From a virus: a DNA stretch of 64,000 nucleotides. The position numbers and the translations under genes are program-made. Below the pieces are notes generated by a model. It ran no database searches. It saw only the letters and a program-made list of their open reading frames with translations, and was not told the origin of the DNA. The stretch covers positions 19,981-83,980 of the IMG/VR virus record IMGVR_UViG_3300009152_000003; one strand, written 5' to 3'. Below, piece after piece: positions 1 through 64,000 of the stretch. Positions within the stretch are counted from its first letter, which is position 1, and every line of letters begins with the position of its first letter.

Positions 1-119
1 CCGTCCTCGTCCAGGGCCTTGGGGTCAAGTTCGATCAACCGGTCAAGCACCGCCTGTAGCCAAGCACGGTGATGTGCCTTGGCTGGATTGAAGAACGTCA
101 CATAGTTCGATTGGCTCAT
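1..119 (-). CDS. 5' part of a hypothetical protein running off the window, possibly an endolysin/peptidase N-terminus
   Basis: ATG at 119 overlaps the stop of the 116..370 ORF. It reads MSQSNYVTFFNPAKAHHRAWLQAVLDRLIELDPKALDEDG with no stop before the window edge. Confidence 0.55.
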   Translation of the reverse strand, partial: MSQSNYVTFFNPAKAHHRAWLQAVLDRLIELDPKALDED

Positions 120-370
120 GACGCACCTCCCTCGCTGCCCTGCTCAAGCGCTTCAACCGCCAAGTGTTGCGCAGCCTCATCGCTGTAGCCCTGCTCCAGC
201 AGGGACCTGTACAGCTCATTAAAGCGTTCGACGCTCGTATCCATGCCTTCGCCGTGGGTTATTACCTCAGCCGCCATGTGCTGAGCCGCCGGGGGAGGCA
301 TGTCATCGCTGACGAAATGCTTCGCCAGCGCTTGGAACATCTCAGGGCTGCCAGCTAGCCGCATGACCAC
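116..370 (-). CDS. hypothetical late protein (N-terminal RLAG motif)
   Basis: 84 aa ORF in the tightly packed minus-strand block, with an internal repeat AAQHMAAE/AAQHLAVE. Confidence 0.7.
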   Translation of the reverse strand: MVMRLAGSPEMFQALAKHFVSDDMPPPAAQHMAAEVITHGEGMDTSVERFNELYRSLLEQGYSDEAAQHLAVEALEQGSEGGAS

Positions 371-402
371 TCACGGGTGTCACACCATGCTAGACGGGTC
401 GT

Positions 403-681
403 TCAGAGCATCTGCCAGGGGGCGTCCACCGAAGCCTTTTTCACGAAGCCAGGCAAATCCTCCATGCCGCGCGGATTCGTCAAAAGCCTCAATCGCAGCT
501 TCTCCCTCATGACCGGATCATTGGCGTTCGGGACTCCTTCGAAGTCCCTGCCCGGCACCTTGGGATAGCTCAGGTCAAAGCTGGGGTTTCCCGCCAAAGC
601 ATCGCCGCCTTCCCCTTGCCGCTCAGCCCAATCCATGTAGCGCCGGGCCCTGGCTGCTGCTTCAACTCGGTCTGCCATCAC
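403..681 (-). CDS. hypothetical late protein
   Basis: 92 aa ORF co-oriented with and tiling its neighbours. Confidence 0.65.
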   Translation of the reverse strand: MMADRVEAAARARRYMDWAERQGEGGDALAGNPSFDLSYPKVPGRDFEGVPNANDPVMREKLRLRLLTNPRGMEDLPGFVKKASVDAPWQML

Positions 682-693
682 TCAGCGACTCTC

Positions 694-1038
694 TTAGTAC
701 CCGCCGAGCGCCATCTGCCCAAACTCCGCCAACTTGCCGCAGGACAGCCCGCACTTATGGATAACGTCCTCCTTCGCCCTGGCGACCAACGCCTGGGCCA
801 TCTCAGCCTGCGCATTCTGCTCGACTGTCCGGACCTGGTGCGTGGCCGTGTTCCCCGCGACGACAGCGTTGCGGGCCTCGCCAAGCATCCCTGCCGCCTG
901 CTGCGTCCTGCTCTGGAGCTCCATGGCGCCGGCCGCAGTACCGATCCTCGAGGGCAGTACGAGGTTCTGCTGGTAAGCCGACATCCCGGCTCCCTCCGTG
1001 TGGAGCAGAGGGTTCTGCACTCCTGGTGGCATCTTCAT
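694..1038 (-). CDS. hypothetical late protein
   Basis: 114 aa Ala/Gln-rich ORF that tiles between neighbours. Confidence 0.65.
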   Translation of the reverse strand: MKMPPGVQNPLLHTEGAGMSAYQQNLVLPSRIGTAAGAMELQSRTQQAAGMLGEARNAVVAGNTATHQVRTVEQNAQAEMAQALVARAKEDVIHKCGLSCGKLAEFGQMALGGY

Positions 1039-1052
1039 GGCGGTTCTCGCGA

Positions 1053-2021
1053 TCAGGTGTCAGAGATCAACAGCTTGCCCCGCAGAGCATCGGCAGGGGC
1101 TTGGGACAGTACGCGCCAGAGCTGGTCGGGCTGACGCTCGGCCACTTGCGCAAAGTTCGACCAGAAGTCGCTGGGAGGAGCCTGGTAACCCGGGGCGGGC
1201 ATCTGCATCTGAGGACGCTGGTAGCCGTAACCGCCGGCGTTGACTTCGGCCTGCAGGCGGTCCTGGGATGTCTCAACCGGTGCCGGACCGCTGGGCCCGA
1301 AGAACTCGTTGACGTAATCCGCCAGCAGGTCAGGATCGGTGGTCAGCAGGTTGTACGCCTGGTTGTCCTCGAGAGTCGCACCCAGCGCAACCTCCATCTG
1401 ACGGAGATTGCTATGCAGCTGTTGCAACTGCTCGATCGCCTGGGAGCTCTGCTGTGCCTGGGCCAGTAAAGCGTCCTCGACGGTGCAGGCGTACCGGTTC
1501 AGCAGCGCGGGAGCTTCAGCGCCGAAGTGCTGCAAGACCTCCAGCGACTCATTGCTTACCTCGCTTAGGTACCCGTCGACCTGCTCGACGGCTGGGGCGC
1601 TCGGTGCGCTCGGGGCGCCTTGCCACGCGCTCGGATAGCTCGGCGAATACACCGGCGTTGCTTGGGGCAGCAATGTCGGCATCGCCGTACCGTATGCCTG
1701 CTGCTGGTAGCTGGGCGCCACCGAAGGGAAGGGCGCCTGGTAAGCGGGTCCCGACGGGGTCCCGGGCCAGGAGGGTTCCTGGGCCTGGTATTGGGGCGTC
1801 GCGCTCAAACGGGCGGACAGGTTGGCGTACGCCGCCTGCCACGGATCCGCCGCTGGGGACGGAGCTGCCTGCTGCTGGTAGCTGGGCTGCGTCGGGTACG
1901 AAGTCGGGGCCATCGGTGCCTGAGGCATCGATGGGGAGGCCGGCATCGACACGGGCGCGCTGGAGGGGATTGAGCTCTGCGGGCTCACCTGAACCTGCGG
2001 CATCGCCGAACTGTCCTGCAT
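1053..2021 (-). CDS. putative capsid scaffolding-like protein
   Basis: P/Q/A-rich disordered N-half and a coiled-coil middle. It lies directly after the putative portal and has GGGAG 7 nt before its ATG. The function is inferred from position and composition. Confidence 0.55.
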   Translation of the reverse strand: MQDSSAMPQVQVSPQSSIPSSAPVSMPASPSMPQAPMAPTSYPTQPSYQQQAAPSPAADPWQAAYANLSARLSATPQYQAQEPSWPGTPSGPAYQAPFPSVAPSYQQQAYGTAMPTLLPQATPVYSPSYPSAWQGAPSAPSAPAVEQVDGYLSEVSNESLEVLQHFGAEAPALLNRYACTVEDALLAQAQQSSQAIEQLQQLHSNLRQMEVALGATLEDNQAYNLLTTDPDLLADYVNEFFGPSGPAPVETSQDRLQAEVNAGGYGYQRPQMQMPAPGYQAPPSDFWSNFAQVAERQPDQLWRVLSQAPADALRGKLLISDT

Positions 2022-3762
2022 AAGTCAGCTCCCGTTTGAGGAAATCGAAAGTCCGGTAGAGGAATGGCGTCAGGTCGAGGCGTGCATCTGCCAGGAGTGG
2101 AAGATTCGGCGCCTGTGGATGCGGGGTTTCCCGCATCGCTCTGATCAGGTTCAGGAATGTCGCAATGCTGGACTGCGTCGCCTGAGCCAACCTGAATGGG
2201 TACCCATTGAGCATAGCGCTCCTTTCCTCATCGGTTTTTGACGGGAACAGGTAGCGCAGCGCCTCGATCGAGTTGACTCCCAGCTCTTGGAGGTTCCGCA
2301 CGACAATCGAGTTGTTCAGGATGTCGTCGGTCGACTCCTCGAACACCGGGCCTCGCCAGCGCCACTCAATACGACGATCACCATCAGGGATCAGCCCTGC
2401 CACCCCGGGCGGGAACTTCTGCTCCTCGATGGCCTTGTCGATCGCCGCCTGCACCTTCTGCCGGTAAGCTCCATAGTCGGCCTGGTGCTTCTCAACGGCA
2501 GCTTGGTATGCCTCCTCGTCGCCAATGTCTTCTTTGATGGGCGCCACCGGTGCCTTGATCTTCACGGAAGCGGCGAAGCTCTCGCGGAAGACGTTCTCCT
2601 CGTTGTAGATCATCAGGGCCAGCAGCTTGCAGAGCCCATAGGTCAGCAGCCCACGGCACTTGCGGAATGCCGTTGTCGCCGCCCGGCCAAACAGGCTCTT
2701 GACCTCGTAGGCCGTTGCTCCCGAGCTGATGCCGATCTCGTCGACGCCCCCTAGGGCTGTGCGGATTTCCTCGCGGTACTGGCGGGCGTAGAGGTTCTGG
2801 TCACCGCTGACCGCATTGGGCGTGATGTACTGAACCCGGTCGGTCGCCTCCAGGTTGGCGATCAACCGGGGCACCCGTACCCCGCCGTCAAAACTGGGCG
2901 CCCCGGTCAGCGAGAAGCGGGTGCTGGGCCGGTCGGCCGATGAGAATCCAGCTCGGCTGCTGATCGTCGGACGCTGCATGCCGCCCCCGTCGCCAGACTC
3001 CACCAGGTCGTGCTTGGGACGGCTTGAAACCAGAGTCGGGTTGCCGTAGAAGCGGATGTTCTCGCGGATATTCCGCACCAGCGAGTCGTGGTACAGAATG
3101 TGCCCCTCCGAGCCGGCAAAGTCGCCAGTGGCGTCCATTCCGGTCGGGCGCATCCAGTTGAAAGACTCGACTGCTGGGATGAAGCCCAGGGAGTTGCGCG
3201 TCGTGCGCCTGTCCCTGTTCATCGACATCGCATCGGCTGGCAGGGGCGTGTCGAACTGGGGCTTCTCGGGGGTGATTGTCTCGATGATTTCGTTGCGCTT
3301 GACCCGCAGGCGCACGTACTTCTGGGTTGCGCCGCCAACCCCCGGCAGCGCGATCGCGCCTAGCTCGGAGCGGGCCCGAAAGGAGTAGATCAGGTCGAGT
3401 TCTTCGAGCTGCTCGTCGGCGTCGTAGTAGGCGCGGTAGTTCTCCTTGGAGAACCACATGATCCGGTAGTTCTCGCCTACCGGCCGGAAAAACCAAAGGC
3501 CGACGCCCTGGGTGATGAAGTCATCGACAATGCCCTCAAGGCGCTGGTCGATCTCGTTCTCCTCGATGATCTTCTCGACGAACGTGCGCCGGAATCCGTA
3601 GGTGTCGGTGCGGGGATAGAACTCGATCCCCTGCCGCAACATAAACAGCCGCATCTGGGACAGGTGTCCCGATACGATCGTGGTATCGGCCGTGCCGTCG
3701 CCGCGTCGCTCACGAGCGGCATCGACGATCTGACTGAACCGGTTCGGGTCAAGTTGAGGCAT
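1549..3762 (-). CDS. putative portal protein
   Basis: 737 aa ORF immediately downstream of the terminase large subunit, which is the canonical terL-portal order. Mostly helical with a disordered C-terminal tail. The call is positional. Confidence 0.6.
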   Translation of the reverse strand: MPQLDPNRFSQIVDAARERRGDGTADTTIVSGHLSQMRLFMLRQGIEFYPRTDTYGFRRTFVEKIIEENEIDQRLEGIVDDFITQGVGLWFFRPVGENYRIMWFSKENYRAYYDADEQLEELDLIYSFRARSELGAIALPGVGGATQKYVRLRVKRNEIIETITPEKPQFDTPLPADAMSMNRDRRTTRNSLGFIPAVESFNWMRPTGMDATGDFAGSEGHILYHDSLVRNIRENIRFYGNPTLVSSRPKHDLVESGDGGGMQRPTISSRAGFSSADRPSTRFSLTGAPSFDGGVRVPRLIANLEATDRVQYITPNAVSGDQNLYARQYREEIRTALGGVDEIGISSGATAYEVKSLFGRAATTAFRKCRGLLTYGLCKLLALMIYNEENVFRESFAASVKIKAPVAPIKEDIGDEEAYQAAVEKHQADYGAYRQKVQAAIDKAIEEQKFPPGVAGLIPDGDRRIEWRWRGPVFEESTDDILNNSIVVRNLQELGVNSIEALRYLFPSKTDEERSAMLNGYPFRLAQATQSSIATFLNLIRAMRETPHPQAPNLPLLADARLDLTPFLYRTFDFLKRELTYAGQFGDAAGSGEPAELNPLQRARVDAGLPIDASGTDGPDFVPDAAQLPAAGSSVPSGGSVAGGVRQPVRPFERDAPIPGPGTLLARDPVGTRLPGALPFGGAQLPAAGIRYGDADIAAPSNAGVFAELSERVARRPERTERPSRRAGRRVPKRGKQ

Positions 3763-3798
3763 GAGTGCATCCTAGGGATGGCGCCCCTGCAAGCCAAG

Positions 3799-5343
3799 TC
3801 ACTCGATGTGGATCCTGCCTCTGCGGCAGCCCTGATCGAGCAGGATCTGCAGGGCGTCGGCGCAGTCGTCGTGAGGGGAGTTGCCGAGGTTCACGACCTC
3901 GTCAAACACGACCCGGAAATCCCGGTACTTGTTGAAGACGACCTTACCCGTCTCGAACAATCCCATGACGCCGCGAAACCGTGCGAGCTTGTCGCCGCGG
4001 ACCCCCGTCACCGGTGAGACGCGCAGGTTGACCAGGGGCTGAGCAACCAGGCTCGACTCGCGGTGCGCGATCCGCTTGAAGTCGCCCTCGAACGACTGCT
4101 GGTACGCGACTGCTTCCGGCCAGACCGTCACGTCCGAAGCTGTTGGCAGGTAACGCCCATCGGAGTCCTGGTCCAGCAGGTTCCACTCGTGCAGCAACTC
4201 GCAGAGGGCCTCGACCTTCTCGATGTTGCCCATGCTGCGGACCCGCCGCTTGTCGATCACGTAGAACTTGTCGCCATCCAGGCCGCCCAGCATGAAGACC
4301 GTGTAGTCGTTGCGCTCCTTCAGGCCCGAGGAGAGGTCCATGCTCACCCCGATCAGATCGAAGTGCTCTGGGATCGTGCCACGAATGAAGAGCTCCGGCT
4401 TGATGCCCAACTCGGTCGAGCGGACCGCTCGGTTCATGTACTGGTACGCAAACGAGACCCGGTCCGTCTCTTGTACGCCGAGCAGGTATTCGAGCGACCA
4501 CCATTCCGGCCAGTAGGAGCGCGGCACCCCCTCGTCGTCGTACAGCAGTGCGCCCTGGACCATGACCTTCCAGCCGTTGCGCTCGATGAAGGTCGTCGCA
4601 AAGACGTCATCGAAGTGGAAACGGGTGCCCAGAGCGATCGCCCGGGCACCCTGGAACATGGTCGGAACGATCACGCTGTTCCAGTTGGCCTCCATCTCCC
4701 GGCGAATCTCGGGGTTGTCGATCGACTTCTTGGACTTGATCAAGTCGTCTAGCACAACCAAGTTCGATCGCTTGGAGGTAATTGCGCCGGCCAGGCCTGC
4801 GCAGGCCAGGGTGAACGCGTCCTCACCGCGAACGTCGATGCCGGCGTATTCGAAGTCGATCGACCAGAGCTCATCGCTGGTCTTGGTCTTGGAGAGCCGC
4901 ACGCAAGGGAAGATCTCCTGGTAGGTATCCGAGAGGATCGTGTTCTTGATGGCGCCGCTCTTGCCCCGAGCAACATCAACGATGAACGAGACGTAGAGGA
5001 TCCGCAGCAGCTTCTTAGCCAGGGTGTGCCGGCCGATGCACCAGGCCAGAAGCAGACCAACCACCGTCGACTTCGCGGATCCCCGCGGGCTGAGCAGGCA
5101 AGAGTTGGGCCCAGCGATGTCGAGCAGGTGCTCATTGCTTTCGCCGGTCACCAGCTCCCGGTGCCACTCGAGCATGTGCGCGGCCGGCGGTTTGCCCATC
5201 GCCGCGCAGAAGGCGCCAAAGTCCTCCCGAGCCTGCTTGACACGCTCGCTGACAGCCTCGACCTCACCCTTGGTCTGCGGGACGCGCCGCGCCGTTAGCC
5301 GCCCGGTGCGCTTGTGTGCCCTGACGAGCGCAAGGTCTGCCAT
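3799..5343 (-). CDS. terL: phage terminase large subunit
   Basis: Walker A-like SPRGSAKST, Walker B VVLDD, coupling motif ALGTRF, and C-terminal RNase H-like nuclease motifs SMDLS, NDYT and HDDCADA. Confidence 0.92.
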   Translation of the reverse strand: MADLALVRAHKRTGRLTARRVPQTKGEVEAVSERVKQAREDFGAFCAAMGKPPAAHMLEWHRELVTGESNEHLLDIAGPNSCLLSPRGSAKSTVVGLLLAWCIGRHTLAKKLLRILYVSFIVDVARGKSGAIKNTILSDTYQEIFPCVRLSKTKTSDELWSIDFEYAGIDVRGEDAFTLACAGLAGAITSKRSNLVVLDDLIKSKKSIDNPEIRREMEANWNSVIVPTMFQGARAIALGTRFHFDDVFATTFIERNGWKVMVQGALLYDDEGVPRSYWPEWWSLEYLLGVQETDRVSFAYQYMNRAVRSTELGIKPELFIRGTIPEHFDLIGVSMDLSSGLKERNDYTVFMLGGLDGDKFYVIDKRRVRSMGNIEKVEALCELLHEWNLLDQDSDGRYLPTASDVTVWPEAVAYQQSFEGDFKRIAHRESSLVAQPLVNLRVSPVTGVRGDKLARFRGVMGLFETGKVVFNKYRDFRVVFDEVVNLGNSPHDDCADALQILLDQGCRRGRIHIE

Positions 5344-5364
5344 AGCAGTCAGCGTAGCCGCGCG

Positions 5365-5895
5365 CTAACGCTCGTCGTTCATCTGGCTCCAGAACGCCTC
5401 AAATCCCTGCTCCAGGGCTGCCTTCATTTCGTCGTTGTCAGCGAACATGTCCTGCTGGATCCGGAGCAGTCGATCGGCCCCGGTCAGCAGCAACCCGCGC
5501 CGGTCGACGGTTCGGGTCATGCGTTCAACTTCGACCAGGTGCCCGCGCATCTCTTTCGAGAGGGACGCAATGTTGCGGGCCGAATCAGTCGGCCTGGCTG
5601 GCCTGGCACTTTCCTGATCGTGATCGACGATGACATCGGTGTCCCGCAGGGAGGCAATGTCGCTCTCAAGCTTGATGGCCTCAGCCAGCAACATCTTGCG
5701 CCGGTCGAGCCGGGGGTAGCGCTTTTGCAGCCAAGCTTCTAGCTGCAGGAAGTCTCCCTCGTACCCCATCGCCGAGGCGTACATCCAAGTCTGAATCGCC
5801 GAATCGCGGCACTCACAGGCGCCCAGGAACCGCTCCCGTTGGCCGTTACCCAGGGACGAGAGGAACCCGGCGACCTCGGGGTGCTGCTCAGCCAT
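5365..5895 (-). CDS. hypothetical protein, candidate terminase small subunit
   Basis: Helical ~176 aa ORF directly upstream of terL. The ATG at 5895 overlaps the end of the preceding gene. The function is positional only. Confidence 0.45.
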   Translation of the reverse strand: MAEQHPEVAGFLSSLGNGQRERFLGACECRDSAIQTWMYASAMGYEGDFLQLEAWLQKRYPRLDRRKMLLAEAIKLESDIASLRDTDVIVDHDQESARPARPTDSARNIASLSKEMRGHLVEVERMTRTVDRRGLLLTGADRLLRIQQDMFADNDEMKAALEQGFEAFWSQMNDER

Positions 5896-6583
5896 AGAAC
5901 CGCCGGCCGCCTGATGCAATCGCGCCACGGGCGTCACGACGTAGGGCCAGGGTCTCTTCTGTTCCCTGCCGCAGTGTCTCGCGCTGCTCCCGTCCGGTCA
6001 GGCCGATCTGCCGTTCTTGACTGTCGTAGCCGTATTTCTGGGCGTCGGCCGAGTATTTGACGCCTTCCACCTGCCTGTCGGCCGAATACTTAGTGCCCTC
6101 CACCTCTTTGTCGTAGCCATAACGCGTGACGTCACCCCTCTGCTTATCGAGCTTGATGTCGGCATCGCTTTGCGACTTAATGCGCCGGTCCTCTGCCTCA
6201 GAAGCAATGCCTTGTGTGCTGCGCTGGTAGTCAATTGCCAAGGGGGTCATCGCCTTGGCGTAGCTGACATCAGATTCGCGTTGTGCGGTCGACTTCAAGA
6301 CGTTATACGCCAGGTCTGCTCCAGCCGCGCCAACCGTTGGGTTGTCCTTGTTGCTGTCCAACCAACCTTTTGCAGAAGCATTGAAGCTATCGCTCATCCC
6401 GTAGAAAGAGCTTGGCGTGTTGAACGTTTGTCGAGCTTTTTGCTCTTGCTCCACCTTCTGGCGATCTTCTTCGGTGCGCCTGTTGTCGGCGTCCGCGGCC
6501 TCCCGCTTTTGCCTTTCAGCTACGGCTGCCCATTCGGCGGCCTGAGCTCTCGCCGCTTCCCTGCGCTTAGATGCTGCTGACAT
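5888..6583 (-). CDS. putative internal virion/ejection protein
   Basis: 231 aa coiled-coil protein with 11-aa repeats (VEGTKYSADRQ/VEGVKYSADAQ). Confidence 0.55.
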   Translation of the reverse strand: MSAASKRREAARAQAAEWAAVAERQKREAADADNRRTEEDRQKVEQEQKARQTFNTPSSFYGMSDSFNASAKGWLDSNKDNPTVGAAGADLAYNVLKSTAQRESDVSYAKAMTPLAIDYQRSTQGIASEAEDRRIKSQSDADIKLDKQRGDVTRYGYDKEVEGTKYSADRQVEGVKYSADAQKYGYDSQERQIGLTGREQRETLRQGTEETLALRRDARGAIASGGRRFYG

Positions 6584-6585
6584 GG

Positions 6586-7344
6586 CTAAATGCGGCTCGC
6601 GAGGTAGGCCAGACCAAGACCCTTGACGAGGTCAAAGCCTTGCCGGATGGGACTGGGCTTGCTGGACTGCATGATCCGTTCAGCTGCCGCAAGATAGTCC
6701 TGCCTCCCGGTTCTTTCGCTGCTGAGAATTTGATTCAGGGCCGAGTTGTTGGGGTCCGAGCCAACAAGCATCCCAAGCTGCGCAGTCTCGCCGCCCAACA
6801 ACCCCTGCTGCAGTCTGAACGTATTGTCGAACAGTTGCCCCCGGGCGCGGCCCTGGATCTCCGCCAACGCTTCGGCTTCGGTGATTCGGTGCTGGCTCGT
6901 CCTGTCCAGCTTTCGAATGTCGTCGCTGGTCGTCGAGGTGTAGAGCTGGCCAGCAAATCCGGCCTGGGCGCCGATCTTTCTGATGTCGTTGCCGGTCGTC
7001 GTGGTATCAAGCTGGCCAGCAAGGTTCGTTTTGTGGGTCTCGCCGGTCATGGTCCTGCGATTCTCAGCGTCCAGCCCGGGCTGCGTGGCTGCGCTGACGG
7101 CTGCTGCCTGTCCAGGCAGTCGCTCCAGTGACCGGTCCAGGCGATCGTATCGCTCGTTTTCGCTCTGCTGACTCCGCTGCTCCTGCCGCTCTTGCTCCTT
7201 AGCGACCCTGCGTTCCCGCTGGGTCTCGCGTTCCCGCCCTGCCTGCCCAAAGGCGTCGCTGATCCTGCTCACCCTGCCAGCGGCGCGTTCGGCAGTGTTG
7301 GCTAGTCCCCTTCCCAGGTCAACTATCGGTAGCTGGAAAGGCAT
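6586..7344 (-). CDS. putative internal virion protein
   Basis: 252 aa coiled-coil protein with a duplicated 22-aa unit (AGQLxTxTTxxDIRK). Confidence 0.55.
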   Translation of the reverse strand: MPFQLPIVDLGRGLANTAERAAGRVSRISDAFGQAGRERETQRERRVAKEQERQEQRSQQSENERYDRLDRSLERLPGQAAAVSAATQPGLDAENRRTMTGETHKTNLAGQLDTTTTGNDIRKIGAQAGFAGQLYTSTTSDDIRKLDRTSQHRITEAEALAEIQGRARGQLFDNTFRLQQGLLGGETAQLGMLVGSDPNNSALNQILSSERTGRQDYLAAAERIMQSSKPSPIRQGFDLVKGLGLAYLASRI

Positions 7345-7366
7345 GACATCGACATCCTGTGGGCCG

Positions 7367-7372
7367 ATTCTA
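7367..7372 (-). promoter_or_regulatory. -10-like element TAGAAT (in TAGAATCG)
   Basis: Intergenic, about 23 nt upstream of the ATG at 7344. The same octamer precedes the starts at 8656 and 22181. Confidence 0.5.
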
Positions 7373-7403
7373 GGCGACGTCCGTAAGCCGTATCAGGCGT
7401 GGG

Positions 7404-7907
7404 CTATTGGCCCAGGAGGGTGATGCCCATCTCCGTGGCGCCCCTGGCTCTCGCTGACCAGGGGTCAAGGAGTGTGCGCGTCTGATTCAGCCCGGCCACA
7501 GTGCCATTGACCCCCTGAAGGATCTCCTGCGATGTCCTTGGTGCGGCGGCGCCCATGAGCTTGGACACGAAGTCCGCGGAGCCAGCAAAGCGATCGCCCG
7601 AGCCTCCCGCAATCCCCTGGGCCGCAATATCAAACAGGCCTGTTCGTAAGGCATTTTTTGTCTCCAGCCTGGTCTTAAGGGTGAGATAGTCTCGCTCGCC
7701 TTGCCTGGCTGCTTCTTCGCGGGCGAGCATGCTGCTGCCCTGGAGCCGAGTCGTATCGAGGAGGTTCTTGGCGTTGATTTCAGCCAGGCGACGTGCACTC
7801 TCGCGTTCAGCGTCACTGTTTGAGCGTTGCTGAAACGTGGTGTCCCCAAACGGCCTTGGCGCGTTGGCAAGCAGGTCGCCAAATGACGAGGGGCTGAGGA
7901 CAACCAT
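7404..7907 (-). CDS. hypothetical virion protein
   Basis: 167 aa, start overlaps the upstream stop, contains RFAG. Confidence 0.65.
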   Translation of the reverse strand: MVVLSPSSFGDLLANAPRPFGDTTFQQRSNSDAERESARRLAEINAKNLLDTTRLQGSSMLAREEAARQGERDYLTLKTRLETKNALRTGLFDIAAQGIAGGSGDRFAGSADFVSKLMGAAAPRTSQEILQGVNGTVAGLNQTRTLLDPWSARARGATEMGITLLGQ

Positions 7908-8656
7908 CAGCCCAGACCTCGTCCAGCGATCGCCCCCAGCATGCTGGTGAAATTGGGATCCCGATAGGCGCCCGGTACGCCCTGAGCGCCCTGGAAGAGC
8001 GCTTGGGCGTACAGCTGCCTGGCCTGCAGGTCAGCGGCAAGTTGAGCCTCCCGTTGATTGTTTTCCGACTGGGCACGCATGGCTGCTTGCTGCAGCGGCA
8101 GGGCCTTCCAGCCAGCCTGAGTCTGTGCGTCCGCCATCGACTCGTAGCGCCGCCGGTTGGCGTCGATCTCCTTGGTCACGGGGTCGTTGAATATGCCCGA
8201 GACAGCGTCGAAGGCGTTCCGGCCGGCGCTGCCACCGAGGCCAGTACCCAGGGCACCACCGATGCCAGCGCCGATCGCTCCGCCAAGGCCGGGGATCGGG
8301 ATCAGTGCTTGTCCGATGGCGCCACCGGCCATCATGCCCAGTGCGCCACCACCCGCCGCTCCGAGCCCGCCGCTCAGGTTGCCGCCGGGATTCGTGGGGT
8401 CGGCGCCCAGCTGTTCCATGGCGCCGATGGCAACGGGAACCCCAGCCAAGAGAGCGCCACCAAGTCTGCCGCGAGGGCTCTTCAGGAAGCTGAGAATATC
8501 GCCAGCAAAGCGCATCTTGTCACCGTTGCTGTTCGGGGGATTGTTCGGTCCGGAGCTCGCAGAGCCGGGAGCCGACGGAATGTCGTACGACTGGTCAGCC
8601 CTTGACAAGCCGTAATGCAGGTACGGGTCGGGGCCTCCCGGGTAGTAATTCGCCAC
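7907..8656 (-). CDS. glycine-zipper protein, putative ejection/pilot protein
   Basis: Long GxxxG zipper (GGAIGQALIPIPGLGGAIGAGIGGALG) followed by a Q/A coiled coil. Confidence 0.6.
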   Translation of the reverse strand: MANYYPGGPDPYLHYGLSRADQSYDIPSAPGSASSGPNNPPNSNGDKMRFAGDILSFLKSPRGRLGGALLAGVPVAIGAMEQLGADPTNPGGNLSGGLGAAGGGALGMMAGGAIGQALIPIPGLGGAIGAGIGGALGTGLGGSAGRNAFDAVSGIFNDPVTKEIDANRRRYESMADAQTQAGWKALPLQQAAMRAQSENNQREAQLAADLQARQLYAQALFQGAQGVPGAYRDPNFTSMLGAIAGRGLG

Positions 8657-8683
8657 GTTCGCTCCAGGAGACCCTTTTGCTCG

Positions 8684-8689
8684 ATTCTA
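8684..8689 (-). promoter_or_regulatory. -10-like element TAGAAT
   Basis: TAGAATCG about 28 nt upstream of the start at 8656, followed by a GGAG SD. Confidence 0.5.
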
Positions 8690-9556
8690 AGCAGTCAATC
8701 CGACAGCCTCGTCAAGCATGTACCTCGGTCGAGTCGGCTCCGTCCAGGGCAGGACCTCGCTGCAATTCACGACCTGGGCATCGAGCTTGGGGCAGTAGAC
8801 AAACCGCGAAGCGCCCGGCCGGGGGTCGATACACGCCGTGCAGGTGAGGACGTAGTCAGAGTTGTGCTGCCGGTCCGGCCACTCGACAGGATGCCCGTGT
8901 TGCGGGTCGATGGCGCCGTACCTCTCCCGGTCGTACGGCACGTCAAACTCCTCGATGTAGCGCCAGATGTCCGCGTGGCTCCAGTGCCGCAAGGGGAACA
9001 GCGCCAGGGCCCCATCGACCCGCATGGCCGCGTCGGCACCAGTGCCAGCCGCACCGCCCAGGACGATGTCACTGTCGCAGCCCTTGTGCCCGACCCAGAA
9101 GGCCTGAAACGGCGTGTGCATTTCCAGCCGCTCCTGTTTCGGGCGGCGAGCCATGTCAACTGCACAGGCCCAGGGTTCTTCGGGGCCGCTGGAGGGGCCT
9201 TCGCCGCGGTGCGTGATCCCTGTGGGGCACGAGAAGTTGCCAGCGTCGAGCGTGTAGACGTTCTGCAGCTCGAACTCATTGCCGGTCACCTGAAAAGCCA
9301 CCATGGCTGGGTGCCACGAGATCACCTGCAGCCCCCAATCTCGGATCAGCTGGTCGTGAAACGAGTACCGCCGTGGCTGCCAGGGCTCACGAAAGAGAAT
9401 CAGCGGCAGCTGCAAGCCGGCTTCGCGCAGCAGATGCAGCAGCACCATCGAGTCCTTGCCGCCGGACCAGAGGATTGCGCTCAGCGGAGCCTGACGGGCC
9501 CAGCGCTCAATCGACTTCCTGGTATCCGCCAGGAGGGGCCAAGACTCTTCCCTCAT
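8687..9556 (-). CDS. phosphoadenosine phosphosulfate (PAPS) reductase family / PP-loop protein
   Basis: PP-loop LWSGGKDSMVLLHL, family motif PLRHWSHADIWRYI, and C-terminal CxxC...CP cysteines. The ATG at 9556 follows the upstream stop. Confidence 0.85.
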   Translation of the reverse strand: MREESWPLLADTRKSIERWARQAPLSAILWSGGKDSMVLLHLLREAGLQLPLILFREPWQPRRYSFHDQLIRDWGLQVISWHPAMVAFQVTGNEFELQNVYTLDAGNFSCPTGITHRGEGPSSGPEEPWACAVDMARRPKQERLEMHTPFQAFWVGHKGCDSDIVLGGAAGTGADAAMRVDGALALFPLRHWSHADIWRYIEEFDVPYDRERYGAIDPQHGHPVEWPDRQHNSDYVLTCTACIDPRPGASRFVYCPKLDAQVVNCSEVLPWTEPTRPRYMLDEAVGLTA

Positions 9557-9557
9557 T

Positions 9558-9869
9558 TCAGATGAGGGCAATGCCTGCTGTGACGGCCGCTCCAACGCCC
9601 GTCGAGACGGCAGCCCCGGCGGCGGTCTTGACCAGGTCCATACCCAGGTTGGACTGCTTCGGAGCCTGCTGCTGATAAGACTGTTGCCCCTGCTGCTGCG
9701 CCTGCAGCTTCCGCTTCCCCGCTATTTCGTAGGCCTTGACGCGGCCATCGTTCTTGATCTTTTCAATTTGGTAAGCGTTGTCGAGGTCGTCCTGATCTTG
9801 CTGGGCGTCGCTGAACCTCGTGTCTCCAAAGACCTTGGAGGCTCCGCTCGGTGCAAATGGATCAAACAT
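9558..9869 (-). CDS. hypothetical protein with C-terminal hydrophobic Gly/Ala segment
   Basis: 103 aa, tiles within the late block. Confidence 0.65.
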   Translation of the reverse strand: MFDPFAPSGASKVFGDTRFSDAQQDQDDLDNAYQIEKIKNDGRVKAYEIAGKRKLQAQQQGQQSYQQQAPKQSNLGMDLVKTAAGAAVSTGVGAAVTAGIALI

Positions 9870-9872
9870 GAC

Positions 9873-10229
9873 TCAACCGAGGAGGGAACCTTTCATTGAG
9901 AACCCCGTCTTCCACGCGGTCTCCATTGGGTTGGACGCGGTCTTCGGCTGAAACAGTGACCCAATACCTCGGCCAAGGGCACCACCCACTGCATCGCCAA
10001 TGACGCCACCGGTCTGTTGAGCCAGTGACGACCAGGGCCCCTGGCTGCTGCCCTTGCCCGGGCTGGGAGCCGTATTGGCATTCCCTTGGCCAATTGCGCT
10101 GTACATCGCGGCAGCTTTGTCGACCCGCTGACCGTCCTCTGCGACGCGGCGCTGGGTCTGCGCCCGCTGCAGCGCCTGCAGGCGGTTGCCGAATGGACTC
10201 TCGCTGTAGATGGAGGAGCTACTGGCCAA
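9873..10229 (-). CDS. hypothetical glycine-zipper virion protein
   Basis: 118 aa, contains GGVIGDAVGGALGRGIG. Confidence 0.6.
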   Translation of the reverse strand: MASSSSIYSESPFGNRLQALQRAQTQRRVAEDGQRVDKAAAMYSAIGQGNANTAPSPGKGSSQGPWSSLAQQTGGVIGDAVGGALGRGIGSLFQPKTASNPMETAWKTGFSMKGSLLG

Positions 10230-10258
10230 CTGGCTTGCACCATGCCTGCCCAGGCAGT

Positions 10259-11743
10259 CTAGGGGAGATCAGGTCGCTGGCCCGTGGCTGGAGCGATCAG
10301 TGCCGCTGCCCGGCGCGCTTCCTCTTCTTCCTGGCGATTTTGCTCCAGGTTGTTGGCCCGGCGGATCTGCTCCAGCAGCATGGCGCCCGCGCCGGTAATG
10401 CCCAATCCTGCCGAAGCACCCAGAACCGCCCCCTTGAGCAAGGGGAGCTCTACCTTGTCGAGCTGGGCCGCGTGTGCCCGGGCTGCCTCGTTGTGGATCT
10501 GCGTGGCTTCTTCGATCGTGAACTTGCCATTCAGTGGCCCGAAGACCCCGACCTCCTGTCCGTCCCTCTTCCCGCCGCTGACTCGGGCTCGATCGGTCCC
10601 CGTGCCATGGCGCTTGGCGTCCGCAAGGAGGCTGCGTGCTTGCTTGAGTCGCTCCTTGGTGCCAAGGATTTCGTCTTTCTCAAAAGGATCGAGTGCGCCT
10701 CTGGCATTCAGCCGACTGAACTCTCCCTTTGCGGCAACCCCGCGGCCTGCCATCCGGATCCCCTCTCGCATGCCGGCAATCCCGCCAATAACCGGCAACA
10801 GGCCGGTCAGAAGTGGGATTGACTTGCCGACGAAGTTGACTTCCGGGCCATTGACTCCCTCCGGAGTGAACTTGATCATCGACTTGTCCCCGTGCAGGAA
10901 CGCTTTGTACGACTCGTATTCACCCCTGGAGATGTCCGGTCGCTCTTGGACGAACTCGTCGTACGGCAGCAGGGAGCCGGTACGGCCGACTGCGCGCATG
11001 GCAGCCTCCGCCAGGGGGTCGGAGCTCTGCCGCTTGTCCTCTTCGCTTGGCAGCACGGCCGAATAGCCGGGTTGGCGGAACAGGGTCCCGGTCGCGGCAG
11101 AGGCACCCAGGATGATCGGAAACGCCGCCGCAAAGCGCAGGTGATTCCGTGACATTGGGGCGCCTGGAGGCGCGTCAAACCTGTTTTCCCTGAGCGGCTC
11201 CCTGATGTCCTCGATGGACCCGTGGATCGCCATCCGGCCGCCGAGGTTGGATGCAGCCTCGTAGGCGTTGAGGAACCACCAGATGTTCTGGAGCCCCTGG
11301 GTCGTCACATCCTTGGCGGCCAGACCAGCAATCTGGGCAGCTTGGCGGCCGATGGTGCCGGCCCTCCCGGGCGTGCGGGGCATGCCGCTCAGCTCGGGGT
11401 ACTGCCCGATCCGCGTCGTGCGCTCCCTGACTTCGGGCTCCCGAACTCGCAGCTCGTCGAACTCGTTGTTGATCTCGTCCCCGTAGCCGCCGACCGCGAT
11501 CTTCTTGCCGCGGACGTCAAACTCAAAGCGTGGGGCCACCTGCCGCGCGGCATCGATCAGGCTCGACTGGCTCAGCAACCACGCCAGGGGGTTGGCATCG
11601 GAGCGATGTTGCGTGGGGTGCTGGTTGCCGGAGCGGAAGTCCGGGACGCTGGAATAGGCCCGCCCAAACACCTGGGCAGCTTCATCGAGTCGGGGGCGCA
11701 GGTTCTCCCAGCTCCAGCGATTACCTGGCATGCCGCCAGCCAT
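10259..11743 (-). CDS. putative internal virion protein with hydrophobic segments
   Basis: 494 aa with about three hydrophobic Gly-rich helices; start overlaps the upstream stop. Confidence 0.65.
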   Translation of the reverse strand: MAGGMPGNRWSWENLRPRLDEAAQVFGRAYSSVPDFRSGNQHPTQHRSDANPLAWLLSQSSLIDAARQVAPRFEFDVRGKKIAVGGYGDEINNEFDELRVREPEVRERTTRIGQYPELSGMPRTPGRAGTIGRQAAQIAGLAAKDVTTQGLQNIWWFLNAYEAASNLGGRMAIHGSIEDIREPLRENRFDAPPGAPMSRNHLRFAAAFPIILGASAATGTLFRQPGYSAVLPSEEDKRQSSDPLAEAAMRAVGRTGSLLPYDEFVQERPDISRGEYESYKAFLHGDKSMIKFTPEGVNGPEVNFVGKSIPLLTGLLPVIGGIAGMREGIRMAGRGVAAKGEFSRLNARGALDPFEKDEILGTKERLKQARSLLADAKRHGTGTDRARVSGGKRDGQEVGVFGPLNGKFTIEEATQIHNEAARAHAAQLDKVELPLLKGAVLGASAGLGITGAGAMLLEQIRRANNLEQNRQEEEEARRAAALIAPATGQRPDLP

Positions 11744-12291
11744 CAGACCATGCCTCCTTCCATGCCACCGCCAAGGAATGGCAGTTGCATCCCGGGCGGG
11801 AACATGTAGCCGCGGATCCCGGCAGCGACCAGGGCCTCCCGGCGGATCTCTTCGTCACGAGCGGCCAACTCGTCACGCTGCTCATCGCTCATGCGCTTTT
11901 CGAAGTCCTCGTAGGCGCTGGTCGCAAACGGCCTGGGCACAAAGCCATATCCAAGCAGTTCGGTACCCATTTCTGAGGCACCCTTGATCCCTGCGGCCAT
12001 CTCATGGCCAAGGGGAGCCCCCATGCGGCGAGCGCCGCCAACAACGCCATGGCCAAATCCACGGCCCAGGGTCTGCAGCATCAGGCCGCCGGCCAAGTCT
12101 TCTGCGCCGGCTCCGAAGCGAGTCAGGTTGTCAGTCCCCTCCGGTTGGTTCATGGCCGTCATGCCAGCAAAGGCCACGTTGGGCACGACGCTCATCATCC
12201 ACTCCGCCCCGGACTGGGGGAGGACCGCCCTACCGACGCGGCTCCCGGCCAATCCCCTAAGACCTTGCAGTGCTTGAGCGGCGAATCTCAT
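11743..12291 (-). CDS. hypothetical virion protein
   Basis: 182 aa Gly/Met-rich ORF starting MRFAA. Confidence 0.65.
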   Translation of the reverse strand: MRFAAQALQGLRGLAGSRVGRAVLPQSGAEWMMSVVPNVAFAGMTAMNQPEGTDNLTRFGAGAEDLAGGLMLQTLGRGFGHGVVGGARRMGAPLGHEMAAGIKGASEMGTELLGYGFVPRPFATSAYEDFEKRMSDEQRDELAARDEEIRREALVAAGIRGYMFPPGMQLPFLGGGMEGGMV

Positions 12292-12296
12292 GGGGA

Positions 12297-12575
12297 TTAG
12301 GCGAGGGAGCTTGCAGGGTGAGCCAGCCCGGCGTTGACGTCGAACGCCTGCAGGCGTGCCGTGTAGTCGTCAAAGTGGTTGCGGTACCGGTTGGACGCGT
12401 CCGCAAATTCCCCTTGCTGGCCAACCTTCCCAAAGTTGCTGGAAGCCGACTTGACGGGGGTGCCTTCAACAGAGGTCATCGCAACGTCACCCTTGCGCTC
12501 CTCTTCGAGGCTGGCGGCGTTGAGGGCCGCCACGAGTTGATCGCCTGCAAAGCGATTGCGGGTAGAGCTCCTCAC
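12297..12575 (-). CDS. hypothetical late protein (RFAGDQ motif)
   Basis: 92 aa with a GAGGAGG SD upstream. Confidence 0.65.
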   Translation of the reverse strand: MRSSTRNRFAGDQLVAALNAASLEEERKGDVAMTSVEGTPVKSASSNFGKVGQQGEFADASNRYRNHFDDYTARLQAFDVNAGLAHPASSLA

Positions 12576-12629
12576 GGCTGGTCCTCCTCTGGGGTCATGC
12601 TAGGCGGGGCGAGACTGAGTCCCGGCCGA

Positions 12630-15600
12630 TCACGAATAGGCGGTGCCAGGCCTGGATCGTTGGGGGCCGTAGACCGCCCAGCTACCGGAGGGGCTGAGCA
12701 GGTCCTGCAGGTAGGCAGCGCGTTCATTTTCGGCGTCCGCCTGTGTCAAGGCGCGGAAATCTCGGCGTGCTTGCAGCTCTCCTTGAGGGGAGATCGACGC
12801 AAGCTTTGCCTTCCGCGGCGAGTAGTTTGGCTGTCTTGGCGCGTTGTACCGGTCGCCTCGCTGCCCCCTCCATTGACCCTCTTCGGGGGCCAGCCATGGA
12901 GCGGGGCTGTTCCCCAGTCCTTGCACTTGTTCGCGCCCGGTGACAAGACCAGGCCTGACGATCTGGGCGACCCTGCGAGCGATCGCCATGTCGTCGATGG
13001 GCGCGCCAGTCGCCTGAGCAAAGGCGCTCTCGGCGACCTGGGCCGCGTGTCCAGGCGATAAGTTTCCAAGGCGCTGGGCCAGCCGTATGAACGGCTCCAG
13101 CGCAGCCTGACGCCCAGTGATCGGACCATCGGCATCGCCGGCGCGCTCTAGCACCCTGTACCCCAGATTGCTCGAGCCTTCGTTGCTGCCAATCTCGACA
13201 AGATCGCTCCACCCGGGCTGGCGCTGCGTCACTCCAAGCTCTTCGAGTAGCGCGTCTTCGTCGAAGTCCTCAGGCCCGGGCGGGTAGAGCTCAGGCCCGA
13301 GCGGGTAGAGCCCCTGATTCCGCTCGGGCAACAGTTTGGCCAGGCTTGGGCTGGCCGCCAGGGCTTTGTCGCCACCACTGGCCGCGAGGATGTCGAGTAG
13401 GGGGGTCCCCGACAGTTCCGACTGAGGGACTGCAGCTGCTTCGGCGAGAACCGCGGCGCGCTGCTGGTCCATCCGGCTGCGGATGTCGCGGGTCCTTGCG
13501 GAGCCCGAGAGACGAGGCTCCGCCTGCCGTGAAGTCCTTGACCAGAGCTCCCTGAGCGTCCGCGGCCCCGTCTGCTCCGGCTTCCTGGGGGCAAGTCGCT
13601 CGAACCCTGACTGAGGGTCGATCCCTCTCAAGACACCCGGTATCGGCTCCTGGACAAAGTGAGCGTTGTTGGCCAGCGTTTGAGTCGCTTGCCGGAGCTG
13701 CTCCAGCTGCGTTTCGCTCTGTCTGCCGGCCGCGCCGCGCGGCACGGCCTGGCCTAGCGCGATCGAGAACGCCCCGGGGTTGACAGGGTCCATGAATCTC
13801 TCGATCCCTGCACCTTGCCCCGCAAACCCTGGCTCGGCACCGGTGTACCTTGCGATTTCATCCAGAAGGCTGATCGTTGTCCAGCCCTCTGGGTTGAGAT
13901 CTTGCCGCTCTGCTATGGCTTTTCTGACTGCTGGCTGATTGGACAGCAGGTCGATGCCTGTGTGGGCCTTGGAGAAGCGACCGCTGTTCCATTCGTCGCT
14001 CCCGACACGGATCATGCGCGAGCTGGGCTCAGGGGTTCCGGTGTTGACGCCACCGGCGGCAACGATGGTTGGCCTCACCAGGTAGCCGGAGTCTCCCCAG
14101 CCCCCCAGGGTGCCGCCTGGGCCGGCTTCGTACTTGGAGAGGAACGGATTATCGGTAGGGGTGATCGAATATCCCCCTTGTCTGGCAGCCTCGAGGACCT
14201 GAGCAGAGACGTAGCGTCCCATCTTTGAGTTGTCACCAGCGACTTGGGCTTGGCTGACTGGATCGACATCGACGTCCCTGGCAAATCCAGTGGCCTGGTT
14301 GAACTCTTTGAGCAGGGCGTCGTAGTTTCTGTTCATGGGATGCCCAATTCTGTAAAGGGGCTCGCCCGATTCGCCCCTTGCCTGGTACAACGGCACCGCT
14401 GTTGTTACCAGAGGCTTGCGCTGGCTGATCGCTTCAGCAACCTCGGGAAGATTGAGCCCAAGGAACATTGGATGATCCGGCCTTTCGGTTACAACAACAC
14501 GGCCAATCCGGGTGCCGCCCTCTGACGCCTTTTGCGGGTCCTCGGGGATGAAGCGCTCAGACGTCAGAACCTCCTCGGGGCGGCTCAAGAGCGGAGTCTT
14601 GTGCCTGTCCAGCAAGAACTGAGTGAACTCGGGCAGCCTGACTTCCTTTTGCCTGTCCCAGGCAGCCGTGCTATCGGGGTCCATGTCCCGAGTCAAGACG
14701 ACCATTGAGGGATCGACCCATGCCCCACCGGGCTGCCACTCGCCCTGCGGCAGCCGGGACGCGCGAGTGGGGTTTTGATTTAGCTCTCGGGACGCAAGGT
14801 TCAGTGCACCGCCGTACTCTCTGTAAAGTCGGCCCCCTTTGGCGTCTTTCCGGCCTACTTGGCCTGCGCCAAGCTCTCCATCTAGGTAGCCATCAGATCG
14901 GGGTCCACGAGGCTCCGGAGGGTTGACTCTCCGCGAGTCGCGCCCTTGACGCTTCCTGTCGATAGCGCGCATGGCACGCCATTGCCTGGACTCTCCGCGA
15001 TCGTATCCACGCAAATCCTCAGGCGTTGCAATATCTTCACCGCCAAAAGAGACAGCCGGATCGCGCATTGGAGCGTACCGGCGCTGCTCCCTTGGCAATC
15101 TGTCAGTAAGGTCGGCTTCCCTTTGACTGTTGTATTTCAGGAGATCAGCATTGGTAACAGCAAGGAAATCGGAACCGTCTGGATTCAACTGAACTAGGAC
15201 CCCTTGCTCGCCTAGTGCGCCCGGTTCTCCCCTCTGGTTTGCGTATTCCCAGACGTCAGACCTGTAACCGGGTTGCGTGAACACCCCAGACCCTTCCCCT
15301 ATCTCGGTGGAGACGGCCGCAGCGGAGGGGTACGCCTTGACTTCGTAGTCGGATCCAGCGGCTGCATCGATGTCAGCACGCGTAACACGCTTCCCTAGCG
15401 GCGTCAGCACTTGCCTGCCCAGGGGGTCCCGCCCGCGGAGGGCAAGAGTTCCGTCCAGAGCGCCCTTGCGGATTGCTTCTGTGATTGATTGGGACTGCGC
15501 TCCGCTTTCCCGACTGAACGCGGCAAATTTGGGCAGTCGAACCACGCGATCTTCGTCGGGCATCGCGGTGTAAACGCTTCCCTGAGGAGCTCCCTCCGTT

Positions 15601-15977
15601 GCCGCCTGGATAGCGCGCGCCGTGTCATCTACTGCCTGGTTTGCGTACGTTGCAGGGTCAAACAACAACCCTTGGCTGGAGTAGCCAGACCGCCGATCGG
15701 CGCGTTCGCTCCGTCCAGGGCCGGGGCTTTTGCTCCAGGTCGCCCACGGGGTTGGTTTTGGTGGTTTGCTTGAGTCGAACTTTGACGGTTGGGGGTCGTA
15801 ATACGCGGGAGCGTGCCTGATCGGTTCAAACAGCGCGCGAGCCGCGTTTTCCTCCCCGAAACCGGGCATCCCGGGCGAGGCGGGGCCCTTGGGCACCGAG
15901 CCAAATGCTTTGCGGGGCTCTCCGATGTCGCGAATCCCACCAATTCGCCGGCCGATGCCCCCATCGCGACCCGCCAT
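12630..15977 (-). CDS. large hypothetical protein, possibly an internal virion protein
   Basis: 1115 aa uninterrupted ORF and first gene of the late block; no motif recognised. Confidence 0.75.
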   Translation of the reverse strand: MAGRDGGIGRRIGGIRDIGEPRKAFGSVPKGPASPGMPGFGEENAARALFEPIRHAPAYYDPQPSKFDSSKPPKPTPWATWSKSPGPGRSERADRRSGYSSQGLLFDPATYANQAVDDTARAIQAATEGAPQGSVYTAMPDEDRVVRLPKFAAFSRESGAQSQSITEAIRKGALDGTLALRGRDPLGRQVLTPLGKRVTRADIDAAAGSDYEVKAYPSAAAVSTEIGEGSGVFTQPGYRSDVWEYANQRGEPGALGEQGVLVQLNPDGSDFLAVTNADLLKYNSQREADLTDRLPREQRRYAPMRDPAVSFGGEDIATPEDLRGYDRGESRQWRAMRAIDRKRQGRDSRRVNPPEPRGPRSDGYLDGELGAGQVGRKDAKGGRLYREYGGALNLASRELNQNPTRASRLPQGEWQPGGAWVDPSMVVLTRDMDPDSTAAWDRQKEVRLPEFTQFLLDRHKTPLLSRPEEVLTSERFIPEDPQKASEGGTRIGRVVVTERPDHPMFLGLNLPEVAEAISQRKPLVTTAVPLYQARGESGEPLYRIGHPMNRNYDALLKEFNQATGFARDVDVDPVSQAQVAGDNSKMGRYVSAQVLEAARQGGYSITPTDNPFLSKYEAGPGGTLGGWGDSGYLVRPTIVAAGGVNTGTPEPSSRMIRVGSDEWNSGRFSKAHTGIDLLSNQPAVRKAIAERQDLNPEGWTTISLLDEIARYTGAEPGFAGQGAGIERFMDPVNPGAFSIALGQAVPRGAAGRQSETQLEQLRQATQTLANNAHFVQEPIPGVLRGIDPQSGFERLAPRKPEQTGPRTLRELWSRTSRQAEPRLSGSARTRDIRSRMDQQRAAVLAEAAAVPQSELSGTPLLDILAASGGDKALAASPSLAKLLPERNQGLYPLGPELYPPGPEDFDEDALLEELGVTQRQPGWSDLVEIGSNEGSSNLGYRVLERAGDADGPITGRQAALEPFIRLAQRLGNLSPGHAAQVAESAFAQATGAPIDDMAIARRVAQIVRPGLVTGREQVQGLGNSPAPWLAPEEGQWRGQRGDRYNAPRQPNYSPRKAKLASISPQGELQARRDFRALTQADAENERAAYLQDLLSPSGSWAVYGPQRSRPGTAYS

Positions 15978-16019
15978 TGCTTGCTTGCCCCACGAATTGC
16001 CGTCAGATCAGTCTATCGG

Positions 16020-16675
16020 TGTTGTTTGCTAGGGCTTGCGGAGCGCTTGAGCGCGTCATTATGCGTTTTCGCACTACGATTCAAGGACCTGAAGCAAAAA
16101 AGGGCTCCTATAGGACCTTCAATTTTTTGTTGCGGCGCGCGACAGACATCAAAACCCACCCCAAGCGAGCAAGATTGCGGGAGGAAAAAAAAAGAGTGCA
16201 GTTGCGGCCAAGATGCTGGGCACGCATGCGTCCATTGCCTATTAATAGCAGGCACCAGCAGCAAGAGCAGGCGCCGTAGCAGCGCGCATGGCGCCTCAGC
16301 AGCAGCACACGCCATCCCCACGCAGCTCGTGCTATCCACACGCCTCGTAGGCGCATGCACGCGCTACTCACGCGCTCGCTTACGCACACCGCAGCGCTGC
16401 AATCGCAGCCTGCGATCTCTCCTGCAGCTGCAACACACGCGTCTGCAACACACGCAGCGCCTGCAGCGCACACGCACACACACTCGCTACACATCACTTC
16501 CTATTCCTTCTACCCTCTTACTCATTCTCTACCTATCTCAACGCCTCAAACCCCCTCCAACGCAGTCACTCTCCACTGCTTCCTTAATAGCTCACCTGCA
16601 CACTCGCTACGCGGGAGCACGCTCGCCACACACACTCCACGCACGCTGCGTAGGGGGCAGTAGTGGCATTGGTGT
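16020..16675. other. low-complexity non-coding tract at the late/early strand switch (candidate genome end or control region)
   Basis: Contains an A9 run, alternating CA/CG runs and a G-free pyrimidine-rich tract at about 16490-16540. The ORFs across it look spurious. Confidence 0.55.
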
Positions 16676-16678
16676 GCT

Positions 16679-16693
16679 CACTCAGCAGTGCAC
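16679..16693 (+). promoter_or_regulatory. conserved 15-mer CACTCAGCAGTGCAC, copy 1
   Basis: Exact copy of a motif present 7 times, all on the + strand and all intergenic. Confidence 0.8.
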
Positions 16694-16770
16694 GTGCCTG
16701 CTGTGCAGCATACACGCTCCAGCAACCACTTGGTTTCGCTTATGCGCAATCAAGGGGGTTCAAATGAGCT

Positions 16771-16785
16771 CACTCAGCAGTGCAC
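16771..16785 (+). promoter_or_regulatory. conserved 15-mer, copy 2
   Basis: Exact match, upstream of the ATG at 16841. Confidence 0.8.
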
Positions 16786-16840
16786 ATGTTTGTTGAGCAG
16801 CTCATGTCCTCTCTTGGCCCAGCGCAAGCCGGCTTCGCTC

Positions 16841-16987
16841 ATGCTCCGCATCATTTCCTTCGCTCAAGACAACCCCAAGACTTACTTGGCCGGATGTCTT
16901 GCATTCGGGACCCTCCTCCGCCTGGCCATGTGCCACGGCAACTTGGATCTCTTCATGGATCCCCTCTATCCGCTCATCCACCGCTAG
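16841..16987 (+). CDS. small hydrophobic early protein
   Basis: 48 aa (MLRIISFAQDNPK...) lying between motif copy 2 and a terminator. Confidence 0.5.
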   Translation: MLRIISFAQDNPKTYLAGCLAFGTLLRLAMCHGNLDLFMDPLYPLIHR

Positions 16988-17007
16988 TGCCACATCTGGC
17001 ACCCCCG
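16985..17007 (+). repeat. 23-bp palindromic repeat TAGTGCCACATCTGGCACCCCCG, copy 1
   Basis: Identical to 18164-18186; core is GTGCCA-CATC-TGGCAC. Confidence 0.8.
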
Positions 17008-17011
17008 TCTC

Positions 17012-17047
17012 GCCCCTGGTCCCGCACACGCGGATCAGGGGCTTTTT
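17012..17047 (+). terminator. intrinsic terminator
   Basis: GCCCCTGGTCC...GGATCAGGGGC hairpin followed by TTTTT. Confidence 0.75.
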
Positions 17048-17056
17048 CAGTGAGCT

Positions 17057-17071
17057 CACTCAGCAGTGCAC
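17057..17071 (+). promoter_or_regulatory. conserved 15-mer, copy 3
   Basis: Exact match, just after a terminator and upstream of the ATG at 17127. Confidence 0.8.
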
Positions 17072-17126
17072 ATGCCTGTTGAGCGGCTCAGGGACCTCTC
17101 GCCCCGGTGAAAGCCGGGTTCCCTCA

Positions 17127-17696
17127 ATGGCTACCACTCAGACCAAGGCCGCTCTCGCCGAAGCCCTCGAGGCTGCCACCAGCCGCATCAGCGAACTGGA
17201 AGCCCTCATCGCTGCCGCCCAGAGCGAGCAGCAACAGCCAACCGCTGCCGCCCATCTGGATCAGGTCCTCTGGATCCAGCGCAAGCCGCTCGCGGAGCGC
17301 ACACCTGACGGCAAAGGCAACATTGGCTACACCCGCAGCGGAATGCTCACTGTGCGCTTCGCCGCGCAATACGCCTCCCTCGACAAACGGACAGGCACCC
17401 GCACCTTCGGCGTCTGGAAGTTCTTCACTTCCTACGGCGAAGTCGCCCAGCAGGTCATCGACCTGATGCGCACTGAAGACCGCCTCGTCCGAGTCCAGGC
17501 CTACGAAGAGCCCTGGTCCAGCGCTCAAGACCCCAACGCTCGCAACAGCGACTGGGTCGTACGAGGCTTCAACCCTATCGGCCGCGGCGCCGGCACTCCC
17601 CCGGAGCTGCCGCCCGTGCCCGCCAAAGCCGCCCCTGCTGCAGCACCCGCTGCCGCAGCGCCTGCCCAGCCCCAGCTGGCACCAGTCGCCTTCTGA
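17127..17696 (+). CDS. early protein with N-terminal coiled coil and possible OB-fold (SSB-like) domain
   Basis: Beta-rich core (GYTRSGMLTVRFAAQY...WKFFTSYGEVA) and a P/A-rich tail; strongly C-ending codons. Confidence 0.6.
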   Translation: MATTQTKAALAEALEAATSRISELEALIAAAQSEQQQPTAAAHLDQVLWIQRKPLAERTPDGKGNIGYTRSGMLTVRFAAQYASLDKRTGTRTFGVWKFFTSYGEVAQQVIDLMRTEDRLVRVQAYEEPWSSAQDPNARNSDWVVRGFNPIGRGAGTPPELPPVPAKAAPAAAPAAAAPAQPQLAPVAF

Positions 17697-17703
17697 GGCA
17701 CAC

Positions 17704-17744
17704 GCCCCCGGCTCCGCCATCTGGCGGGGTTCGGGGGCTTTTTT
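17704..17744 (+). terminator. intrinsic terminator
   Basis: GCCCCCGGCTCCGCCA-TC-TGGCGGGGTTCGGGGGC followed by TTTTTT. Confidence 0.85.
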
Positions 17745-17752
17745 ATTGGCCC

Positions 17753-17767
17753 CACTCAGCAGTGCAC
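17753..17767 (+). promoter_or_regulatory. conserved 15-mer, copy 4
   Basis: Exact match, just after a terminator and upstream of the ATG at 17827. Confidence 0.8.
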
Positions 17768-17826
17768 ATGCCTGTTGAGCGGGCGCCTGTCCTCTCTCAT
17801 CCCGGCGAAAGCCGGGGCGTTTTGTC

Positions 17827-18147
17827 ATGACCGAATCCCGGCTCTATGACCTCTCCCAGCAACTCCGCCTGCTGGCACGCCGTGACTGCCATCTCTCAGC
17901 CCATGGCAGCCTTCTCAACGGCTCCGTCGACCGCAAGGTCGAGGACGCCCGCGAGGAACTCCTCGTTGCCCTGGAACTCATCCAGGACCGCCAAGCTCTA
18001 GACGTCCAGCACCTGGACGCCATCGACTACTGCCAGGCCCTTGCCTGGCGCAACCGCCATCAGATCCAGGCACTCCGCCGCCAGTCGGAGTTCGAGCAAC
18101 GCCTGGAAGCGCAAGCTCCACGGCCACTCCGCCTCGAGGCCGCCTGA
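17827..18147 (+). CDS. hypothetical early protein
   Basis: 106 aa helical ORF following the motif leader. Confidence 0.7.
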   Translation: MTESRLYDLSQQLRLLARRDCHLSAHGSLLNGSVDRKVEDAREELLVALELIQDRQALDVQHLDAIDYCQALAWRNRHQIQALRRQSEFEQRLEAQAPRPLRLEAA

Positions 18148-18163
18148 CCCCCTCATACCGGGG

Positions 18164-18186
18164 TAGTGCCACATCTGGCACCCCCG
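18164..18186 (+). repeat. 23-bp palindromic repeat, copy 2
   Basis: Identical to 16985-17007 and embedded in the longer hairpin ACCGGGG...CCCCGGT. Confidence 0.8.
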
Positions 18187-18267
18187 GTGTGCTTCATTAC
18201 CGACCGCTCTAGCTGACAGTCCCTGCTACCCTCCCGCAATTCGCCCGGGCACTGCCCGGCTTACAAC

Positions 18268-18609
18268 ATGACACCCGCTTCCGCGGGGCGCCTCGCCGGC
18301 ATTGCCTGGCGACACAGCGCCCCTGTCTTCTTCCTTGCCTGGGCTCTCGCCCGGGCACTCTTCGCCCTCTTCCTCCTGACCGGCGACGCCATTTGGCAGC
18401 GCCGTCAGAGCATCTTCCAGGGCATCCTGCACGCCCTGGTACACGCCTACGTGGCCGCTGAGGCCACCTACCACGCAGGCCGCCGCGTCAGGGCCCGCCT
18501 AGGCGCTCATGGCGCCCTCAGCGGTACCTCCGCTGCCCAGGCTCCCCAAGTCCTGCGCCTGGCGCTCCTGCGCTTCCTGGCGCGCCGCTACGGCTGGAGG
18601 CTGGCGTGA
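18268..18609 (+). CDS. hypothetical membrane protein
   Basis: 113 aa, hydrophobic, with a GTGA overlap with the next ORF. Confidence 0.55.
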   Translation: MTPASAGRLAGIAWRHSAPVFFLAWALARALFALFLLTGDAIWQRRQSIFQGILHALVHAYVAAEATYHAGRRVRARLGAHGALSGTSAAQAPQVLRLALLRFLARRYGWRLA

Positions 18610-18800
18610 TCACCATCACCGCCCCCAACGGCCAACTGCTCGCCGACCAGCGCGGGCAGTTCTTTTACTCCCACAAGGGCCAGCTCGTCTCGGTTCCGCC
18701 GACCTCCTGTCGCTGGGACCTGGCCGACATGGCCCGCCTCTGGGGCGACATGTGCGCCGTCACTGGCAACCCATACGTCCTCTCCATCAGCCCTGGCTGA
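18606..18800 (+). CDS. hypothetical protein
   Basis: 64 aa, coupled to the upstream gene. Confidence 0.55.
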   Translation: MITITAPNGQLLADQRGQFFYSHKGQLVSVPPTSCRWDLADMARLWGDMCAVTGNPYVLSISPG

Positions 18801-19302
18801 CACCTTCCCGTTGCCCCGTCTGACGCCTCCTACCCTTGGTGGCGTCATGAGACGGGGACTCGCTCTTGCTTGGCCTGCCCAGGCGAGAGCTTTCATCCTC
18901 CCCACCCCCATGGTCAAAACCTTCTCCATCTTCATTTCCGGCGTCGTTGGCGTCGGCATGATTGCCGGCGCAATCGCCGACTACCGGGCCCTCCGTCTGG
19001 AGGCCCAGGCCGGGATCCCCGTCCCGGAATGCGCCAACATCAGCCTCCTTAGGCCCCCCTGCCGCTGACCTCTCGACCATCCATTGCAGCCGATCGCGGT
19101 CAATCAGCAGGTCGCCCCTGACCCAGCTGATCACGCAGTTCGGTAACACCTGCTCCTCTGGCACCGGCGGCTGCCAGCTGTACCAGCTGTGCTTGCACCG
19201 GCGACACCTTCGCCAGCGAATCCGACCGCCTTCTAGGTCGACCGCTGGACGACTGGTGACGCAACCAGCCAAGCCGTTGCACCGGGAGCACCTCACTGTC
19301 AC
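18787..19302 (-). CDS. NrdR-like zinc-ribbon protein (3' end uncertain)
   Basis: CSRC...VTSRP...RIRWRRCRRCKHSWYSW resembles the NrdR N-terminal Zn ribbon. Confidence 0.55.
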   Translation of the reverse strand: MTVRCSRCNGLAGCVTSRPAVDLEGGRIRWRRCRRCKHSWYSWQPPVPEEQVLPNCVISWVRGDLLIDRDRLQWMVERSAAGGPKEADVGAFRDGDPGLGLQTEGPVVGDCAGNHADANDAGNEDGEGFDHGGGEDESSRLGRPSKSESPSHDATKGRRRQTGQREGVSQG

Positions 19303-19350
19303 GCTGCCTGACTGCCATAGCGGTCAGACAGTTTACCCCCCTCTCGCCTC

Positions 19351-19569
19351 ATGATTCTCGAAATCTTTTGCGGCCACGAGGCCTATGGCCCCGCCATGGG
19401 CAGCGCCAGATACCTCAGGCGCCTTGCCAGGGCCTTCCAGCGCGTTCACCCGCACGCTCGCGTTGTCCTCTCCCCAGAGGACGGCTACAGGCCCGCCCAG
19501 CTGGCCCTCTTGGCCGCCATCGCCGATCAAGGCGAGCGCGACATGCGCGAGCTCATGGAGGCCCCATGA
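19351..19569 (+). CDS. hypothetical protein
   Basis: 72 aa with an ATGA overlap with the next gene. Confidence 0.55.
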   Translation: MILEIFCGHEAYGPAMGSARYLRRLARAFQRVHPHARVVLSPEDGYRPAQLALLAAIADQGERDMRELMEAP

Positions 19570-19898
19570 CCACACAATCACTCTCCCTCCGCCTGGCGGA
19601 CGACCTCGCCGCCAATCCCCTGACCTGGCCGGGGCTCTACCCCCGCTACGGCGTCACCAACGACGGTCAAGCGCTCTGCCCCGACTGCTGCCGGACGGAG
19701 CGCAAGTGGATCGCCACCACCACCGGCTCTGACGGCTGGTGCCTCATCGACGTCTCCGTCGACTGGGGCGATAGCGACATCAGCTGCAGCCATTGCAGCA
19801 AGCCAATCCTCGAGGCCTGCCTTGAGGAACCCCAGGTCGGCACCGACGCGCCCACCGTTGAAGAACGCAACTCCCTCACCCTCGCCTACGCCCAATGA
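19566..19898 (+). CDS. conserved phage hypothetical protein (WPGxYP...LCxxC, CxxC)
   Basis: Motif pattern TWPGLYPRYGVTNDGQALCPDC...CSHC; ATGA overlaps on both sides. Confidence 0.7.
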   Translation: MTTQSLSLRLADDLAANPLTWPGLYPRYGVTNDGQALCPDCCRTERKWIATTTGSDGWCLIDVSVDWGDSDISCSHCSKPILEACLEEPQVGTDAPTVEERNSLTLAYAQ

Positions 19899-20308
19899 AC
19901 CCTGCCATCAAGACCCAATGGGTCGCCGCCCTTCGCTCCGGTGAATACCAGCAAGGCAGAAACTTCCTTCGCACCGACGAGGGCTTCTGCTGCCTAGGGG
20001 TCCTCTGTGACCTGGCCGCCAAGGCCGGCATCGGTGTGTACTGGAGCAAGCCCGCCGCAGCACCCACTCTCGACGGCCGCGTCTACGACGACGTTCAAGC
20101 CTGCTGCGACTCAACTGGAATCCTGCCTGCGGCCGTCATGTGCTGGGCTGATCTCGACACGGACTCTCCCGAGGTAACCGCTGTCAATGGCCTAAACATT
20201 GACGTGACCACCGACGGCGATTCCAACGTAATCCCGCTGGCACGCCTCAACGACACGCATCTGTTTGATTTTTCCATCATCGCTGACCTCATTGAGGCTC
20301 AATTGTGA
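19895..20308 (+). CDS. conserved phage hypothetical protein
   Basis: WVAALRSGEYQQG...FCCLGVLCDL...LND...FSIIADLIE, a pattern common in phage early regions. Confidence 0.75.
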   Translation: MNPAIKTQWVAALRSGEYQQGRNFLRTDEGFCCLGVLCDLAAKAGIGVYWSKPAAAPTLDGRVYDDVQACCDSTGILPAAVMCWADLDTDSPEVTAVNGLNIDVTTDGDSNVIPLARLNDTHLFDFSIIADLIEAQL

Positions 20309-20580
20309 AGCAGATCTCCTACACCGAACTTGCGTCTCACTTCCACCCCGAAGTGCACGACAGCCTCAAGCGCGTCGCCTGCCACCCAGGCGCTACGCAC
20401 CTGGTCTTGTTCCAGAACCAGGCTCTTGATTCATCTGCCCACGGCCTCTGCTCTGCGTTGGCTGTGGGCCCCGGCTGCACCCGCGCCTCCCTCGAGGAGG
20501 CGTATGCCGGCCACCTGAATGACCTGCCGTCCCAGCGGCAATATCCCATCGCCCATTGCGAGCTGCCCCATGCCGCATGA
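20305..20580 (+). CDS. hypothetical protein
   Basis: 91 aa with a GTGA overlap. Confidence 0.6.
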   Translation: MKQISYTELASHFHPEVHDSLKRVACHPGATHLVLFQNQALDSSAHGLCSALAVGPGCTRASLEEAYAGHLNDLPSQRQYPIAHCELPHAA

Positions 20581-20875
20581 CCCCCTCTGGTCCGGCTGGT
20601 TCGATGGCCGCACGGCCATTCGTGACCTGCTGGCTGACTGTATCAAAGACTGCTCGGCTCGCGAAAGCGACGTCAGCGAAGCTGTTGACCACTGGGTCAA
20701 GAAGCTCCAGCTCGAGGCCCCACCCTGGCTGCTGCGCGAGCACCTCCGCGGCACCGGGGGCTACGAGCCCTGGCAGCTCTGCGATCACCAGGCGAACCTG
20801 CGTCGCCTGCTCTTTTCCTGGGCCTGCGACTGCCGCGAGAGCGGTCTCAACCTTCCCATCTATCTCGCTCGATGA
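20570..20875 (+). CDS. conserved phage hypothetical protein
   Basis: LREHLRGTGGY...DHQANLRRLLFSWACD. Confidence 0.65.
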   Translation: MPHDPLWSGWFDGRTAIRDLLADCIKDCSARESDVSEAVDHWVKKLQLEAPPWLLREHLRGTGGYEPWQLCDHQANLRRLLFSWACDCRESGLNLPIYLAR

Positions 20876-21066
20876 CGGCCCGCTCTGCGCCTTTCCTCTG
20901 CACCAGCATCTTCACCTGCGGTGTCTGCCTGGCGGATCTCGTCGACCGCAACACCGCGGACCACTCCTTCTACCCCCAGGCCTGGATCCCTGGGCCCCAC
21001 CCATCCCCTGCGGCGGTTGAGCTCCACGAGCTCCGCCGCTGGCAGACGCTTGCTAGCACACCATGA
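20872..21066 (+). CDS. hypothetical protein
   Basis: 64 aa, ATGA-coupled. Confidence 0.5.
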   Translation: MTARSAPFLCTSIFTCGVCLADLVDRNTADHSFYPQAWIPGPHPSPAAVELHELRRWQTLASTP

Positions 21067-21272
21067 ACTCCCCACTGCCGCGAGAGCGGCCTCAGCCTCT
21101 CACTCTCAAGGTAGAAGCCACCGGCGCCACCGACGACGACTTGCTCATCGCTCTCGACGAAGTCAAGCGCCTCATCTCTGAAGGCTTCAGCTCAGGCTTC
21201 GGCTCCAACGAGAGCGGCTCTTTCAGCTTCGAATACAGCGACACCGCCTGGAGACAAACCAATGAATCTTGA
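21063..21272 (+). CDS. hypothetical protein
   Basis: 69 aa, ALDEVKRLISEGFSSG...GSFSF; coupled. Confidence 0.65.
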   Translation: MNSPLPRERPQPLTLKVEATGATDDDLLIALDEVKRLISEGFSSGFGSNESGSFSFEYSDTAWRQTNES

Positions 21273-21474
21273 CTTCGACGCCGACCTCGGCGCCCCCGGG
21301 GCTCCGGCGTCCCGGCGCTTCGTGTTCATCACTCGAACAATCGGCCCCTCTGGCGGCCACGCCCTTGACGCTATTGCCGACGACGGCACTGCCTGGTACG
21401 CCGTGCTGCAGCGTGGCGCCGGCCTCAGCGTCTCGTCCTGGCAGCCGCACCCGCCTCTGCCGCCGATCAACTGA
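21262..21474 (+). CDS. hypothetical protein
   Basis: 70 aa, LDAIADDGTAW...WQPHPPLP. Confidence 0.6.
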   Translation: MNLDFDADLGAPGAPASRRFVFITRTIGPSGGHALDAIADDGTAWYAVLQRGAGLSVSSWQPHPPLPPIN

Positions 21475-21688
21475 ACACCGGCTCGGCCACGCCTAATGAC
21501 CGGGGGACAGCTTCCTCTTGGATGTCCGCCACCCGGCCAGCGCGGGCGCGCATCAGTTCTCTAACGCGCTCGCCCTCGGCGTTCCAGCCCATCGCAGGCA
21601 GCGCAAGGCCTCTCACTAGGGCCTCTTGCCATAGAGCTGCCTCGATCAACCCAGCCAGATCAATCTGGTCCCCCGCAAACCTCTCCAC
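21467..21688 (-). CDS. late-type hypothetical protein (RFAGDQ motif)
   Basis: GTG start immediately after the stop of 21690..22181. Confidence 0.55.
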   Translation of the reverse strand: MERFAGDQIDLAGLIEAALWQEALVRGLALPAMGWNAEGERVRELMRARAGRVADIQEEAVPRSLGVAEPVFS

Positions 21689-21689
21689 A

Positions 21690-22181
21690 TCAGGCGAGCG
21701 GGCTGTTCTCTGTCCTCTCGCCTGTCGTCGAGCCCTCCTGCAAGAACCCCATCAACTGCAACAACTGCTGGGCGGGCGCTGTCAACAGCGCACCGCCACC
21801 CACGATCGCCGTCGGCAACACGCCGCGACGGACGTAATCGTTCGTTGCGATCCCTTCGTTGATCATCTCCATCGTGCCGCGACCTGTCCAACCACCCTGC
21901 CCGCGACGCATGTCGGGGGCGTACTGGCTGGCAATCCTGGCGCGGCCCTTTTGATTGCCCAGGGCGCTCTCGATCCCCGCAACGGCATCAGCCGCCGGAG
22001 GAGCGAAGCCCCTGGTAATCCGCTCCATGATCTGCGAGCGGTACTTCCCTTCGGTATCGCCCTGGATCATCGCGGTGTTCCGCGCAATCCCAGCAGCCCT
22101 GTCCCCTGCTTGGCGCTTGGCTGCCTCCTCGGCAATCCAGGCGTCAAGCCCAGCAAGCTTGCCCTGAATCTGACCCCACAT
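21690..22181 (-). CDS. late-type hypothetical protein
   Basis: GAGGT SD and a TAGAAT -10 (22204-22209) upstream; C-terminal hydrophobic helix. Confidence 0.65.
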   Translation of the reverse strand: MWGQIQGKLAGLDAWIAEEAAKRQAGDRAAGIARNTAMIQGDTEGKYRSQIMERITRGFAPPAADAVAGIESALGNQKGRARIASQYAPDMRRGQGGWTGRGTMEMINEGIATNDYVRRGVLPTAIVGGGALLTAPAQQLLQLMGFLQEGSTTGERTENSPLA

Positions 22182-22227
22182 GGATAGCACCTCGGATCGT
22201 TCGATTCTAGGTGGATCTTTGTGGGTC

Positions 22228-22242
22228 CACTCAGCAGTGCAC
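22228..22242 (+). promoter_or_regulatory. conserved 15-mer, copy 5
   Basis: Exact match upstream of the ATG at 22285, back-to-back with a minus-strand TAGAAT. Confidence 0.8.
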
Positions 22243-22284
22243 ATGCCTGTTGAGCCCCTTTATCTCTCTGTTTGGAACAAGACC

Positions 22285-22686
22285 ATGCCCATCATCGCTT
22301 TTGGCCCCTTCGAAATCCGCCTCAACTCCGGCACCACCGGCGTCAACTGGACCGACACGGAGCTTGCCTTCGTGACCGGTCGTAACGGCGCCGGCTTCGC
22401 GACACGAGAAACCGCACTTCGCGCCGGCTTCAAGTCCGAGCACCTGCTCGAGCTCGCCGGTGAGGACGACACCAACGACACCAAGGTCGTCAACGGTGCC
22501 ACCTACCACGGCAAGCGCAGCACTGGCTTCGACGGCAAGGACTACGTCCTCTCTGCTGAGCAAATCGCCGCACGCGCCGAGTACCGCAAAGCCATGCGCG
22601 AAAGCCAAAACCAGGCCAAACGCGCCGCCGAGTTCGCCGCAGGCAGCGACCCCTCGATCACCGTCGAGGCCGCACCTGCGGGCTGA
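22285..22686 (+). CDS. hypothetical early protein
   Basis: 133 aa with strong codon bias, flanked by the motif and a terminator. Confidence 0.75.
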   Translation: MPIIAFGPFEIRLNSGTTGVNWTDTELAFVTGRNGAGFATRETALRAGFKSEHLLELAGEDDTNDTKVVNGATYHGKRSTGFDGKDYVLSAEQIAARAEYRKAMRESQNQAKRAAEFAAGSDPSITVEAAPAG

Positions 22687-22710
22687 TCCCTCAGGCCCTG
22701 CCACAATCAC

Positions 22711-22746
22711 AGCCTCGGCGTGCGTCCTGCATGCCGAGGCTTCTTT
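22711..22746 (+). terminator. intrinsic terminator
   Basis: AGCCTCGGC...GCCGAGGCT followed by TCTTT. Confidence 0.7.
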
Positions 22747-22958
22747 GTGACAACAGTGACCGCCATGGCAAGCTATCGCACCAATGCCGTGCTACACGTC
22801 CATCGCCTGCGTGACTGGTCTGCCATCTTGCTTCGTCAAGCAAGGGCCAGTTTCGACGCCGGCGATGGCAGTCAGACGGCCGAGTCCGTCGCTGCCATCC
22901 GCGACCTCCACCGCTCGTTCCAGCAACGAGCCCAGCAAATCGACCAAACCCTTTCCCT

Positions 22959-23654
22959 ATGACCATCGCCCCCTCTAAACCCAAAACCCCTTCCCTCTTC
23001 CAGATCACCCTGGAAAGCCAGGAGATCGACGGCGAGCTTTCGATCGCCCTAGCCAAGGCCAGCTCCGAGGACCCCGAGGAGCAAGCCGAAGCCGAGGCTC
23101 TGATCACCAGCCTGCTCGAGCGGGCCAATGACAGCCAGCGCATGCTGCTTCGCAAGGCCAACGGCATCTGCCAGATCCGCGAGATGCTGCTCGGTAAGGC
23201 CGAGTTCCTCCGCAAGGGCGCAGCCGAGCGCATCGCCAAAGCCGAGGCCGAGGAACGCGCCGCCCAGCGCCTGGAGGACTACCTCCTGCGCTGCCTGCAA
23301 GCCCTCCACCCCGGACAAACGAAGTTCGAACTGCCCGAGTTCACCATTGTTTCGCGTCCAAGCGAAGCCGTCGAAGTCGACACCAGCCTCGACGCTCCAG
23401 ACATGCCCGAAGAGTTCACCCGAGTTGAACTCAAGCTCAAGCTTTCAGGCCACGGCAGCACCAGGGCCTGCGACATCGAGCGCCTACTGCGTGGACACCT
23501 TGAAGACATGCTCGATGGCTGCCCTCCCGGCACCTACGAGCTGGCCGAGCCCAAGGCTGCGCCCGACAAGACGGCCATCAAGGCCGCCATCAAGGAGGGC
23601 GCCACCGTCCCCGGCGCACAACTGGTCAAGCGCCGCTCCTGGTCCATCAAGTGA
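22959..23654 (+). CDS. Siphovirus Gp157-family protein
   Basis: Long coiled coil and C-terminal PDKTAIKAAIKEGATVPGAQLVKRRSWSIK. Confidence 0.85.
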   Translation: MTIAPSKPKTPSLFQITLESQEIDGELSIALAKASSEDPEEQAEAEALITSLLERANDSQRMLLRKANGICQIREMLLGKAEFLRKGAAERIAKAEAEERAAQRLEDYLLRCLQALHPGQTKFELPEFTIVSRPSEAVEVDTSLDAPDMPEEFTRVELKLKLSGHGSTRACDIERLLRGHLEDMLDGCPPGTYELAEPKAAPDKTAIKAAIKEGATVPGAQLVKRRSWSIK

Positions 23655-23976
23655 CCGTCAAGTTCCCAATCAAGTTCCCATCAGGCGTCTGCCAAGCATC
23701 ACCAGGCGCCCAGCAAGTACCCATCAAGTACTTGCTTTCTCGATACCTGCCAAGTATTCGTTTTCCGGGTACTCGCTTCCCCCGGCCCGACTTCCTGCGC
23801 GTGACCACGCCGTCGGGCCGGTTCCTGGTCACACCCAACAGCGGCAGAGCACGGCTGGCCCTCAACCAGCTGTGCGATCCCTCCCTGCCGCGTCTCGGTG
23901 ACGCTCTGCTGCTCTCCCCTGAGCAGGCAGCTGGCGTCACCGCCTACCTCCAGTCCCTCTCCTTCTCTGTAAAGCC

Positions 23977-24606
23977 ATGGCAGTCCATACCATCACCTCG
24001 GCCCCCAGGCCCAGCTTCAGGCACAACGGTTACCACTTTGCCTACTACGACCGCGTTGCCCCCACCGGCAAGCAATGCGTGGTTGCCTTCCCAACCAGTC
24101 TCGCTGACACCATCAAGCCTGGCTTTCAGTTCGACGAAGCCACCAGTGTCCACTGGGACGACGCTCTCAAGGCGTCTGTCCTCCACTTGGACTTCGATGA
24201 GCGCGAAAGCCTGGCTGAGCCTTCGCTCCCTCCTGACCCTGAGTCCGGGTGGGGCGACATTGACTATCCCGCTCCCTCCCCTGCCGAAGTCGAGCTGACT
24301 TCCGGCAACAACCACGCAACACCTGCCGCCAATAGCCAGCCAGCCATGCGCGGCCCGGCTCACCGCAAATCGGAAGCTCAGAAGGCTATCGAGCAGGGGG
24401 CTCAGCTGCCCGCGGCCTACCTCAAGATCAACTTGGAGGTCAGTCGCTCCTTCCTGCTCCAGCTGCGCCTGATTGGCAACGCCGTTGGCGAACACAATCG
24501 CGCAATGATTGCTCAGAAGCTCTGCGCTATTTCGTCCATTCCCTACTACAAACAAATCGGCGTCAACCTCACAGAAGAAGACGTCAACAGCATGACTGCC
24601 CTCTGA
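23977..24606 (+). CDS. hypothetical protein
   Basis: 209 aa with typical early-gene codon usage. Confidence 0.65.
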   Translation: MAVHTITSAPRPSFRHNGYHFAYYDRVAPTGKQCVVAFPTSLADTIKPGFQFDEATSVHWDDALKASVLHLDFDERESLAEPSLPPDPESGWGDIDYPAPSPAEVELTSGNNHATPAANSQPAMRGPAHRKSEAQKAIEQGAQLPAAYLKINLEVSRSFLLQLRLIGNAVGEHNRAMIAQKLCAISSIPYYKQIGVNLTEEDVNSMTAL

Positions 24607-24636
24607 TACCGGCGAATGAGTGCGTTCTTGTGGGTG

Positions 24637-24651
24637 CACTCAGCAGTGCAC
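24637..24651 (+). promoter_or_regulatory. conserved 15-mer, copy 6
   Basis: Exact match, here extended to a perfect GTGCACT-CAGC-AGTGCAC hairpin; upstream of the ATG at 24675. Confidence 0.8.
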
Positions 24652-24674
24652 ATTCCTTGTTCCTTGTTTTCGCT

Positions 24675-25271
24675 ATGGAAGCTCTCCTTGCTCCGCAAGA
24701 CACCGCTCTTGCTCCTCTCCCCTCGTGGGCTGTTCCGGCCACGCCCGAGCGCAACTACACCACCGTCGGCATCTCTGCTGACGGCCTCCTCTACATCTAC
24801 GGCGACAGCGCCTCATCGCCAGGTCCCATCCTGCCCAGCGTGCTTGGCGTCGTCGTCGACATCCAAATCAGCCAACACGGCGGTGCCAGCCGCTACGGAG
24901 TCCGAGACTACCTGGACCTCCACCTGGGCACCGCCATCCCTGGTGAGTTCGTCGTGCTGCGCTTGCCCTGTCAGGCAAAGCCGCACCTCGATACCAGCGA
25001 GCTACAGACCCCGTGGTCCGTACGCTCCCTCGTTGGCGCTCTCCTCCTGCTTGACTTGCAGGAGACAGCGATCAAACTGCAAACCAAGCGCGGGAACACC
25101 ACCACGTTCTTCCGCGTCTTCCCCCACTCCGCCGAGGGGATCGAGCAACCCGAAGTCCGGGCCGAATCCATCGGACCGGCACAGGGCGACCTCGAGATCG
25201 CTGTTAACCGACTGCGCAGCCAGCTCGGTCTCCCTCCTCAATTCACCGAGCCCTTCGTTGATGTCACCTGA
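24675..25271 (+). CDS. hypothetical protein
   Basis: 198 aa beta-rich ORF following motif copy 6. Confidence 0.7.
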   Translation: MEALLAPQDTALAPLPSWAVPATPERNYTTVGISADGLLYIYGDSASSPGPILPSVLGVVVDIQISQHGGASRYGVRDYLDLHLGTAIPGEFVVLRLPCQAKPHLDTSELQTPWSVRSLVGALLLLDLQETAIKLQTKRGNTTTFFRVFPHSAEGIEQPEVRAESIGPAQGDLEIAVNRLRSQLGLPPQFTEPFVDVT

Positions 25272-25785
25272 CCCATCTGTACCGGACCAGATCTCCCAGG
25301 AATCCCTGCAACAGTTCCTGCTCAACGCCTCATCAGCAGGTGCCAGGGATCTGCCAATCGGAACCAAAGTTCCTCGGCTGCCGCTTAGCGACCCTGACTT
25401 TGGGGCCGCCGACTTGGTCGTCGCCTTGGAACAGCTCCTGGCAGCGGCGGGTGGAGCCAACTCGCTTCACCTCATGCACGCCAGCAGCTTCCTGCTGAGC
25501 GTTGTCGTCGCCGCTATGGAGCGACGCCTCGAAGATCCGGAGATTGCCGAAATCGGCGGGCTGGCCGGACTCGTCTTTCTGGCCACAACTCGAACGCTGA
25601 TCAGGGGCATCGTCACCTGCATCGGTCAGATCGATGACTTCATCGGTCCCCTCACCGTTGTCCACGCCGAGAGCATCGGCGGCGGCCCTGGCAGCCGCAA
25701 GGGGCTCGTCAGTGACGGCACCCTTTCCGCCCTGGGTCTCGACATCGAGGACTACGACCGCGAGTTCAAGCGGCGCGTCCCCTGA
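25261..25785 (+). CDS. hypothetical protein
   Basis: 174 aa from the ATG at 25261, overlapping the upstream stop. Confidence 0.6.
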   Translation: MSPDPSVPDQISQESLQQFLLNASSAGARDLPIGTKVPRLPLSDPDFGAADLVVALEQLLAAAGGANSLHLMHASSFLLSVVVAAMERRLEDPEIAEIGGLAGLVFLATTRTLIRGIVTCIGQIDDFIGPLTVVHAESIGGGPGSRKGLVSDGTLSALGLDIEDYDREFKRRVP

Positions 25786-25827
25786 CCTTCCCCACTCGCA
25801 CCTCTCTCTTCATCCCCTTCTCACCCC

Positions 25828-26910
25828 ATGTCAAGCGAGTTCACTTCAGGCGTCTTTGCTTTCGGCACCAAAGCCTGGCACAACGAAGGCGATGTCATCG
25901 AAGGCACCCTGCCGGCTGACGAGATGTTCCGCCGCGCCCAGGCCCTCTTCCCCGTCGAGACGCTCCAGCTCCACGCCGGCGACATTGACAGCCCTGCCCT
26001 GCACGACGCCATCGCCCGCGCTGCCGATCAGTCCTTCAGCTCACCAGAAGAGCGCGGCATCGCCATCCACCAGGCACTTCAGCAGCACCTGGTCTCGCTC
26101 AGGGAAAACCGTGTCGGCATCTGGCGCCCCGACGAACGCAAGATTCTCGGCACCGCCAGCCCTGGCTACCGCGTCATCCCCAACGTCCGACTCCTCGACT
26201 TCGCCCAGGCCATCCGCGAAGAAACCGACATGGACGCCTGCGTCGTCCTGCGCAACGGCGCCAAGGTCGCCTTCACGGCCAAGATTCGGGGCACCGACCA
26301 GCAGGTCGTGCCCGGCGACAAGGTGTACCGCAACATCGTGGGCTACCTCGGTCATGACGGCTCGACCGCGTTTGGCGGCATGTTCTCAGACATCCGCGTT
26401 GTCTGCCGCAACACCCTTGGCTTTGCGATGAGCGATGCCAACCGCCACGGGCGGCAGTTCACTATCCGCCACACCGACAACGACGTCGCCCAGATCGACA
26501 ACGTGCTTCAGAACATCGACATCGCCCGCCAGACCTTCGCTGCCGTCCTTGACGACTACCGCAGCATGCAGGCCACGCCGATGGGCCTCGACCTCTACCG
26601 CCACTGGCTGGAGCAGGTCTACCAAGTCCCCGACGTCAAGCTCGTCGGCGGCGACACTCGCCCGGGCCGCATCGACGACATGCCCCGCAAGTGGGCGCAG
26701 CTTGAGCGTGCCTGGAACTACGGCCTCGGCCGTGACATCCCCGGTGTTTCCGGCACCGTCTACGCCGGCCTCAACGCCGTCACCGAAGTCGAGACTTCGA
26801 TGCTGACTGCCGGTGCCGGCAAGCGCCGCCTGCACTCGACCCTGTTCGGCACCGGTGCTGGCGTCATCCGCCGCGCCAACGAACTGGCGCGTGATCTGGT
26901 GACTGCCTGA
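25828..26910 (+). CDS. DUF932/DUF945-family phage/plasmid protein
   Basis: AWH near the N-terminus, YRVIPN, GHDGS, IRVVCRNTL, IRHT and GTVYAGLNAVTE motifs. Confidence 0.85.
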   Translation: MSSEFTSGVFAFGTKAWHNEGDVIEGTLPADEMFRRAQALFPVETLQLHAGDIDSPALHDAIARAADQSFSSPEERGIAIHQALQQHLVSLRENRVGIWRPDERKILGTASPGYRVIPNVRLLDFAQAIREETDMDACVVLRNGAKVAFTAKIRGTDQQVVPGDKVYRNIVGYLGHDGSTAFGGMFSDIRVVCRNTLGFAMSDANRHGRQFTIRHTDNDVAQIDNVLQNIDIARQTFAAVLDDYRSMQATPMGLDLYRHWLEQVYQVPDVKLVGGDTRPGRIDDMPRKWAQLERAWNYGLGRDIPGVSGTVYAGLNAVTEVETSMLTAGAGKRRLHSTLFGTGAGVIRRANELARDLVTA

Positions 26911-26969
26911 TCGATCTTCCTGCCCCTGCTGTTTGCGGGGGCTTCCTCTCTTTCCTCTCACCTCACTCC

Positions 26970-28316
26970 ATGGCCAAATTCCAACTGACCATCAGCTCCG
27001 ACTACGTCAGCGACTGGAGCGCCTACGAAGGCGTCCGTGAATCCATCCAGAACGCCCTGGATGGCAAGGATGCCGGCCATCCCATGCACATCCGTCATAA
27101 CGGTGACACCCTCAACATCGCCAACTTCGGCGTGCGCCTCGACCGCTCGGTCTGGCTGATGGGCAGCACATCCAAAGCTGAGACCGACGCCCGCGGCCAC
27201 TTCGGCGAAGGGCTCAAACTCGGCGCCCTGGCTCTGGTCCGTGCCGGCCGCAAGCTCCGCATCGTCAACGATGACGAGGACTGGCTCTGCACCCTTGAGG
27301 ACTCCAAGGCCTTCCCGGGCCAGCAGGTCCTGACTGTCACCACCCGCAAGCGCCCCACCCCGCTGGGTGCCTTCTCGGTTCAGGTCCTCTGTTCCGAGGA
27401 GGAATGGAGCGAGTGGCAGGACTCCTTCATTGACCTCAAGCCCAAGGCTCTGAAGTCGATCCCCGCCGGCGGCGTCCAGATCCTCACCGATCCCGTCGAG
27501 CGTGGCCGCTGCTATGTCAAAGGCATCTTTGTCGAATACAAGCCGGATCTTTACGCTGGCTACAACTTCAACCGCGACGTTCGCACCGACCGCGATCGCC
27601 GGGTGATGAACAGCTTCGACTTCGACTACCACGCCGGCAACGCCTGGATCGGCGCCCTCACCGACGGAGAGATCACTCCCACCGACATGCTGGCCATGCT
27701 GCAATCAGCAGCGCCAGATGCTAAGGCAACCGGCAACCGCTATTGCCCCGCTTCTGGTATCGAAGCCGTCGGCACTGCCTGGACTTCCATCCATGGCGCC
27801 TCTGCTATGCCTGTTCTTGATCAAGCCGGCGCCATCGAAGCTGGTCACTATGGCCGGATCGGCATCATCGCCAGCCCTGCGACCTGCACCTTCCTCGATG
27901 ACCACCCGACATTGAGCCTCAAGTCCCTGCGGGTGGCGAAGCGCAACGACGTCACGGCCACCTACGGCCTGGGCGATCTCACCTATTCCGAGCGTTTCAT
28001 CTACCAGTCCGCCATCGAAGCCATCACCCCGACGCTTAACTCCATGGGCATCACGCCCATCGCGCCTCGTCTCGGCCTCGTCGACTTTCAGTGTGACGAC
28101 GTCCTTGGCCTGCACCGCTTCAACCGAGAAGAATCCGTGCACCAGATCCTGGTGGCACGGCGCACCCTCAAGTCCCTGCCCTCCTTCCTGCAGGTGCTCG
28201 TCCACGAGATTGCTCACGACTTCGGCGGCGACGGCGAAGTCAGTCACGAGCGCGCCGAAGGCGAGATCTTCTCCAAGGTCATCAGCCGACTGCTCGATGC
28301 CGCCCTGGTCGCATGA
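26970..28316 (+). CDS. GHKL (HATPase_c-like) ATPase fused to a C-terminal HExxH zincin-like domain
   Basis: Bergerat-fold motifs RESIQNALD, GSTSK and GHFGEGLKLG; C-terminal LVHEIAHD...H. Confidence 0.8.
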   Translation: MAKFQLTISSDYVSDWSAYEGVRESIQNALDGKDAGHPMHIRHNGDTLNIANFGVRLDRSVWLMGSTSKAETDARGHFGEGLKLGALALVRAGRKLRIVNDDEDWLCTLEDSKAFPGQQVLTVTTRKRPTPLGAFSVQVLCSEEEWSEWQDSFIDLKPKALKSIPAGGVQILTDPVERGRCYVKGIFVEYKPDLYAGYNFNRDVRTDRDRRVMNSFDFDYHAGNAWIGALTDGEITPTDMLAMLQSAAPDAKATGNRYCPASGIEAVGTAWTSIHGASAMPVLDQAGAIEAGHYGRIGIIASPATCTFLDDHPTLSLKSLRVAKRNDVTATYGLGDLTYSERFIYQSAIEAITPTLNSMGITPIAPRLGLVDFQCDDVLGLHRFNREESVHQILVARRTLKSLPSFLQVLVHEIAHDFGGDGEVSHERAEGEIFSKVISRLLDAALVA

Positions 28317-28612
28317 CCGACGGCGCCATGCGACAAGTCGGGACGCCCTGTCCCGACTGCGGCTCGATCGAGCGCGGTGTCATCGAGTCGCGGCCCCGCA
28401 GTGGCGGCTCGATCTACCGCCGCTGCTTTTGCCGCCGGTGCGGTACTCGCTACACCACTCGGGAACAACTGGTCGGCGAGGCAGCCACCAAGACGCCCGA
28501 CGACAGCCGCGCCGAACGGCTCAGACGCGCGGCAATGATCGATCAGATCGATCGCATCGAGCGCAGCCTTGCCGTCCTCAGGAAGAACGTGCCTCCTGTC
28601 AATTTGACCTGA
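28313..28612 (+). CDS. NrdR-like zinc-ribbon protein lacking the ATP-cone
   Basis: CPDCG...VIESRP...IYRRCFCRRCGTRYTTRE followed by a short coiled coil. Confidence 0.75.
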   Translation: MTDGAMRQVGTPCPDCGSIERGVIESRPRSGGSIYRRCFCRRCGTRYTTREQLVGEAATKTPDDSRAERLRRAAMIDQIDRIERSLAVLRKNVPPVNLT

Positions 28613-28624
28613 TCTTTGTAGCCC

Positions 28625-28639
28625 CACTCAGCAGTGCAC
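28625..28639 (+). promoter_or_regulatory. conserved 15-mer, copy 7
   Basis: Exact match heading the 28.7-37 kb gene run. Confidence 0.8.
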
Positions 28640-28697
28640 AGATCTGTGTTGCTGGCTGGGGTTGCTTGTCCTCTTTGTTTCCTAGCTCCCTCCTTCC

Positions 28698-29249
28698 ACG
28701 ACCGAAACCAACGCCATCCAGTATTTCGACATTGCCAAACAGATTCAGCAACGCTACGAAAACCTGAGTTCCGAAAAAGACCAATGTGTCTTGCAGTTGC
28801 GGGCAATCTTTGCTTTCCTACGCACCAAGTACCCCGACCTGCGGCGCATCGAAATCGTCTACGACGGCTGCGGTGATAGCGGCCAGGTCGAATCGATTCA
28901 CTTTAGCTCGGACTGCGATGTTTGGACGCACTCGACCAACTTAAAAATCGACGACTCGGAGGTTCTTCCCAACGAAATCGCCTGTGGCCACACAGCTCGC
29001 AAAGGGCACTGGTGCAACGAGCGCCGCGAGTGGGTTCAAGACGAAGAGCTTCGCAATGAAAACATTGCAGACGCTCTAGACCGCATTGGTTGGGACATCG
29101 CCTATGGCGAAAACCCTGGCTTTGAGGTCAACGAAGGCGGTTACGGCACCGTCTCTGTCTCCACTGACGGCGACTCCGATGAGATCCGGGTCAACCTTGA
29201 GCACAGCGAACGCTACGAGTCGACAACCGATACCTCTTACACCTATTGA
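28698..29249 (+). CDS. DUF6878-like protein (start uncertain: ACG 28698 or TTG 28791)
   Basis: YDGCGDSGQVE and GFEVNEGGYG motifs; the frame is open from 28686. Confidence 0.7.
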   Translation, partial: TTETNAIQYFDIAKQIQQRYENLSSEKDQCVLQLRAIFAFLRTKYPDLRRIEIVYDGCGDSGQVESIHFSSDCDVWTHSTNLKIDDSEVLPNEIACGHTARKGHWCNERREWVQDEELRNENIADALDRIGWDIAYGENPGFEVNEGGYGTVSVSTDGDSDEIRVNLEHSERYESTTDTSYTY

Positions 29250-29656
29250 TGTCTCACTACCACTACCACGCCGTCAGCAGTGCCAATGCGTTTGGCGGTG
29301 CGCCTGAAGACTATCACAAGTTCCATCAGTGGATGGACCGAGGTCGCGTCGGCACCGACCGGCTACTGCATCGGATGCTCGCTCATCACACCCAAGGTAT
29401 CCAAGATGCCATCGCGCTGTTTGGCGACACCATCACCAACAGCAAAGGACGTCAAGTCCCGACATCTCTGCTGGCGCATCAGCACATCCTTGAGGACCTC
29501 GGCTTCGTGCCCACGCTTGAACACTGCCTCGAACTGCTCCACTGTCCGCGCTGGGCCAGCAAGCCGGCGCGCCTGCTGCACAGCCGACTCAGCGAAGTCC
29601 TCCCCGTCGACCCTGAACCTGCTTCTTCCCCCGCAACCCCCATTCATGGAAACTAA
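29249..29656 (+). CDS. DUF6915-like protein
   Basis: HAVSSANAFGGAPEDY...HQWMD...HRMLAHHTQGI...QHILEDLGFVPT; this family usually sits next to DUF6878. Confidence 0.75.
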   Translation: MSHYHYHAVSSANAFGGAPEDYHKFHQWMDRGRVGTDRLLHRMLAHHTQGIQDAIALFGDTITNSKGRQVPTSLLAHQHILEDLGFVPTLEHCLELLHCPRWASKPARLLHSRLSEVLPVDPEPASSPATPIHGN

Positions 29657-29703
29657 ATCCATCGACCACTACCCCGAACCCTGAGTTCGCTGCAGTGAGA
29701 TCA
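29646..29703 (+). repeat. 58-bp direct repeat copy 1 (dead duplicate of the 5' end of 30019..30423)
   Basis: 54/58 identical to 30019-30076; an in-frame TGA replaces GGG. Confidence 0.85.
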
Positions 29704-29993
29704 TGCTTTCTGATCCCCAATTTTCTCCTTCCATGCCTGACACATCTGAAGAGCTGATCACGATCAGCGAGAAAGATCTCGTCGAGTCTCTAGCCCTTGC
29801 AATGAGCGCCGAGGACATCGACGAAGACATCTGCAACAGCGTGATCGCCACGTTGCTTGATGCCATCACCAACCACTGCGATTCGCTTCCTAGTGATCTT
29901 AAGGCGCAGCAGCGTTACGACAGCAACGACGAAACAGCAATGGCTGCTTTCAACTTTCCCAGCGATTCTTTCGAAGTCCAGCGCTGGATCTGA
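29703..29993 (+). CDS. acidic hypothetical protein
   Basis: D/E-rich ORF lying between the two repeat copies. Confidence 0.55.
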   Translation: MLSDPQFSPSMPDTSEELITISEKDLVESLALAMSAEDIDEDICNSVIATLLDAITNHCDSLPSDLKAQQRYDSNDETAMAAFNFPSDSFEVQRWI

Positions 29994-30018
29994 CTCCAAA
30001 TTCCCCACTCTTTCTGCA

Positions 30019-30423
30019 ATGGAAACCAAATCCATCGACCACTACCCTGAACCCGGGGTTCGCTGCAGTGAGATCACGCTCACTGTTCGCATAACCTACG
30101 AATCCTTTTTCACCGCTCCTGGTGAATGGGACCACGACCACATGTTACACGCACTTGTCGGTGACTCGCCTCTCGAGCGTTACGGAATCGAGGGCTACGA
30201 CGTCAACTGCACCAGCCACGTCGAATGGGTTGAAATCAACCCCATCACCTACAGCCCTGGCTTCGACAAAAGCGTCGTCACCACCGCTCCGGTGGACGAG
30301 ACCAACTACCGCGATCACTGTCGAGCGCTCAATCGCGTCCCCTCGCAAGCCGGCTTCTGGCGATACGTCCTCAAAAACCTCCACGGCATTCAAAAGCTCC
30401 CACCCTCCAATGCCCCTCACTGA
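30019..30423 (+). CDS. hypothetical protein
   Basis: Starts METKSIDHYPEPG, within repeat copy 2. Confidence 0.65.
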   Translation: METKSIDHYPEPGVRCSEITLTVRITYESFFTAPGEWDHDHMLHALVGDSPLERYGIEGYDVNCTSHVEWVEINPITYSPGFDKSVVTTAPVDETNYRDHCRALNRVPSQAGFWRYVLKNLHGIQKLPPSNAPH

Positions 30424-30784
30424 TCCCAAGCTCCATCCCCTAGCCGTCCTCGGCAAAGCGCCTGAGCCCAGCGGCTGCCTCAAGGGTTACTGCAACACGA
30501 CCTACGACAACCTCGTCGCCCTGCTGGGGCAGCCGCACACTCACCGCGGCGACAAGACCAACGTCGAGTGGGCTTTTCGCTGCAACGACGGGACCACCTT
30601 CCACGTCTACGACTGGAAGCTGCCTTCCACTCCCAAAGGCCCGTACGACTGGCACATCGGCGGCAGTAGCAGCTCTGCCCTTGTCGCCTTTCATCGCTTC
30701 ACGGGACTGCCGGTGACGCCACTCGACGTCGAGTCCTACCAAGTCGCCTACGTCTGGAAACCAAACTCAATCTTTCCCCTCTGA
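30410..30784 (+). CDS. conserved phage hypothetical protein
   Basis: LKGYCNTTYDNLVALLGQP...DKTNVEW...VYDWK...WHIGG pattern. Confidence 0.7.
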   Translation: MPLTDPKLHPLAVLGKAPEPSGCLKGYCNTTYDNLVALLGQPHTHRGDKTNVEWAFRCNDGTTFHVYDWKLPSTPKGPYDWHIGGSSSSALVAFHRFTGLPVTPLDVESYQVAYVWKPNSIFPL

Positions 30785-31392
30785 TGCCCATCAACAAAGC
30801 AAAAGCACTCAAGCTCAAGAACAGCTTGCTTGAGCATCACTCTCTCTCTGACTTTCACAGCCTACCCAGGGTTGACCTAGTGCAGAGAATCGTTCACGAC
30901 GCCGGCCTGGCCACGGCGTTCATCCCCATGATGGAGCGCTATAAGAAGGACCACAGCACTGCCAAGTGGCGCATGCACCTGGCAGTTGTCGACCCCGGCA
31001 ACAACGACGTTTGCTTCTGGTGGGATCGCTTAGAGGCCATCGACCCCGCTTACGCCCTCATCGAATTGAGGCCGATGACCGACTACGTCGGCACGCTCGA
31101 TACGTGCAACCTTTCCAGCCTCTGGTGGTCCGCCATGGGAGCTGGCCACGAACTGGCCAGCCTGCTCGCTCCGGACTGGCGCAAAGTTCGCGACCAGATG
31201 CGGGACAAGGGGCCGGATGGGCGCGCTCACTGGGGCACCCAGTTCCGCGGGGCATTTGCTCAAGCCTTTGACGACCACTGGGCTGATGACAGTCTCGTGC
31301 TTCGGCCCACGGTCAAGGCCGACAAACGGCTGCTGCGCTACTGCACGGCACCGCGGATCAATCCACCAACCATTGCAGCTTCTGAACTATGA
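30784..31392 (+). CDS. hypothetical protein
   Basis: 202 aa, TGATG-coupled. Confidence 0.65.
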   Translation: MPINKAKALKLKNSLLEHHSLSDFHSLPRVDLVQRIVHDAGLATAFIPMMERYKKDHSTAKWRMHLAVVDPGNNDVCFWWDRLEAIDPAYALIELRPMTDYVGTLDTCNLSSLWWSAMGAGHELASLLAPDWRKVRDQMRDKGPDGRAHWGTQFRGAFAQAFDDHWADDSLVLRPTVKADKRLLRYCTAPRINPPTIAASEL

Positions 31393-31706
31393 GCATCCAG
31401 CACAACATCACTGAAGTCCAGGGAAAAATCAGCCTCGCTCTTGAAGCCCTCGATCTTGCCGCTCACTTTGGCGGCACCTGGGGTGAGCACCCCCAGCATG
31501 AAGTCGGCGCCTGGGCCGAAGAAGTCGCCAGCGAAGACACCCGCCTGGGTTACTGGGAGTGGGTCGCCAACCGCATCGACAGCGGTGACTTTGATCTCGA
31601 TGACGACGAGAGCGACGACGACACGGACGAAGGCGGCGGAACGGACGACCAGGCAAACAGCGTCGCAGCGATCCTGAAGGCTGGCTTCGATGAGATGTTC
31701 GAATGA
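31389..31706 (+). CDS. highly acidic hypothetical protein
   Basis: WAEEVASEDTRLGYWEWV plus a D/E tract. Confidence 0.7.
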   Translation: MSIQHNITEVQGKISLALEALDLAAHFGGTWGEHPQHEVGAWAEEVASEDTRLGYWEWVANRIDSGDFDLDDDESDDDTDEGGGTDDQANSVAAILKAGFDEMFE

Positions 31707-32128
31707 TCGACTACGACCGCTACACCAAGTACATCAAGGCCGCCCAGGGCAAGTTTGCTGGCGACCATGACGTCCTCATTTGCAACGACGCTGACGTTGA
31801 CACCGACGTCGAACCTCGCAACCCCGGCGCCTGGGTTGACGCCCGAATCTTCGTGCATGACGACGAACTCGAACCCGTTCCCGGTCCGACTTACGACGTC
31901 TGGATTGGGGAGCAGGGGGGGCTTGGGCCAGCCCCGGGTGGCACCTTCCTTGGCGACAACTGGGTCTGGACCTTCGACCAGTCCTTCACCTGCGACGACG
32001 ACCCCGACGGCAAGGGCGCACGCCTCCACGCGCACGAGTACGCCCGCTACCTGCGCAACACCTATCCCTGCGCCTTCGCGGCTGTCAGGCCCAGCGGCAA
32101 GTGCCCACTGCCGATCAAGCATTCCTGA
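31703..32128 (+). CDS. hypothetical protein (paralog of 33213..33692)
   Basis: Shares GxWVxAxxFV...LEP...YxVW...AHxxAxYLR...AVR with 33213..33692. Confidence 0.7.
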   Translation: MIDYDRYTKYIKAAQGKFAGDHDVLICNDADVDTDVEPRNPGAWVDARIFVHDDELEPVPGPTYDVWIGEQGGLGPAPGGTFLGDNWVWTFDQSFTCDDDPDGKGARLHAHEYARYLRNTYPCAFAAVRPSGKCPLPIKHS

Positions 32129-32141
32129 ACCCCTTCCTCTA

Positions 32142-32648
32142 ATGGACCTTTCTCGCTACGTCGTCCTGGACCGCACGTCCGGGACGTTCTTCAACGCAGC
32201 ACACGCCGTGCTGATTGATGTCGACGCCCTCCCCGAAGGCCTCGAAGAGTCGATGCTCAACGAAGGCAGCGACACCGACCGCTGCGAGCTGGCCGACATC
32301 CACGGCATCGACCTTGAGGCTTGGTCGCCAGCCTCTCCTATCCCACCGCCGGAGGAGGTAAGGGAAGTGGCAGAGGCGCTGCGTGGACCGCTCATGGAAC
32401 CATGGGCCGGACTTCACGGAGCCAACGTCCTTGCTCGCGCCGCCGAGCTGTTGACGCAGCTCTCTGTAGCCGCAACCCCACCGGACGACAAAAACGCCCA
32501 GGTCCTCGACGCCGTGGCCGAGCTGCTCAACAACGAGCAATGGAGCTCCGATCACCTGGAAGCAGTGGCTGACATGGTGCGCGCCACAAGCCGCGCCATC
32601 GGTGACAACTTCCATGCCGACGCACCTTCTGAATCCTCTCCTCTCTGA
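32142..32648 (+). CDS. acidic hypothetical protein
   Basis: 168 aa from the ATG at 32142. Confidence 0.65.
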   Translation: MDLSRYVVLDRTSGTFFNAAHAVLIDVDALPEGLEESMLNEGSDTDRCELADIHGIDLEAWSPASPIPPPEEVREVAEALRGPLMEPWAGLHGANVLARAAELLTQLSVAATPPDDKNAQVLDAVAELLNNEQWSSDHLEAVADMVRATSRAIGDNFHADAPSESSPL

Positions 32649-32652
32649 ACCC

Positions 32653-33216
32653 ATGGGCTGGCTATTCGACACTCATCCGACCTCCAAGGCCAACTACGTC
32701 AAGGAACTCTTGGCGCGCAACTTCACATCAAGCTCATCCTGCACTTTGCTGGATCATTCACTTCGGGGCAACTGCCTCTGGGTCCTGGCCCAGCCGGCGG
32801 GACAAGAGCCCTTCATCCTTCTCTTCCTGCTCGAGTGCCACGACGGCTGCTGGGGCTACAAGGATATGGACGAATCCTGCGGCCCCTACTACCACAATTG
32901 TCCGCTCAAGTTCCTTGAGCAGGCGCCGGAGCCCCAGGGCCACAACCGCAACCACGCCGGCAGTAGCAAGAGCTGGCGGGACTTCGTCCGCGAGCACCAC
33001 GCTGCACTCAGGCAACAGCGCAAGTCACGGCCCGTCGTCGGCCAGAAGATCCGCCTCGATGGCGAACGCTTCCCCGGCTACGAAGCCACCTACACCGTCA
33101 CCGCAGACCTGGGCCGCAAAGGGCTGCTGCTCAACAACTACCTCCGGCTCAACGCCCGCCAGATCAAGTGGGCTGAGCTGGTGGGATCTTCTGTTCCCTC
33201 AGCGCCTAGCTCATGA
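32653..33216 (+). CDS. DUF6927-like protein
   Basis: MGWLF start and WGYKDMDESCGPYYHNCP...WR motifs. Confidence 0.7.
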   Translation: MGWLFDTHPTSKANYVKELLARNFTSSSSCTLLDHSLRGNCLWVLAQPAGQEPFILLFLLECHDGCWGYKDMDESCGPYYHNCPLKFLEQAPEPQGHNRNHAGSSKSWRDFVREHHAALRQQRKSRPVVGQKIRLDGERFPGYEATYTVTADLGRKGLLLNNYLRLNARQIKWAELVGSSVPSAPSS

Positions 33217-33692
33217 CCACTCTTAGCCAACGCATCCGCGAGTGCATCCAGCACGAATACAACAACGCGGAAGTTCGACTGCCTCCGCCTGACCCCCTCG
33301 ACCCCGACGACATCAGCTACACGCTTGACGACCGCGACGGCGGCTACTGGGTCCAGGCCGAAGTCTTTGTTTCTGCTATGGACCTTGAACCTAATCCAAA
33401 CCCTGTCTACACCGTCTGGGAGTGCGAGGACTTTTCCACTGAATGCGACTGGTCCGATGTCTCCGACTGGCGGCTAGACGAGGTCTATCAATGCGAAAGT
33501 GATGACGCATCTGGCACAGCTGCCCGTCGCAAGGCGCACGATCGCGCCAAGTATTTGCGACGCCATAACTCTTGTGGGTTTCTGTTTGCGGTAAGGCTTG
33601 GCAACCAGCCGCCAAGACTCCTCCCTGTCAACCCAACCGCCAGCGCGAATTTTGCCAACTACCTCAGCTCTCACGCCGCGACAACGTCATGA
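33213..33692 (+). CDS. hypothetical protein (paralog of 31703..32128)
   Basis: Shared motifs with its paralog; ATGA-coupled. Confidence 0.7.
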   Translation: MTTLSQRIRECIQHEYNNAEVRLPPPDPLDPDDISYTLDDRDGGYWVQAEVFVSAMDLEPNPNPVYTVWECEDFSTECDWSDVSDWRLDEVYQCESDDASGTAARRKAHDRAKYLRRHNSCGFLFAVRLGNQPPRLLPVNPTASANFANYLSSHAATTS

Positions 33693-33934
33693 GCAAACGC
33701 TACACGCACTACTTTGACGTACGGCTGGCTAACTCGTTTCAGTCCGACACCGAAGACTTCGACGAGGCTTTTGACGTCTGGTGCAACTCCTTTCCCGACA
33801 GGCCTTCCCTGCGCAAGGAGCTGCTGGCTCCCGACGAAGACACCAAGTCAATCCTCGGGGGAGTCACTTACAGCGACACCTGCATCAATCAAGACACCCT
33901 CGCCCCGGCAGCAGCCGGTGAATCTAATGGCTGA
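33689..33934 (+). CDS. acidic hypothetical protein
   Basis: 81 aa, coupled. Confidence 0.55.
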   Translation: MSKRYTHYFDVRLANSFQSDTEDFDEAFDVWCNSFPDRPSLRKELLAPDEDTKSILGGVTYSDTCINQDTLAPAAAGESNG

Positions 33935-34217
33935 AATCGATCGCGTCTTGCGCGTCTCCACCCGGCACATGCCGGACTGCACCCAAGACCTCTCGGTCTG
34001 GCACTGGGGCGAGACCGATGCCATGGGCTTGACCTGGATCTACGCCTACGAAGAAGACTGCTTCTCTCGTGAGCAAGCAATCCCCGACTGGCTCCTGCCC
34101 ATCTGTATTGCCGCACGCCAGACCTATGACTGCAACTGGATTCTCCTGGATCCAGACGCTGACTCGCTTGATGATTTCCCCACCTACGACGACAGGGAGG
34201 ACAACGACGATGCCTAG
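33927..34217 (+). CDS. DUF5983-like protein
   Basis: LRVSTRHM...IPDWL...AARQTYDCNWILLDPDA...FPTYD. Confidence 0.6.
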   Translation: MAEIDRVLRVSTRHMPDCTQDLSVWHWGETDAMGLTWIYAYEEDCFSREQAIPDWLLPICIAARQTYDCNWILLDPDADSLDDFPTYDDREDNDDA

Positions 34218-34488
34218 CTACCCCGGTGAACTCGGCCGAAGAGGGAAGGGCTACATCCCTCTCATCTTTCCCAACCGCACGCAACACGACTTCTTCCGCC
34301 ATCTCACGGGTGCCGGCCATCACTGGTACCACGGCGGCCAGGGGGCCATTCTCGCCAACGGCAAGGTCTACTGCACCCTCCACGACAGTAACCACGAAGC
34401 ACTCTATTACGCCATCTGCTGTGGCGCGCGCGTTCCGCCTGACGCCTGGCTTGCTCCACCCAATCCTGACTCTGAAGCCGATGCCTGA
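34210..34488 (+). CDS. hypothetical protein
   Basis: 92 aa, overlapping both neighbours by 8 nt. Confidence 0.55.
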   Translation: MPSYPGELGRRGKGYIPLIFPNRTQHDFFRHLTGAGHHWYHGGQGAILANGKVYCTLHDSNHEALYYAICCGARVPPDAWLAPPNPDSEADA

Positions 34489-34804
34489 CCCCGCTTTCGA
34501 TCTGCTCCAGCTTGAGCGACATCCCAATTGGTACGACCTTCTCCCCCAGCTAGAGGCCGCCCAGGCTGAGTTCGACCGGATCTACCGAATCCGCTGCGCT
34601 GCCGGCTGGGAGATCACCGAGCTCGGTACTTGGCTCACTCACGACCACGATGCCTCTGGCGATCGCATCACCGCTGAAGCGTGGGAGCTCGATGGCTACC
34701 CCAAGCCCGAAGACCCCGACTACGGCGAGTGGCACCGCGCCGCCTACACCTACGAAGCGCGGGACAACGACCAAGACGGACCTGAACCTTACCCGCTCGG
34801 ATGA
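34481..34804 (+). CDS. acidic hypothetical protein
   Basis: 107 aa. Confidence 0.6.
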   Translation: MPDPAFDLLQLERHPNWYDLLPQLEAAQAEFDRIYRIRCAAGWEITELGTWLTHDHDASGDRITAEAWELDGYPKPEDPDYGEWHRAAYTYEARDNDQDGPEPYPLG

Positions 34805-34892
34805 ACACTGCAATCGATCAGCCCATATCACCTCCGTCTTCAGCTCCTTGACACCCATCACCCTTCGCTGAACCCCTTGTCTCTCTCTGGTC

Positions 34893-35060
34893 ATGCCTCT
34901 CGACTGCTCCCGCAAGCCCGTTCGCGTCTCTATCACCGTGTCCTGGGCCCTCCATGAAGCCCTGATTTCCCGGGCCAGCTCCGAAGGTCGCTCGCTATCA
35001 AACCTGCTTGCCTTTCTGCTCGAACGTTCCCTTCGATTACCCAGCCATGCTGACTCCTGA
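34893..35060 (+). CDS. ribbon-helix-helix (CopG/Arc-like) DNA-binding protein, absent from the ORF track
   Basis: 55 aa MPLDCSRKPVRVSITVSWALHEALISRASSEGRSLSNLLAFLLE..., the cyanobacterial-type RHH pattern. Confidence 0.8.
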   Translation: MPLDCSRKPVRVSITVSWALHEALISRASSEGRSLSNLLAFLLERSLRLPSHADS

Positions 35061-35481
35061 CCAGCCTCAATCCATCCGCCCCGATCTGAGCGGACCCTAC
35101 GCCAAGCTCGCGCGCCACATCACGGCGATGTACGAGATCGTCCGCCTGGCGCCAACCAACGATCCCTCCCAGCCCGGCAGTCCTTCTATCGGCCTGTCCC
35201 ATCGTGACCGGGCGGGGGTCACGGAGCATCTTCGCGAGTGTCTGGAGATGATCTGCACCCTGGAGAAATGGATGATGAATTCTGTCGCGGTCGCCAATCC
35301 CGACGCCCCTGGCAAATGGTTCCGGATGGCCGCTGGCGATTCCGTCGTGAAACGATCCGACTCCAAACCCGACCGGCCGGAGGATCACCTCGATCTCGGG
35401 TTTGTCGGCAGACAGCGGGAGATGCTCGACCGCCTGCACACCAACGATGACGCGGCTGAGTCCAGGGCGACCGACAGGTAG
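35047..35481 (+). CDS. hypothetical protein
   Basis: 144 aa from the ATG at 35047. Confidence 0.55.
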   Translation: MLTPDQPQSIRPDLSGPYAKLARHITAMYEIVRLAPTNDPSQPGSPSIGLSHRDRAGVTEHLRECLEMICTLEKWMMNSVAVANPDAPGKWFRMAAGDSVVKRSDSKPDRPEDHLDLGFVGRQREMLDRLHTNDDAAESRATDR

Positions 35482-35517
35482 CTGCCAGTCCCGCCCTCAC
35501 CCTCAGCTTCAACAACC

Positions 35518-35562
35518 AGCCCGACTCGCCCAGGCAGCAGCCACGGCGAGTCGGGCTTTCTT
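35518..35562 (+). terminator. intrinsic terminator
   Basis: AGCCCGACTCGCC...GGCGAGTCGGGCT followed by TTCTT. Confidence 0.7.
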
Positions 35563-35580
35563 GTGTCCTCTCAATCTCTT

Positions 35581-36366
35581 ATGAATCTCTCACGCACCGC
35601 TTCTCACTTCCAGCGCGGCATCCCTTTCTTCGGGCACGGCAATAGCAAGCTCCCCGACTCGACTCTCACTTTCGCACTGCCATCCGGTCACACCTGCCCG
35701 GGCGCCCTTCAGTGTCTGGCCTTGGCGGACCGTGAGACCGGCAAAATCACCGACGGCCCGCAGCAGACCTTCCGCTGCCACGAGGCCTCGATCGAAAACT
35801 TCCGCCCCAGCGTGCGCGCCAGGCGCTGGCAGAACTTTGAGATCATCCGCGGCCTCAACCCCAACGAAGTCACCGACCTCTTGCTCGCTGGCATCGGCCA
35901 GGCCCTCGATCACAAGAGCACCCACTGTCGCTGGTTCGTCGGCGGCGATCTCTACTCGGTCGTCCTGCGGGACGCCATCTTCCAGGCCTGCCGCGAAACC
36001 AAGGACCTCACCCATTACTTCTACACCAAGAACCTGCCACTGCTTGCCCCCTCATACGAGCGGGTGATCGACCTACCCGACAACCTGCGGGTCGTGGCAT
36101 CCTGGGGCGGCAAGTTCGACTACCTCGCACCCCTCTTCCCCCGTACCGCCCGGGTGCTCCACACCCGCGCCGAAGCCGAACGCATGGGACTGCCGATCGA
36201 CACCACCGACCGGCTGGCCTGGCAGGACGAACCTGTTCACTTCTGCCACCTCAGTCACGGCATGCAGCCCGCTGGCTCTCCGGTCCACGCGGCCATTGCC
36301 GCTCGGCGCAAAGAAGGCGACTTCACGGGCTACGGATCCAAGCGCAAGAGACAGCTTGCTGCCTGA
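35581..36366 (+). CDS. GP88-like phage protein
   Basis: GNSKL...FALPSGHTCPGALQC...C, RWFVGGD, YFYTK and PDNLRVVAS motifs. Confidence 0.75.
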   Translation: MNLSRTASHFQRGIPFFGHGNSKLPDSTLTFALPSGHTCPGALQCLALADRETGKITDGPQQTFRCHEASIENFRPSVRARRWQNFEIIRGLNPNEVTDLLLAGIGQALDHKSTHCRWFVGGDLYSVVLRDAIFQACRETKDLTHYFYTKNLPLLAPSYERVIDLPDNLRVVASWGGKFDYLAPLFPRTARVLHTRAEAERMGLPIDTTDRLAWQDEPVHFCHLSHGMQPAGSPVHAAIAARRKEGDFTGYGSKRKRQLAA

Positions 36367-36573
36367 CTCCATCGAGATCACCAGCCACTGCCTGTTGCGC
36401 CTCACCACCGCTCTGGCCCTGGAAGCAGCGGGACTCCCCCACGGGTTCCCGCTCGCTGCCCTGGAGCTCAACCAGCAAAGCGGCCGCACCCTCTGCGCCC
36501 AGCAGTGGCTGCAGATCCTCGAGCCTGCCTACCTCCAACGCTTCTCACCTAACGACCCCAACTACCACCTCGT

Positions 36574-36774
36574 ATGACCAGCTCCACCAAGCCAAACAAC
36601 GCCTATTCCGTTGTTTGGGAACGCCCCTGCGGGCGCTTTGGCTTTGTCGGTATCGAAGAGTGCGCCTCCTGCGAAGAGGCCGCCACGCACTTCTACGATC
36701 ACGTCCGCGGCAAGGGCCCTAAAGTCCCGGCCGATGCACAGATCTCAGTCGTTCGCCTGGTCGCTACCAACTGA
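36574..36774 (+). CDS. hypothetical protein
   Basis: 66 aa. Confidence 0.55.
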   Translation: MTSSTKPNNAYSVVWERPCGRFGFVGIEECASCEEAATHFYDHVRGKGPKVPADAQISVVRLVATN

Positions 36775-36779
36775 TCTCT

Positions 36780-37025
36780 ATGGACACCGTCACCTACCGC
36801 GTCGAAGCCCACGATGGCAGCAGCTGGGGCTTTGGGATCCGCATGAACCCCAACAGCAGGTTGCCCGAGTTCTGCTCTCTGGGCGACGCCGATCGTTTCG
36901 GCAGCCGCGACGACGTCTTTGACCTGGCGGACGCCGCGGCTCGCCTCTGCGGTGGCACCCTCCGTGTCATCCAGCTTCGTGACCACGGAGGCCTGGTCGA
37001 GGTCCAGGCCGTGCCGATCGCATGA
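36780..37025 (+). CDS. hypothetical protein
   Basis: 81 aa. Confidence 0.55.
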   Translation: MDTVTYRVEAHDGSSWGFGIRMNPNSRLPEFCSLGDADRFGSRDDVFDLADAAARLCGGTLRVIQLRDHGGLVEVQAVPIA

Positions 37026-37031
37026 GCTAAC

Positions 37032-37211
37032 TCAGCGGTCGTGTTCCAGATCCCGCAGGCGGCCCTCGTGGTCAGTCAGCATTTTTTGGATGCCCTCCAG
37101 GATGGTCCCGGTCCTTGCTTCAAAGCGACCCAGGCCATTGGCGATTTTCCAAAGGGCCACGACGCCAGAGCAGCCAAGGGCTCCAAGCGCAATGATCGCT
37201 TCCGGGCCCAT
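37032..37211 (-). CDS. small membrane protein (holin-like)
   Basis: N-terminal TM helix followed by a coiled coil ending DHEGRLRDLE; upstream TAGGAT. Confidence 0.55.
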   Translation of the reverse strand: MGPEAIIALGALGCSGVVALWKIANGLGRFEARTGTILEGIQKMLTDHEGRLRDLEHDR

Positions 37212-37328
37212 CGTTCGCTGCGACAAATGCACTGGAGCCATCCTACGAAGACCAGGCTGGCGAAACCGTGCATCGTGCTAGCCCTGGCATGCGCGATGCA
37301 CTACCTTCGTGGTCCCTGGGCGCCTCCT

Positions 37329-37970
37329 ATGCGGCTGACCTTCAACTCCGCTCTGCTCGCCTACGCCGCCAGCTTCACTGGCAAGTTTGGCTCTGATCAG
37401 GGGATTGAGGTCACGCCCCTGCGCGCCGGTGAGCCCGAATCCGGCGTCACTGTCGCGGCCTTCAATCGCGGCGCAATCGGCATGATCGGCTACGACCCAG
37501 ACGGCAAGGCCGACAGCAGCGCCCTGGTTTTCCCCGACTCCGCTTTGGTCAAAGCGGCCAACGGCATCAAGACCGCCGGACGTGACGTCTGTATCGAAGG
37601 CGATGACCTGACGGCGCTATCCGCCCGGGTCACCACCTACTACAAGGAGCACAACACCTTCAAGGACTTCACGGTTCGCGCTTCCCTCGAGCTCCCCTCC
37701 TACCGCCCTGCAATCGCAGCGGCCCTTAAGTGCTGGGGCAGCACCCCTGAAACTTCCACGACGGCCGGGCGCTACGACCTCAGCTTGCTACTGCCGGCCA
37801 TCAAAGCCATGGTCGATGACAGTGACTCCCTGGTCCTCTCCGGTTACCACGGCGGCCCCTTGCGGCTGCAGCGAGAGGACCTCCAGATGGTCGTTCTGTT
37901 GATGCCACAGACTGCCTTGCCGATTCCTGCCGCACCGGACTGGCTCGGTCAGTACGCACACGCTCGATAG
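37329..37970 (+). CDS. possible sliding-clamp (DnaN-like) protein
   Basis: Alternating beta/alpha pattern, GVTVAAFN, and a C-terminal PLRL...VVLLMP resembling clamp domains. Confidence 0.4.
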   Translation: MRLTFNSALLAYAASFTGKFGSDQGIEVTPLRAGEPESGVTVAAFNRGAIGMIGYDPDGKADSSALVFPDSALVKAANGIKTAGRDVCIEGDDLTALSARVTTYYKEHNTFKDFTVRASLELPSYRPAIAAALKCWGSTPETSTTAGRYDLSLLLPAIKAMVDDSDSLVLSGYHGGPLRLQREDLQMVVLLMPQTALPIPAAPDWLGQYAHAR

Positions 37971-38034
37971 ATCTTCCGCGGTGCTTGCCAAGGCGCACAC
38001 GCCGCTTAAGCTGGCGTGCCCTTCGCACAGCACC

Positions 38035-38715
38035 ATGAGCTATGCCTCATCCATCGTTGCCCTGAGCGAGAAGCCCCAGGCCCACACCGTCGACGGCAAG
38101 GACTACCTGCAAGCCGCTGGGGCCATCTGCGGGCAGGACCAAGTCAGCGTGCTGCTACGCGCCTACGCCGACAGCGTGGCCGCCAAAGCCTTGGCTGAGA
38201 AAACTTCCGGCGATCGCTTGATCGTTTCAGGAGAAACCTCCCTTCATCAGCCGGACAACGACCTGCCGATCATCATGGCTTCGGTCGTCTCCAATGCCAG
38301 CGATGACCAGTACCTCAACGAGGTCGTCATCGTCGGCCGGCTCGGCACTGAGGCCAAGGACGCCGAATCGGGCAAGAGCACCCGGCGATCCGTCGCTGTA
38401 AACCGTTTCTTCCGCAGTCCAGATCCCGCTGTTACCGAGCCGGTCGAGGTCACCGACTGGTTCTCGATTCGCGCCTACGGCTTCACAAAGGACCGGCTCG
38501 CTGGCGCTGATGTCGGCGCTCTGGTCGAGATCAATGGCTGCTTCACGCAGATGACCAACGCAACCGGCAAGCCCTACGTCGAGGTCAAAGCTCGCATGGT
38601 TCGCGTCCACCGCGGCTCCAAGGGCGGCAGCAACCCTGCTGCTGGCACCAGCGCCGTCGGCTACGACCACGAGTCGTTCCAAGGCCAACCTGACGAGTGC
38701 CCGGCTGCCTGGTAA
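38035..38715 (+). CDS. ssb: single-stranded DNA-binding protein (tandem OB folds)
   Basis: LNEVVIVGRLGTE...SVAVNR...TDWFSIRAYG...GALVEING with an acidic tail. Confidence 0.75.
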   Translation: MSYASSIVALSEKPQAHTVDGKDYLQAAGAICGQDQVSVLLRAYADSVAAKALAEKTSGDRLIVSGETSLHQPDNDLPIIMASVVSNASDDQYLNEVVIVGRLGTEAKDAESGKSTRRSVAVNRFFRSPDPAVTEPVEVTDWFSIRAYGFTKDRLAGADVGALVEINGCFTQMTNATGKPYVEVKARMVRVHRGSKGGSNPAAGTSAVGYDHESFQGQPDECPAAW

Positions 38716-38761
38716 TTCAGGTAAGCCTCGTCCCAGTTTTCAACAAACCCGCCCCCTACCC

Positions 38762-39463
38762 ATGTCGATCTTCCCCGCCAACTACGTCGCTACCAACCAA
38801 GAGGACCCCGCGGTTCCCGCCAAATACTTCGAGCTCAAGAAGCTCGCTGACGGCGAAACCACAACCATTCGCCTTTGCGGCACCGCCGACACCGGCCACT
38901 GCATTGCCGGGTACCAATACTTCACGACGGAAGGTAAGCCGCGGCGCTTCCCCACCTTCCCCAAGAAATACATGGACGACATCGGCCTGACCTTTGAGGC
39001 CAAGAAGACCGGCGGCACCGAGAAAGCCTCCCCGACTTTCTTCCTGGCCTGGGCCTGCAAGCGCAAAGAAGCCGACGACTACCAGGTTTTTGACATCGGT
39101 CAGCTCAAGGTGAGGGAAGCCATCGAGGCCATTCTCAACATCGAAGACTACACCATTGAAGTTGGCGAGATGGCCAATTTTTATCTAACTATTACCCGCC
39201 GCGGCCAGAAGCTTGAGACGAAGTACGACGTCACCCCGGTGCTCAAGGCCCCCAGCGCGGCCGAGATGAAGCACTGGCGCAGTCGGGCTGATTCCATCTG
39301 GCTGCCAGCGCTCTTTGAAGGGGGCGATCCCTTCGAGGGCCGGCCAGCCGGGTCAAAAGCTCCATCCCACGAGCCCCTAACCCGCCGCGATGAGTTAGGC
39401 GCCGACGAAGACCTTCCTCAACCTGTGAGCCAGGCCACAGTGCTTCCGGCCGCTGGGTGGTAA
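38762..39463 (+). CDS. gp32-like ssDNA-binding/recombination protein
   Basis: KLADGETTTIRL...QVFDIGQ...LTITRRGQKLETKYDVTP...LFEGGDPF pattern. Confidence 0.55.
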   Translation: MSIFPANYVATNQEDPAVPAKYFELKKLADGETTTIRLCGTADTGHCIAGYQYFTTEGKPRRFPTFPKKYMDDIGLTFEAKKTGGTEKASPTFFLAWACKRKEADDYQVFDIGQLKVREAIEAILNIEDYTIEVGEMANFYLTITRRGQKLETKYDVTPVLKAPSAAEMKHWRSRADSIWLPALFEGGDPFEGRPAGSKAPSHEPLTRRDELGADEDLPQPVSQATVLPAAGW

Positions 39464-39579
39464 CGACCTGATTACCTGTGCGCAGGGGGCAAGCCTTGCC
39501 GCAATGTCCACCCTGCGCACACCAAGTTCCCCGCTTCGTGTACACTCTTACCCCCCAGACTTTTTTTTTTATAGGCTAT

Positions 39580-39933
39580 ATGAGCGCAATCGTTGCCCAT
39601 TCGTTTGATCGAGCCTGGCAAGACCTTGCTCCTATCCCTACTCATCGCGCCCTTCGCGATGTTCTTGCTCTTCAGTTGGGATCCCCTTCTTTCGCGGTCC
39701 CTGTGGCCCATCCGGACAATGAAGGGGCCAAGGCCTACGCCCAGGTGCTTTTCCTGCCATCGACCGCTTCACCTGAGGCGACGGACGCAGCCTTCCGCCA
39801 GCTTCGGGACGCGGGCCGCCTGATTGCCGCAGCCGGGCGCATCGCCGTTTCCTGTCCCCACAACCTCACTGCGTACCTTGTCTTGCGACCCGACGATCCT
39901 GCTTGCTCTGCAGCGTGCCACCAGGGGCTCTGA
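39580..39933 (+). CDS. hypothetical protein
   Basis: ATG following a T10 tract. Confidence 0.5.
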   Translation: MSAIVAHSFDRAWQDLAPIPTHRALRDVLALQLGSPSFAVPVAHPDNEGAKAYAQVLFLPSTASPEATDAAFRQLRDAGRLIAAAGRIAVSCPHNLTAYLVLRPDDPACSAACHQGL

Positions 39934-40120
39934 TGTCAGGGCCATCAAAGAGCGCCATGATCATGAGAGTGTCAACAGCGCTTGGCAGCAGCTGAGCCCT
40001 GCTGAGCGCGGCGCCTTGCTCCTCTGCCGGCAATTCGATGGAACCGTCATCACCGACCCAGAAGGGCCTCTCCCCGAAGCCAGTCCCTACGGAGCTCAGC
40101 GAGCTGACCAGGATTCGTGA
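39878..40120 (+). CDS. hypothetical protein
   Basis: TTG start; VNSAWQQLSPAERGALL. Confidence 0.45.
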   Translation: MSCDPTILLALQRATRGSDVRAIKERHDHESVNSAWQQLSPAERGALLLCRQFDGTVITDPEGPLPEASPYGAQRADQDS

Positions 40121-40493
40121 GCAGCTCACCGTCCTTGTCGACCAGGGGCAGCGGCAGGGTGAGCAACAACGGCAGATTGCCCAGAGCCTGACAGAAGTCG
40201 TACGCCTACTTGAGGGCTTTACATCCGGCGGCTCCTCGTTTCAGGCCTACCAAGTCAGCCCCATGGTGCTGGTGTATTCCGCCATCCTGGGGCCGATCCT
40301 GGGCGATCGCATCGATGGCCTGCGCCCCAAGGAAGGCGACTACCTCGATGAGATGACCAAGGGCGCTGCTGTCATGGCTCGCCAACTCCTGCGCACCCTT
40401 GATGCTTATCAAGGCGAGCGAGGAACTCTTGACTACCTCGAAGCCAACTGCGGCGACATCAAGCCACCCGATCAGCCAGCGACCAACGGCTGA
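40038..40493 (+). CDS. hypothetical coiled-coil protein
   Basis: 151 aa. Confidence 0.6.
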   Translation: MEPSSPTQKGLSPKPVPTELSELTRIREQLTVLVDQGQRQGEQQRQIAQSLTEVVRLLEGFTSGGSSFQAYQVSPMVLVYSAILGPILGDRIDGLRPKEGDYLDEMTKGAAVMARQLLRTLDAYQGERGTLDYLEANCGDIKPPDQPATNG

Positions 40494-40576
40494 TACGTTT
40501 CCTGACGGCAGCAAACACTGCCGTCTCAATTCTTGTCTCTCAGGTCTCGCTACATTCTCTGAAAGGAGAGGCGAGA

Positions 40577-41401
40577 TTGAAGCAGCTGACCCGGTTCGAA
40601 ATTGACGGCGTCCGCCACTACCGGACCGGCGACCGGCCTGACTGCGCCTACCCTTCTGTCACCGCCATCCTCGGCAAGACCGCCAGCGCTCGCTCTAAGC
40701 AGACGCTTGAGCAGTGGAACATCAAGAACCCAGGCGGCAAAGAGGCCGCCGCCCAGCGCGGTTCGATCATCCATAAGGCTTGCGAAGATCATCTCCGCGG
40801 CAAGGCCGTGGACGTCCCAACCGATCTCACCCCTTACTGGGACGGCGTCGCTCCTCACCTCGACACCTACGACTACTTCACCTGGTCAGAGAAACCGCTC
40901 CGGCCGGACTGGTCGTTCTGCATCGGCGAAGACGGCATCTCCCGCATCTGGTCTCACGAGCACAAGTTCTGCGGCTGCCCTGACATCGTCGGCGTTCGCG
41001 GCGGCATCGTCACCCTCGCTGACGTTAAGTCCAGCAATGGCCCCTACTGCCGCTACTTCCCCAAGGGCGAAGAGAACGGCGTCCCCCGTGAGAACTACGG
41101 CGGCTGGATGAAATTCAACAAGTGTGCCCTCCAGCTGGGCGCCTATGCGATCGCCCTCGAGGAGACCCTGGGGATCTCGGTCGAGATGGCCCAGATCCTG
41201 GTCACCACACCCAAGACCACCCAGAGCTTCCTGCTTCGCGGTCACGAGCTCCACTCCTGGCGCTACAAGTGGACCCAGCGGGTCGCCGACTACTACCAAA
41301 TCATCGACCGTGAGAAGGAGCTTGCAGCCCTGGGGCTCGATCCATCAAGCACTCTGGAGCTTCCTTCTAGCATGAGCCAGAAGCTTCTGGTCACTGCATG
41401 A
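40577..41401 (+). CDS. PD-(D/E)XK exonuclease (phage recombination/Cas4-like)
   Basis: YPSVTAIL, RGSIIH, GCPDIV, ADVKSS and LQLGAYA motifs. Confidence 0.88.
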   Translation: MKQLTRFEIDGVRHYRTGDRPDCAYPSVTAILGKTASARSKQTLEQWNIKNPGGKEAAAQRGSIIHKACEDHLRGKAVDVPTDLTPYWDGVAPHLDTYDYFTWSEKPLRPDWSFCIGEDGISRIWSHEHKFCGCPDIVGVRGGIVTLADVKSSNGPYCRYFPKGEENGVPRENYGGWMKFNKCALQLGAYAIALEETLGISVEMAQILVTTPKTTQSFLLRGHELHSWRYKWTQRVADYYQIIDREKELAALGLDPSSTLELPSSMSQKLLVTA

Positions 41402-41616
41402 ACAGCCCGCAACAAGGCGCCGCCCCCAACGATCGCCAGGGTGTGCTCAACAAGCACAAGGACCGGGCCAAGAAGATGATGCGCCGCGGCAAGGACGGTC
41501 AGCCCGTCGGGCAGGAGCAAGGCGACCCCAACCTTCAGGCCGGCTATCGCCCCGGGCAGCGACCCAACCAGCGATCCATGCCGCAGGGGCAACAGCGGCC
41601 TGCTCGGGGGCGCTGA
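41398..41616 (+). CDS. small basic Q/R-rich protein
   Basis: 72 aa, ATGA-coupled. Confidence 0.55.
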   Translation: MNSPQQGAAPNDRQGVLNKHKDRAKKMMRRGKDGQPVGQEQGDPNLQAGYRPGQRPNQRSMPQGQQRPARGR

Positions 41617-41619
41617 GTC

Positions 41620-41994
41620 ATAAACACGCGTTTCGCAGGCAGCGACCCAGACCTTCACGCATTGACTGTCAACACTCTCGCTCAGCTGGGGCTGGGGGCT
41701 ACCAACCTCTACGGCGCAGCCGACCTCTTCATGGGCGATACCGACGGGTCGAACTCTGGAGAGATTCCTCTCAACTTGTTCATCTCCCTACTGCCCTACG
41801 CAACCGCCACAGGAGGCGCTCTTGCCGGAGCTCACTCAGTCAGGCCCCGTTCTGTTGGCAGTCTCCTTGAAATCGAGCGCCTCGAACGTCAGAGCGCCCG
41901 TCGCGGTGCCTATGGCGCCCTGGCCGGTGCCATCGCAGGCGGGATCCCGGCCGTCATGATGATGCGAGATCAGGAGCAATCGCAACGTGTGTGA
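41620..41994 (+). CDS. glycine-zipper late-type protein (probable ATA start; RFAG motif)
   Basis: In-frame ATA AAC ACG CGT TTC GCA GGC upstream of the TTG at 41662; two GxxxG helices. Confidence 0.55.
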   Translation: MNTRFAGSDPDLHALTVNTLAQLGLGATNLYGAADLFMGDTDGSNSGEIPLNLFISLLPYATATGGALAGAHSVRPRSVGSLLEIERLERQSARRGAYGALAGAIAGGIPAVMMMRDQEQSQRV

Positions 41995-42323
41995 CCGCTT
42001 CGCTGGGGCTGCCTGACACGGCTTGCGATCCGCTTCCCTACCCTGTAGAACACCTCTGCGTCTCAAGCTGTTTCATGGACGACCCCAAAAAGCCTTCCCG
42101 CTCTTTTGATCTCAACATCGAAGTCGCCACCAGCGGTTTGACAATTGTCTTGGTCTCGGCCATCGTTGCCGCCGGTAGCTACGGCTGGGGCTGCAACATC
42201 GGCAAGCTCATGAACAACAGCTGCGGTCAGGGCAACTACGGTTGCCTGATCGTCCGCGGCGCTGGCATCCCCATCGTGCCGGTTGGTGCCGTCGCTGGCT
42301 ACTTCTGATCGCCAGGCAGCTGC

Positions 42324-42650
42324 TCAACCCCCGTCCGCGGCGGCGGGGGATTCCAACCATTCCCTGATCACTCCCTCCCTGGTGACGCAGTGAAACGGCT
42401 GATCTGCGTACCACTGCCAGACATCGCAGTGGTTCTTTGAGACGTTGCAAGGAGCGCAGGCTGGTACCAAGTTCCCCTTCTGCGTTGTCCCGGCCTTGGC
42501 CTTAGGCACGACATGATCGAGCGTGATCTTCTCGGGCCGGCAGCCGCAGTAGGCGCAGCACCCGTCCCAGGCGTTGATGATCTCTCGCCTGAAGCTGTTC
42601 TTGGTGACACGTTTTGAGACCAGCTCCGACCCTTCGATTCTGTGAGACAC
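42324..42650 (-). CDS. HNH endonuclease
   Basis: CAYCG...TLDHVVPK...NLVPACAPCNVSK. Confidence 0.9.
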   Translation of the reverse strand: MSHRIEGSELVSKRVTKNSFRREIINAWDGCCAYCGCRPEKITLDHVVPKAKAGTTQKGNLVPACAPCNVSKNHCDVWQWYADQPFHCVTREGVIREWLESPAAADGG

Positions 42651-42723
42651 AGGCTTCCGTCTCGCTGGTTGTCAGGCGCCAGCCCAGGCTAACGAGGGCG
42701 ACCCATGCACTTCTCCATGGGTC

Positions 42724-43008
42724 TCACCAGCTCCAGTGACAACTCCAATACCCCGGCGTGGTCTTATCGTTCTTCTCGCTGCAATTGTGGCGTGACTTGA
42801 AATTCGCCCTGCGATCCTCATCGCCATGGCCGCCCTTGCCGCCCGGGCCGTTGCGGTAGTTCTGCATCGACGGATCCCCGAAGCGCACAATCTTCTGATC
42901 ACCGTCGTTGTCCTTGACCAGCACGGCGAACTTCTTGTTCTCGCCAGGCGTGCGCTTGGGCTGGTTGTAGCCCTGAAAGATCTCGCCGGCGTAGCGGATG
43001 CTGGCCAT
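42724..43008 (-). CDS. conserved phage protein (VRFGDP...FKSRHNC...YWSC)
   Basis: GYNQPKRTPG...KKFAV...KIVRFGDPSM...RRANFKSRHNC...PGYWSC; TGATG-coupled. Confidence 0.75.
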   Translation of the reverse strand: MASIRYAGEIFQGYNQPKRTPGENKKFAVLVKDNDGDQKIVRFGDPSMQNYRNGPGGKGGHGDEDRRANFKSRHNCSEKNDKTTPGYWSCHWSW

Positions 43009-43136
43009 CAGCCGCGCCCCTCCTTCACTGGCACACAGTTCGGCACCTGGCGGCCGTCTTTGATCTTCGTGCCGATCGCTTCGTAGCCCTTCCAGCAGGC
43101 GGCGGCGAGCTTGTCTCCGGCTTTTCGGATGGCCAT
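43008..43136 (-). CDS. 42-aa peptide with a CWKGY...VPNCVP motif, absent from the ORF track
   Basis: MAIRKAGDKLAAACWKGYEAIGTKIKDGRQVPNCVPVKEGRG exactly fills the gap between its neighbours. Confidence 0.75.
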   Translation of the reverse strand: MAIRKAGDKLAAACWKGYEAIGTKIKDGRQVPNCVPVKEGRG

Positions 43137-43138
43137 GG

Positions 43139-44065
43139 TCAGCTTGCTCCCAGCTGGCGCAGCTGGCGCTCCAGCTCCTCGATGCGCCGGTCCTTCGGCG
43201 ACTGCATGCCCAGGGCGCTGGCCAGGGCGCCGCCTGCGGCCATGCCGCCGATGATCCCGATCTCGTCACCAATGAAGCGACCGGCAAACCTGCCGACATG
43301 CTCACCGGTTACAGGCTCAGCTCGCTGTCTGAGGGAGGCCATGGCGTCAGCCACGTCGAAGCCAAGAAAGTCGCGAACCTTTTCGGCGCCGTCGGGATCC
43401 TCCTCCATCACGCTGCGCGCAGACTTTTCTGCCCTTTCGAGATATTCGTCAAGGTTGTCAGCGGCCATGTTGCCAGCAGCCTTTTCGGCCCGGGAGTAGT
43501 TGTCAAGGATCGTGTCAACGAACTGCTTACGCTGCTCCGGCTTCATCCTGCCCATGGCCTCGACGGCCTGCGTGCCAAGGCCGCCCATCTTCAGGGCAGG
43601 CTCGAGACGCATGAACTCATCACTGCTCAGGCCGTACTTGCCGGCGAAGCTGACGGGGTCGGCCGCAGCGTGCCTCATCATCTCGGCTGAGCCCTGGCTT
43701 CTTAGGCCGTCTTCGATCGTGCTTCGGTACGAGCGGAGCTGATCGCCAAACCCTGCGGCTGTCGTTTCTGATCCCATCAACCGAGAGATGGTCGCCACTG
43801 GCCCAAGCTGATCCTTCAACTCCTCTTTGTGAAACCTTTTGCCCAAGCGCGCGCCCAGCCGGCGACCGAGCGCGCCGACTCCGATACCGCCCGCGATGGC
43901 CGTTGCCGTCTGCAGAGCCGTCTGTCCAAGGGACTGGTCAGCAGCAAGGCCGGGTAGTCCTGCCATCAGGCCGCCCATCGTTCCTTCGAGGACCTCTTCT
44001 CCAAGGGGGTCAGTGAACAGCCAGACGAGCCTGCTGCCTGCCATCCGATTCCCTTCGCTGCTCAT
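43139..44065 (-). CDS. glycine-zipper putative virion protein
   Basis: 308 aa with RMAG and RFAG motifs and GxxxG helices. Confidence 0.7.
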   Translation of the reverse strand: MSSEGNRMAGSRLVWLFTDPLGEEVLEGTMGGLMAGLPGLAADQSLGQTALQTATAIAGGIGVGALGRRLGARLGKRFHKEELKDQLGPVATISRLMGSETTAAGFGDQLRSYRSTIEDGLRSQGSAEMMRHAAADPVSFAGKYGLSSDEFMRLEPALKMGGLGTQAVEAMGRMKPEQRKQFVDTILDNYSRAEKAAGNMAADNLDEYLERAEKSARSVMEEDPDGAEKVRDFLGFDVADAMASLRQRAEPVTGEHVGRFAGRFIGDEIGIIGGMAAGGALASALGMQSPKDRRIEELERQLRQLGAS

Positions 44066-44493
44066 GCGGCCCCCTGCTCGATCGCCTGCTGTGGTGGGAC
44101 ACCCGGCCGGCTCAGCAGTGCCAGTCCACCGCCGCCCAGCGCCCCGATCAACGCCATGCCAGCCAGCAGCCTCGGGTCATGGTCGTCGTACACCCCCTGC
44201 ATCGAGCGCAGCGTGGCATCGTTCAGCTCCTTGTTCGTCTCTGCTGCCCGGCTGACAGCCTCGATCTCCTCGGGCGTAAACACCCGTCCTTGGGGATGCC
44301 CATGATCCAGGGTGATCTTCTTCTGGCCGGCCTCGTTGGGCAGATCGCGGAAGAACATCGGCTGCCCCTCGATGTCAACCATGACCCCATCACGGGCGGC
44401 CCGCCCAATCGCGGCCGCTGTCCCGAAGCCCGGGACCGAGTCCACGACGCGCCTGGGGAAGCGGGCCTGAAGCCAGGCAATCGGACCCTCCAT
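44062..44493 (-). CDS. hypothetical protein with C-terminal hydrophobic helix
   Basis: 143 aa, ATGA-coupled; upstream TAGACT. Confidence 0.6.
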   Translation of the reverse strand: MEGPIAWLQARFPRRVVDSVPGFGTAAAIGRAARDGVMVDIEGQPMFFRDLPNEAGQKKITLDHGHPQGRVFTPEEIEAVSRAAETNKELNDATLRSMQGVYDDHDPRLLAGMALIGALGGGGLALLSRPGVPPQQAIEQGAA

Positions 44494-44635
44494 CTGGCAT
44501 GCGCACCGTCACCTGAGTCTAGCGATGGTCTTTTGCCAATAAAAAAGGCGGACCTTTCTCAAGGGTCCACCCTGTCCTCTCTGTTGGTCGGTACTGGCTA
44601 CCAGACCTAATTCAACGTACCACGCCAAAGTCGCA

Positions 44636-45280
44636 TCAGGCCACGGCGCTCCGATTGGTGAATGCTTCACGGACGGCCTCCTCGTCCAGGTTGACCGCAA
44701 CACTGAAAGCTTCCACCAGCTCATCGGTGAACGCCCCCGTCTCCACCAGCGTTTCCAGTGCCTCATCGGTCAGACCCATGCGCTGCCTCAGGGCCGGTGA
44801 CACCTTGGCATGCTCCAACTCCTCGAGCGGCCAGGTGTAGCGCAAAGGTGCCAGGGCAGCCGCGGCCTCGTCCGCTCCGCCGCACTGCGTAGCCCTTTTG
44901 CTCAGGTCGCTCATCGCCTCAAGGACCGGCGCCAGGTGCTCGACCCCAGCGTCTGAGCGCAGCCAAGACGCCACCTCCTCGAAGCTCAAGGCGTTACGAA
45001 ACTCACCGGTTTCGTAAAAGGTCACCAGGGCATCCAGCGTGATCCCCAGCAAGCGCGCCAGCTCGCGGTTGATGCCCGTTGCCACCTTGAACGGCAGCAC
45101 CTTGAAGCGGAAATACTTCTGGGTTGTGCCAATGGTGATGCCCAGCTCTGTCGCTAGCCTGCGCTCACTCAGTCGGTTGCGAACCATCGCCTGCCGGAGC
45201 GCTTGAGCAAAGCGCTGTACCTGAGCGGTTTCTTCGGCTGTCAGCGCTCCCGACGGGGCGGTCTTGTCGTCGACTTCCAA
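44636..45280 (-). CDS. XRE-family HTH transcriptional regulator
   Basis: FAQALRQAMVRNRLSERRLATELGITIGTTQKYF...LARLLGITLDAL; divergent from the replication operon. Confidence 0.75.
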   Translation of the reverse strand: MEVDDKTAPSGALTAEETAQVQRFAQALRQAMVRNRLSERRLATELGITIGTTQKYFRFKVLPFKVATGINRELARLLGITLDALVTFYETGEFRNALSFEEVASWLRSDAGVEHLAPVLEAMSDLSKRATQCGGADEAAAALAPLRYTWPLEELEHAKVSPALRQRMGLTDEALETLVETGAFTDELVEAFSVAVNLDEEAVREAFTNRSAVA

Positions 45281-45492
45281 GGCGGTTCCCCTTTCTATGC
45301 AATGGATTGTACCAAGACATTCAACATTGCCCGATTCTTCTTACGCCTACTTGCTGCACTTGTGATGCAGACTACGGCTTTTCACATTTTTCAGGATTCT
45401 GCATGCAACATCTCGCGCTCTGCCCGCTCTTGGGGGCTGGCGCGGCGGCCCGACCTGGGGCATAGTGCTGCACGCCACGGCATGCACAACGC

Positions 45493-45951
45493 ATGACAAC
45501 AAAACCATTCCCTCAACTGCGCCGGCGCTCGATCCTCAAGCCGTCGGGCCGGAACTCTCCCCCTGAGATCCGCAGGACCCATCAGGCCTGGAGCCGTTTG
45601 TGCTCCCGCCTGCAGGGCTCGCGGAACAAGCCTTCCGAGATCTCCCCCCGCTGGGTCCGCTGTTTCGACACTTTCCTCAACGACGTTGGCCCCTGCCCCG
45701 AGGGCTTCCGTCCGACCCGCCCAGATCCCGAACTTCCCCTCGGTCCGGGCAACTTTATCTGGGCCGCGCCGCTCGGCCCGCGTAACGCCGGACGTCAGCC
45801 CAAGCTCTACGCCCTTGGCTCAGAGCAACGCACCCTGCGCCAATGGGCCGCCCACGCCGGAATCGTCGAGGTCACTCTTCGTTCTCGCCTGGCTCGCGGT
45901 ATCCCCCTTGAGCAGGCCATCGCGCCCATCGATTACCGGAAGACAGCCTGA
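45493..45951 (+). CDS. degenerate HNH-like protein with C-terminal HTH
   Basis: RWVRCFDTFLNDVGPCPEG...PGNFIWA matches the phage HNH scaffold but lacks the DRID/N residues; C-terminal TLRQWAAHAGI..TLRSRL. Confidence 0.6.
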   Translation: MTTKPFPQLRRRSILKPSGRNSPPEIRRTHQAWSRLCSRLQGSRNKPSEISPRWVRCFDTFLNDVGPCPEGFRPTRPDPELPLGPGNFIWAAPLGPRNAGRQPKLYALGSEQRTLRQWAAHAGIVEVTLRSRLARGIPLEQAIAPIDYRKTA

Positions 45952-48545
45952 TGACCATGCAAGCCCTGGCGGTATCGCTCAACACCCGCATCCACGACAA
46001 GCCCCCCGCCTGGCGGGATGAGTACGCCGACAATTGGCAGTCCGTCGAGACTGACATTGCCGGCCTGCGGGACGCGATCCGCCTGGGCTACGCCTTCGTC
46101 GCCGCGGCAATGCGCTCCCCTCACCGGAGCAGCTCCGCCTTCCTCCACGCCGACCTGGCCGTTGTCGACATCGACCACGGCCTCGACCTAGAGGACTTCC
46201 GCGCCCATGCGCTGGCCAAGCACGCCTGCTTGACCTACACCAGCTGCAGCCACCGGGATGAACCCGGCAAGCATCGCTTCCGGGTCATCTTCCGGCTGCC
46301 CGAGCGGATTGGCAATCCGGACACCTACAAGGCTGTCATCACCGCCTTGATCCGCGCCCTGGGCGGCGACAAGAACTGCAGTGATCCCTGCCGCCTCTAT
46401 TACGGCAACAGCAAGTGCCAGGACTGGCTGGGCTCAGTAGGCGCCTGCCTTCCCCAGGGTTTTGTCGCAGACGCCCGCAAAGAAGCCCTGCGTCAGCGCT
46501 CGAGTTTCGAGGAGCGCTCAGACGAGTACGACGAAACCTCAGTCGGCCAAGCGATCTATGTCTTTGAGAACGTCCTCGTACCCACCGCGGACGGCGAACG
46601 CGACGTCTTCGTGCGAATCACGGCAGCAGCAGCCTCTGCCGGCGACCCTCTCTTCCCCGCCTGGTCGGACTGGGCCAGCAGGGGGCACCACGGCAGCGGC
46701 AAGAACAGCCGCCAGACCAGCGAGAAGTTCTTCCGTGGTTTCTCCGGTCGCTCCTCGCTTGGCACCCTGTTCTTCCTGGCCTCTGAGCAGGACCCCAACT
46801 GGCGCGACTCCCTGCCAGACGACCTGCGCTCCTCGGGGAACTACGACTCCAAGATGCCGCCGGGCTACCGGCACGAGGACTTCCTCGGCTACAACGACCC
46901 CGAGTACGACCTGCCCAAACCCGGCAAGTACCACACGCCTTCCATTATCGAATGGGCTGCAAGCCAGGCCGCGAGCAGCCCTCAGATCGAAGCGGGAAAT
47001 CTTGTTGCCGGGATCCCAGTAACGGCAGTGCAGTCTCAAGGTGAGACATCCCCGCCAGTGGGCTTCGCCGAGACGAGCAACGACGACGACGCCATGCCCG
47101 CGATGCCGGCTCACTTGGCGGCACTACTGGCAGAGCCCGTGCTCGATGACGAAGAGGTCGACCCGGAGTTCCTCGGCAGTCCGGATGATCTGTTGATCCC
47201 GGTCCCCTCCGGTGACGCCCCACTGCCACCGGAGCCGGTCAGGAAGAAGGGGCGCGGCCGTCCGGCTAAGGGGGGCTCGGCTGGGGGCAGCGAGGTCGCC
47301 AAGATCCGCGGCAAGGTCAAAACCCTCTACCCCGGGCTGCGTTTCAACCAGCTCACCCAGCAGCTCGAGTTCGGCCCCATGGATGAGCCCAAGCTCGTCG
47401 AAGACGCCGACAAGGCCTACCTGCTCATCTCCGAAACGGAAGACAAACCCTTTGCCAAGACCCACGTCTACGACGCCATTCATCTCTCTGCCCAGCGCAA
47501 CGGCTACAACCCGGTGCACCGATTCCTTGACGAGTGCGCCAAGCATGAACCGATCGACTACTTCGACTCCCTTGCCACCACGTTGCTCGGGGTTGCCGAG
47601 GAGGGGCCCGAGAATCCCCGCATGCCCTGCGGTCGCCTGCTTGCTGATCTGATCCTGCGCCGCTTCTTGATCGCTGCTGTCGCCAGAGCCAGGCAACCAG
47701 GCTGCCCCATGGGCTGGATGCCGATCCTGGTCGGTCCGCAGAACGTCGGCAAGACCAACTTCTTCCAGTACCTCACGCCGCCCAACCCGCTGAGCAACGA
47801 CTACACCTGGTGCCCAACAATCCAGCAAGGGATCTCGTACCTCAAGGAGAAGCCCCACGCCCTGCACGCCGGCTGGATCGTCAACCTTGATGAGGTCGAG
47901 CGCTTCTTCCGCCGTCAGTACACCGAGGAGTTCAAGAACCTCGTCACCGTCTCGGTCGATCTCTCCAGGCGCCTCTACGAGAACGAGCGCACCTTCCGGC
48001 GGGCGTTTGTGCTGGTCGGCTGCACCAACAGCAAAGACTTCATGGTTGACCCCTCCGGCAACCGCCGCTTCATGCCGATCACCGTCAAGGGCATTGCAAC
48101 CAGCCCCCAGGACCCCACGGTCAAGATCATCGACCTCGACCGGGTCAAAGCCGACCGCATGCGGATCTGGGCTGCAGCTCAGCAGGCTTACTTGGATGAG
48201 CCCATCTACGAGTTCTCGTCCTACGAAATCGGCTTTATTGATGACTACTTGAACAGCCACACAGTTGACAGTCCGGTAACCGGTGCGCTACAGGCTGCCC
48301 TGTCTCGTAACAGCTCCTTTACCCATAAAGGCCAACCAGTTTATATCTTAAGTGATATTTACAGCTGGTTGGGGCTTTCCATTGACCCCCGCACTGGCTC
48401 CAATAACGGCATTACGGACGAGCTCAAGCGACTCGGCTACGGCTCAACGCGCATCAGGAGGTACGGCAAGCAGGTCCGCATTTGGTACGCAACCAAGCCC
48501 GAAAAGGTCGGCACCACCGACATCCCCTACGACTGGGGCGACTGA
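45951..48545 (+). CDS. primase-helicase (AEP/RepB-like primase, PriCT-2-like domain, VirE/VapE P-loop ATPase)
   Basis: VVDID, YTSCSH...RFRVIF and DPCRLYYG in the primase part; GPQNVGKT, IVNLDE, VGCTN and DPSGNRRF in the ATPase part. Confidence 0.88.
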   Translation: MTMQALAVSLNTRIHDKPPAWRDEYADNWQSVETDIAGLRDAIRLGYAFVAAAMRSPHRSSSAFLHADLAVVDIDHGLDLEDFRAHALAKHACLTYTSCSHRDEPGKHRFRVIFRLPERIGNPDTYKAVITALIRALGGDKNCSDPCRLYYGNSKCQDWLGSVGACLPQGFVADARKEALRQRSSFEERSDEYDETSVGQAIYVFENVLVPTADGERDVFVRITAAAASAGDPLFPAWSDWASRGHHGSGKNSRQTSEKFFRGFSGRSSLGTLFFLASEQDPNWRDSLPDDLRSSGNYDSKMPPGYRHEDFLGYNDPEYDLPKPGKYHTPSIIEWAASQAASSPQIEAGNLVAGIPVTAVQSQGETSPPVGFAETSNDDDAMPAMPAHLAALLAEPVLDDEEVDPEFLGSPDDLLIPVPSGDAPLPPEPVRKKGRGRPAKGGSAGGSEVAKIRGKVKTLYPGLRFNQLTQQLEFGPMDEPKLVEDADKAYLLISETEDKPFAKTHVYDAIHLSAQRNGYNPVHRFLDECAKHEPIDYFDSLATTLLGVAEEGPENPRMPCGRLLADLILRRFLIAAVARARQPGCPMGWMPILVGPQNVGKTNFFQYLTPPNPLSNDYTWCPTIQQGISYLKEKPHALHAGWIVNLDEVERFFRRQYTEEFKNLVTVSVDLSRRLYENERTFRRAFVLVGCTNSKDFMVDPSGNRRFMPITVKGIATSPQDPTVKIIDLDRVKADRMRIWAAAQQAYLDEPIYEFSSYEIGFIDDYLNSHTVDSPVTGALQAALSRNSSFTHKGQPVYILSDIYSWLGLSIDPRTGSNNGITDELKRLGYGSTRIRRYGKQVRIWYATKPEKVGTTDIPYDWGD

Positions 48546-48547
48546 GA

Positions 48548-48778
48548 TCAACCGGGCATCTGCGGATCCCCGAAGCCCAGCGGGTCGGCCCCAGGGAGCG
48601 GCGCCCCACTGACATGCCCCATCACCCAACGGGTCGCAGCCTTCTGGCAGTGCCAGGCCTGCACCAGCTGTTTGCTGAGCTTCCGCAGCGCCTCGACATC
48701 GCTGGTCGCGTCAATCACCCGGCCCATCCGCTCGATCTCAAACTGCTGCCCAATGCTCAGGGCCAGTTGATCAGACAT
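48548..48778 (-). CDS. nblA: NblA-like phycobilisome degradation protein (picocyanobacterial/cyanophage type)
   Basis: LSIGQQFEIERMGRVIDATSDVEALRKLSKQLVQAWHCQKAATRWVM has the two-helix NblA pattern (LSxxQQF). Confidence 0.65.
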   Translation of the reverse strand: MSDQLALSIGQQFEIERMGRVIDATSDVEALRKLSKQLVQAWHCQKAATRWVMGHVSGAPLPGADPLGFGDPQMPG

Positions 48779-49067
48779 GGCACGCAACGGGTAGCAGTGC
48801 AGCCTCAGGCTACCGGACCTCGATGATTGGCAGCTTGGTCCCGCTCCTCGCCGCCTACGGGTGAGACTCATTGGACTTGCTGTACGACTAATGCTCCTCT
48901 TCCTGCCGTAAGACACAGCAGACACCACGAAAGACAGATGAGCGTTTCTGATTGATCCGGACCACCACTCCTGAGATTCTCGCGACTCGCGCCCGGAATG
49001 GCCGGACTTGGCCGCAAGGTGTGACATCTCTCATTTCGCTGGCTTCCATTCCGCCGCAACGCTTTCC

Positions 49068-49307
49068 GCAGGGTGTGCCATCTGTGCCATCGATCGGCCT
49101 ACTCCTCCCAGAAAAATAGTGTTCCCCCCTCCCCTTCCCCTCTTAGCCCCGTCTCAACCCGTGACATCGCCCTCTTGTCTCGCCTTGCGTCTCAAGTCGT
49201 CCCATTCCGATCCGCTAGTTTCTGACTGGGTTCTGGGCATCTCCAGAGGGGGGAGGATTTTTTCTGGGAGGAGTAGGTTTCTTGATGGCACAGGTGTCAC
49301 ACTCTGC
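49068..49307. repeat. long imperfect inverted repeat, candidate replication origin
   Basis: 49068-49091 pairs with 49284-49307 (21/24) and 49098-49116 pairs with 49259-49277 (19/19). GTGACA/TGTCAC hexamers lie around it, downstream of the primase-helicase. Confidence 0.7.
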
Positions 49308-49452
49308 AATAGCCCAGTCACTGCAACGGGTTTCACCGATTCCCTGATGGAACACCCTTGAGCAGCTACCAAGCCCTGCTTCTTGGCTTCCACCCCGCTA
49401 GCTAGGGGTTGCACAACCCGGTACGATCCGTCCGTTCCCGGTCGTATCTCTC

Positions 49453-49812
49453 ATGTCACCAGCCTGGTCACCACCTGCTAACTCGGCTTGGCTGCCGGAC
49501 GCTCCTAGCCGTGACACCCCCGCAGGGCTTCACCCGCTGGACCGCACTGATCGCGACACAATCGACGACCTCCTCTTCGTCAAGGAGCCCTCGGATCTTG
49601 ACCTGGTCAACGCCGCTCGGCTGATCACCCGCTACCGCGACTCACGGCTCTCCACTGACCTGCGGGACCTCCTGGGCCGGGTGCTTCGCAACTGGTCGCT
49701 AACCGCCGCAGAGCTTTTTGCCTTGACCCGCGCCATTTGGCGTTCCGGCTGGACCCCGGCGGCACTGTCCCAGAACGAAGCCGTTGGTTCCGGTGCTGAC
49801 GTGGAGTCCTGA
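49453..49812 (+). CDS. DUF3288-like cyanobacterial protein
   Basis: HPLDRTDRDTIDDLL...AARLITRY...WSLTAAELFALTRAIW...GSGAD. Confidence 0.75.
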   Translation: MSPAWSPPANSAWLPDAPSRDTPAGLHPLDRTDRDTIDDLLFVKEPSDLDLVNAARLITRYRDSRLSTDLRDLLGRVLRNWSLTAAELFALTRAIWRSGWTPAALSQNEAVGSGADVES

Positions 49813-49814
49813 TC

Positions 49815-50573
49815 ATGTACAAGTTCACCTTGATCGGCATTGCCGCTTCCCGCGCCGGCTCGGGCAAGACCACCGTGGCTCAAGCCCTGGTGAATAACGC
49901 CGGTTTCGTGCGGCTGCCCCTGGCCGAACCGCTCAAGCGCATCGGCGGCATCATTCTTCAAGGGGCCGCCGTCAGCGAAATGGATGCGCGGCGCTACCTG
50001 TATCACGAGCGCAACGTCGTTATCCCGGAGATCGGCGTCACCGGCCGGCACCTCCTGCAGACCCTCGGTACTGACTGGGGCCGCCGCCTCATTTCACCGC
50101 ACCTGTGGACAACGATCTGGGAACACAGCCTGCAGGAGCTGCGCGTTGCGGCCTACCACGAGAGGCGCGAAGTTCGCGTCGTCGTTGATGACGTCCGCTT
50201 CCCTAGCGAAGCCGACCTAATCCGCAGCTTTGGGGGCCTCATGTGGATGGTCGAGCGGCCCCGCACCCGCCAAGACGCGCGGCACGAGCTGCGCCGTCGC
50301 TTCAGCCCAAAGCGCTTCCTGCGCTCGCCGCAGCAGCTGCTGCCTTGGAAGCTCTTTGCCTCTCTCCATCCCAGCGAAGGCGGCCTCAATCGCTACCCCT
50401 GTTTCGACGCCCGGTTGCGCAACGACGGGACTATCCATGAGCTCTTGCAACAGGTCTGGGAGGAAGCAGCTTCCCTCCGGATCCAGCTCAACGGCCTGGG
50501 GCCGTTTGACGCGGTCCCTACCGGTGAGGCTTGTTCTGTCATCCCTTTTCCCCGCCCCGACGGAGCGGCCTGA
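49815..50573 (+). CDS. deoxynucleoside monophosphate kinase
   Basis: AGSGKTT, LAEPLK, RHLLQTLGTDWGR, VVVDDVRFPSE and HPSE motifs. Confidence 0.9.
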   Translation: MYKFTLIGIAASRAGSGKTTVAQALVNNAGFVRLPLAEPLKRIGGIILQGAAVSEMDARRYLYHERNVVIPEIGVTGRHLLQTLGTDWGRRLISPHLWTTIWEHSLQELRVAAYHERREVRVVVDDVRFPSEADLIRSFGGLMWMVERPRTRQDARHELRRRFSPKRFLRSPQQLLPWKLFASLHPSEGGLNRYPCFDARLRNDGTIHELLQQVWEEAASLRIQLNGLGPFDAVPTGEACSVIPFPRPDGAA

Positions 50574-50576
50574 GCG

Positions 50577-51044
50577 ATGGACAATGCCACGGACGTCACT
50601 CCTTTCCCCGCTGCGCCCAACGACGGCAGCCGCATTTGGATGCGTGTTGCCTGGTTGGCCTCCGGCGTCAAGGATCGCTCAAGCCGCGCCACAGGGGTTG
50701 TAGCCCTGCGGCCATCCTCCGATGATTACGACCGGGTTATCGCTGTCGTCGGGTCCGACTCCAGCCAAAGCGCCATTCAGGGCTTGATCACTCAGGCCGC
50801 CAAACACGGCATCTGCCTGCAAGGGGCGACCTGTTTTCTTTTCCCGGGCCTCGGCCGCCAGGAGGATTTCAAGCTTCTTCTCAGGTCTGGCGTCTCAAGA
50901 GTCCTCATCCCTGAAGCTCCAGTACCCAAGCGATTAGCTGACGACGATCACACCTGCCGCTGGGCTGCATCGTCTCTGGGTGTCGAGATCATCTCGATCG
51001 ATCTCGACGTGACTTTCTCGCCCCTGCTTCACCCCCATGGCTGA
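50577..51044 (+). CDS. dCMP-deaminase-like protein lacking catalytic motifs
   Basis: WMRVAWLAS..KDRS...AIQGLITQAAKHGICLQGAT...KLLLRSGVSRV; no HAE or PCxxC. Confidence 0.6.
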   Translation: MDNATDVTPFPAAPNDGSRIWMRVAWLASGVKDRSSRATGVVALRPSSDDYDRVIAVVGSDSSQSAIQGLITQAAKHGICLQGATCFLFPGLGRQEDFKLLLRSGVSRVLIPEAPVPKRLADDDHTCRWAASSLGVEIISIDLDVTFSPLLHPHG

Positions 51045-52368
51045 AGAGTCCACCCAAACGATCACGATCTGCTGGGGGGCGCGCGTTCGCCGTGCAAACC
51101 GCGTTGGCCTTGTCGTTGAGCTCCCCACGGATCGTGCTGTCGCCAACAGCAGGCAGAAGCCTTGGGCGGAGGTCATACCAGAAGGCTCCTCCACCGGGAG
51201 GGCGGAGCAATGGCCTATCGCCGAGACCGCCTTGCTCCCCCGGAGTGAGCAGCTGCCCTTACTAGGCGGTGCTTTTCAGCCGCCCAAGGGCTACCCGTTC
51301 GTCACGCGCCGCTCCTGAGCACCACTCACTTCTCACCTGTTTGCCATGCCTCAACCCTCTGCCACTTCGTTTGCGGCTTTCACCGCTAACGCGGCTCCGC
51401 CACCTGATCGATTCCGGCTGCGTGACATCTGGCGCTGCCCTGATGGCCACCTGCACGCTGTTAGTCATACCCGCCTGGCTTCCTCCGGCGAGTTTGTCGC
51501 TCTCTCTCCAGTAGGCCTCGGAGTGCGCAAGTACCTCAGGTCCCAACAGGTCCCCGCCGGTTGGCAGCGCCGCACCTGGGGAGGCGCGGCATGAGCGCCC
51601 ACCTCGAGTTTCCTCTACTCCGCGCCGAAACGATCGAGCTCCTGACCTCTGCCCGGGCCCGGGCAGGCGGCGATCAGACCTTGACCATTGCCAGCGAAGA
51701 CCGCCGTTTCTTGTCTGGCTTCCTAAGGGCGCTGATAGAGCAGACCAGCGCAGAACTGTCTAAGAGTCCTCTCCTCTACAACAAGCTCATGTTTCTCGCC
51801 GGCAACCTCCACTCACCTCCACCGCTACCGCCAACCCTGGCCAAAGCCAAGGAAGCAGCATTGCATCTGGTCGGCCCATCAGCCGAGGTTGTCCATGCGT
51901 TTCTTGCCACTCTTGAGGTGGAGCCATGAGTGCCGGTACCCGCTCGCCGCTATGGGAAGTGATGCAGCGTGCCTTTCTTGACGGACGCAGTCCTGGGCTG
52001 AGTGATCGTTTCGGTTATGCCGCCGAGATTCGCGCCATCCGCGACTTCATTGAGGAGATTGCCGTACTCCATTGCTGGCATCCCGGTCAGGTGGGGCGCA
52101 TCACTGAACTCCTCACCGCAGAAGCCGAGCGTTCTGAACGCAATAACACTCACACTCCCGAAGGCAAGCCATGAGCATCAACAGCAACGGAGGTCGCATT
52201 GGCAGCCTGTGGTGGATCAACTCAGATCTGCAATCCCGCACGGCACTTTTGCCCGTGACATTTGGCATTGTCGACACCGGCCTCGTCGTGAGCCGCAAGG
52301 TGGTTTGCTGGGGCACCGTTGGTCTTGGTTCCCACGTCCGCATTGCCGTGGAGCCGCTCGATGACTGA
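51037..52368 (+). CDS. run of five small hypothetical genes (51037-51318, 51346-51594, 51591-51929, 51926-52174, 52171-52368)
   Basis: Consecutive, mostly ATGA-overlapping ORFs, several with GGAGG-like SDs. Confidence 0.55.
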
Positions 52369-53053
52369 TCCCACCTCCGACTTCCTCGCCCTGTTCACCG
52401 AGATGGCCGACGAGCTAGATCGCTGCCGCCGATTCTCCAGGGGTAATTGCGACCTGACTCATCCTTTAGCCGACCGCGCTCGCTCTGCTCTGCCCCAACT
52501 GGAGGTCGAGCTTCCTGAACGCGGCAACACTTCCGCCCCCCGAAATGAAGCAATGACCATCTCCCCTGAAGCCAAAGCCTGGCTACACCAGTCCGCCGCC
52601 GTTGACGGCTTTGTATCGGCTCAAATTCTTTTGAACCTGCTGGAGCGCGTTGAGGCGCTGGAGCAGTGGCTAACTCGTGGAGATTTCGTACAGGTTCCTC
52701 CCACCCCCGAGGTTGTCCCGGCGGCCTCGGATGAGGAGTTGCTGGCCATGCGTTCGTGGTCAAGCCACGGGCCGACTTTTGACAGTGACCTAGTGGAATT
52801 TGGCCGCTCCTGCTACGACCTTGGCCGCCAGCGCGGCGCCGCCCAGCCCCCAGCCGCCCAGCCCACCCCGCCGGTCGCGCCTGCCGGGGGGTTGGTGGAA
52901 AGGGTGGTAAAGGTCATTGCCGACCCTGACGGCCCTGCTGAGCTGTGGTACGACGATGCCCGCGCCGCGATCCGAGAGGTAGCGGCGTGGATGCGGGAAA
53001 ACGAGACGGGGTACAACGCTGCCCGACCGCTGGAGCAGGAGGCCGACCGATGA
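52361..53053 (+). CDS. mosaic hypothetical protein
   Basis: Modules DFxALxxEL...RARxAL, PAGGLVE and ARAAIREVAAW. Confidence 0.6.
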   Translation: MTDPTSDFLALFTEMADELDRCRRFSRGNCDLTHPLADRARSALPQLEVELPERGNTSAPRNEAMTISPEAKAWLHQSAAVDGFVSAQILLNLLERVEALEQWLTRGDFVQVPPTPEVVPAASDEELLAMRSWSSHGPTFDSDLVEFGRSCYDLGRQRGAAQPPAAQPTPPVAPAGGLVERVVKVIADPDGPAELWYDDARAAIREVAAWMRENETGYNAARPLEQEADR

Positions 53054-53916
53054 GCAGCCCAGACTTCCGCGCCCTGTGCGCTGAGCTGACAGACCGCCTT
53101 CAACACGCCATTACATCCGTGAATGCCGACTCCTATTACGGAGAGAACCGTGACGCTGTGGACCGCGCCCGCGCCGCCCTGGCTGAGCCGGAGGGGGAGG
53201 GGCCGACGGATGGCGAGATTGAAGAAGCGGCAAAACTGATTTACGCCTCAATGTGTTCTGCCGTTCCTGACTACCACTGCACCCGAGACTGGGTAGAGCG
53301 TGGCAACTCGCTGATGCAAGACGAAGCCAGAAGGACCGCCCGCGCCGCCCTCGCCCGCTGGGGCCACCTCGCCACCCAGCCCGCGCTTGCCGGGGGGTTG
53401 GTGGATCTGACTGAAAAGCTGATCGCCGAGTCCAAGCCCATGGACCCAGAGTTGGCTGCAGTTTTAACAACAGAAGCCCGTTGGGAGCTTTACGAAGTGA
53501 GTTCCACCCCACAGCCCACCCCACAGCCCACCCCACAGCCCCCCACCCCGCCAGCACCGGAGGCGGGGGAAGTGGCGGAGTTAGTGGCTGCGCTGAAAAC
53601 AGACGCGGAGTGCGTGGCTGCCGAGCGTTACGACCTGTGCAACTTGACAGCCGATCAAATGCACCGCGCCGCCACCCTGCTCCAGCAGCTCTCCGCGCCC
53701 GCCCTGGCGGCTGAGCCGGTGGCGCGTGAAGTCCACTTTGAGTTTGCTGTCGTGGACGGCGATTACATGCAGCAGGTTGGCGGGACAGCACCGACCTATT
53801 CTCAGGCGTTGAGCGAGGGTAATCATTACCTGGCTCAGTACCTCCAAGGCGGCCCGCATACACTGGAGATCCGCCGCATTGAGCAGATGCCCCAGGTCGG
53901 GGAGGTGGGGGCATGA
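53050..53916 (+). CDS. mosaic hypothetical protein
   Basis: Shares modules with 52361..53053 and 54727..55191. Confidence 0.6.
   Translation: MSSPDFRALCAELTDRLQHAITSVNADSYYGENRDAVDRARAALAEPEGEGPTDGEIEEAAKLIYASMCSAVPDYHCTRDWVERGNSLMQDEARRTARAALARWGHLATQPALAGGLVDLTEKLIAESKPMDPELAAVLTTEARWELYEVSSTPQPTPQPTPQPPTPPAPEAGEVAELVAALKTDAECVAAERYDLCNLTADQMHRAATLLQQLSAPALAAEPVAREVHFEFAVVDGDYMQQVGGTAPTYSQALSEGNHYLAQYLQGGPHTLEIRRIEQMPQVGEVGA
53504..53539 (+). repeat. 12-bp tandem repeat x3 (CCACCCCACAGC, encodes PTPQ)
   Basis: Three exact units. Confidence 0.9.
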
Positions 53917-54379
53917 GCCCGCAAAGTGTCAACGTCAACTTTGGTGCCCTCACCCCGTCGATTGACGATCAACTCAGAGATCAAGACTTGAAGCTCGATA
54001 TGGACCCCGTGCTTCGTTGCCACTTACAGCGCGATGTCGATGAGGTGACCCGCCTTCGTGTCCGCTGCATCCTCACCGAGGCCGAATCGGACAAAGCCCG
54101 CAAGCGTATTTTCCAGATCATCAAAAAACACGCCAAACCGCTATGACCGCCCCACTCTCCGTCGCCGCCCAAGCAATCTGGGACGCCTGGAACGATGCCT
54201 ACGAGGCCCAGGGGCCATTGGAAGACATGGGCCAGCCCATCGCCGCCGCCCTCCGCGCTGTTGTGGATCGAGTGGAAGACCTGATCGGTGATATTGAAGA
54301 TCCAAAGTTTGTTGAAGGCGTTTTGACGGCATCGCATTTTCTGGATCTTATCGCCGCCGAGCTGGAGGGCCAGCCATGA
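53913..54379 (+). CDS. two small hypothetical genes (53913-54146, 54143-54379)
   Basis: ATGA-coupled ORFs. Confidence 0.6.
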
Positions 54380-54497
54380 CCCCCACCAACCTGCTCTGCC
54401 TGGCAATTGCGGTGCCAATCCTCGCCCAGATGATTCGGATGGTGATTGCCACTTTGCTGCTGGCCTGGATCATTAACACCAAGCCGTTCCCGTTTGT

Positions 54498-54734
54498 GTG
54501 ACCGTGACCGACCTTGTAAATCACCCGCCCCACTACACATCCGGCTCCGTTGAGGTGATCGACATCCTCGAGCAGGCTGCCAGCCATTCCCCTGACCCCG
54601 TGATGGCTGCCCTGCAGTGGCAGGCCTTGAAGTATCTGCTCAGGATGTGGTTGAAGGGGAACGCATTGCAAGACGCCATGAAGGCCCGTTGGTATTTGAA
54701 CCGCCCAATTCACCACCTAGAGAAACATGTCTGA
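54498..54734 (+). CDS. DUF3310 (SaV-like) protein
   Basis: DLVNHPPHYTSGSVEVID...ALKYLLR...KG...QDAMKARWYL. Confidence 0.85.
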   Translation: MTVTDLVNHPPHYTSGSVEVIDILEQAASHSPDPVMAALQWQALKYLLRMWLKGNALQDAMKARWYLNRPIHHLEKHV

Positions 54735-55765
54735 TCCCATCTCCCACCCCGCCCCGCCAGCACCGGAGTCGGGAGAGGAGCCGACAAATGATGAGCTGTT
54801 CGACCTCGCCTGCGCCATTGTTGACCACTGGAACCCCTCCACCTCCGAGGCCGTCCAGCTCGGCCCGGTGGCCGCGCCTGTCGGGGAAATAGCGAAGTTG
54901 GTGGATTCGCTGCAGTTTCGCCGCGCCGCCACCCTGCTCCAGCAACTCTCCGCGCCCGCCCCGGTGGTGGTGCCGGTGGCGGTGAGTGATGCGCTGATTA
55001 AGGCCGAGTGCGCCCTGTCGGATGTTGCCGAGGGGCAGCCGGAATGCGATGACGGCGACCCAGCGCAATGGTCTGAGCAACGCTGCGCGGAGACCCTGGC
55101 AATCATCCGCCCGGTGATGAAGCGGCACAAGATCCGCACATCAGAATGGCCGCCGCAGCCGCTGCCCCAGGCCGGGGAGGTGGGGGCATGAAAAACTGTA
55201 CCGAATGCGCCCATGCCAACTGGCAACGCACGAAGTCCGGCAGCCTTCATCCAAGCGGCGAAGGCAGGTGCGGCAAAAAGATTGAATTACCACAATTACC
55301 GAAGGCGTTTTACTGGTCTTCACAACCTTACCTTTGCGGTGGTTGCATAACTCGTCGCGAAGAACTGAAAGAGCACTGCCCTTACTGGCAACAAAAACAA
55401 TGAGTGAGTGCCTCCCCGACCTCCCCCGCTACATCCGCCAGTTTGGCGACAACGAGTGGCAAGGTGCCGACCATCAGAACGGCCCCTGGCGATCAATCCC
55501 GGCGCCGCAATCGGGGTTGCCGTGGATAAAGCCAGCAGCCACCAAGGAATCCTCGGCAATTCAGCTCACCACCGCCGACCGCCTAGCCCTAGCGGTGTGC
55601 CCCTACCTGGAAGGCGTCTGCAAAGTCCCGGCCAACGACTGCCGCCGCTACTGCCGCCGCGACTCCGCCGCCGTTGCCCGCGAACTGGCCGCCATTTTGC
55701 GAGAGCGCCATGGGGGCAGTAGCACCACAGCTGACTGGCTGGATGGGGTGGGTACACATCCTTGA
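54727..55765 (+). CDS. three hypothetical genes (54727-55191 mosaic, 55188-55403 Cys-rich, 55400-55765)
   Basis: Coupled ORFs. Confidence 0.55.
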
Positions 55766-56247
55766 GTTGTCCAGTGTGCAGTAGCGACAGTATTGATGTT
55801 GCCGAATCCCGCCTTTGCTCCAATGGCACCCGTCGTCGTCGCCACGCCTGCCTTCAGTGCCTCCACCGGTGGACCACTTGGGACGGCCCCAGGCCGAGAC
55901 GCGGCTACTCTCCCGGCACTGGGCCCAAGCAGCGCCGGCGTCGTTCGCCGCTCACTCCGGAGGAAGTTCGCATTGTTCTACTCACCCCGTTGAACCTCAC
56001 CGCTGTAGCTCGGCAGCTGGGCTGCTCTAAGCAAACCGCAAGCTCAATTCAGCGAGGCCTCTACCATGCCGACCTTTGGCCGGAAATCCCCCGCAGAGCG
56101 TCCAAGACTCAACCCAGTACTGGCCTGAGCTGTTACAGCTGTCTGTCATGGCGAGATGGGAGATGCCTTCAGGGGGTACCTGATCCCCTGGAGGAGGGGC
56201 CAGGATTCGCAGCAGACTGCGATCAATTCGATCCCATCGCCACGTAG
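55762..56247 (+). CDS. NrdR-like Zn ribbon + HTH + Cys-rich protein
   Basis: CPVC...VAESR...RRRRHACLQCLHRWTT; LTAVARQLGCSKQTASSI; C-terminal CxxC...C...C. Confidence 0.7.
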   Translation: MSCPVCSSDSIDVAESRLCSNGTRRRRHACLQCLHRWTTWDGPRPRRGYSPGTGPKQRRRRSPLTPEEVRIVLLTPLNLTAVARQLGCSKQTASSIQRGLYHADLWPEIPRRASKTQPSTGLSCYSCLSWRDGRCLQGVPDPLEEGPGFAADCDQFDPIAT

Positions 56248-56258
56248 CGTTGACCTCG

Positions 56259-56930
56259 ATGGCCCAATGGTTAATTCCCCAGGACCTGCATACCCGTATT
56301 ACCCAGGGGCCACTGTGCCCATTTACCGAGCACAGCTACGGCAGTCTCGATGGCTTCATTCCGCGCTACGACGACAGCCACGCCTGCGTCCGCTGCATCG
56401 GTGCCTTGACCGAAGGGCGGCTTGAGCTCAGCATCAACCGGATTCACAAGACCTATCGGCGCAAGTTCCTCGAGTTCTGGTCTTTCGTTGCGATCGAGGA
56501 CCCCGATGAATGCTGGGACTGGCAAGGGCACGTCTATGGCGACGGCTCGTCGAGCTATTTCCCCCTAATGCGGCACTGGGGCAAGGGCCGCCAGTATTCA
56601 GCCCCGCGAGTGGCGACTTGGTTTACCTGGGGCGACATTGGCCGGCTACCAATCAATCATGTTTGTGAGAACCGGTTCTGTTGTAACCCTCTTCACATCA
56701 GGGTGCGCGGCGTCAGTCACTTCCACCACCGCCGCCACCTGCTCACAATTGACCTAGCCGCCAGCCGTCGCCGACTGATCCGGGACACACAGGAGTACCT
56801 TGAGGTCACCCGTGATCGCCTGCCCAAGACTTACGGCAAAATCGAAGCCGTCAACGCCGATTGGATCCGCCGCCGAATTGAGCAGGACGGGCCATTATCG
56901 GCCGAAGGGCTCGAGCCCGACGACTCGTGA
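56259..56930 (+). CDS. HNH (His-Me finger) endonuclease-like protein
   Basis: FWSFV...DECWDWQG...APRVA...INHVCENRFCCNPLHI. Confidence 0.8.
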   Translation: MAQWLIPQDLHTRITQGPLCPFTEHSYGSLDGFIPRYDDSHACVRCIGALTEGRLELSINRIHKTYRRKFLEFWSFVAIEDPDECWDWQGHVYGDGSSSYFPLMRHWGKGRQYSAPRVATWFTWGDIGRLPINHVCENRFCCNPLHIRVRGVSHFHHRRHLLTIDLAASRRRLIRDTQEYLEVTRDRLPKTYGKIEAVNADWIRRRIEQDGPLSAEGLEPDDS

Positions 56931-57001
56931 CATTGTGACCGCTGCAGCTTGCAGAACTGCATGCCAGGGGGTACGGTTCTGCTGGAGTCCGGCCCCGCTC
57001 T

Positions 57002-57715
57002 GTGCAGAACCCGTTCAAGGCTGAACTTGTCGCTGCCACGCCACAGCCGCAGCAGGTCAGCTACATCGCTCTCCATACCGACTATTCGGAAGAGTTTTGC
57101 CCGACAACCGACATCCCAGAAGATCGCTGCGGTGAGATCGCAATTGCCCGGCTGCTTGAAAGCAAGCGCGGCCACTTCGGCCCCCTGGAGCACGCGCACA
57201 TGACATTGCTGATCCAGATGGATCACAACTCCATGGTGCAGCTCCGTACCCATCGGGTCGGCTTGAGCTTTGACGTCCAGTCGATGCGCTATACCGGCCG
57301 CCGCATCGAGCGTGTTGCCCGGGGCGAGGCCCCCGTGGAAGAGGTCTTTTATTTCCGTCCGCCAGGCGTGTATCGCGATCGCCAGGGTGACAGCTACGAA
57401 TGGACAGAGCATCAGAACGTCACGCTCAAAACCCTGGCCCTCAATGCCGCCCAGGATTACGCCGACCTTCGCTCCAGAGATGTCACAGAAGAGCATGCCC
57501 GTTACGTGCTTCCGACCAGCTATTTGCAAAACGTTTGCCTGACCGGCAACATCCGCAGCTGGTTTCACCTGCTTGACGTGCGCAGCAAAGCTGATGCTCA
57601 ACAAGAGGTCCGCTGGGTCATGGAGCTCATCGCAGGCCACGTCCAGCGCTGGATCCCCGAGATGTACGGCTGGTACGAGGCCAACCGACTCAACCGCGCC
57701 ATCCTCGCCCCTTGA
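57002..57715 (+). CDS. thyX: FAD-dependent thymidylate synthase
   Basis: GHFGPLEH, QLRTHRVGLSFDVQSMRY, EHARYVLP, NIRSWFH and AQQEVR motifs. Confidence 0.93.
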   Translation: MQNPFKAELVAATPQPQQVSYIALHTDYSEEFCPTTDIPEDRCGEIAIARLLESKRGHFGPLEHAHMTLLIQMDHNSMVQLRTHRVGLSFDVQSMRYTGRRIERVARGEAPVEEVFYFRPPGVYRDRQGDSYEWTEHQNVTLKTLALNAAQDYADLRSRDVTEEHARYVLPTSYLQNVCLTGNIRSWFHLLDVRSKADAQQEVRWVMELIAGHVQRWIPEMYGWYEANRLNRAILAP

Positions 57716-57718
57716 CTC

Positions 57719-58162
57719 ATGGCCCGTCCGTCCCGCTCTGAATTGCTGCGCAAGTTCTTCCCCGAGCTCGGTGAGACCGGCACCGGCGGAGAAACAGAAG
57801 CAGCCATCGCCATCAACACCCGCGCCTGCGAAGCAGTCCTGGCCGACATGATCGGCATGTTTGACAAGTCATTCAAGGAGAAGGGCGCTGGAGTCTTGAC
57901 CCTCAACTTGGCACTGCAGGACCGTGGCGGCTGTTACGTCACCCTTGATGAGCTCTGCGAGGACTTGCTGATTGCTGATGCCATGGGGCAGAGCGGCGTC
58001 AGCGCCATGCTTAAAGACACCATCTCCGTCGTCCGGCTCAATAACTACGAGGAGCGAGTCCTCCTTCTGTTGATCGATCGCAGCAAGGCCAGCCTGCTGC
58101 CAGTCCCCAGGGACCATCCCGCCCGCAGCATCCAGCAAGCCCAGGAGGCCGCAACGCTATGA
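57719..58162 (+). CDS. hypothetical protein
   Basis: 147 aa, coupled. Confidence 0.65.
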   Translation: MARPSRSELLRKFFPELGETGTGGETEAAIAINTRACEAVLADMIGMFDKSFKEKGAGVLTLNLALQDRGGCYVTLDELCEDLLIADAMGQSGVSAMLKDTISVVRLNNYEERVLLLLIDRSKASLLPVPRDHPARSIQQAQEAATL

Positions 58163-58413
58163 GCCGGCGCATCGAGCTGGGCGACGTCCTCAAGAGCCGC
58201 TCGGGTAAGCGCTGGGAGGTCGTGCGCCGCACAGAAGACAACCTCAGCAAGGGCATCTTCAAGGTGATGATCACTCTGCGCTCAGTAGGGTCGTACCGCG
58301 AGATCCAGAACTCCGAGCTGCACCTCACGCAGAGCATCGACGCGGGTCTTTGGCATCAGCTGCCCCGCGGCGGCGACACCCTGCTGGAGATCCTGGAGCC
58401 AGAAGACAGCTGA
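58159..58413 (+). CDS. hypothetical (SH3/KOW-like) protein
   Basis: IELGDVLKSRSGKRWEVV; coupled. Confidence 0.55.
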   Translation: MSRRIELGDVLKSRSGKRWEVVRRTEDNLSKGIFKVMITLRSVGSYREIQNSELHLTQSIDAGLWHQLPRGGDTLLEILEPEDS

Positions 58414-59051
58414 TGCCAGCCCCCGCCGACCGCCGCGACCTCGCCCCGCCGGCGGCGGTGATCGACGTGGCGCGCTGCACTATGGGTGCTGTCGACCTGG
58501 ACCCGTATAGCACTGCCGAGGTCAACCACGTCGTCCAGGCCGCGCGCTGGCTTGAGCGCGACAGGGACCTATCGATTTCCGCAGGGCGCCACTGGAGTCC
58601 ACTTGGCAAGAAGCGTGTCCTGTTGGCCATACCCAGCGGCATGAAGGCTAGTCGCGTCCTCGCCAATAAACTGTTGCACGAGTACCGCGGGGGGCATATC
58701 TCCCAGGCCATTCTCTGGCTGGGCTCCAACGAAACCTTGGCCGCCTGCCCGTGGATCTGGGACTTCCCGATTTGCATCCCCTGGGTCCGGCTAGCGCCGA
58801 CCTTCTGGGATGACGAGCTGGAAAGGTCGACTCGAGTCACGCCGGCTGACTGGTCGCCAATCGTCTACTTGCCCCCGGCAAGCCCTTCTGAGGATTTCGC
58901 CTCGGGGCTGGCACGTTTTCACGCCGCGGCGTCTCCTTACGGCCGCATCGTGCTTGACCAGTGGAGCGGCGATGGTCGTTGGCGGGATTGCTACCAGGCC
59001 GCCACAGGCAGGCCTTATGGCGCTGCCCGCAACCGAGAGATCGAGGCCTGA
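58413..59051 (+). CDS. phage N6-adenine methyltransferase-like protein lacking NPPY
   Basis: PPAAVIDVARCTMGAVDLDPYS..EVN..VQA matches the phage Dam-family N-terminus; RVLLAIPSG sits where VFxNPPY is expected. Confidence 0.6.
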   Translation: MPAPADRRDLAPPAAVIDVARCTMGAVDLDPYSTAEVNHVVQAARWLERDRDLSISAGRHWSPLGKKRVLLAIPSGMKASRVLANKLLHEYRGGHISQAILWLGSNETLAACPWIWDFPICIPWVRLAPTFWDDELERSTRVTPADWSPIVYLPPASPSEDFASGLARFHAAASPYGRIVLDQWSGDGRWRDCYQAATGRPYGAARNREIEA

Positions 59052-59054
59052 GCA

Positions 59055-59612
59055 ATGCCGCACCTCCCTTACGCCTCTCACGACGGTGACGAGTTCCGCC
59101 ATCCCGTTGAAGGCTGGCTACTGCTTTGCCGGACCATCGTCTTTGACAGCTGGATTCTCTGGCGTCATGCTTTGCCGACCGACTGTTCCGGGCAGGCCAT
59201 GCTCGATGCGGAGACAGCCGCCTTGATCACGGCTTTGGCCGAGCAGCTGCATGCTGTTCATCTGCGGCTGCCGGACTACGCCGGGCTCGATGACACGCCG
59301 TTCGTCTTCACGCGCTGGTGGGATCCCCGCTCGGACGACGAAGCCTTCCGGAATGGCAGTAGCTGCGTGTTTCGCATCAAGGGGCAAAGTGTCCAAGCTC
59401 TTGTTGAAGCGGTGAATGCTGCCGCCCCAAACAACCTCACCTTGACGCCGCTTTACCCCGACATGATTGGCCGGTGGGAGGCTTCCGATTGCGACCTATT
59501 GAGAGCCGAGCTCAAGAGTACAGATCCAGCTTTCCTCGCCCAAAACGTGCCTCCCTGCGGGCGTCTGTTGAGGAAGAATCAGCGCCGAACGCGCCGGAAC
59601 CTTGCTCCGTAA
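59055..59612 (+). CDS. hypothetical protein, possible degenerate peptidase M15A fold
   Basis: ITALAEQLHAVH...PFVFTRWWDP...NGSSCVFRIKG resembles the M15A scaffold without the Zn ligands. Confidence 0.4.
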   Translation: MPHLPYASHDGDEFRHPVEGWLLLCRTIVFDSWILWRHALPTDCSGQAMLDAETAALITALAEQLHAVHLRLPDYAGLDDTPFVFTRWWDPRSDDEAFRNGSSCVFRIKGQSVQALVEAVNAAAPNNLTLTPLYPDMIGRWEASDCDLLRAELKSTDPAFLAQNVPPCGRLLRKNQRRTRRNLAP

Positions 59613-59832
59613 AGGTTTGGTTGGATTCGATCCGATCTGCGGCCCGGGCCGAGTTGATCATTGCCCCCTGACCAACGCCCGCTGAGCCGCTTTCGGCACC
59701 GGTGTAGCGCCCCTCCCCCTGCAGACTGCGGGCTTGCATGCGGGCCTGGGCCAACTTGGCGCGGGCAAAGGCTTCCTCCCGGGCTTGCGGCCGGGGGGAA
59801 GCACCTTCGGTCTGCTTGTAGCGACGATCCAA
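59512..59832 (-). CDS. hypothetical late protein
   Basis: 106 aa; upstream TAGAGT. Confidence 0.5.
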   Translation of the reverse strand: MDRRYKQTEGASPRPQAREEAFARAKLAQARMQARSLQGEGRYTGAESGSAGVGQGAMINSARAADRIESNQTFTEQGSGAFGADSSSTDARREARFGRGKLDLYS

Positions 59833-59856
59833 GGGTTCCCCTGGGCTGCAGCGACT

Positions 59857-60363
59857 CTAGGCAGGCCGCTGACCAATCACTCCAGCACTGCGCAGCTTCT
59901 CCCTGAGTCGATCGTTCATAGCTGTGATCTCGCTGATCAGGGCCGCCGGATCAGAAGGGGCCACCTCGGCCGCCGCAGTCGGCCATGGGTCCGCAACGCT
60001 GGGCGCCTGAACTGCACTGCTCATCGGTGCCATCGCGGCGCGACTGGCGGCAGCTTGACGCTGCCGTTGATCCTCGATAGCGGCAAGCTCGGCAAAGGCG
60101 GCGGAGACTTCGCCGCGGGTGATTAACTGCTCAAAGGCGGTGATCTCCAGGTTTTCAAGCTGAGCACCAAGACTCAGGAGACCCTGTTCGTTTCTGATGC
60201 TCGTCTCGGTAGCTACCTGAATTGAGTGCCGCACCACTTCGCCGGCGACTAGGGCAATCTGTTCCCGCTGCCTGGCGGCAGAGCGGGTTGCCGTGTGCCA
60301 ACCGGCGTAACCCAGGCCGGCACCGGTAACGCCCAGGATCAGGGAGGCGATTGTCGCGAGCAT
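59857..60363 (-). CDS. membrane-anchored coiled-coil protein
   Basis: N-terminal TM segment followed by a coiled coil; possibly lysis-related. Confidence 0.6.
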   Translation of the reverse strand: MLATIASLILGVTGAGLGYAGWHTATRSAARQREQIALVAGEVVRHSIQVATETSIRNEQGLLSLGAQLENLEITAFEQLITRGEVSAAFAELAAIEDQRQRQAAASRAAMAPMSSAVQAPSVADPWPTAAAEVAPSDPAALISEITAMNDRLREKLRSAGVIGQRPA

Positions 60364-60454
60364 GGAGCTCCAGCAGTTTCAACCGACCGTAGCAAGCAAC
60401 TTGCCCGCTGGCTCGTGCAGGTAACCATGGATCACCCGACCCTGGTCGTTCTCC

Positions 60455-60640
60455 TCAGCGCTTGGCTAAGGGGAGCACGATGCCCGCGAGGATCTCGAGG
60501 GCCCGGTAGAGCTTCACGGCAAATCGGCCGGCACCGTCAAGAGCCTCATCGTCCTTGGGACTGGGGGTGAGGTTGCAGATGACCAGTGCAGCTGTATGCA
60601 GCGCCACGGCCAGGGCAACGAGGTCGTCGCATCGATCCAT
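60455..60640 (-). CDS. holin-like small membrane protein
   Basis: LVALAVALHTAALVICNLTPSPKDD...LYRALEILAG. Confidence 0.6.
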   Translation of the reverse strand: MDRCDDLVALAVALHTAALVICNLTPSPKDDEALDGAGRFAVKLYRALEILAGIVLPLAKR

Positions 60641-60723
60641 GTTCAACTCGCGTGATGTTTTCCAGCGAAAGCCCTTGCGCACTCGCTGCCAGCCCAGGCT
60701 AACTCCAGCCTGCACTGGCGCTA

Positions 60724-61929
60724 TCAAATGCCCTGGAAACCGCCGCTCTTGAGGATTTCGCGCACCTTGAGAGAGAGCTCTTGTTCCTGCCCCACGGGGA
60801 CCTGTGCGGCCGGTACATCGAAGGCTTGGTCGGAGTAGTGGAAGCTCTTCTCGGCGTGATTGCCACCGTTGACGGATCCGATCTGAATACCTTTGCTCTT
60901 CAGGAGTTGCATGGCCCCATCGCGCTCGGCCTTGCTTCCAAAGGCCAGGTGCTCGTGATAGTTCGACCCCCCGTGGCTGGGGTCGTATCGGGAGTGCGAC
61001 CTGTCCCCCGTCAGATACTCAATGACTTGGCCTGCCTTCTTGCTCCCTTGAGCCGCGACAACGGCTGCCCCGGCTGCGGCTGCCGGCGCTGCTTGCTTGG
61101 CCGTTCCAAACACTCTTTCCATCAGGTTGGAGAAGACGTTTTTTACCATGTCCTGCGGCTGCATCCCAAGTTGTTCGCCAGCCATCCGCTGCTTCGGTGA
61201 GGACGAGCCGTCCGCGGCAGCAAGAGCAGAGGGGGCGCCGAATCCTCCGCCCCCGGATCTCTCGCCCGCAAAGCCGCCCCTAGTGATCTTGTTGACCAGG
61301 TCGGCGAACGTGGCTCCCGCCGTGGGGACGGACTGGATCTGAGGATCACTCTTGGGCGCCCCGGCTCGAGCCGCTGCGCTGCCAGTGATACCGCCTAACA
61401 GCCTGCTGGTGAACTCCTGCAGAGGGTCAGCCCCTGTGCCGCCCCCCTGCTGTCCAGGTGGGCGCTCCTTGAGCGCATTGACGGTCTCACCACCCGCCGC
61501 GCTGATAGCGGGGTCGAACCGTGCGGCAAACCTGTTGTAAAGGTCGCCACCGGGCATCATGCGCTTGGCGGCCTTATCGGAGTTGGTCCCGAAGCTATCG
61601 GTTCCACTCTGGCCCGGGTTACCAACAAGGACCGTGCGGTAGAGCTCGGTTGGACCATGGGTTCCGGGCTTGAACCCCCGCTGATCAAAGTATTTGACGA
61701 CATAGGGCATCTGCTGCTCAATCGACATTGGTCCGTCGGGCAAGCCAACTTCGCGGCGAGCGTCTGGCCCGAACTGGATCAACCCCCTGTACTTCCCTCC
61801 AGCGCCGCCCCAGACATTGGGATTGACATTGGACTCAAGTTCCATCAAGCCGCCGAGCACTCGAGGGTCTACGCCCAGCTGCCTGGCCCCGGAGGCAATG
61901 GCGCGTGCATCCTTTGCGGAAAGGCTCAT
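60724..61929 (-). CDS. two-domain peptidoglycan hydrolase (lysozyme/SLT-like N-terminus, M15-like C-terminus)
   Basis: LMELES...YRGLIQFG (catalytic Glu, GLxQ) and C-terminal HAEKSFHYSDQAFDVP (SxH...AxD). Confidence 0.75.
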   Translation of the reverse strand: MSLSAKDARAIASGARQLGVDPRVLGGLMELESNVNPNVWGGAGGKYRGLIQFGPDARREVGLPDGPMSIEQQMPYVVKYFDQRGFKPGTHGPTELYRTVLVGNPGQSGTDSFGTNSDKAAKRMMPGGDLYNRFAARFDPAISAAGGETVNALKERPPGQQGGGTGADPLQEFTSRLLGGITGSAAARAGAPKSDPQIQSVPTAGATFADLVNKITRGGFAGERSGGGGFGAPSALAAADGSSSPKQRMAGEQLGMQPQDMVKNVFSNLMERVFGTAKQAAPAAAAGAAVVAAQGSKKAGQVIEYLTGDRSHSRYDPSHGGSNYHEHLAFGSKAERDGAMQLLKSKGIQIGSVNGGNHAEKSFHYSDQAFDVPAAQVPVGQEQELSLKVREILKSGGFQGI

Positions 61930-61938
61930 CCGGTTACC

Positions 61939-62286
61939 TCAGTCTTCCAGCCCGAGGGCGATCGCCTCGATGTCCACGTCATCCATTCTGGCGGCTTCCA
62001 TCCGCTCGTTCATATAAGCCGCCAGCTCTTCAGTGCTTGGCACCCTCCCGAAGACCGCGGCGACCTCCTCCTCTGTCTCGGGCAGGGGCTGGAACTCGCC
62101 GCCCCGCATGCTGGTCTCAATGCCCGCGGCTTCCATGACGACACGAAACCAGTGGCGCTCGACCAGCAGCAGTTCATGCGCCTCTAGGACCATGTCCGCG
62201 AGCTCTTCACGATTGCAAGTGCGCAGCTGGTCCTGCAGCTGCCGCAGCTGGAACGCTTGCTCAAGCGTGAGGGCGTCTTCCTCCAA
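61939..62286 (-). CDS. nblA: NblA-like protein with acidic C-terminal extension
   Basis: LTLEQAFQLRQLQDQLRTCNREELADMVLEAHELLLVERHWFR matches the classical NblA pattern (LxLEQxF...REEL). Confidence 0.7.
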   Translation of the reverse strand: MEEDALTLEQAFQLRQLQDQLRTCNREELADMVLEAHELLLVERHWFRVVMEAAGIETSMRGGEFQPLPETEEEVAAVFGRVPSTEELAAYMNERMEAARMDDVDIEAIALGLED

Positions 62287-62385
62287 GCGTCTGCGGTAGC
62301 TGGCATCAGCCTAAGAGAGTGCGTGACAAGGCACCCGTACCGCCGGTCATGGCTTACACTTTCGCTCCCCTCCCCCCATGGCGTC

Positions 62386-62649
62386 ATGGCCGCCCAGGTT
62401 TCTCGCTACGCCCCGACCGTTGCTCAGCGAGCGCCAGTCCAGCGCCCGATTGTTCAGCGGGACTGGTACCCGACGCGCCGCGCCGCGGCGTTGTTAGGGG
62501 TCTCCGAGCGCACCTTGCGCCGTCGCCTCGGCAGCAGTGACTGGATCGACGGACTGCACTACCGCTGGGTGACACGTCACACACGCCGCACGCTTGAGGT
62601 CAATATCGCCAACGCAATCAGCCTGATGAACCGCAAGGGTTGGTTTTGA
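62386..62649 (+). CDS. excisionase/MerR-like HTH DNA-binding protein
   Basis: WYPTRRAAALLGVSERTLRRR...GLHYR. Confidence 0.7.
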   Translation: MAAQVSRYAPTVAQRAPVQRPIVQRDWYPTRRAAALLGVSERTLRRRLGSSDWIDGLHYRWVTRHTRRTLEVNIANAISLMNRKGWF

Positions 62650-62698
62650 TCGCCTGGGAATCTGGAGTGGCATCTGCCGGTCTTCCGGGCTCGTGCTT

Positions 62699-63826
62699 TC
62701 AGGCCAGTCTTCCACTCACCCAGTAACCCCCAAGACTGCCGTAGTCGCTGTAGCCGTTGTTGAGGGGATCGCCAAAGCCAACACCATCCACCTTGAGGAA
62801 GTAGGTGCCGGCGTCCAGGTTGAGATTGAAGCTGGCGCTCAGCTTGTCGAGGGGATTACTGCTGGCGACCACGGTGCCATCGGCGGCGTGAAGGGTGGCG
62901 GCGATATCCAGGTTCGGACTTCGGCCGGCGAGGATGCGGCTTGTAAAGCCTCCAGTGAAATCTCGCACCCACGCTTGCAGAGCAGTGGTGATGGTTAGGT
63001 TCACGAGCCCAGAGGCTGTAGAGAAACGAAACCAGTCGCAATCCGTGCGGCTGGTGATCGTGCCGAACTGGCTCAAGCTGCAACCGCTGAGCGTGGCAGC
63101 GGTTGCGGCTGTATCGCCGAAATCATCAGACCGAAAACCAACATTGGCAGCGATGATGGCCAGGTCGTCTTCCTTGTTGTTGGCGCCGCTGTATTCGCCC
63201 TGGCTCCATTGGGTCACCAATTTGTAGAGACTGGAGCCCATAATCGGAGCCCAGCCCGCACCCTTGCCGCCCTGGCCCCCGTAGTAGGAGGTGGAAGATG
63301 TGCCATCGTGACGAAGGCCGAGAGTGTGGCCCGCCTCGTGGCTGATGTCCTCGGCTGTGTATTTTTCGTTGCCGTTGCCAAGGTTTTTGGGAAACACAAA
63401 ACAACAGCCAACGGCAGGATTGCCAAAGCTGCTTAGAAGCGCAGCCCCACCGGCTGAGCCGCCGTACCAGTCACTGGAGCTTCCGCCAATCACAACCCTC
63501 ACCCCCCAGGCGGTGTCGGCTCTGCCAGAGTTGGCCAGGGCGGCGTCGCCGGGATCTTCGGTGGTGACATTGATGCCGAAGGGAGCGAAGTCCTCGGCGA
63601 CACGTTGCCAGATGAACTGGATCCGCTCCAATTCGGCACCACTGAATTTAGACGAATCCTTGTCAGTATTGAACGCTGGAGTTGTGATTGCGGGTCGAGT
63701 TTTTGTGTTCCAGGCTGATCCGGTTGTGGCGTGACCGTCAAAGTCCAGGTAAATGGTCTTTGTGGCCGTCGGGTTGCTATGCAGCCGGAAAGTGTTGGCT
63801 GGATCGACGCGAGTGGAGAGAGCCAC
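62699..63826 (-). CDS. metzincin zinc metalloprotease with a PPC-like C-terminal domain
   Basis: HEAGHTLGLRH, Met-turn APIMG, TIYLDFDGH, VAEDFAPFGINVTT, and DWFRF...LDAGTYFLKV. Confidence 0.85.
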   Translation of the reverse strand: MALSTRVDPANTFRLHSNPTATKTIYLDFDGHATTGSAWNTKTRPAITTPAFNTDKDSSKFSGAELERIQFIWQRVAEDFAPFGINVTTEDPGDAALANSGRADTAWGVRVVIGGSSSDWYGGSAGGAALLSSFGNPAVGCCFVFPKNLGNGNEKYTAEDISHEAGHTLGLRHDGTSSTSYYGGQGGKGAGWAPIMGSSLYKLVTQWSQGEYSGANNKEDDLAIIAANVGFRSDDFGDTAATAATLSGCSLSQFGTITSRTDCDWFRFSTASGLVNLTITTALQAWVRDFTGGFTSRILAGRSPNLDIAATLHAADGTVVASSNPLDKLSASFNLNLDAGTYFLKVDGVGFGDPLNNGYSDYGSLGGYWVSGRLA

Positions 63827-64000
63827 GATTAACCTTTAGTGGGTGAACTGTGTGTCTTAAGTTTAGCTGTTCCGTTTATCACGCGAACACCCGCACCGGA
63901 TTCAGCGGGGTCAACACATACGGCTCCCACGCCTCCGGGAGATCTCCGATGAAATTCACATGCCAGCCCTGCAGGAGCACAGGGGCTTCCAACTGCCCGC

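Follow-up and report, generated by a model that had tools for sequence, protein, structure and literature searches.

Why should the early genes of a cyanophage be headed, time and again, by the same short sequence? The window that raises this question, a stretch of 64,000 nucleotides, belongs to a phage assigned to the S-EIV1 lineage of freshwater cyanophages, whose genome of about 84 kb is recorded as a circular assembly with a 123-bp terminal repeat located elsewhere than the motif cluster. A sequence-only reading had reported seven exact intergenic copies of CACTCAGCAGTGCAC, and our recount gave the same number at the same positions (16679, 16771, 17057, 17753, 22228, 24637 and 28625), all on the + strand. 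Allowing up to two mismatches added no copies to these seven, and a search of the rest of the 83,980-bp genome found no other copy on either strand. Shuffled sequences led us to expect 0.27 copies by chance, and seven copies were reached in 0/100 shuffles; the motif is the sole strongly over-represented 10-12-mer genome-wide. With gene starts chosen by their conservation in relatives, all seven copies are intergenic; about 9% of the window is non-coding. They cluster beside a divergent non-coding region, at the left edge of which relatives carry a variant motif copy that this phage has lost. The copies and the features around them are as follows.

16672..16705, + strand: copy 1, with TG box at 16673-16674, core TCAGCAGTGCAC at 16682-16693 and a CTGCTG complement downstream
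16764..16797, + strand: copy 2, TG box and core; RNA hairpin at 16773-16797 (CUCAGCAG / UUGUUGAG)
17050..17083, + strand: copy 3, TG box and core; RNA hairpin at 17059-17083; 9 nt past a terminator U-run
17746..17779, + strand: copy 4, TG box and core; RNA hairpin at 17755-17779; 8 nt past a terminator U-run
22221..22254, + strand: copy 5, TG box and core; RNA hairpin at 22230-22254
24630..24651, + strand: copy 6, core pairing upstream (GTGCACT-CAGC-AGTGCAC, 24634-24651); ATG 23 nt on
28618..28654, + strand: copy 7, TG box variant (TA) and core; a different downstream stem at 28629-28654
17012..17048, + strand: intrinsic terminator of the 48-codon gene, GC stem and U-run directly 5' of copy 3 (-34.1 kcal/mol, z -4.4)
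17704..17744, + strand: intrinsic terminator of the 189-codon gene, directly 5' of copy 4 (-34.1 kcal/mol, z -3.8)
22711..22750, + strand: terminator-like hairpin with T-rich tail, closing the copy-5 cassette
16841..16987, + strand: first gene after copy 2, 48 aa, no family
17127..17696, + strand: gene after copy 3, 189 aa, no family
17827..18147, + strand: gene after copy 4, 106 aa, no family
22285..22686, + strand: gene after copy 5, 133 aa, no family
24675..25271, + strand: gene after copy 6, 198 aa, no family
28698..29249, + strand: gene after copy 7, DUF6878; ACG here at the position of ATG in a relative (G002)
15978..16671, no strand: gene-free divergent region, CA/CAG-rich, with the leftward virion operon on one side and copy 1 on the other

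Copies 2 to 6 lie 55, 55, 59, 42 and 23 nt upstream of an ATG, respectively. Six copies had been placed 23-60 nt before a start codon; this holds for five (23-59 nt), and the sixth, copy 7, is ambiguous, as it precedes an ACG (at 28698, 58 nt on) for which G002 has an ATG at the matching place. The tally is thus five clear cases and one ambiguous one. Copy 1 is followed only by copy 2, with no ORF between them. Copies 3 and 4 begin 8-9 nt past the U-run of a strong terminator hairpin, close to the distance of about 10 nt given earlier. Copies 5-7 lack a preceding terminator, and T-rich sequence is all that is conserved 5' of the TG.

The motif recurs in relatives, where it proved to be longer than, and different from, the 15-mer. 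Ten related contigs contain 2-10 co-oriented copies apiece, and the 67 sites left after filtering in these ten genomes define a contiguous block of 20-22 nt, TG-N7-TCARCNGTGCA. Its 11-base core carries near 2 bits of information per position and its flanks about 0-0.6, and TG-N7-core is conserved across clades that span 49-64% GC. The sites are all on the gene strand in every genome searched over its whole record, and none lies beyond the first 12-17 kb of the early arm or away from a gene head. The motif had been described as a hairpin, CACT-CAGC-AGTG. This description does not survive the comparison: in relatives G005, G006 and G014 the first three nucleotides are CAC, TTC, AAA, AAC, TCC, CTC, CGC or ATC and AGTG is constant, which means that the inverted repeat is incidental and not under selection. 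GTGCAC is likewise replaced by GTGCAA or GTGCAT in G008 and G007. The 7-bp stem of copy 6 is real. The extended motif is absent from cyanobacterial genomes (25 single matches, of which 0 were cyanobacterial), and on the evidence of sequence the motif is not a host signal.

The arrangement around the motif is conserved as well. An intrinsic terminator precedes every copy in the lower-GC relatives, and most copies in G005-G008 and G014; in the low-GC relatives the ATG lies at -1 to +7 nt from the core in 8/18 sites. Most compact is G008, with nine successive units of strong terminator, motif and small ORF, in which only about 24 nt, entirely motif, separate the U-run from the ATG. If these terminators work, each gene requires its own restart, and nothing besides the motif is conserved in the gap. 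The first copy of each genome is preceded by a gene-free region that has no sigma70-like site. At equivalent places S-EIV1 itself carries six copies of GTCCyrAGyATGACnTTAAA..., and in G010 rTGTTCTTTAy comes after a conserved terminator; such different motifs in other sub-lineages are expected if a phage-encoded reader co-evolves with its site. The joints also mark where genomes differ. G005 and G006 are 95% identical and differ by cassette swaps with breakpoints at the motif joints: homology blocks start or end no more than about 25 nt from cores, with one cassette replaced and one inserted.

Next to these joints, conventional promoters and their readers were sought. No sigma70-type site was found on the + strand from 15.5 to 30.5 kb or at any motif copy (the sequence-only reading had seen none within the motif), and matches to the sigma70 consensus between 15.5 and 64 kb are at or below chance (2 observed, about 6.5 expected). 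That reading had also considered the cognate factor not recognisable, and family searches of the phage ORFs indeed identified no polymerase, sigma or activator candidate. The T7-type polymerase family PF00940 had no match in five complete genomes, although no control genome holds this family; no single-subunit RNA polymerase was found among about 60 ORFs scanned, and the D-x-D-G-D motif is absent from every ORF of at least 400 aa. Searches of the phage genes gave no NusG-like gene or NusG paralogue and no repressor domain. Tyrosine integrase (PF00589) is absent from the five complete genomes, in a search whose positive controls gave signal. To our knowledge, small arginine-rich (N-like or Q-like) proteins have no detectable family. 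The phage does encode a VapE-type primase-helicase and an HNH protein. A degenerate LAGLIDADG pair is present in G007, G008, G009 and G013 and absent from G010, G011, G012 and S-EIV1, the same phyletic pattern as the core, and one that is common to many other genes. The largest ORF, of 1115 aa, is real and conserved (homologues of 1085-1236 aa). It had been put forward as the cognate factor, for which we found no backing: it has no match in Pfam, PHROG, PDB or Atlas, and Foldseek returned nothing for its AF2 model, a weak result for the fold since the model is poor (mean pLDDT 50).

The conserved hairpins are of an RNA type: their loops have 4-11 nt, and the coding strand shows G.U wobbles. 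In the high-GC clade, which includes this phage, the core pairs with a downstream CUGUUGAG, whereas in the low-GC clade it pairs with the upstream TG box. For G007 and G008 together, 88% of cells pair, compared with 14-55% when the arms are slid, and the covariation score of 0.29 (vs 0.165) was reached by 0/500 shuffles; pair 9:18 occurs as three Watson-Crick types and one wobble type. In the high-GC clade 78.6% of cells pair, compared with 30-44% when slid, and pair 19:26 is GC in 9, GU in 8 and AU in 4 cases. Orthologues of copy 5 have a stem lengthened to 11-13 bp by compensatory changes, and copy 6 has no downstream complement to its core. Covariation that includes G.U wobbles shows that the core forms part of the transcript and folds there into hairpins; by this evidence the RNA takes in the element from the TG box onwards in low-GC clades, and in high-GC clades from 1-6 nt ahead of the core. 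The only RNA run, kept as contigs, includes one that runs unbroken across copy 5. A leader RNA hairpin with a conserved loop and support from covariation, by which a nut/boxB-like element would be recognised, is present, and the invariant bases of the low-GC hairpin are located in the loop, as in protein-binding RNA hairpins. Rfam gave no match to the element.

The best reading of these observations, to which we assign a probability of roughly 45%, is a terminator-promoter joint resembling the PeSL cassettes of T4-type phages, with a lineage-specific promoter that is not of the sigma70 type. Between early units the joint would consist of the previous gene's terminator, then a T-rich run, TG, 7 nt and TCARCNGTGCA, then a short leader and the next gene. 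Transcription stopped at the upstream terminator would restart at this early promoter, probably at or near the 5' edge of the element and possibly at the invariant G of the TG. The core would thereby become the first bases of the mRNA and fold into a 5' hairpin, with the downstream partner in the high-GC clade, including this phage, and with the TG box in the low-GC clade, where the AUG would follow the hairpin by 0-7 nt. The signal is most likely a promoter, one whose core, as covariation indicates, is itself transcribed. As the bulk of the element is within the RNA, the most conserved part of such a promoter would lie downstream of the start, which is unusual. Given that these phages have neither sigma70-type sites nor known polymerase genes, a promoter here would require them to carry a specificity factor or polymerase of an unrecognised kind, and the reader may be a phage-specified factor or polymerase specificity that sequence does not reveal. 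A more detailed version is rather improbable as a whole: a phage protein, either delivered with the virion or the degenerate LAGLIDADG pair, would read the 20-nt asymmetric TG-N7-TCARCNGTGCA, the site diverging between sub-lineages; it would form a specificity system that does not detectably resemble any known phage polymerase or sigma factor, and its mRNAs would start with the recognised sequence, in some clades almost without a leader. The repeated joints may double as recombination seams for the swapping of gene cassettes, and would also explain the exchange of early accessory genes in the S-EIV1 lineage.

The pairing and covariation statistics of G007/G008 and the high-GC clade would also follow if the motif acted in the transcript only, with one upstream promoter driving the early arm. 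It could then be a nut/boxB- or put-like loading site for passing the cassette terminator, or a site for processing or stability, from which monocistronic mRNAs carrying a 5' hairpin and a 3' terminator hairpin would result. The invariant loop bases and the RNA-library contig across copy 5 fit this, and so does a repeated order of element, gene and terminator, in which the element may stand before a terminator that it overrides. We regard this as the main rival, possible though doubtful, since antitermination systems require one site per operon and not one per gene, read-through is costly with nine strong terminators in series, and no promoter is visible 5' of the first copy. The partner of the core also switches among clades (downstream, upstream or, in some copies, none), which is more in keeping with a generic 5' hairpin than with a fixed fold that binds a protein, and the searches of Rfam and for NusG-like genes speak against it too. 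Covariation in RNA would be left unexplained by an operator of the mycobacteriophage L5 stoperator type, where the binding of a phage repressor or shut-off protein would stop polymerase in one orientation and thereby silence early genes in lysogeny or late infection. The sites here have the defining features of L5 stoperators, being asymmetric, near-invariant, co-oriented with transcription, intergenic and many, and the conserved LAGLIDADG pair, with its matching phyletic pattern, is a candidate binder. This pattern is shared by many other genes, however, no integrase or repressor was found, and the sites keep to gene heads in the first part of the early arm, so that we consider an operator unlikely.

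Two further explanations were weighed. The element could be unrelated to transcription and mark strand-specific nicks (T5/phiKMV-like), single-strand priming or the recombination scars of mobile cassettes. All copies are on one strand beside an unusual repeat-rich non-coding region, the VapE-type protein and HNH protein are available, and cassettes are swapped at the joints. Nevertheless, this is very unlikely: it does not explain the close placement after terminators and 0-60 nt 5' of start codons in every clade, and a core conserved in genomes of such different GC content argues for a signal that is read and not for a scar. A DNA-hairpin promoter of the N4 type, with the 1115-aa protein or another virion-injected polymerase as its reader, is disfavoured and extremely improbable. 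The copies do cluster at the start of the early arm, host-type promoters are absent, and the large ORF is conserved with no assigned function. However, the mini inverted repeat is not conserved, coding-strand G.T pairs in the conserved stems become A.C on the template, and the loops have 4-11 nt instead of 3. In G008 the ATG abuts the element, which makes a start downstream of the hairpin impossible, and the 1115-aa protein has no polymerase signature by D-x-D-G-D, PDB, Pfam or fold, the last from a poor model. Of what the sequence-only reading proposed, a phage-specific and strand-specific regulatory signal at the heads of early units is supported, as is its likeness to T4-like promoter/stem-loop cassettes; the analogy with N4 hairpin promoters is not.

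Hundreds of contigs from uncultured freshwater and marine cyanophages belong to the S-EIV1 lineage. Phages of this type occur widely in lakes and in polar waters, and hardly any of their genes has been assigned a function. One conserved signal that organises the whole early programme would provide a handle on the takeover of picocyanobacteria. Its drift from clade to clade (TCAGCAGTGCAC, TCAACAGTGCAA, TCAACNGTGCAT and what S-EIV1 and G010 have instead) supplies naturally occurring variants with which the reader might be found by co-variation, and the element could act as a compact insulated expression part for cyanobacteria.

Several known systems resemble the joints in part. Lambda nut/boxB and HK022 put share a leader RNA hairpin with conserved bases upstream of terminators, but in those systems each operon has one site, whereas here each gene has its own, and neither an N-like nor a Nus-like gene can be recognised. 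L5 stoperators are similarly asymmetric, near-invariant sites in many copies, in short intergenic gaps and in one orientation to transcription. They belong to temperate phages with repressor and integrase and occur in both arms, whereas here neither gene was detected and the sites are at gene heads of the early arm only, with covariation at the RNA level. N4 early promoters, too, are grouped where the early region begins, and they share with the motif a hairpin and the lack of a host-type consensus. Theirs is a short DNA hairpin on the template strand with a 5-7 bp stem and a 3-nt loop; the small DNA hairpin here is not conserved, the conserved stems are RNA-type, and no giant virion polymerase was found, the largest ORF having 1115 aa. 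T7-group promoters share a contiguous asymmetric signal of about 20 nt that is repeated on one strand and specific to the phage sub-lineage, and in the T7 phi10 leader conserved initially transcribed bases form the 5' arm of a leader hairpin. They differ in that no single-subunit polymerase gene was found here and that most of the conservation would fall downstream of the predicted start, whereas the T7-type block reaches only a few bases past the start site. The best reading has its parallel in the PeSL (promoter-early stem-loop) cassettes of the T4-type phages RB49/phi1 (Arbiol et al. 2010, PMC2839356), repeated intergenic joints 5' of small unknown early genes. Each joint brings together a restart signal and a terminator stem-loop that contains G-T pairs. 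The promoters of PeSLs conform to the sigma70 consensus of the host, and a Shine-Dalgarno sequence comes after them (PMC2839356); neither is present here, where the conserved block is instead a contiguous TG-N7-11-mer that is itself transcribed. The joints described here are likewise repeated and intergenic, head small unknown early genes and include a stem-loop terminator (copies 3 and 4; most copies in G005-G008 and G014). Related PeSL phages differ by insertions and replacements that end in the joints (PMC2839356), just as the joints here are the seams of gene shuffling between the close relatives G005 and G006.

The seven exact copies of the 15-mer CACTCAGCAGTGCAC that the sequence-only reading had noticed were recovered at 16679, 16771, 17057, 17753, 22228, 24637 and 28625, all on the + strand, whereas shuffled sequences predict 0.27. 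A scan of both strands of the whole 83,980-bp IMG/VR record, of which the window is bases 19981-83980, added no copies, the window contains no further copies with up to two mismatches, and no other 10-12-mers were found to be as over-represented. The record carries a 123-bp terminal repeat and is thus a circular assembly. The motif copies head about 45 kb of rightward genes, including those for a Gam-like protein, DUF932, SSB, a VapE primase-helicase, a dNMP kinase and ThyX. To their left lie:

From 15977 leftward, - strand: virion genes, among them the terminase and the 1115-aa ORF.
15978-16671, no strand: gene-free CA/CAG-rich region of ~690 nt, with CAGCAG and CACACGC repeats and two AT islands (TTAATAGC, at ~16246 and 16587).

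The 737-aa virion protein (phrog_20475, portal-like) is 43% identical to that of Synechococcus phage S-EIV1, the one member of the lineage in culture, with which the structural module is in synteny; no GenBank phage matched 16-30 kb by megablast. The gene-free region may serve as origin, packaging site or non-coding leader. At its left edge, directly after an A-run, three related contigs (G001-G003) have a variant motif copy (TCAGCGGTACAC or TCAGCAGTACAC), which is decayed in the studied phage. GC skew on the + strand is strongly negative (-0.13 to -0.21) over the whole rightward arm (16000-52000), with none in the leftward virion arm. Lysogeny through an integrase and attP (tRNA-Thr) at positions 1-19980 of the record was not borne out: six-frame searches that included this region found no PF00589 (tyrosine integrase) match, ARAGORN found no tRNA, and the 394-aa and 232-aa ORFs at 3.5-7.4 kb of the record contain no integrase domain.

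Six copies had been placed 23-60 nt upstream of a start codon. This holds for copies 2 to 6, which are followed by an ATG 55, 55, 59, 42 and 23 nt on that is kept in relatives, but not for copy 1, after which only copy 2 follows, nor for copy 7, where the codon 58 nt on is ACG (28698) and the relative G002 has ATG. The gene after copy 7 belongs to the DUF6878 family and its next in-frame canonical start is a TTG at 28791, so either the start is non-canonical or the product is truncated. A near-duplicate segment of ~50 nt (atccatcgaccactacc...gttcgctgcagtgagatc) precedes two neighbouring genes (29657-29702 and 30030-30085), the second copy having ACG for ATG. The leaders after copies 2-4 (16800-16840, 17090-17126 and 17783-17826) all contain a CCUCUC tract and then, directly before the ATG, a hairpin with a GNRA-type tetraloop (GCAA/GAAA); no Shine-Dalgarno sequence was seen at any early gene.

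Folding confirmed that strong terminators end 8-9 nt 5' of copies 3 and 4. A second conserved hairpin, distinct from these terminators, is GTGCCA-CATC-TGGCAC followed by CCCC; two early genes have it directly at their stop codons (16985-17007 and 18164-18186). The lack of evident sigma70 sites was also borne out, as there are none on the + strand at 15.5-30.5 kb, and over 15.5-64 kb their count is at or below chance. Sigma70-consensus sites are rarer than shuffles predict throughout 16000-52000.

An exact-pattern scan and a portal-like protein profile gathered more than 577 related IMG/VR stretches. The close relatives G001-G004 have 2-6 copies each in orthologous places, with diverged flanks and on one strand per record. 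G005 and G006, 64% identical in the portal-like protein, and G014, at 71%, each contain 7-10 co-oriented copies of NNN-TCAGCAGTG(C/G)(A/G)C, in which the first three bases are free to vary (CAC, TTC, AAA, AAC, TCC, CTC, CGC, ATC). The CACT-CAGC-AGTG mini-hairpin to which the sequence-only reading attached weight is not kept in these three genomes, and this inverted repeat is therefore incidental. In the low-GC clade, G008 (53% GC) has nine copies of TTTTGyACTTyT-TCAACAGTGCAA and G007 (49% GC) nine of TG(C/A)CC...-TCAAC(A/T/G)GTGCAT; nearly every copy in both has a terminator directly 5', and at 8 of their 18 sites the distance from core to ATG is -1 to +7 nt. After filtering, 67 sites share as invariant a TG nine bases 5' of the core and TCA-R-C-N-GT-R-CA.

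More distant members of the lineage are without this core but carry a repeated element of their own in corresponding positions. In S-EIV1, GTCCyrAGyATGACnTTAAAsTGCTyAc is repeated six times on the gene strand, 25-30 nt 5' of ATGs, and folds as a hairpin with compensatory stem changes. In the related contig G010 (67046-81309 of its record), a near-invariant terminator hairpin, GGACCC-TAAT-GGGTCC, is present ten times; behind each come a T-run and rTGTTCTTTAy, and an ATG stands 10-25 nt on. Here the same cassette layout is built with a different joint. Elsewhere, a metagenome scan found only more relatives and no transcript-like contigs beginning at the motif, a literature search for motif strings returned only chance primer matches, and the extended motif gave 25 single hits in a genome collection, mostly Bacteroidota. 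None was cyanobacterial, so the scan shows no use by the host and no prophages.

The conserved element folds. In the high-GC clade, which includes the studied phage, CUCAGCAG of the core pairs with a downstream CUG(U/C)UGAG, with GC-GC pairing across an ACAU loop. Over 22 non-redundant sites 78.6% of cells are paired, versus 30-44% with slid partners; pair 19:26 is GC at 9, GU at 8 and AU at 4, and GTGCAC occurs with atgCctg where GTACAC occurs with atgTctg. In the copy-5 family upstream sequence lengthens the stem to 11-13 bp, and a T-A pair is exchanged for A-T; in copy 6 the downstream partner is missing and the 3' half of the core pairs with upstream sequence. A hairpin with the upstream box was rejected for this clade (61.7% paired versus 59.7% in slid controls, not significant). 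In G007 and G008 the partner of the core's 3' half is the TG box; the stem has 7 bp, and its 8-nt loop contains the invariant TCAAC. Here 88.1% of cells are paired versus 14-55% with slid partners, covariation scores 0.29, which none of 500 shuffles attained, versus 0.165, and pair 9:18 occurs as U-A, A-U, C-G and U-G. Rfam gave zero matches at E<=1. As a coding-strand G.U is an A.C on the template strand, folding takes place at the RNA level, and the element is thus present in transcripts.

This means that either transcription starts at the 5' edge of the element or the element acts only in RNA. We tentatively favour each joint being a restart signal, i.e., a promoter (probability roughly 0.45), because strong terminators stand in series, each followed only by the element and a gene, and because a gene-free region without a host-type promoter precedes the first copy. 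Transcription would then start at the element's 5' edge, and the recognised sequence would double as a 5' hairpin. The main rival, somewhat less probable, is an element that works only in RNA, by antitermination, processing or stability; operator-type, N4-type and non-transcriptional readings carry little weight. One lake metatranscriptome run contains the phage as contigs, in which starts are unreadable. The bin 16002-16668 is without cover, both sides are covered and one contig ends at 15995, which we do not count as evidence.

A reader of the motif was also sought. Six-frame searches of five complete genomes found no sigma70 region 2, NusG or tyrosine integrase, with positive controls detected for all three, and no T7-type polymerase, a family that no control genome contains. 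Among some 60 ORFs compared with Pfam and PHROGs nothing related to transcription was seen, and no ORF of at least 400 aa has a D-x-D-G-D motif. By eye, sigma54, ECF-type sigma, NtcA, LexA box and extended -10 sites each fail on spacing or key bases. For the 1115-aa ORF, suggested as a possible cognate factor, searches of Pfam, PHROGs, PDB sequences and the Atlas, and tblastn against phages, returned nothing; the AF2 model of the protein is poor, with a top Foldseek match at E=0.09. For this locus (12630-15977, - strand) a public protein collection has a 691-aa product. Since the longer frame is spanned by homologues of 1085-1236 aa, the real product is probably the 1115-aa form. Tandem degenerate LAGLIDADG-like genes (16769-18057 of the record, + strand, before the window) occur in every core-bearing relative and two incomplete contigs, and are absent from the four complete genomes without the core. 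Many other genes also share this phyletic pattern, and clade structure may be all that lies behind the correlation.

The joints also delimit exchanged cassettes. G005 and G006 are ~95% identical; between them one early cassette has been replaced and another inserted, with homology blocks that end at most ~25 nt from cores. The same behaviour has been described for PeSLs, the promoter-early stem-loop cassettes of T4-type phages (PMC2839356).

Follow-up and report, generated by a model that had tools for sequence, protein, structure and literature searches.

Two-hairpin leaders before early genes of a temperate picocyanobacterial phage: candidate copies of a portable expression cassette

The window analysed here is a 64 kb stretch out of the 84-kb genome of a temperate cyanophage, and its early genes include several preceded by a repeated leader in which a 5' hairpin (hairpin 1), a CU-rich tract and a start-proximal hairpin (hairpin 2) follow one another. 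The phage carries an integrase gene, tRNA genes of Cyanobium and Synechococcus match its attP-like tRNA half exactly, and its host is a picocyanobacterium. Its primase has distant similarity to the primases of cyanophages S-LBS1 and S-2L; among deposited phages there was no nucleotide match that would identify a cultured relative, and a search of reference genomes for prophage copies, made with the motif described below and its 3' arm, found none. A proposed relationship of a 189-aa early protein to SSB was unsupported. Most genes of picocyanobacteria and of their phages are translated without Shine-Dalgarno (SD) pairing.

Three leaders in the window have the full layout. In copy 2, hairpin 1 occupies 16764..16805, with an outer helix ATGAGCT/AGCTCAT, an inner helix CTCAGCAG/TTGTTGAG that includes two G.U pairs, and a loop of about ACAU; a CCUCUC tract follows at 16808..16813 and hairpin 2 at 16819..16832 (CCAGC GCAA GCCGG), 8 nt from the ATG at 16841. 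Copy 3 follows an intrinsic terminator (17013..17047; stem CCCCUG...CAGGGG with C and U5 behind it) that stops 3 nt short of the copy's outer stem; here hairpin 1 lies at 17051..17090 (outer UGAGC/GCUCA, an internal loop, inner CUCAGCAG/CUGUUGAG; 69.5 bits), CCUCUC at 17095..17100 and hairpin 2 at 17103..17118 (CCCGGU GAAA GCCGGG), 8 nt from the ATG at 17127. Another intrinsic terminator, at 17704..17744, stands upstream of copy 4, in which hairpin 1 spans 17748..17787 with an outer helix GGCCCC/GGG(C)GCC that is compensatory relative to copies 2 and 3, the CCUCUC tract spans 17791..17796, and hairpin 2 (17801..17816, CCCGGC GAAA GCCGGG) ends 10 nt from the ATG at 17827. All of these features are on the plus strand, as are those that follow. 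An earlier note, made from the letters alone, had described for copies 2-4 a pairing of CTCAGCAG with (C/T)TGTTGAG by way of G.U pairs, then CCTCTC, then a hairpin before each ATG, and we find each of these elements in all three copies.

The remaining copies lack hairpin 2, which limits the shared two-hairpin architecture of the earlier description to copies 2-4. Copy 1 (16672..16713) carries the motif with one mismatch (ACTCAGCAGTGCACG), an inner stem CAGCAG/CTGCTG as previously described, and an outer stem sequence of its own. Copy 5 (22223..22257) has an outer helix GGG/CCC, and copy 6 (24634..24651) is without the downstream arm, its upstream flank GUGC plus ACU pairing instead with AGUGCAC around a CAGC loop. 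Copy 7 (28618..28665) forms a different, rebuilt stem, again as the note had it, and sits at a mosaic breakpoint between related phages. Conversely, hairpin 2 is also found without hairpin 1: a clamp of this type with no 15-mer nearby lies at 18245..18259 (CCGGGC ACU GCCCGG), 8 nt from the ATG at 18268, and another at a between-gene junction, 33905..33918 (CCGGC AGCA GCCGG), preceded by CCCUCGCC and 8 nt from the ATG at 33927.

What unites the copies of hairpin 1 is a 15-mer, ACTCAGCAGTGCACA, found in the window at 16772, 17058, 17754, 22229, 24638 and 28626, with the one-mismatch version of copy 1 at 16680. All 7 copies are on the plus strand, and no shuffle yielded a match. Each genome of the phage family carries five to nine copies, which always lie on the sense strand of early genes, clustered at the start of the early block and directly 3' of terminators, and the 15-mer is strictly invariant across phages although their primases are only 47-56% identical. 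It does not appear to be a word borrowed from host regulation: the exact 13-mer core is absent from five host-type genomes, where one-mismatch matches occur at chance level, and with no enrichment in these candidate hosts we rejected that reading.

Several readings of the repeat as a familiar sequence element were also rejected. An upstream ORF that would start at -8..-6, stop at a TGA of the 3' arm and encode M-x-x-LSSAH-x-C holds for copies 2-5, but clade II keeps neither its frame nor its stop, and CTG stands at several sites. The string GTGCAC...TTG fails as a sigma-54 site, by inspection, on the GG dinucleotide and on spacing, and we take the resemblance of GTTGAGC to the GTTRRRY of integron attC sites for a coincidence, the conserved part here being far larger and asymmetric.

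In hairpin 1 the invariant 15-mer supplies the 5' arm and the loop, and a variable 3' arm comes next; the outer helix is formed by bases -8..-1, 5' of the 15-mer and directly after the terminator U-run, together with the distal 3' flank. The earlier note had the pairing right but the 8-bp stem too short, since the helix runs to 13-20 bp and extends by way of G11-C12 as far as an ACA(N) loop. Against shuffles, copy 3 reaches z = -3.8 and copy 4 z = -4.85, with none of 200 shuffles as good, and hairpin 1 of copy 1 reaches z = -3.6 against shuffled downstream sequence, whereas the copy 2 leader taken whole is no more stable than its shuffles (z = -0.44). More broadly, shuffling the downstream sequence makes the fold far worse in 14 of 21 independent site families, the downstream arm is missing at about a third of sites, and swapping upstream flanks between sites destabilises the fold (permutation p = 1.5e-4).

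The outer helix covaries between copies and between phage clades. When 39 distinct sites are aligned by model fitting, 80% of cells pair, compared with at most 48% when the partners are slid. Double-change cells number 20, where shuffles give 7.9 +/- 2.5 and 0 of 500 reach the observed value; 3 of the 5 outer-helix pairs show compensatory changes. RNAalifold run on a plain MAFFT alignment, in which the 3' arms are out of register, recovered just 4 pairs. Taken together, the data support hairpin 1 as a selected structure.

Which nucleic acid and which strand carry that structure is a separate matter. Folding energy favours the plus strand at 23 sites and the minus strand at 18, a difference that is not significant (p = 0.29); as the minus strand is nearly as stable when folded, energy is no guide to the strand. 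The G.T pairs of hairpin 1 become A.C mismatches on the template strand. Stems vary from 7 to 20 bp, with bulges, and loops from 3 to 10 nt, and this range of loop lengths argues against palindromes bound by protein as DNA, because a dimeric DNA-binding site would not tolerate such variation. The fixed distance between hairpin 2 and the AUG, discussed below, argues for RNA. The selection at the RNA level that the earlier note proposed can therefore be retained as selection on a single-stranded structure, most likely RNA, for which the compensatory outer helix, the rebuilt versions of hairpin 2 and the AUG spacing speak; single-stranded DNA would be the less probable active form.

On the other hand, if the 15-mer and a short upstream flank were read as DNA, they could form a compact promoter or operator of this phage family, with hairpin 1 either extruded, as in phage N4, or a by-product that matters only in read-through RNA. 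The copies on the sense strand, five to nine to a genome, clustered where the early block begins and following terminators directly, are what such an element would look like, and an invariant stretch made up of one arm and the loop is reminiscent of a recognition sequence. Early promoters of N4 have a 3-nt loop on a short stem, and some clade II copies have exactly this geometry, a 7-8 bp stem with a 3-nt loop. The surroundings, too, count in its favour: no sigma-70-like promoter was found in 15.5-35 kb, the one consensus-like sigma-70 site in 19.5 kb is on the wrong strand (2.8 are expected by chance), and no TAnnnT occurs near the motif copies.

The search of the phage genes for a polymerase or sigma factor counts against this reading. 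Neither PF00940 (phage RNA polymerase) nor sigma region 2 (Sigma70_r2) has a match in the phage; the sole Sigma70_r4 match is weak (12.5 bits) and falls in an NrdR-like zinc-ribbon ORF; and DxDGD motifs occur in short or antisense ORFs, with no large ORF of that type. A 1115-aa virion-side ORF was considered as a virion polymerase and rejected, being of low complexity and matching nothing in Pfam, PHROG, PDB or Atlas, nor the solved N4 and T7 polymerases. In addition, the widely variable hairpin geometry, with its bulges and its G.T pairs that turn into A.C on the template strand, departs from the uniform 5-7 bp stem and 3-nt loop at a fixed position that define N4 hairpin promoters, the phage is temperate, and the lack of 13-mer enrichment in the five candidate host genomes also counts against it. 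We regard a promoter or operator as unlikely, if the least unlikely of the rival explanations. Were transcripts to start inside or after the 15-mer, hairpin 1 would lie outside its own message.

Another possibility is that hairpin 1 and the U-rich tract preceding it are an endonuclease site, cut by RNase III as in T7 or by RNase E beside the stem-loop, that divides a long early transcript into stable single-gene messages. In the early region of T7, conserved hairpins with internal loops lying between genes are RNase III sites, and the 5' stem-loop of T7 phi10 combines a conserved promoter-proximal sequence with a variable downstream complement and stabilises the mRNA. Both have counterparts here, in hairpins with internal loops between genes and in a conserved 5' sequence with a variable complement downstream, and the single-stranded U-rich tract at -16..-9 is conserved even at sites without a terminator. 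Copies 1-4 and 7, at 13-20 bp, have the length of RNase III sites, about two helical turns. The clade II versions, at 7-8 bp, are too short for that enzyme, no T7-like polymerase is present, and an invariant 15-mer is not needed by known RNases.

A lake metatranscriptome covers 62% of the region. Metatranscriptome contigs (run X3) are low-depth and fragmentary, with none over 16069-17136 and one across copy 5; the latter means that some molecules cross the site, as processing of a long transcript would have it, but it is compatible with DNA carry-over. The real intrinsic terminators before many copies fit restarted transcription better than one long transcript; a gap of 3-4 nt separates terminator from hairpin 1 in copies 3 and 4 and in the majority of clade II copies. 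A processing site therefore seems to us improbable, slightly more so than a promoter, although a role of hairpin 1 as a processing or stabilising element, one of three functions suggested in the earlier note, is compatible with what we see.

Turning to hairpin 2, its most constant property is its position. It always stops 7-10 nt before the AUG, including at some between-gene junctions, while its sequence varies. Orthologous leaders of the gene encoding MTE..Y.LSQQLRLLAR have stems CCCGGC/GCCGGG, CCCGGUU/AACCGGG or GGGCGC/GCGCCC, and in all three versions the CU box comes first and the hairpin ends 8-10 nt before the AUG. The stem of copy 2 is present but is not the perfect pairing that had been described, as CCAGC/GCCGG contains an A.C mismatch; its orthologues have the perfect stem CCGGC/GCCGG. 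Nor is the GNRA loop conserved, as the earlier note had implied: orthologous loops read GCAA/AATC/AACA for one leader, GAAA three times for another and GAAA/GAAA/AAAA for the third, and ACT, AGC, TCA, AGCA and TAGCC are found among further paralogues and orthologues. A fixed-column alignment showed no covariation in hairpin 2. Its rebuilt stems and constant spacing nevertheless support it as a selected structure tied to the AUG. It is present on only a subset of the early genes, and among some 600 rough ORFs of picocyanobacterial contigs hairpins are not concentrated 7-10 nt ahead of the start, so the clamp is not a general initiation device of the host.

These properties bear on two further explanations. 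If hairpin 2 were a translational operator, a phage protein would bind it to repress or time a subset of early proteins, and the fixed position beside the AUG, the restriction to some early genes and the absence of the feature from host genes would all follow. Yet neither stem nor loop is constant among orthologues, so that a sequence-specific protein would have little to recognise, and the small early ORFs have no family matches, with no RNA-binding protein recognised among the early genes; we consider an operator very improbable, the least probable of the explanations weighed here.

The CU box and hairpin 2, with or without hairpin 1, might instead act in antitermination, like lambda nut or HK022 put, carrying transcription through the terminator that ends each small gene. 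Each of the three genes behind a two-hairpin leader is indeed followed by a hairpin or terminator, a CU-rich box before a GAAA-loop hairpin looks superficially like boxA plus boxB, and the general setting of a small hairpin in promoter-proximal leader RNA with terminators downstream is shared. The fit is nonetheless poor. Hairpin 2 is absent from most motif copies (1, 5, 6 and 7), and put needs both stem-loops together, which only 3 of the 7 window copies have; its unconserved loops contain nothing like the conserved GNRA-like pentaloop of boxB that N protein reads; and it occurs between genes and keeps a fixed 7-10 nt to the AUG, neither of which antitermination requires, the position of nut being independent of start codons. 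As for a partner, nothing N-like or NusG-like was found (the phage has no match to a NusG domain, and an N-like peptide would not be recognisable by sequence), and the Rfam search that the earlier note had proposed, run with cmscan over 15900-29000, gave no match at E <= 1. Antitermination is accordingly very unlikely, and among the functions first suggested, one linked to the start codon, through translation or stability, fits best.

The tract between the two hairpins and the lack of an SD sequence are general traits of the early genes of this phage. The leaders are SD-less, as had been observed, but this is not special to them: an SD-like 4-mer is present at just 7 of 49 early genes, as often as in the background. 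CU-rich tetramers are found upstream of 33% of early starts, against a background of 18%. In the leaders of T4 gene 25 and gene 38, a hairpin draws a remote ribosome-binding element up to the AUG. The arrangement here is similar in placing a small hairpin between an upstream ribosome-contact tract and the AUG, at a fixed short distance; the upstream element in T4 is an SD sequence, whereas here it would be the CU-rich tract.

As whole units, the closest analogues of these leaders are the PeSLs of T4-type phages and the SAS/ESAS of mycobacteriophages. PeSLs are composite terminator/early-promoter cassettes, short conserved stem-loops that stand in one orientation before small variable early ORFs, adjoin terminators, sit at the borders of exchanged gene modules and contain a recognisable sigma-70-type early promoter (PMC2839356, PMC4122927). 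The present repeat likewise joins a stem-loop or terminator to a conserved sequence before small early ORFs, and the hairpin 1 cassette is where homology between related phages sets in and breaks off, as the breakpoints at copy 7 illustrate. It differs in that no sigma-70-type promoter is detectable inside the repeat, that its conserved sequence doubles as the 5' arm of a covarying hairpin, that a second, start-proximal hairpin is present, and that the host is a picocyanobacterium and the phage temperate rather than T4-like.

SAS/ESAS of Cluster K mycobacteriophages are asymmetric conserved repeats, in one orientation before a subset of non-structural genes, with imperfect inverted repeats at about half of the sites, a variable spacer and a better conserved left repeat; the SAS has a 13-bp consensus, GGGATAGGAGCCC, located 3-8 bp before the start codon and including an SD-like GGAG beside it, and its function is suspected to be translational (PMC3203893, PMC12699233). 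That consensus is absent from the leaders described here, which show no sequence similarity to SAS and are SD-less, so that the resemblance is architectural only; the invariant motif, moreover, lies within the left arm of the inverted repeat here and not beside an inverted repeat.

The leader most resembles a portable cassette made up of terminator, 5' hairpin, CU tract and start-proximal clamp. Our preferred explanation, to which we give a probability of roughly 40%, is that the window contains three copies of a portable early-gene expression cassette whose hairpins act in the mRNA. Hairpin 1, starting directly after a U-rich tract that is often the tail of the preceding terminator, would most likely be a 5'-proximal protective or processing stem-loop of the downstream message, and it also marks the point at which gene modules are exchanged between phages. 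In a host where SD pairing is seldom used, ribosomal protein S1 might land on the single-stranded CU tract. The clamp, short and G+C-rich, may insulate and position a short unstructured start region, or it may bring the CU tract next to the start codon; in either role it would set translation initiation on SD-less genes, with an effect that could be positive or negative. In those clade II leaders that are only 15 nt long, hairpin 1 itself stops 7 nt before the AUG.

The cassette explanation leaves one element unnamed. Invariance of the 15-mer exceeds what the hairpin needs, and this implies a sequence-specific reader. It is conceivable, though doubtful, that the leaders are a previously undescribed expression signal for SD-less picocyanobacterial phage genes, in which the 15-mer reader acts together with the CU tract and a clamp that takes over from the SD helix in placing the 30S subunit 8-10 nt ahead of the AUG. 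Such a reader would not be a familiar factor, given that no phage polymerase, sigma factor or NusG is detectable. If this were true, the clamp would amount to a structural ruler for start-codon choice and the leaders to a new class of phage early control element.

The invariant 15-mer offers a way into a recognition step of early expression that is so far uncharacterised. Cassettes that mark swaps of early-gene modules extend the idea of the mobile regulatory cassette from T4-like phages to temperate cyanophages. Start-site choice in picocyanobacteria and their phages is poorly understood, and this set of leaders offers compact natural material for that question: a covarying hairpin held 7-10 nt from the AUG beside a CU tract, available in several sequence versions, makes it directly testable.

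The early-gene leaders of this phage carry a real, conserved and structured element. Its invariant part, the 15-mer ACTCAGCAGTGCACA, is present in the window as six exact copies and one with a single mismatch (copies 1 to 7, at 16680, the mismatched one, 16772, 17058, 17754, 22229, 24638 and 28626), all intergenic and on the plus strand. Related phages, which form at least two clades, hold 5 to 9 copies apiece, confined to one strand. The core TCAGCAGTG(C/G)ACA is identical across clades despite the divergence of the primase, which in clade II is only 47–56% identical to that of the window (portal-like protein, 67%). No sigma-70-like element lies near the motif copies, no phage polymerase, sigma factor or NusG was found that might read the 15-mer, and five candidate host genomes show no enrichment of the core. 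A sequence resembling the clade II variant TCTCAGCAGTGCCAC, CTCAGCAGTGCCAGT at 44112–44126, is intergenic, lies upstream of a gene at 44179 and is possibly an eighth copy that has degenerated.

The elements that the earlier note reported in the leaders of copies 2 to 4 lie where it placed them, and its first hairpin is a real, selected structure, larger than described. Across 41 distinct sites, motif positions 2–12 form the 5′ arm and ACA plus 0–1 nt the loop, and the 3′ arm follows immediately or after a few bases, with G·U pairs, a bulged U10 and mismatches tolerated. In most sites an outer helix is added, in which bases −8 to −1 pair with the distal 3′ flank, and its sequences are unrelated between copies (UGAGC/GCUCA, GGCCCC/GGGCGCC, GGG/CCC, GAGCC/GGCUC, GCCC/GGGC, GGGGCCCAC/GUGGGCUGCC). 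With one representative per site family, the fold reached z ≤ −2 against shuffled downstream sequence in 14 of 21 families. A covariance model of the hairpin matched the seven window sites only, all on the plus strand. In its alignment, which is fitted to the model and thus biased towards structure, pairing is found in 80.4% of cells, whereas slid partners reach no more than 48%; double changes occupy 20 cells, a number that none of 500 shuffles attained (7.9 ± 2.5), and compensatory changes are seen in 3 of 5 outer-helix pairs. When upstream flanks were exchanged between sites, a test free of that bias, the mean energy rose (permutation p = 1.5e-4). The downstream arm is missing from about one-third of site families; two of these pair the motif with the upstream flank, as GUGC+ACU/AGUGCAC and GUCC+ACU/AGUGGAC, a G/C swap on both sides. 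Variation in the inner helix is confined to the 3′ side (GC to GU and back); since such wobble-tolerated changes are free in the 3′ arm and never occur in the 5′ arm, the latter is under sequence constraint beyond pairing.

The second hairpin was said to carry a GNRA tetraloop, but its loop is not reliably of that type. On a fixed-column alignment it shows no covariation, the stem appearing invariant (CCGG/CCGG). Orthologous leaders of the MTE..Y.LSQQLRLLAR gene family have three different stems: CCCGGC GAAA GCCGGG in the window and close relatives, CCCGGUU AGC AACCGGG in clade II and GGGCGC UCA GCGCCC in a third lineage, all 3′ of a CU-rich box and ending 8–10 nt before the AUG. Similar hairpins precede the fourth early gene (at 18245–18259, with no 15-mer), an ATG at 33927 (CCGGC AGCA GCCGG in the 33905–33929 region, 8 nt before it) and, in a relative, four small genes arranged in tandem. 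In those clade II leaders that leave just 15 nt from motif to AUG, it is hairpin 1 that ends 7 nt short of the start. What recurs in all these cases is thus a stable hairpin with its 3′ end 7–10 nt from the start codon. Hairpins do not peak at this spacing in rough host ORFs; the device is the phage's own. In a tandem small-gene family of the relative L071 (15900–16600), each gene has the order CCGGC AGCA GCCGG, TGA, 5–7 nt, ATG, as around 33905–33929 in the window; the hairpin thus shares sequence with the end of the preceding ORF, suggesting that termination is coupled to reinitiation.

CCUCUC and the missing SD are indeed present in the leaders, but both are general to early genes rather than leader-specific: an SD-like 4-mer lies upstream of 7 of 49 early genes (background 16%), and CU tetramers occur at 33% of early starts (background 18%). 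Folded whole, the two-hairpin leader is far from shuffles in copies 3 (z = −3.8) and 4 (z = −4.85) and no better than them in copy 2 (z = −0.44), owing to an A·C mismatch in its hairpin 2 that orthologues lack.

Folding energy does not assign the strand, but RNA is indicated as the acting form by the hairpins' constant spacing from the AUG, by the G·U pairs and by their presence between genes. Selection at the RNA level, as the earlier note had proposed, is thereby supported. A dimeric DNA-binding palindrome is excluded by loop lengths of 3–10 nt and shifting registers. If hairpin 1 is active in RNA, that RNA must start at or before −8, within or before the U tract directly preceding it, which leaves a conventional promoter no space; the cassette common to mosaic relatives covers no more than the U tract and the bases up to about +45. 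This leaves two possibilities: the sites may have no promoter of their own, hairpin 1 acting in read-through or processed RNA, or a compact promoter may overlap the 15-mer, the full hairpin then forming only in RNA from upstream. In sparse RNA-library contigs, some molecules span copy 5.

Mosaic breakpoints coincide with the cassette (28560–28700 against relatives L072 and L071). One relative shares the hairpin 1 cassette alone, with unrelated genes on both sides; in another, homology begins exactly at the U tract; and 28674–29708 is missing from a related strain in a DNA run, the gap opening just past the cassette. Recombination there may help keep the 15-mer uniform, as proposed for the PeSL repeats of T4-type phages (PMC4122927). 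At 28698–28700 the gene that follows copy 7 reads ACG, where the closest relative (L071/L047) has an ATG start; the frame is open from 28686, the next canonical start is TTG at 28791, and the ACG may reflect loss of the start, use of a non-canonical one or a variant in the sequence.

The virus record spans 83,980 bp (the window being bases 19981–83980), its ends overlapping by 123 bp, and no close nucleotide relative was found among deposited phages. Beside the integrase lies an attP-like 39-nt tRNA 3′ half (4800–4838 in genome coordinates of L074, outside the window), and since it matches tRNA genes of many Cyanobium, Synechococcus and Vulcanococcus genomes exactly, the host is very probably a freshwater picocyanobacterium. 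Up to 15977 the minus strand encodes a structural block (terminase, portal-like protein, head and tail proteins, integrase), headed by a 1115-aa Arg/Gly/Pro-rich ORF (12630–15977) that matched nothing in Pfam, PHROGs, PDB sequences or the protein Atlas; from about 16.7 kb the plus strand is a long C-rich early-gene block, mostly without annotation. About 480 nt of non-coding, low-complexity, CA- and CT-rich sequence part the two (16200–16680), with a degenerate motif-like CTCAGCAGCAGCACA near 16296; in the relative L060 a near-exact motif copy, ACTCAGCAGTACACA, stands where the equivalent spacer begins. The minus-strand −10-like hexamers TATGCT (16707–16712, between copies 1 and 2) and TAGACT (16010–16015, 33 nt upstream of the 1115-aa ORF's ATG), whose number is at chance frequency, are candidate leftward promoters. 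A second invariant element, TAGTGCCACATCTGGCACCCCC, lies downstream of early-gene stop codons (16985–17006 and 18164–18185) and folds as GUGCCA CAUC UGGCAC with a C run after it. Every relative examined, clade II included, has one or two exact copies; one has three 19-nt cores, and two large contigs (160 and 275 kb, 65% GC) carry the core in tandem.

In architecture the leader comes closest to two known systems: the PeSLs, which are composites of terminator and promoter, and the Cluster K mycobacteriophage SAS/ESAS repeats, whose function is still unknown and whose left inverted repeat is likewise the better conserved. The cyanophage leader belongs to neither, since it lacks a sigma-70 promoter, a common sequence and an SD. 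A nut- or put-like antitermination role, one of those first suggested for it, is unlikely, the leader lacking defining features of those elements that were tested, as it does of N4-type hairpin promoters. The most likely role, to which we give a probability of roughly 40%, is a divided one: hairpin 1 would protect or process the mRNA, and the CU tract and hairpin 2 would insulate or position the start site on genes that have no SD.
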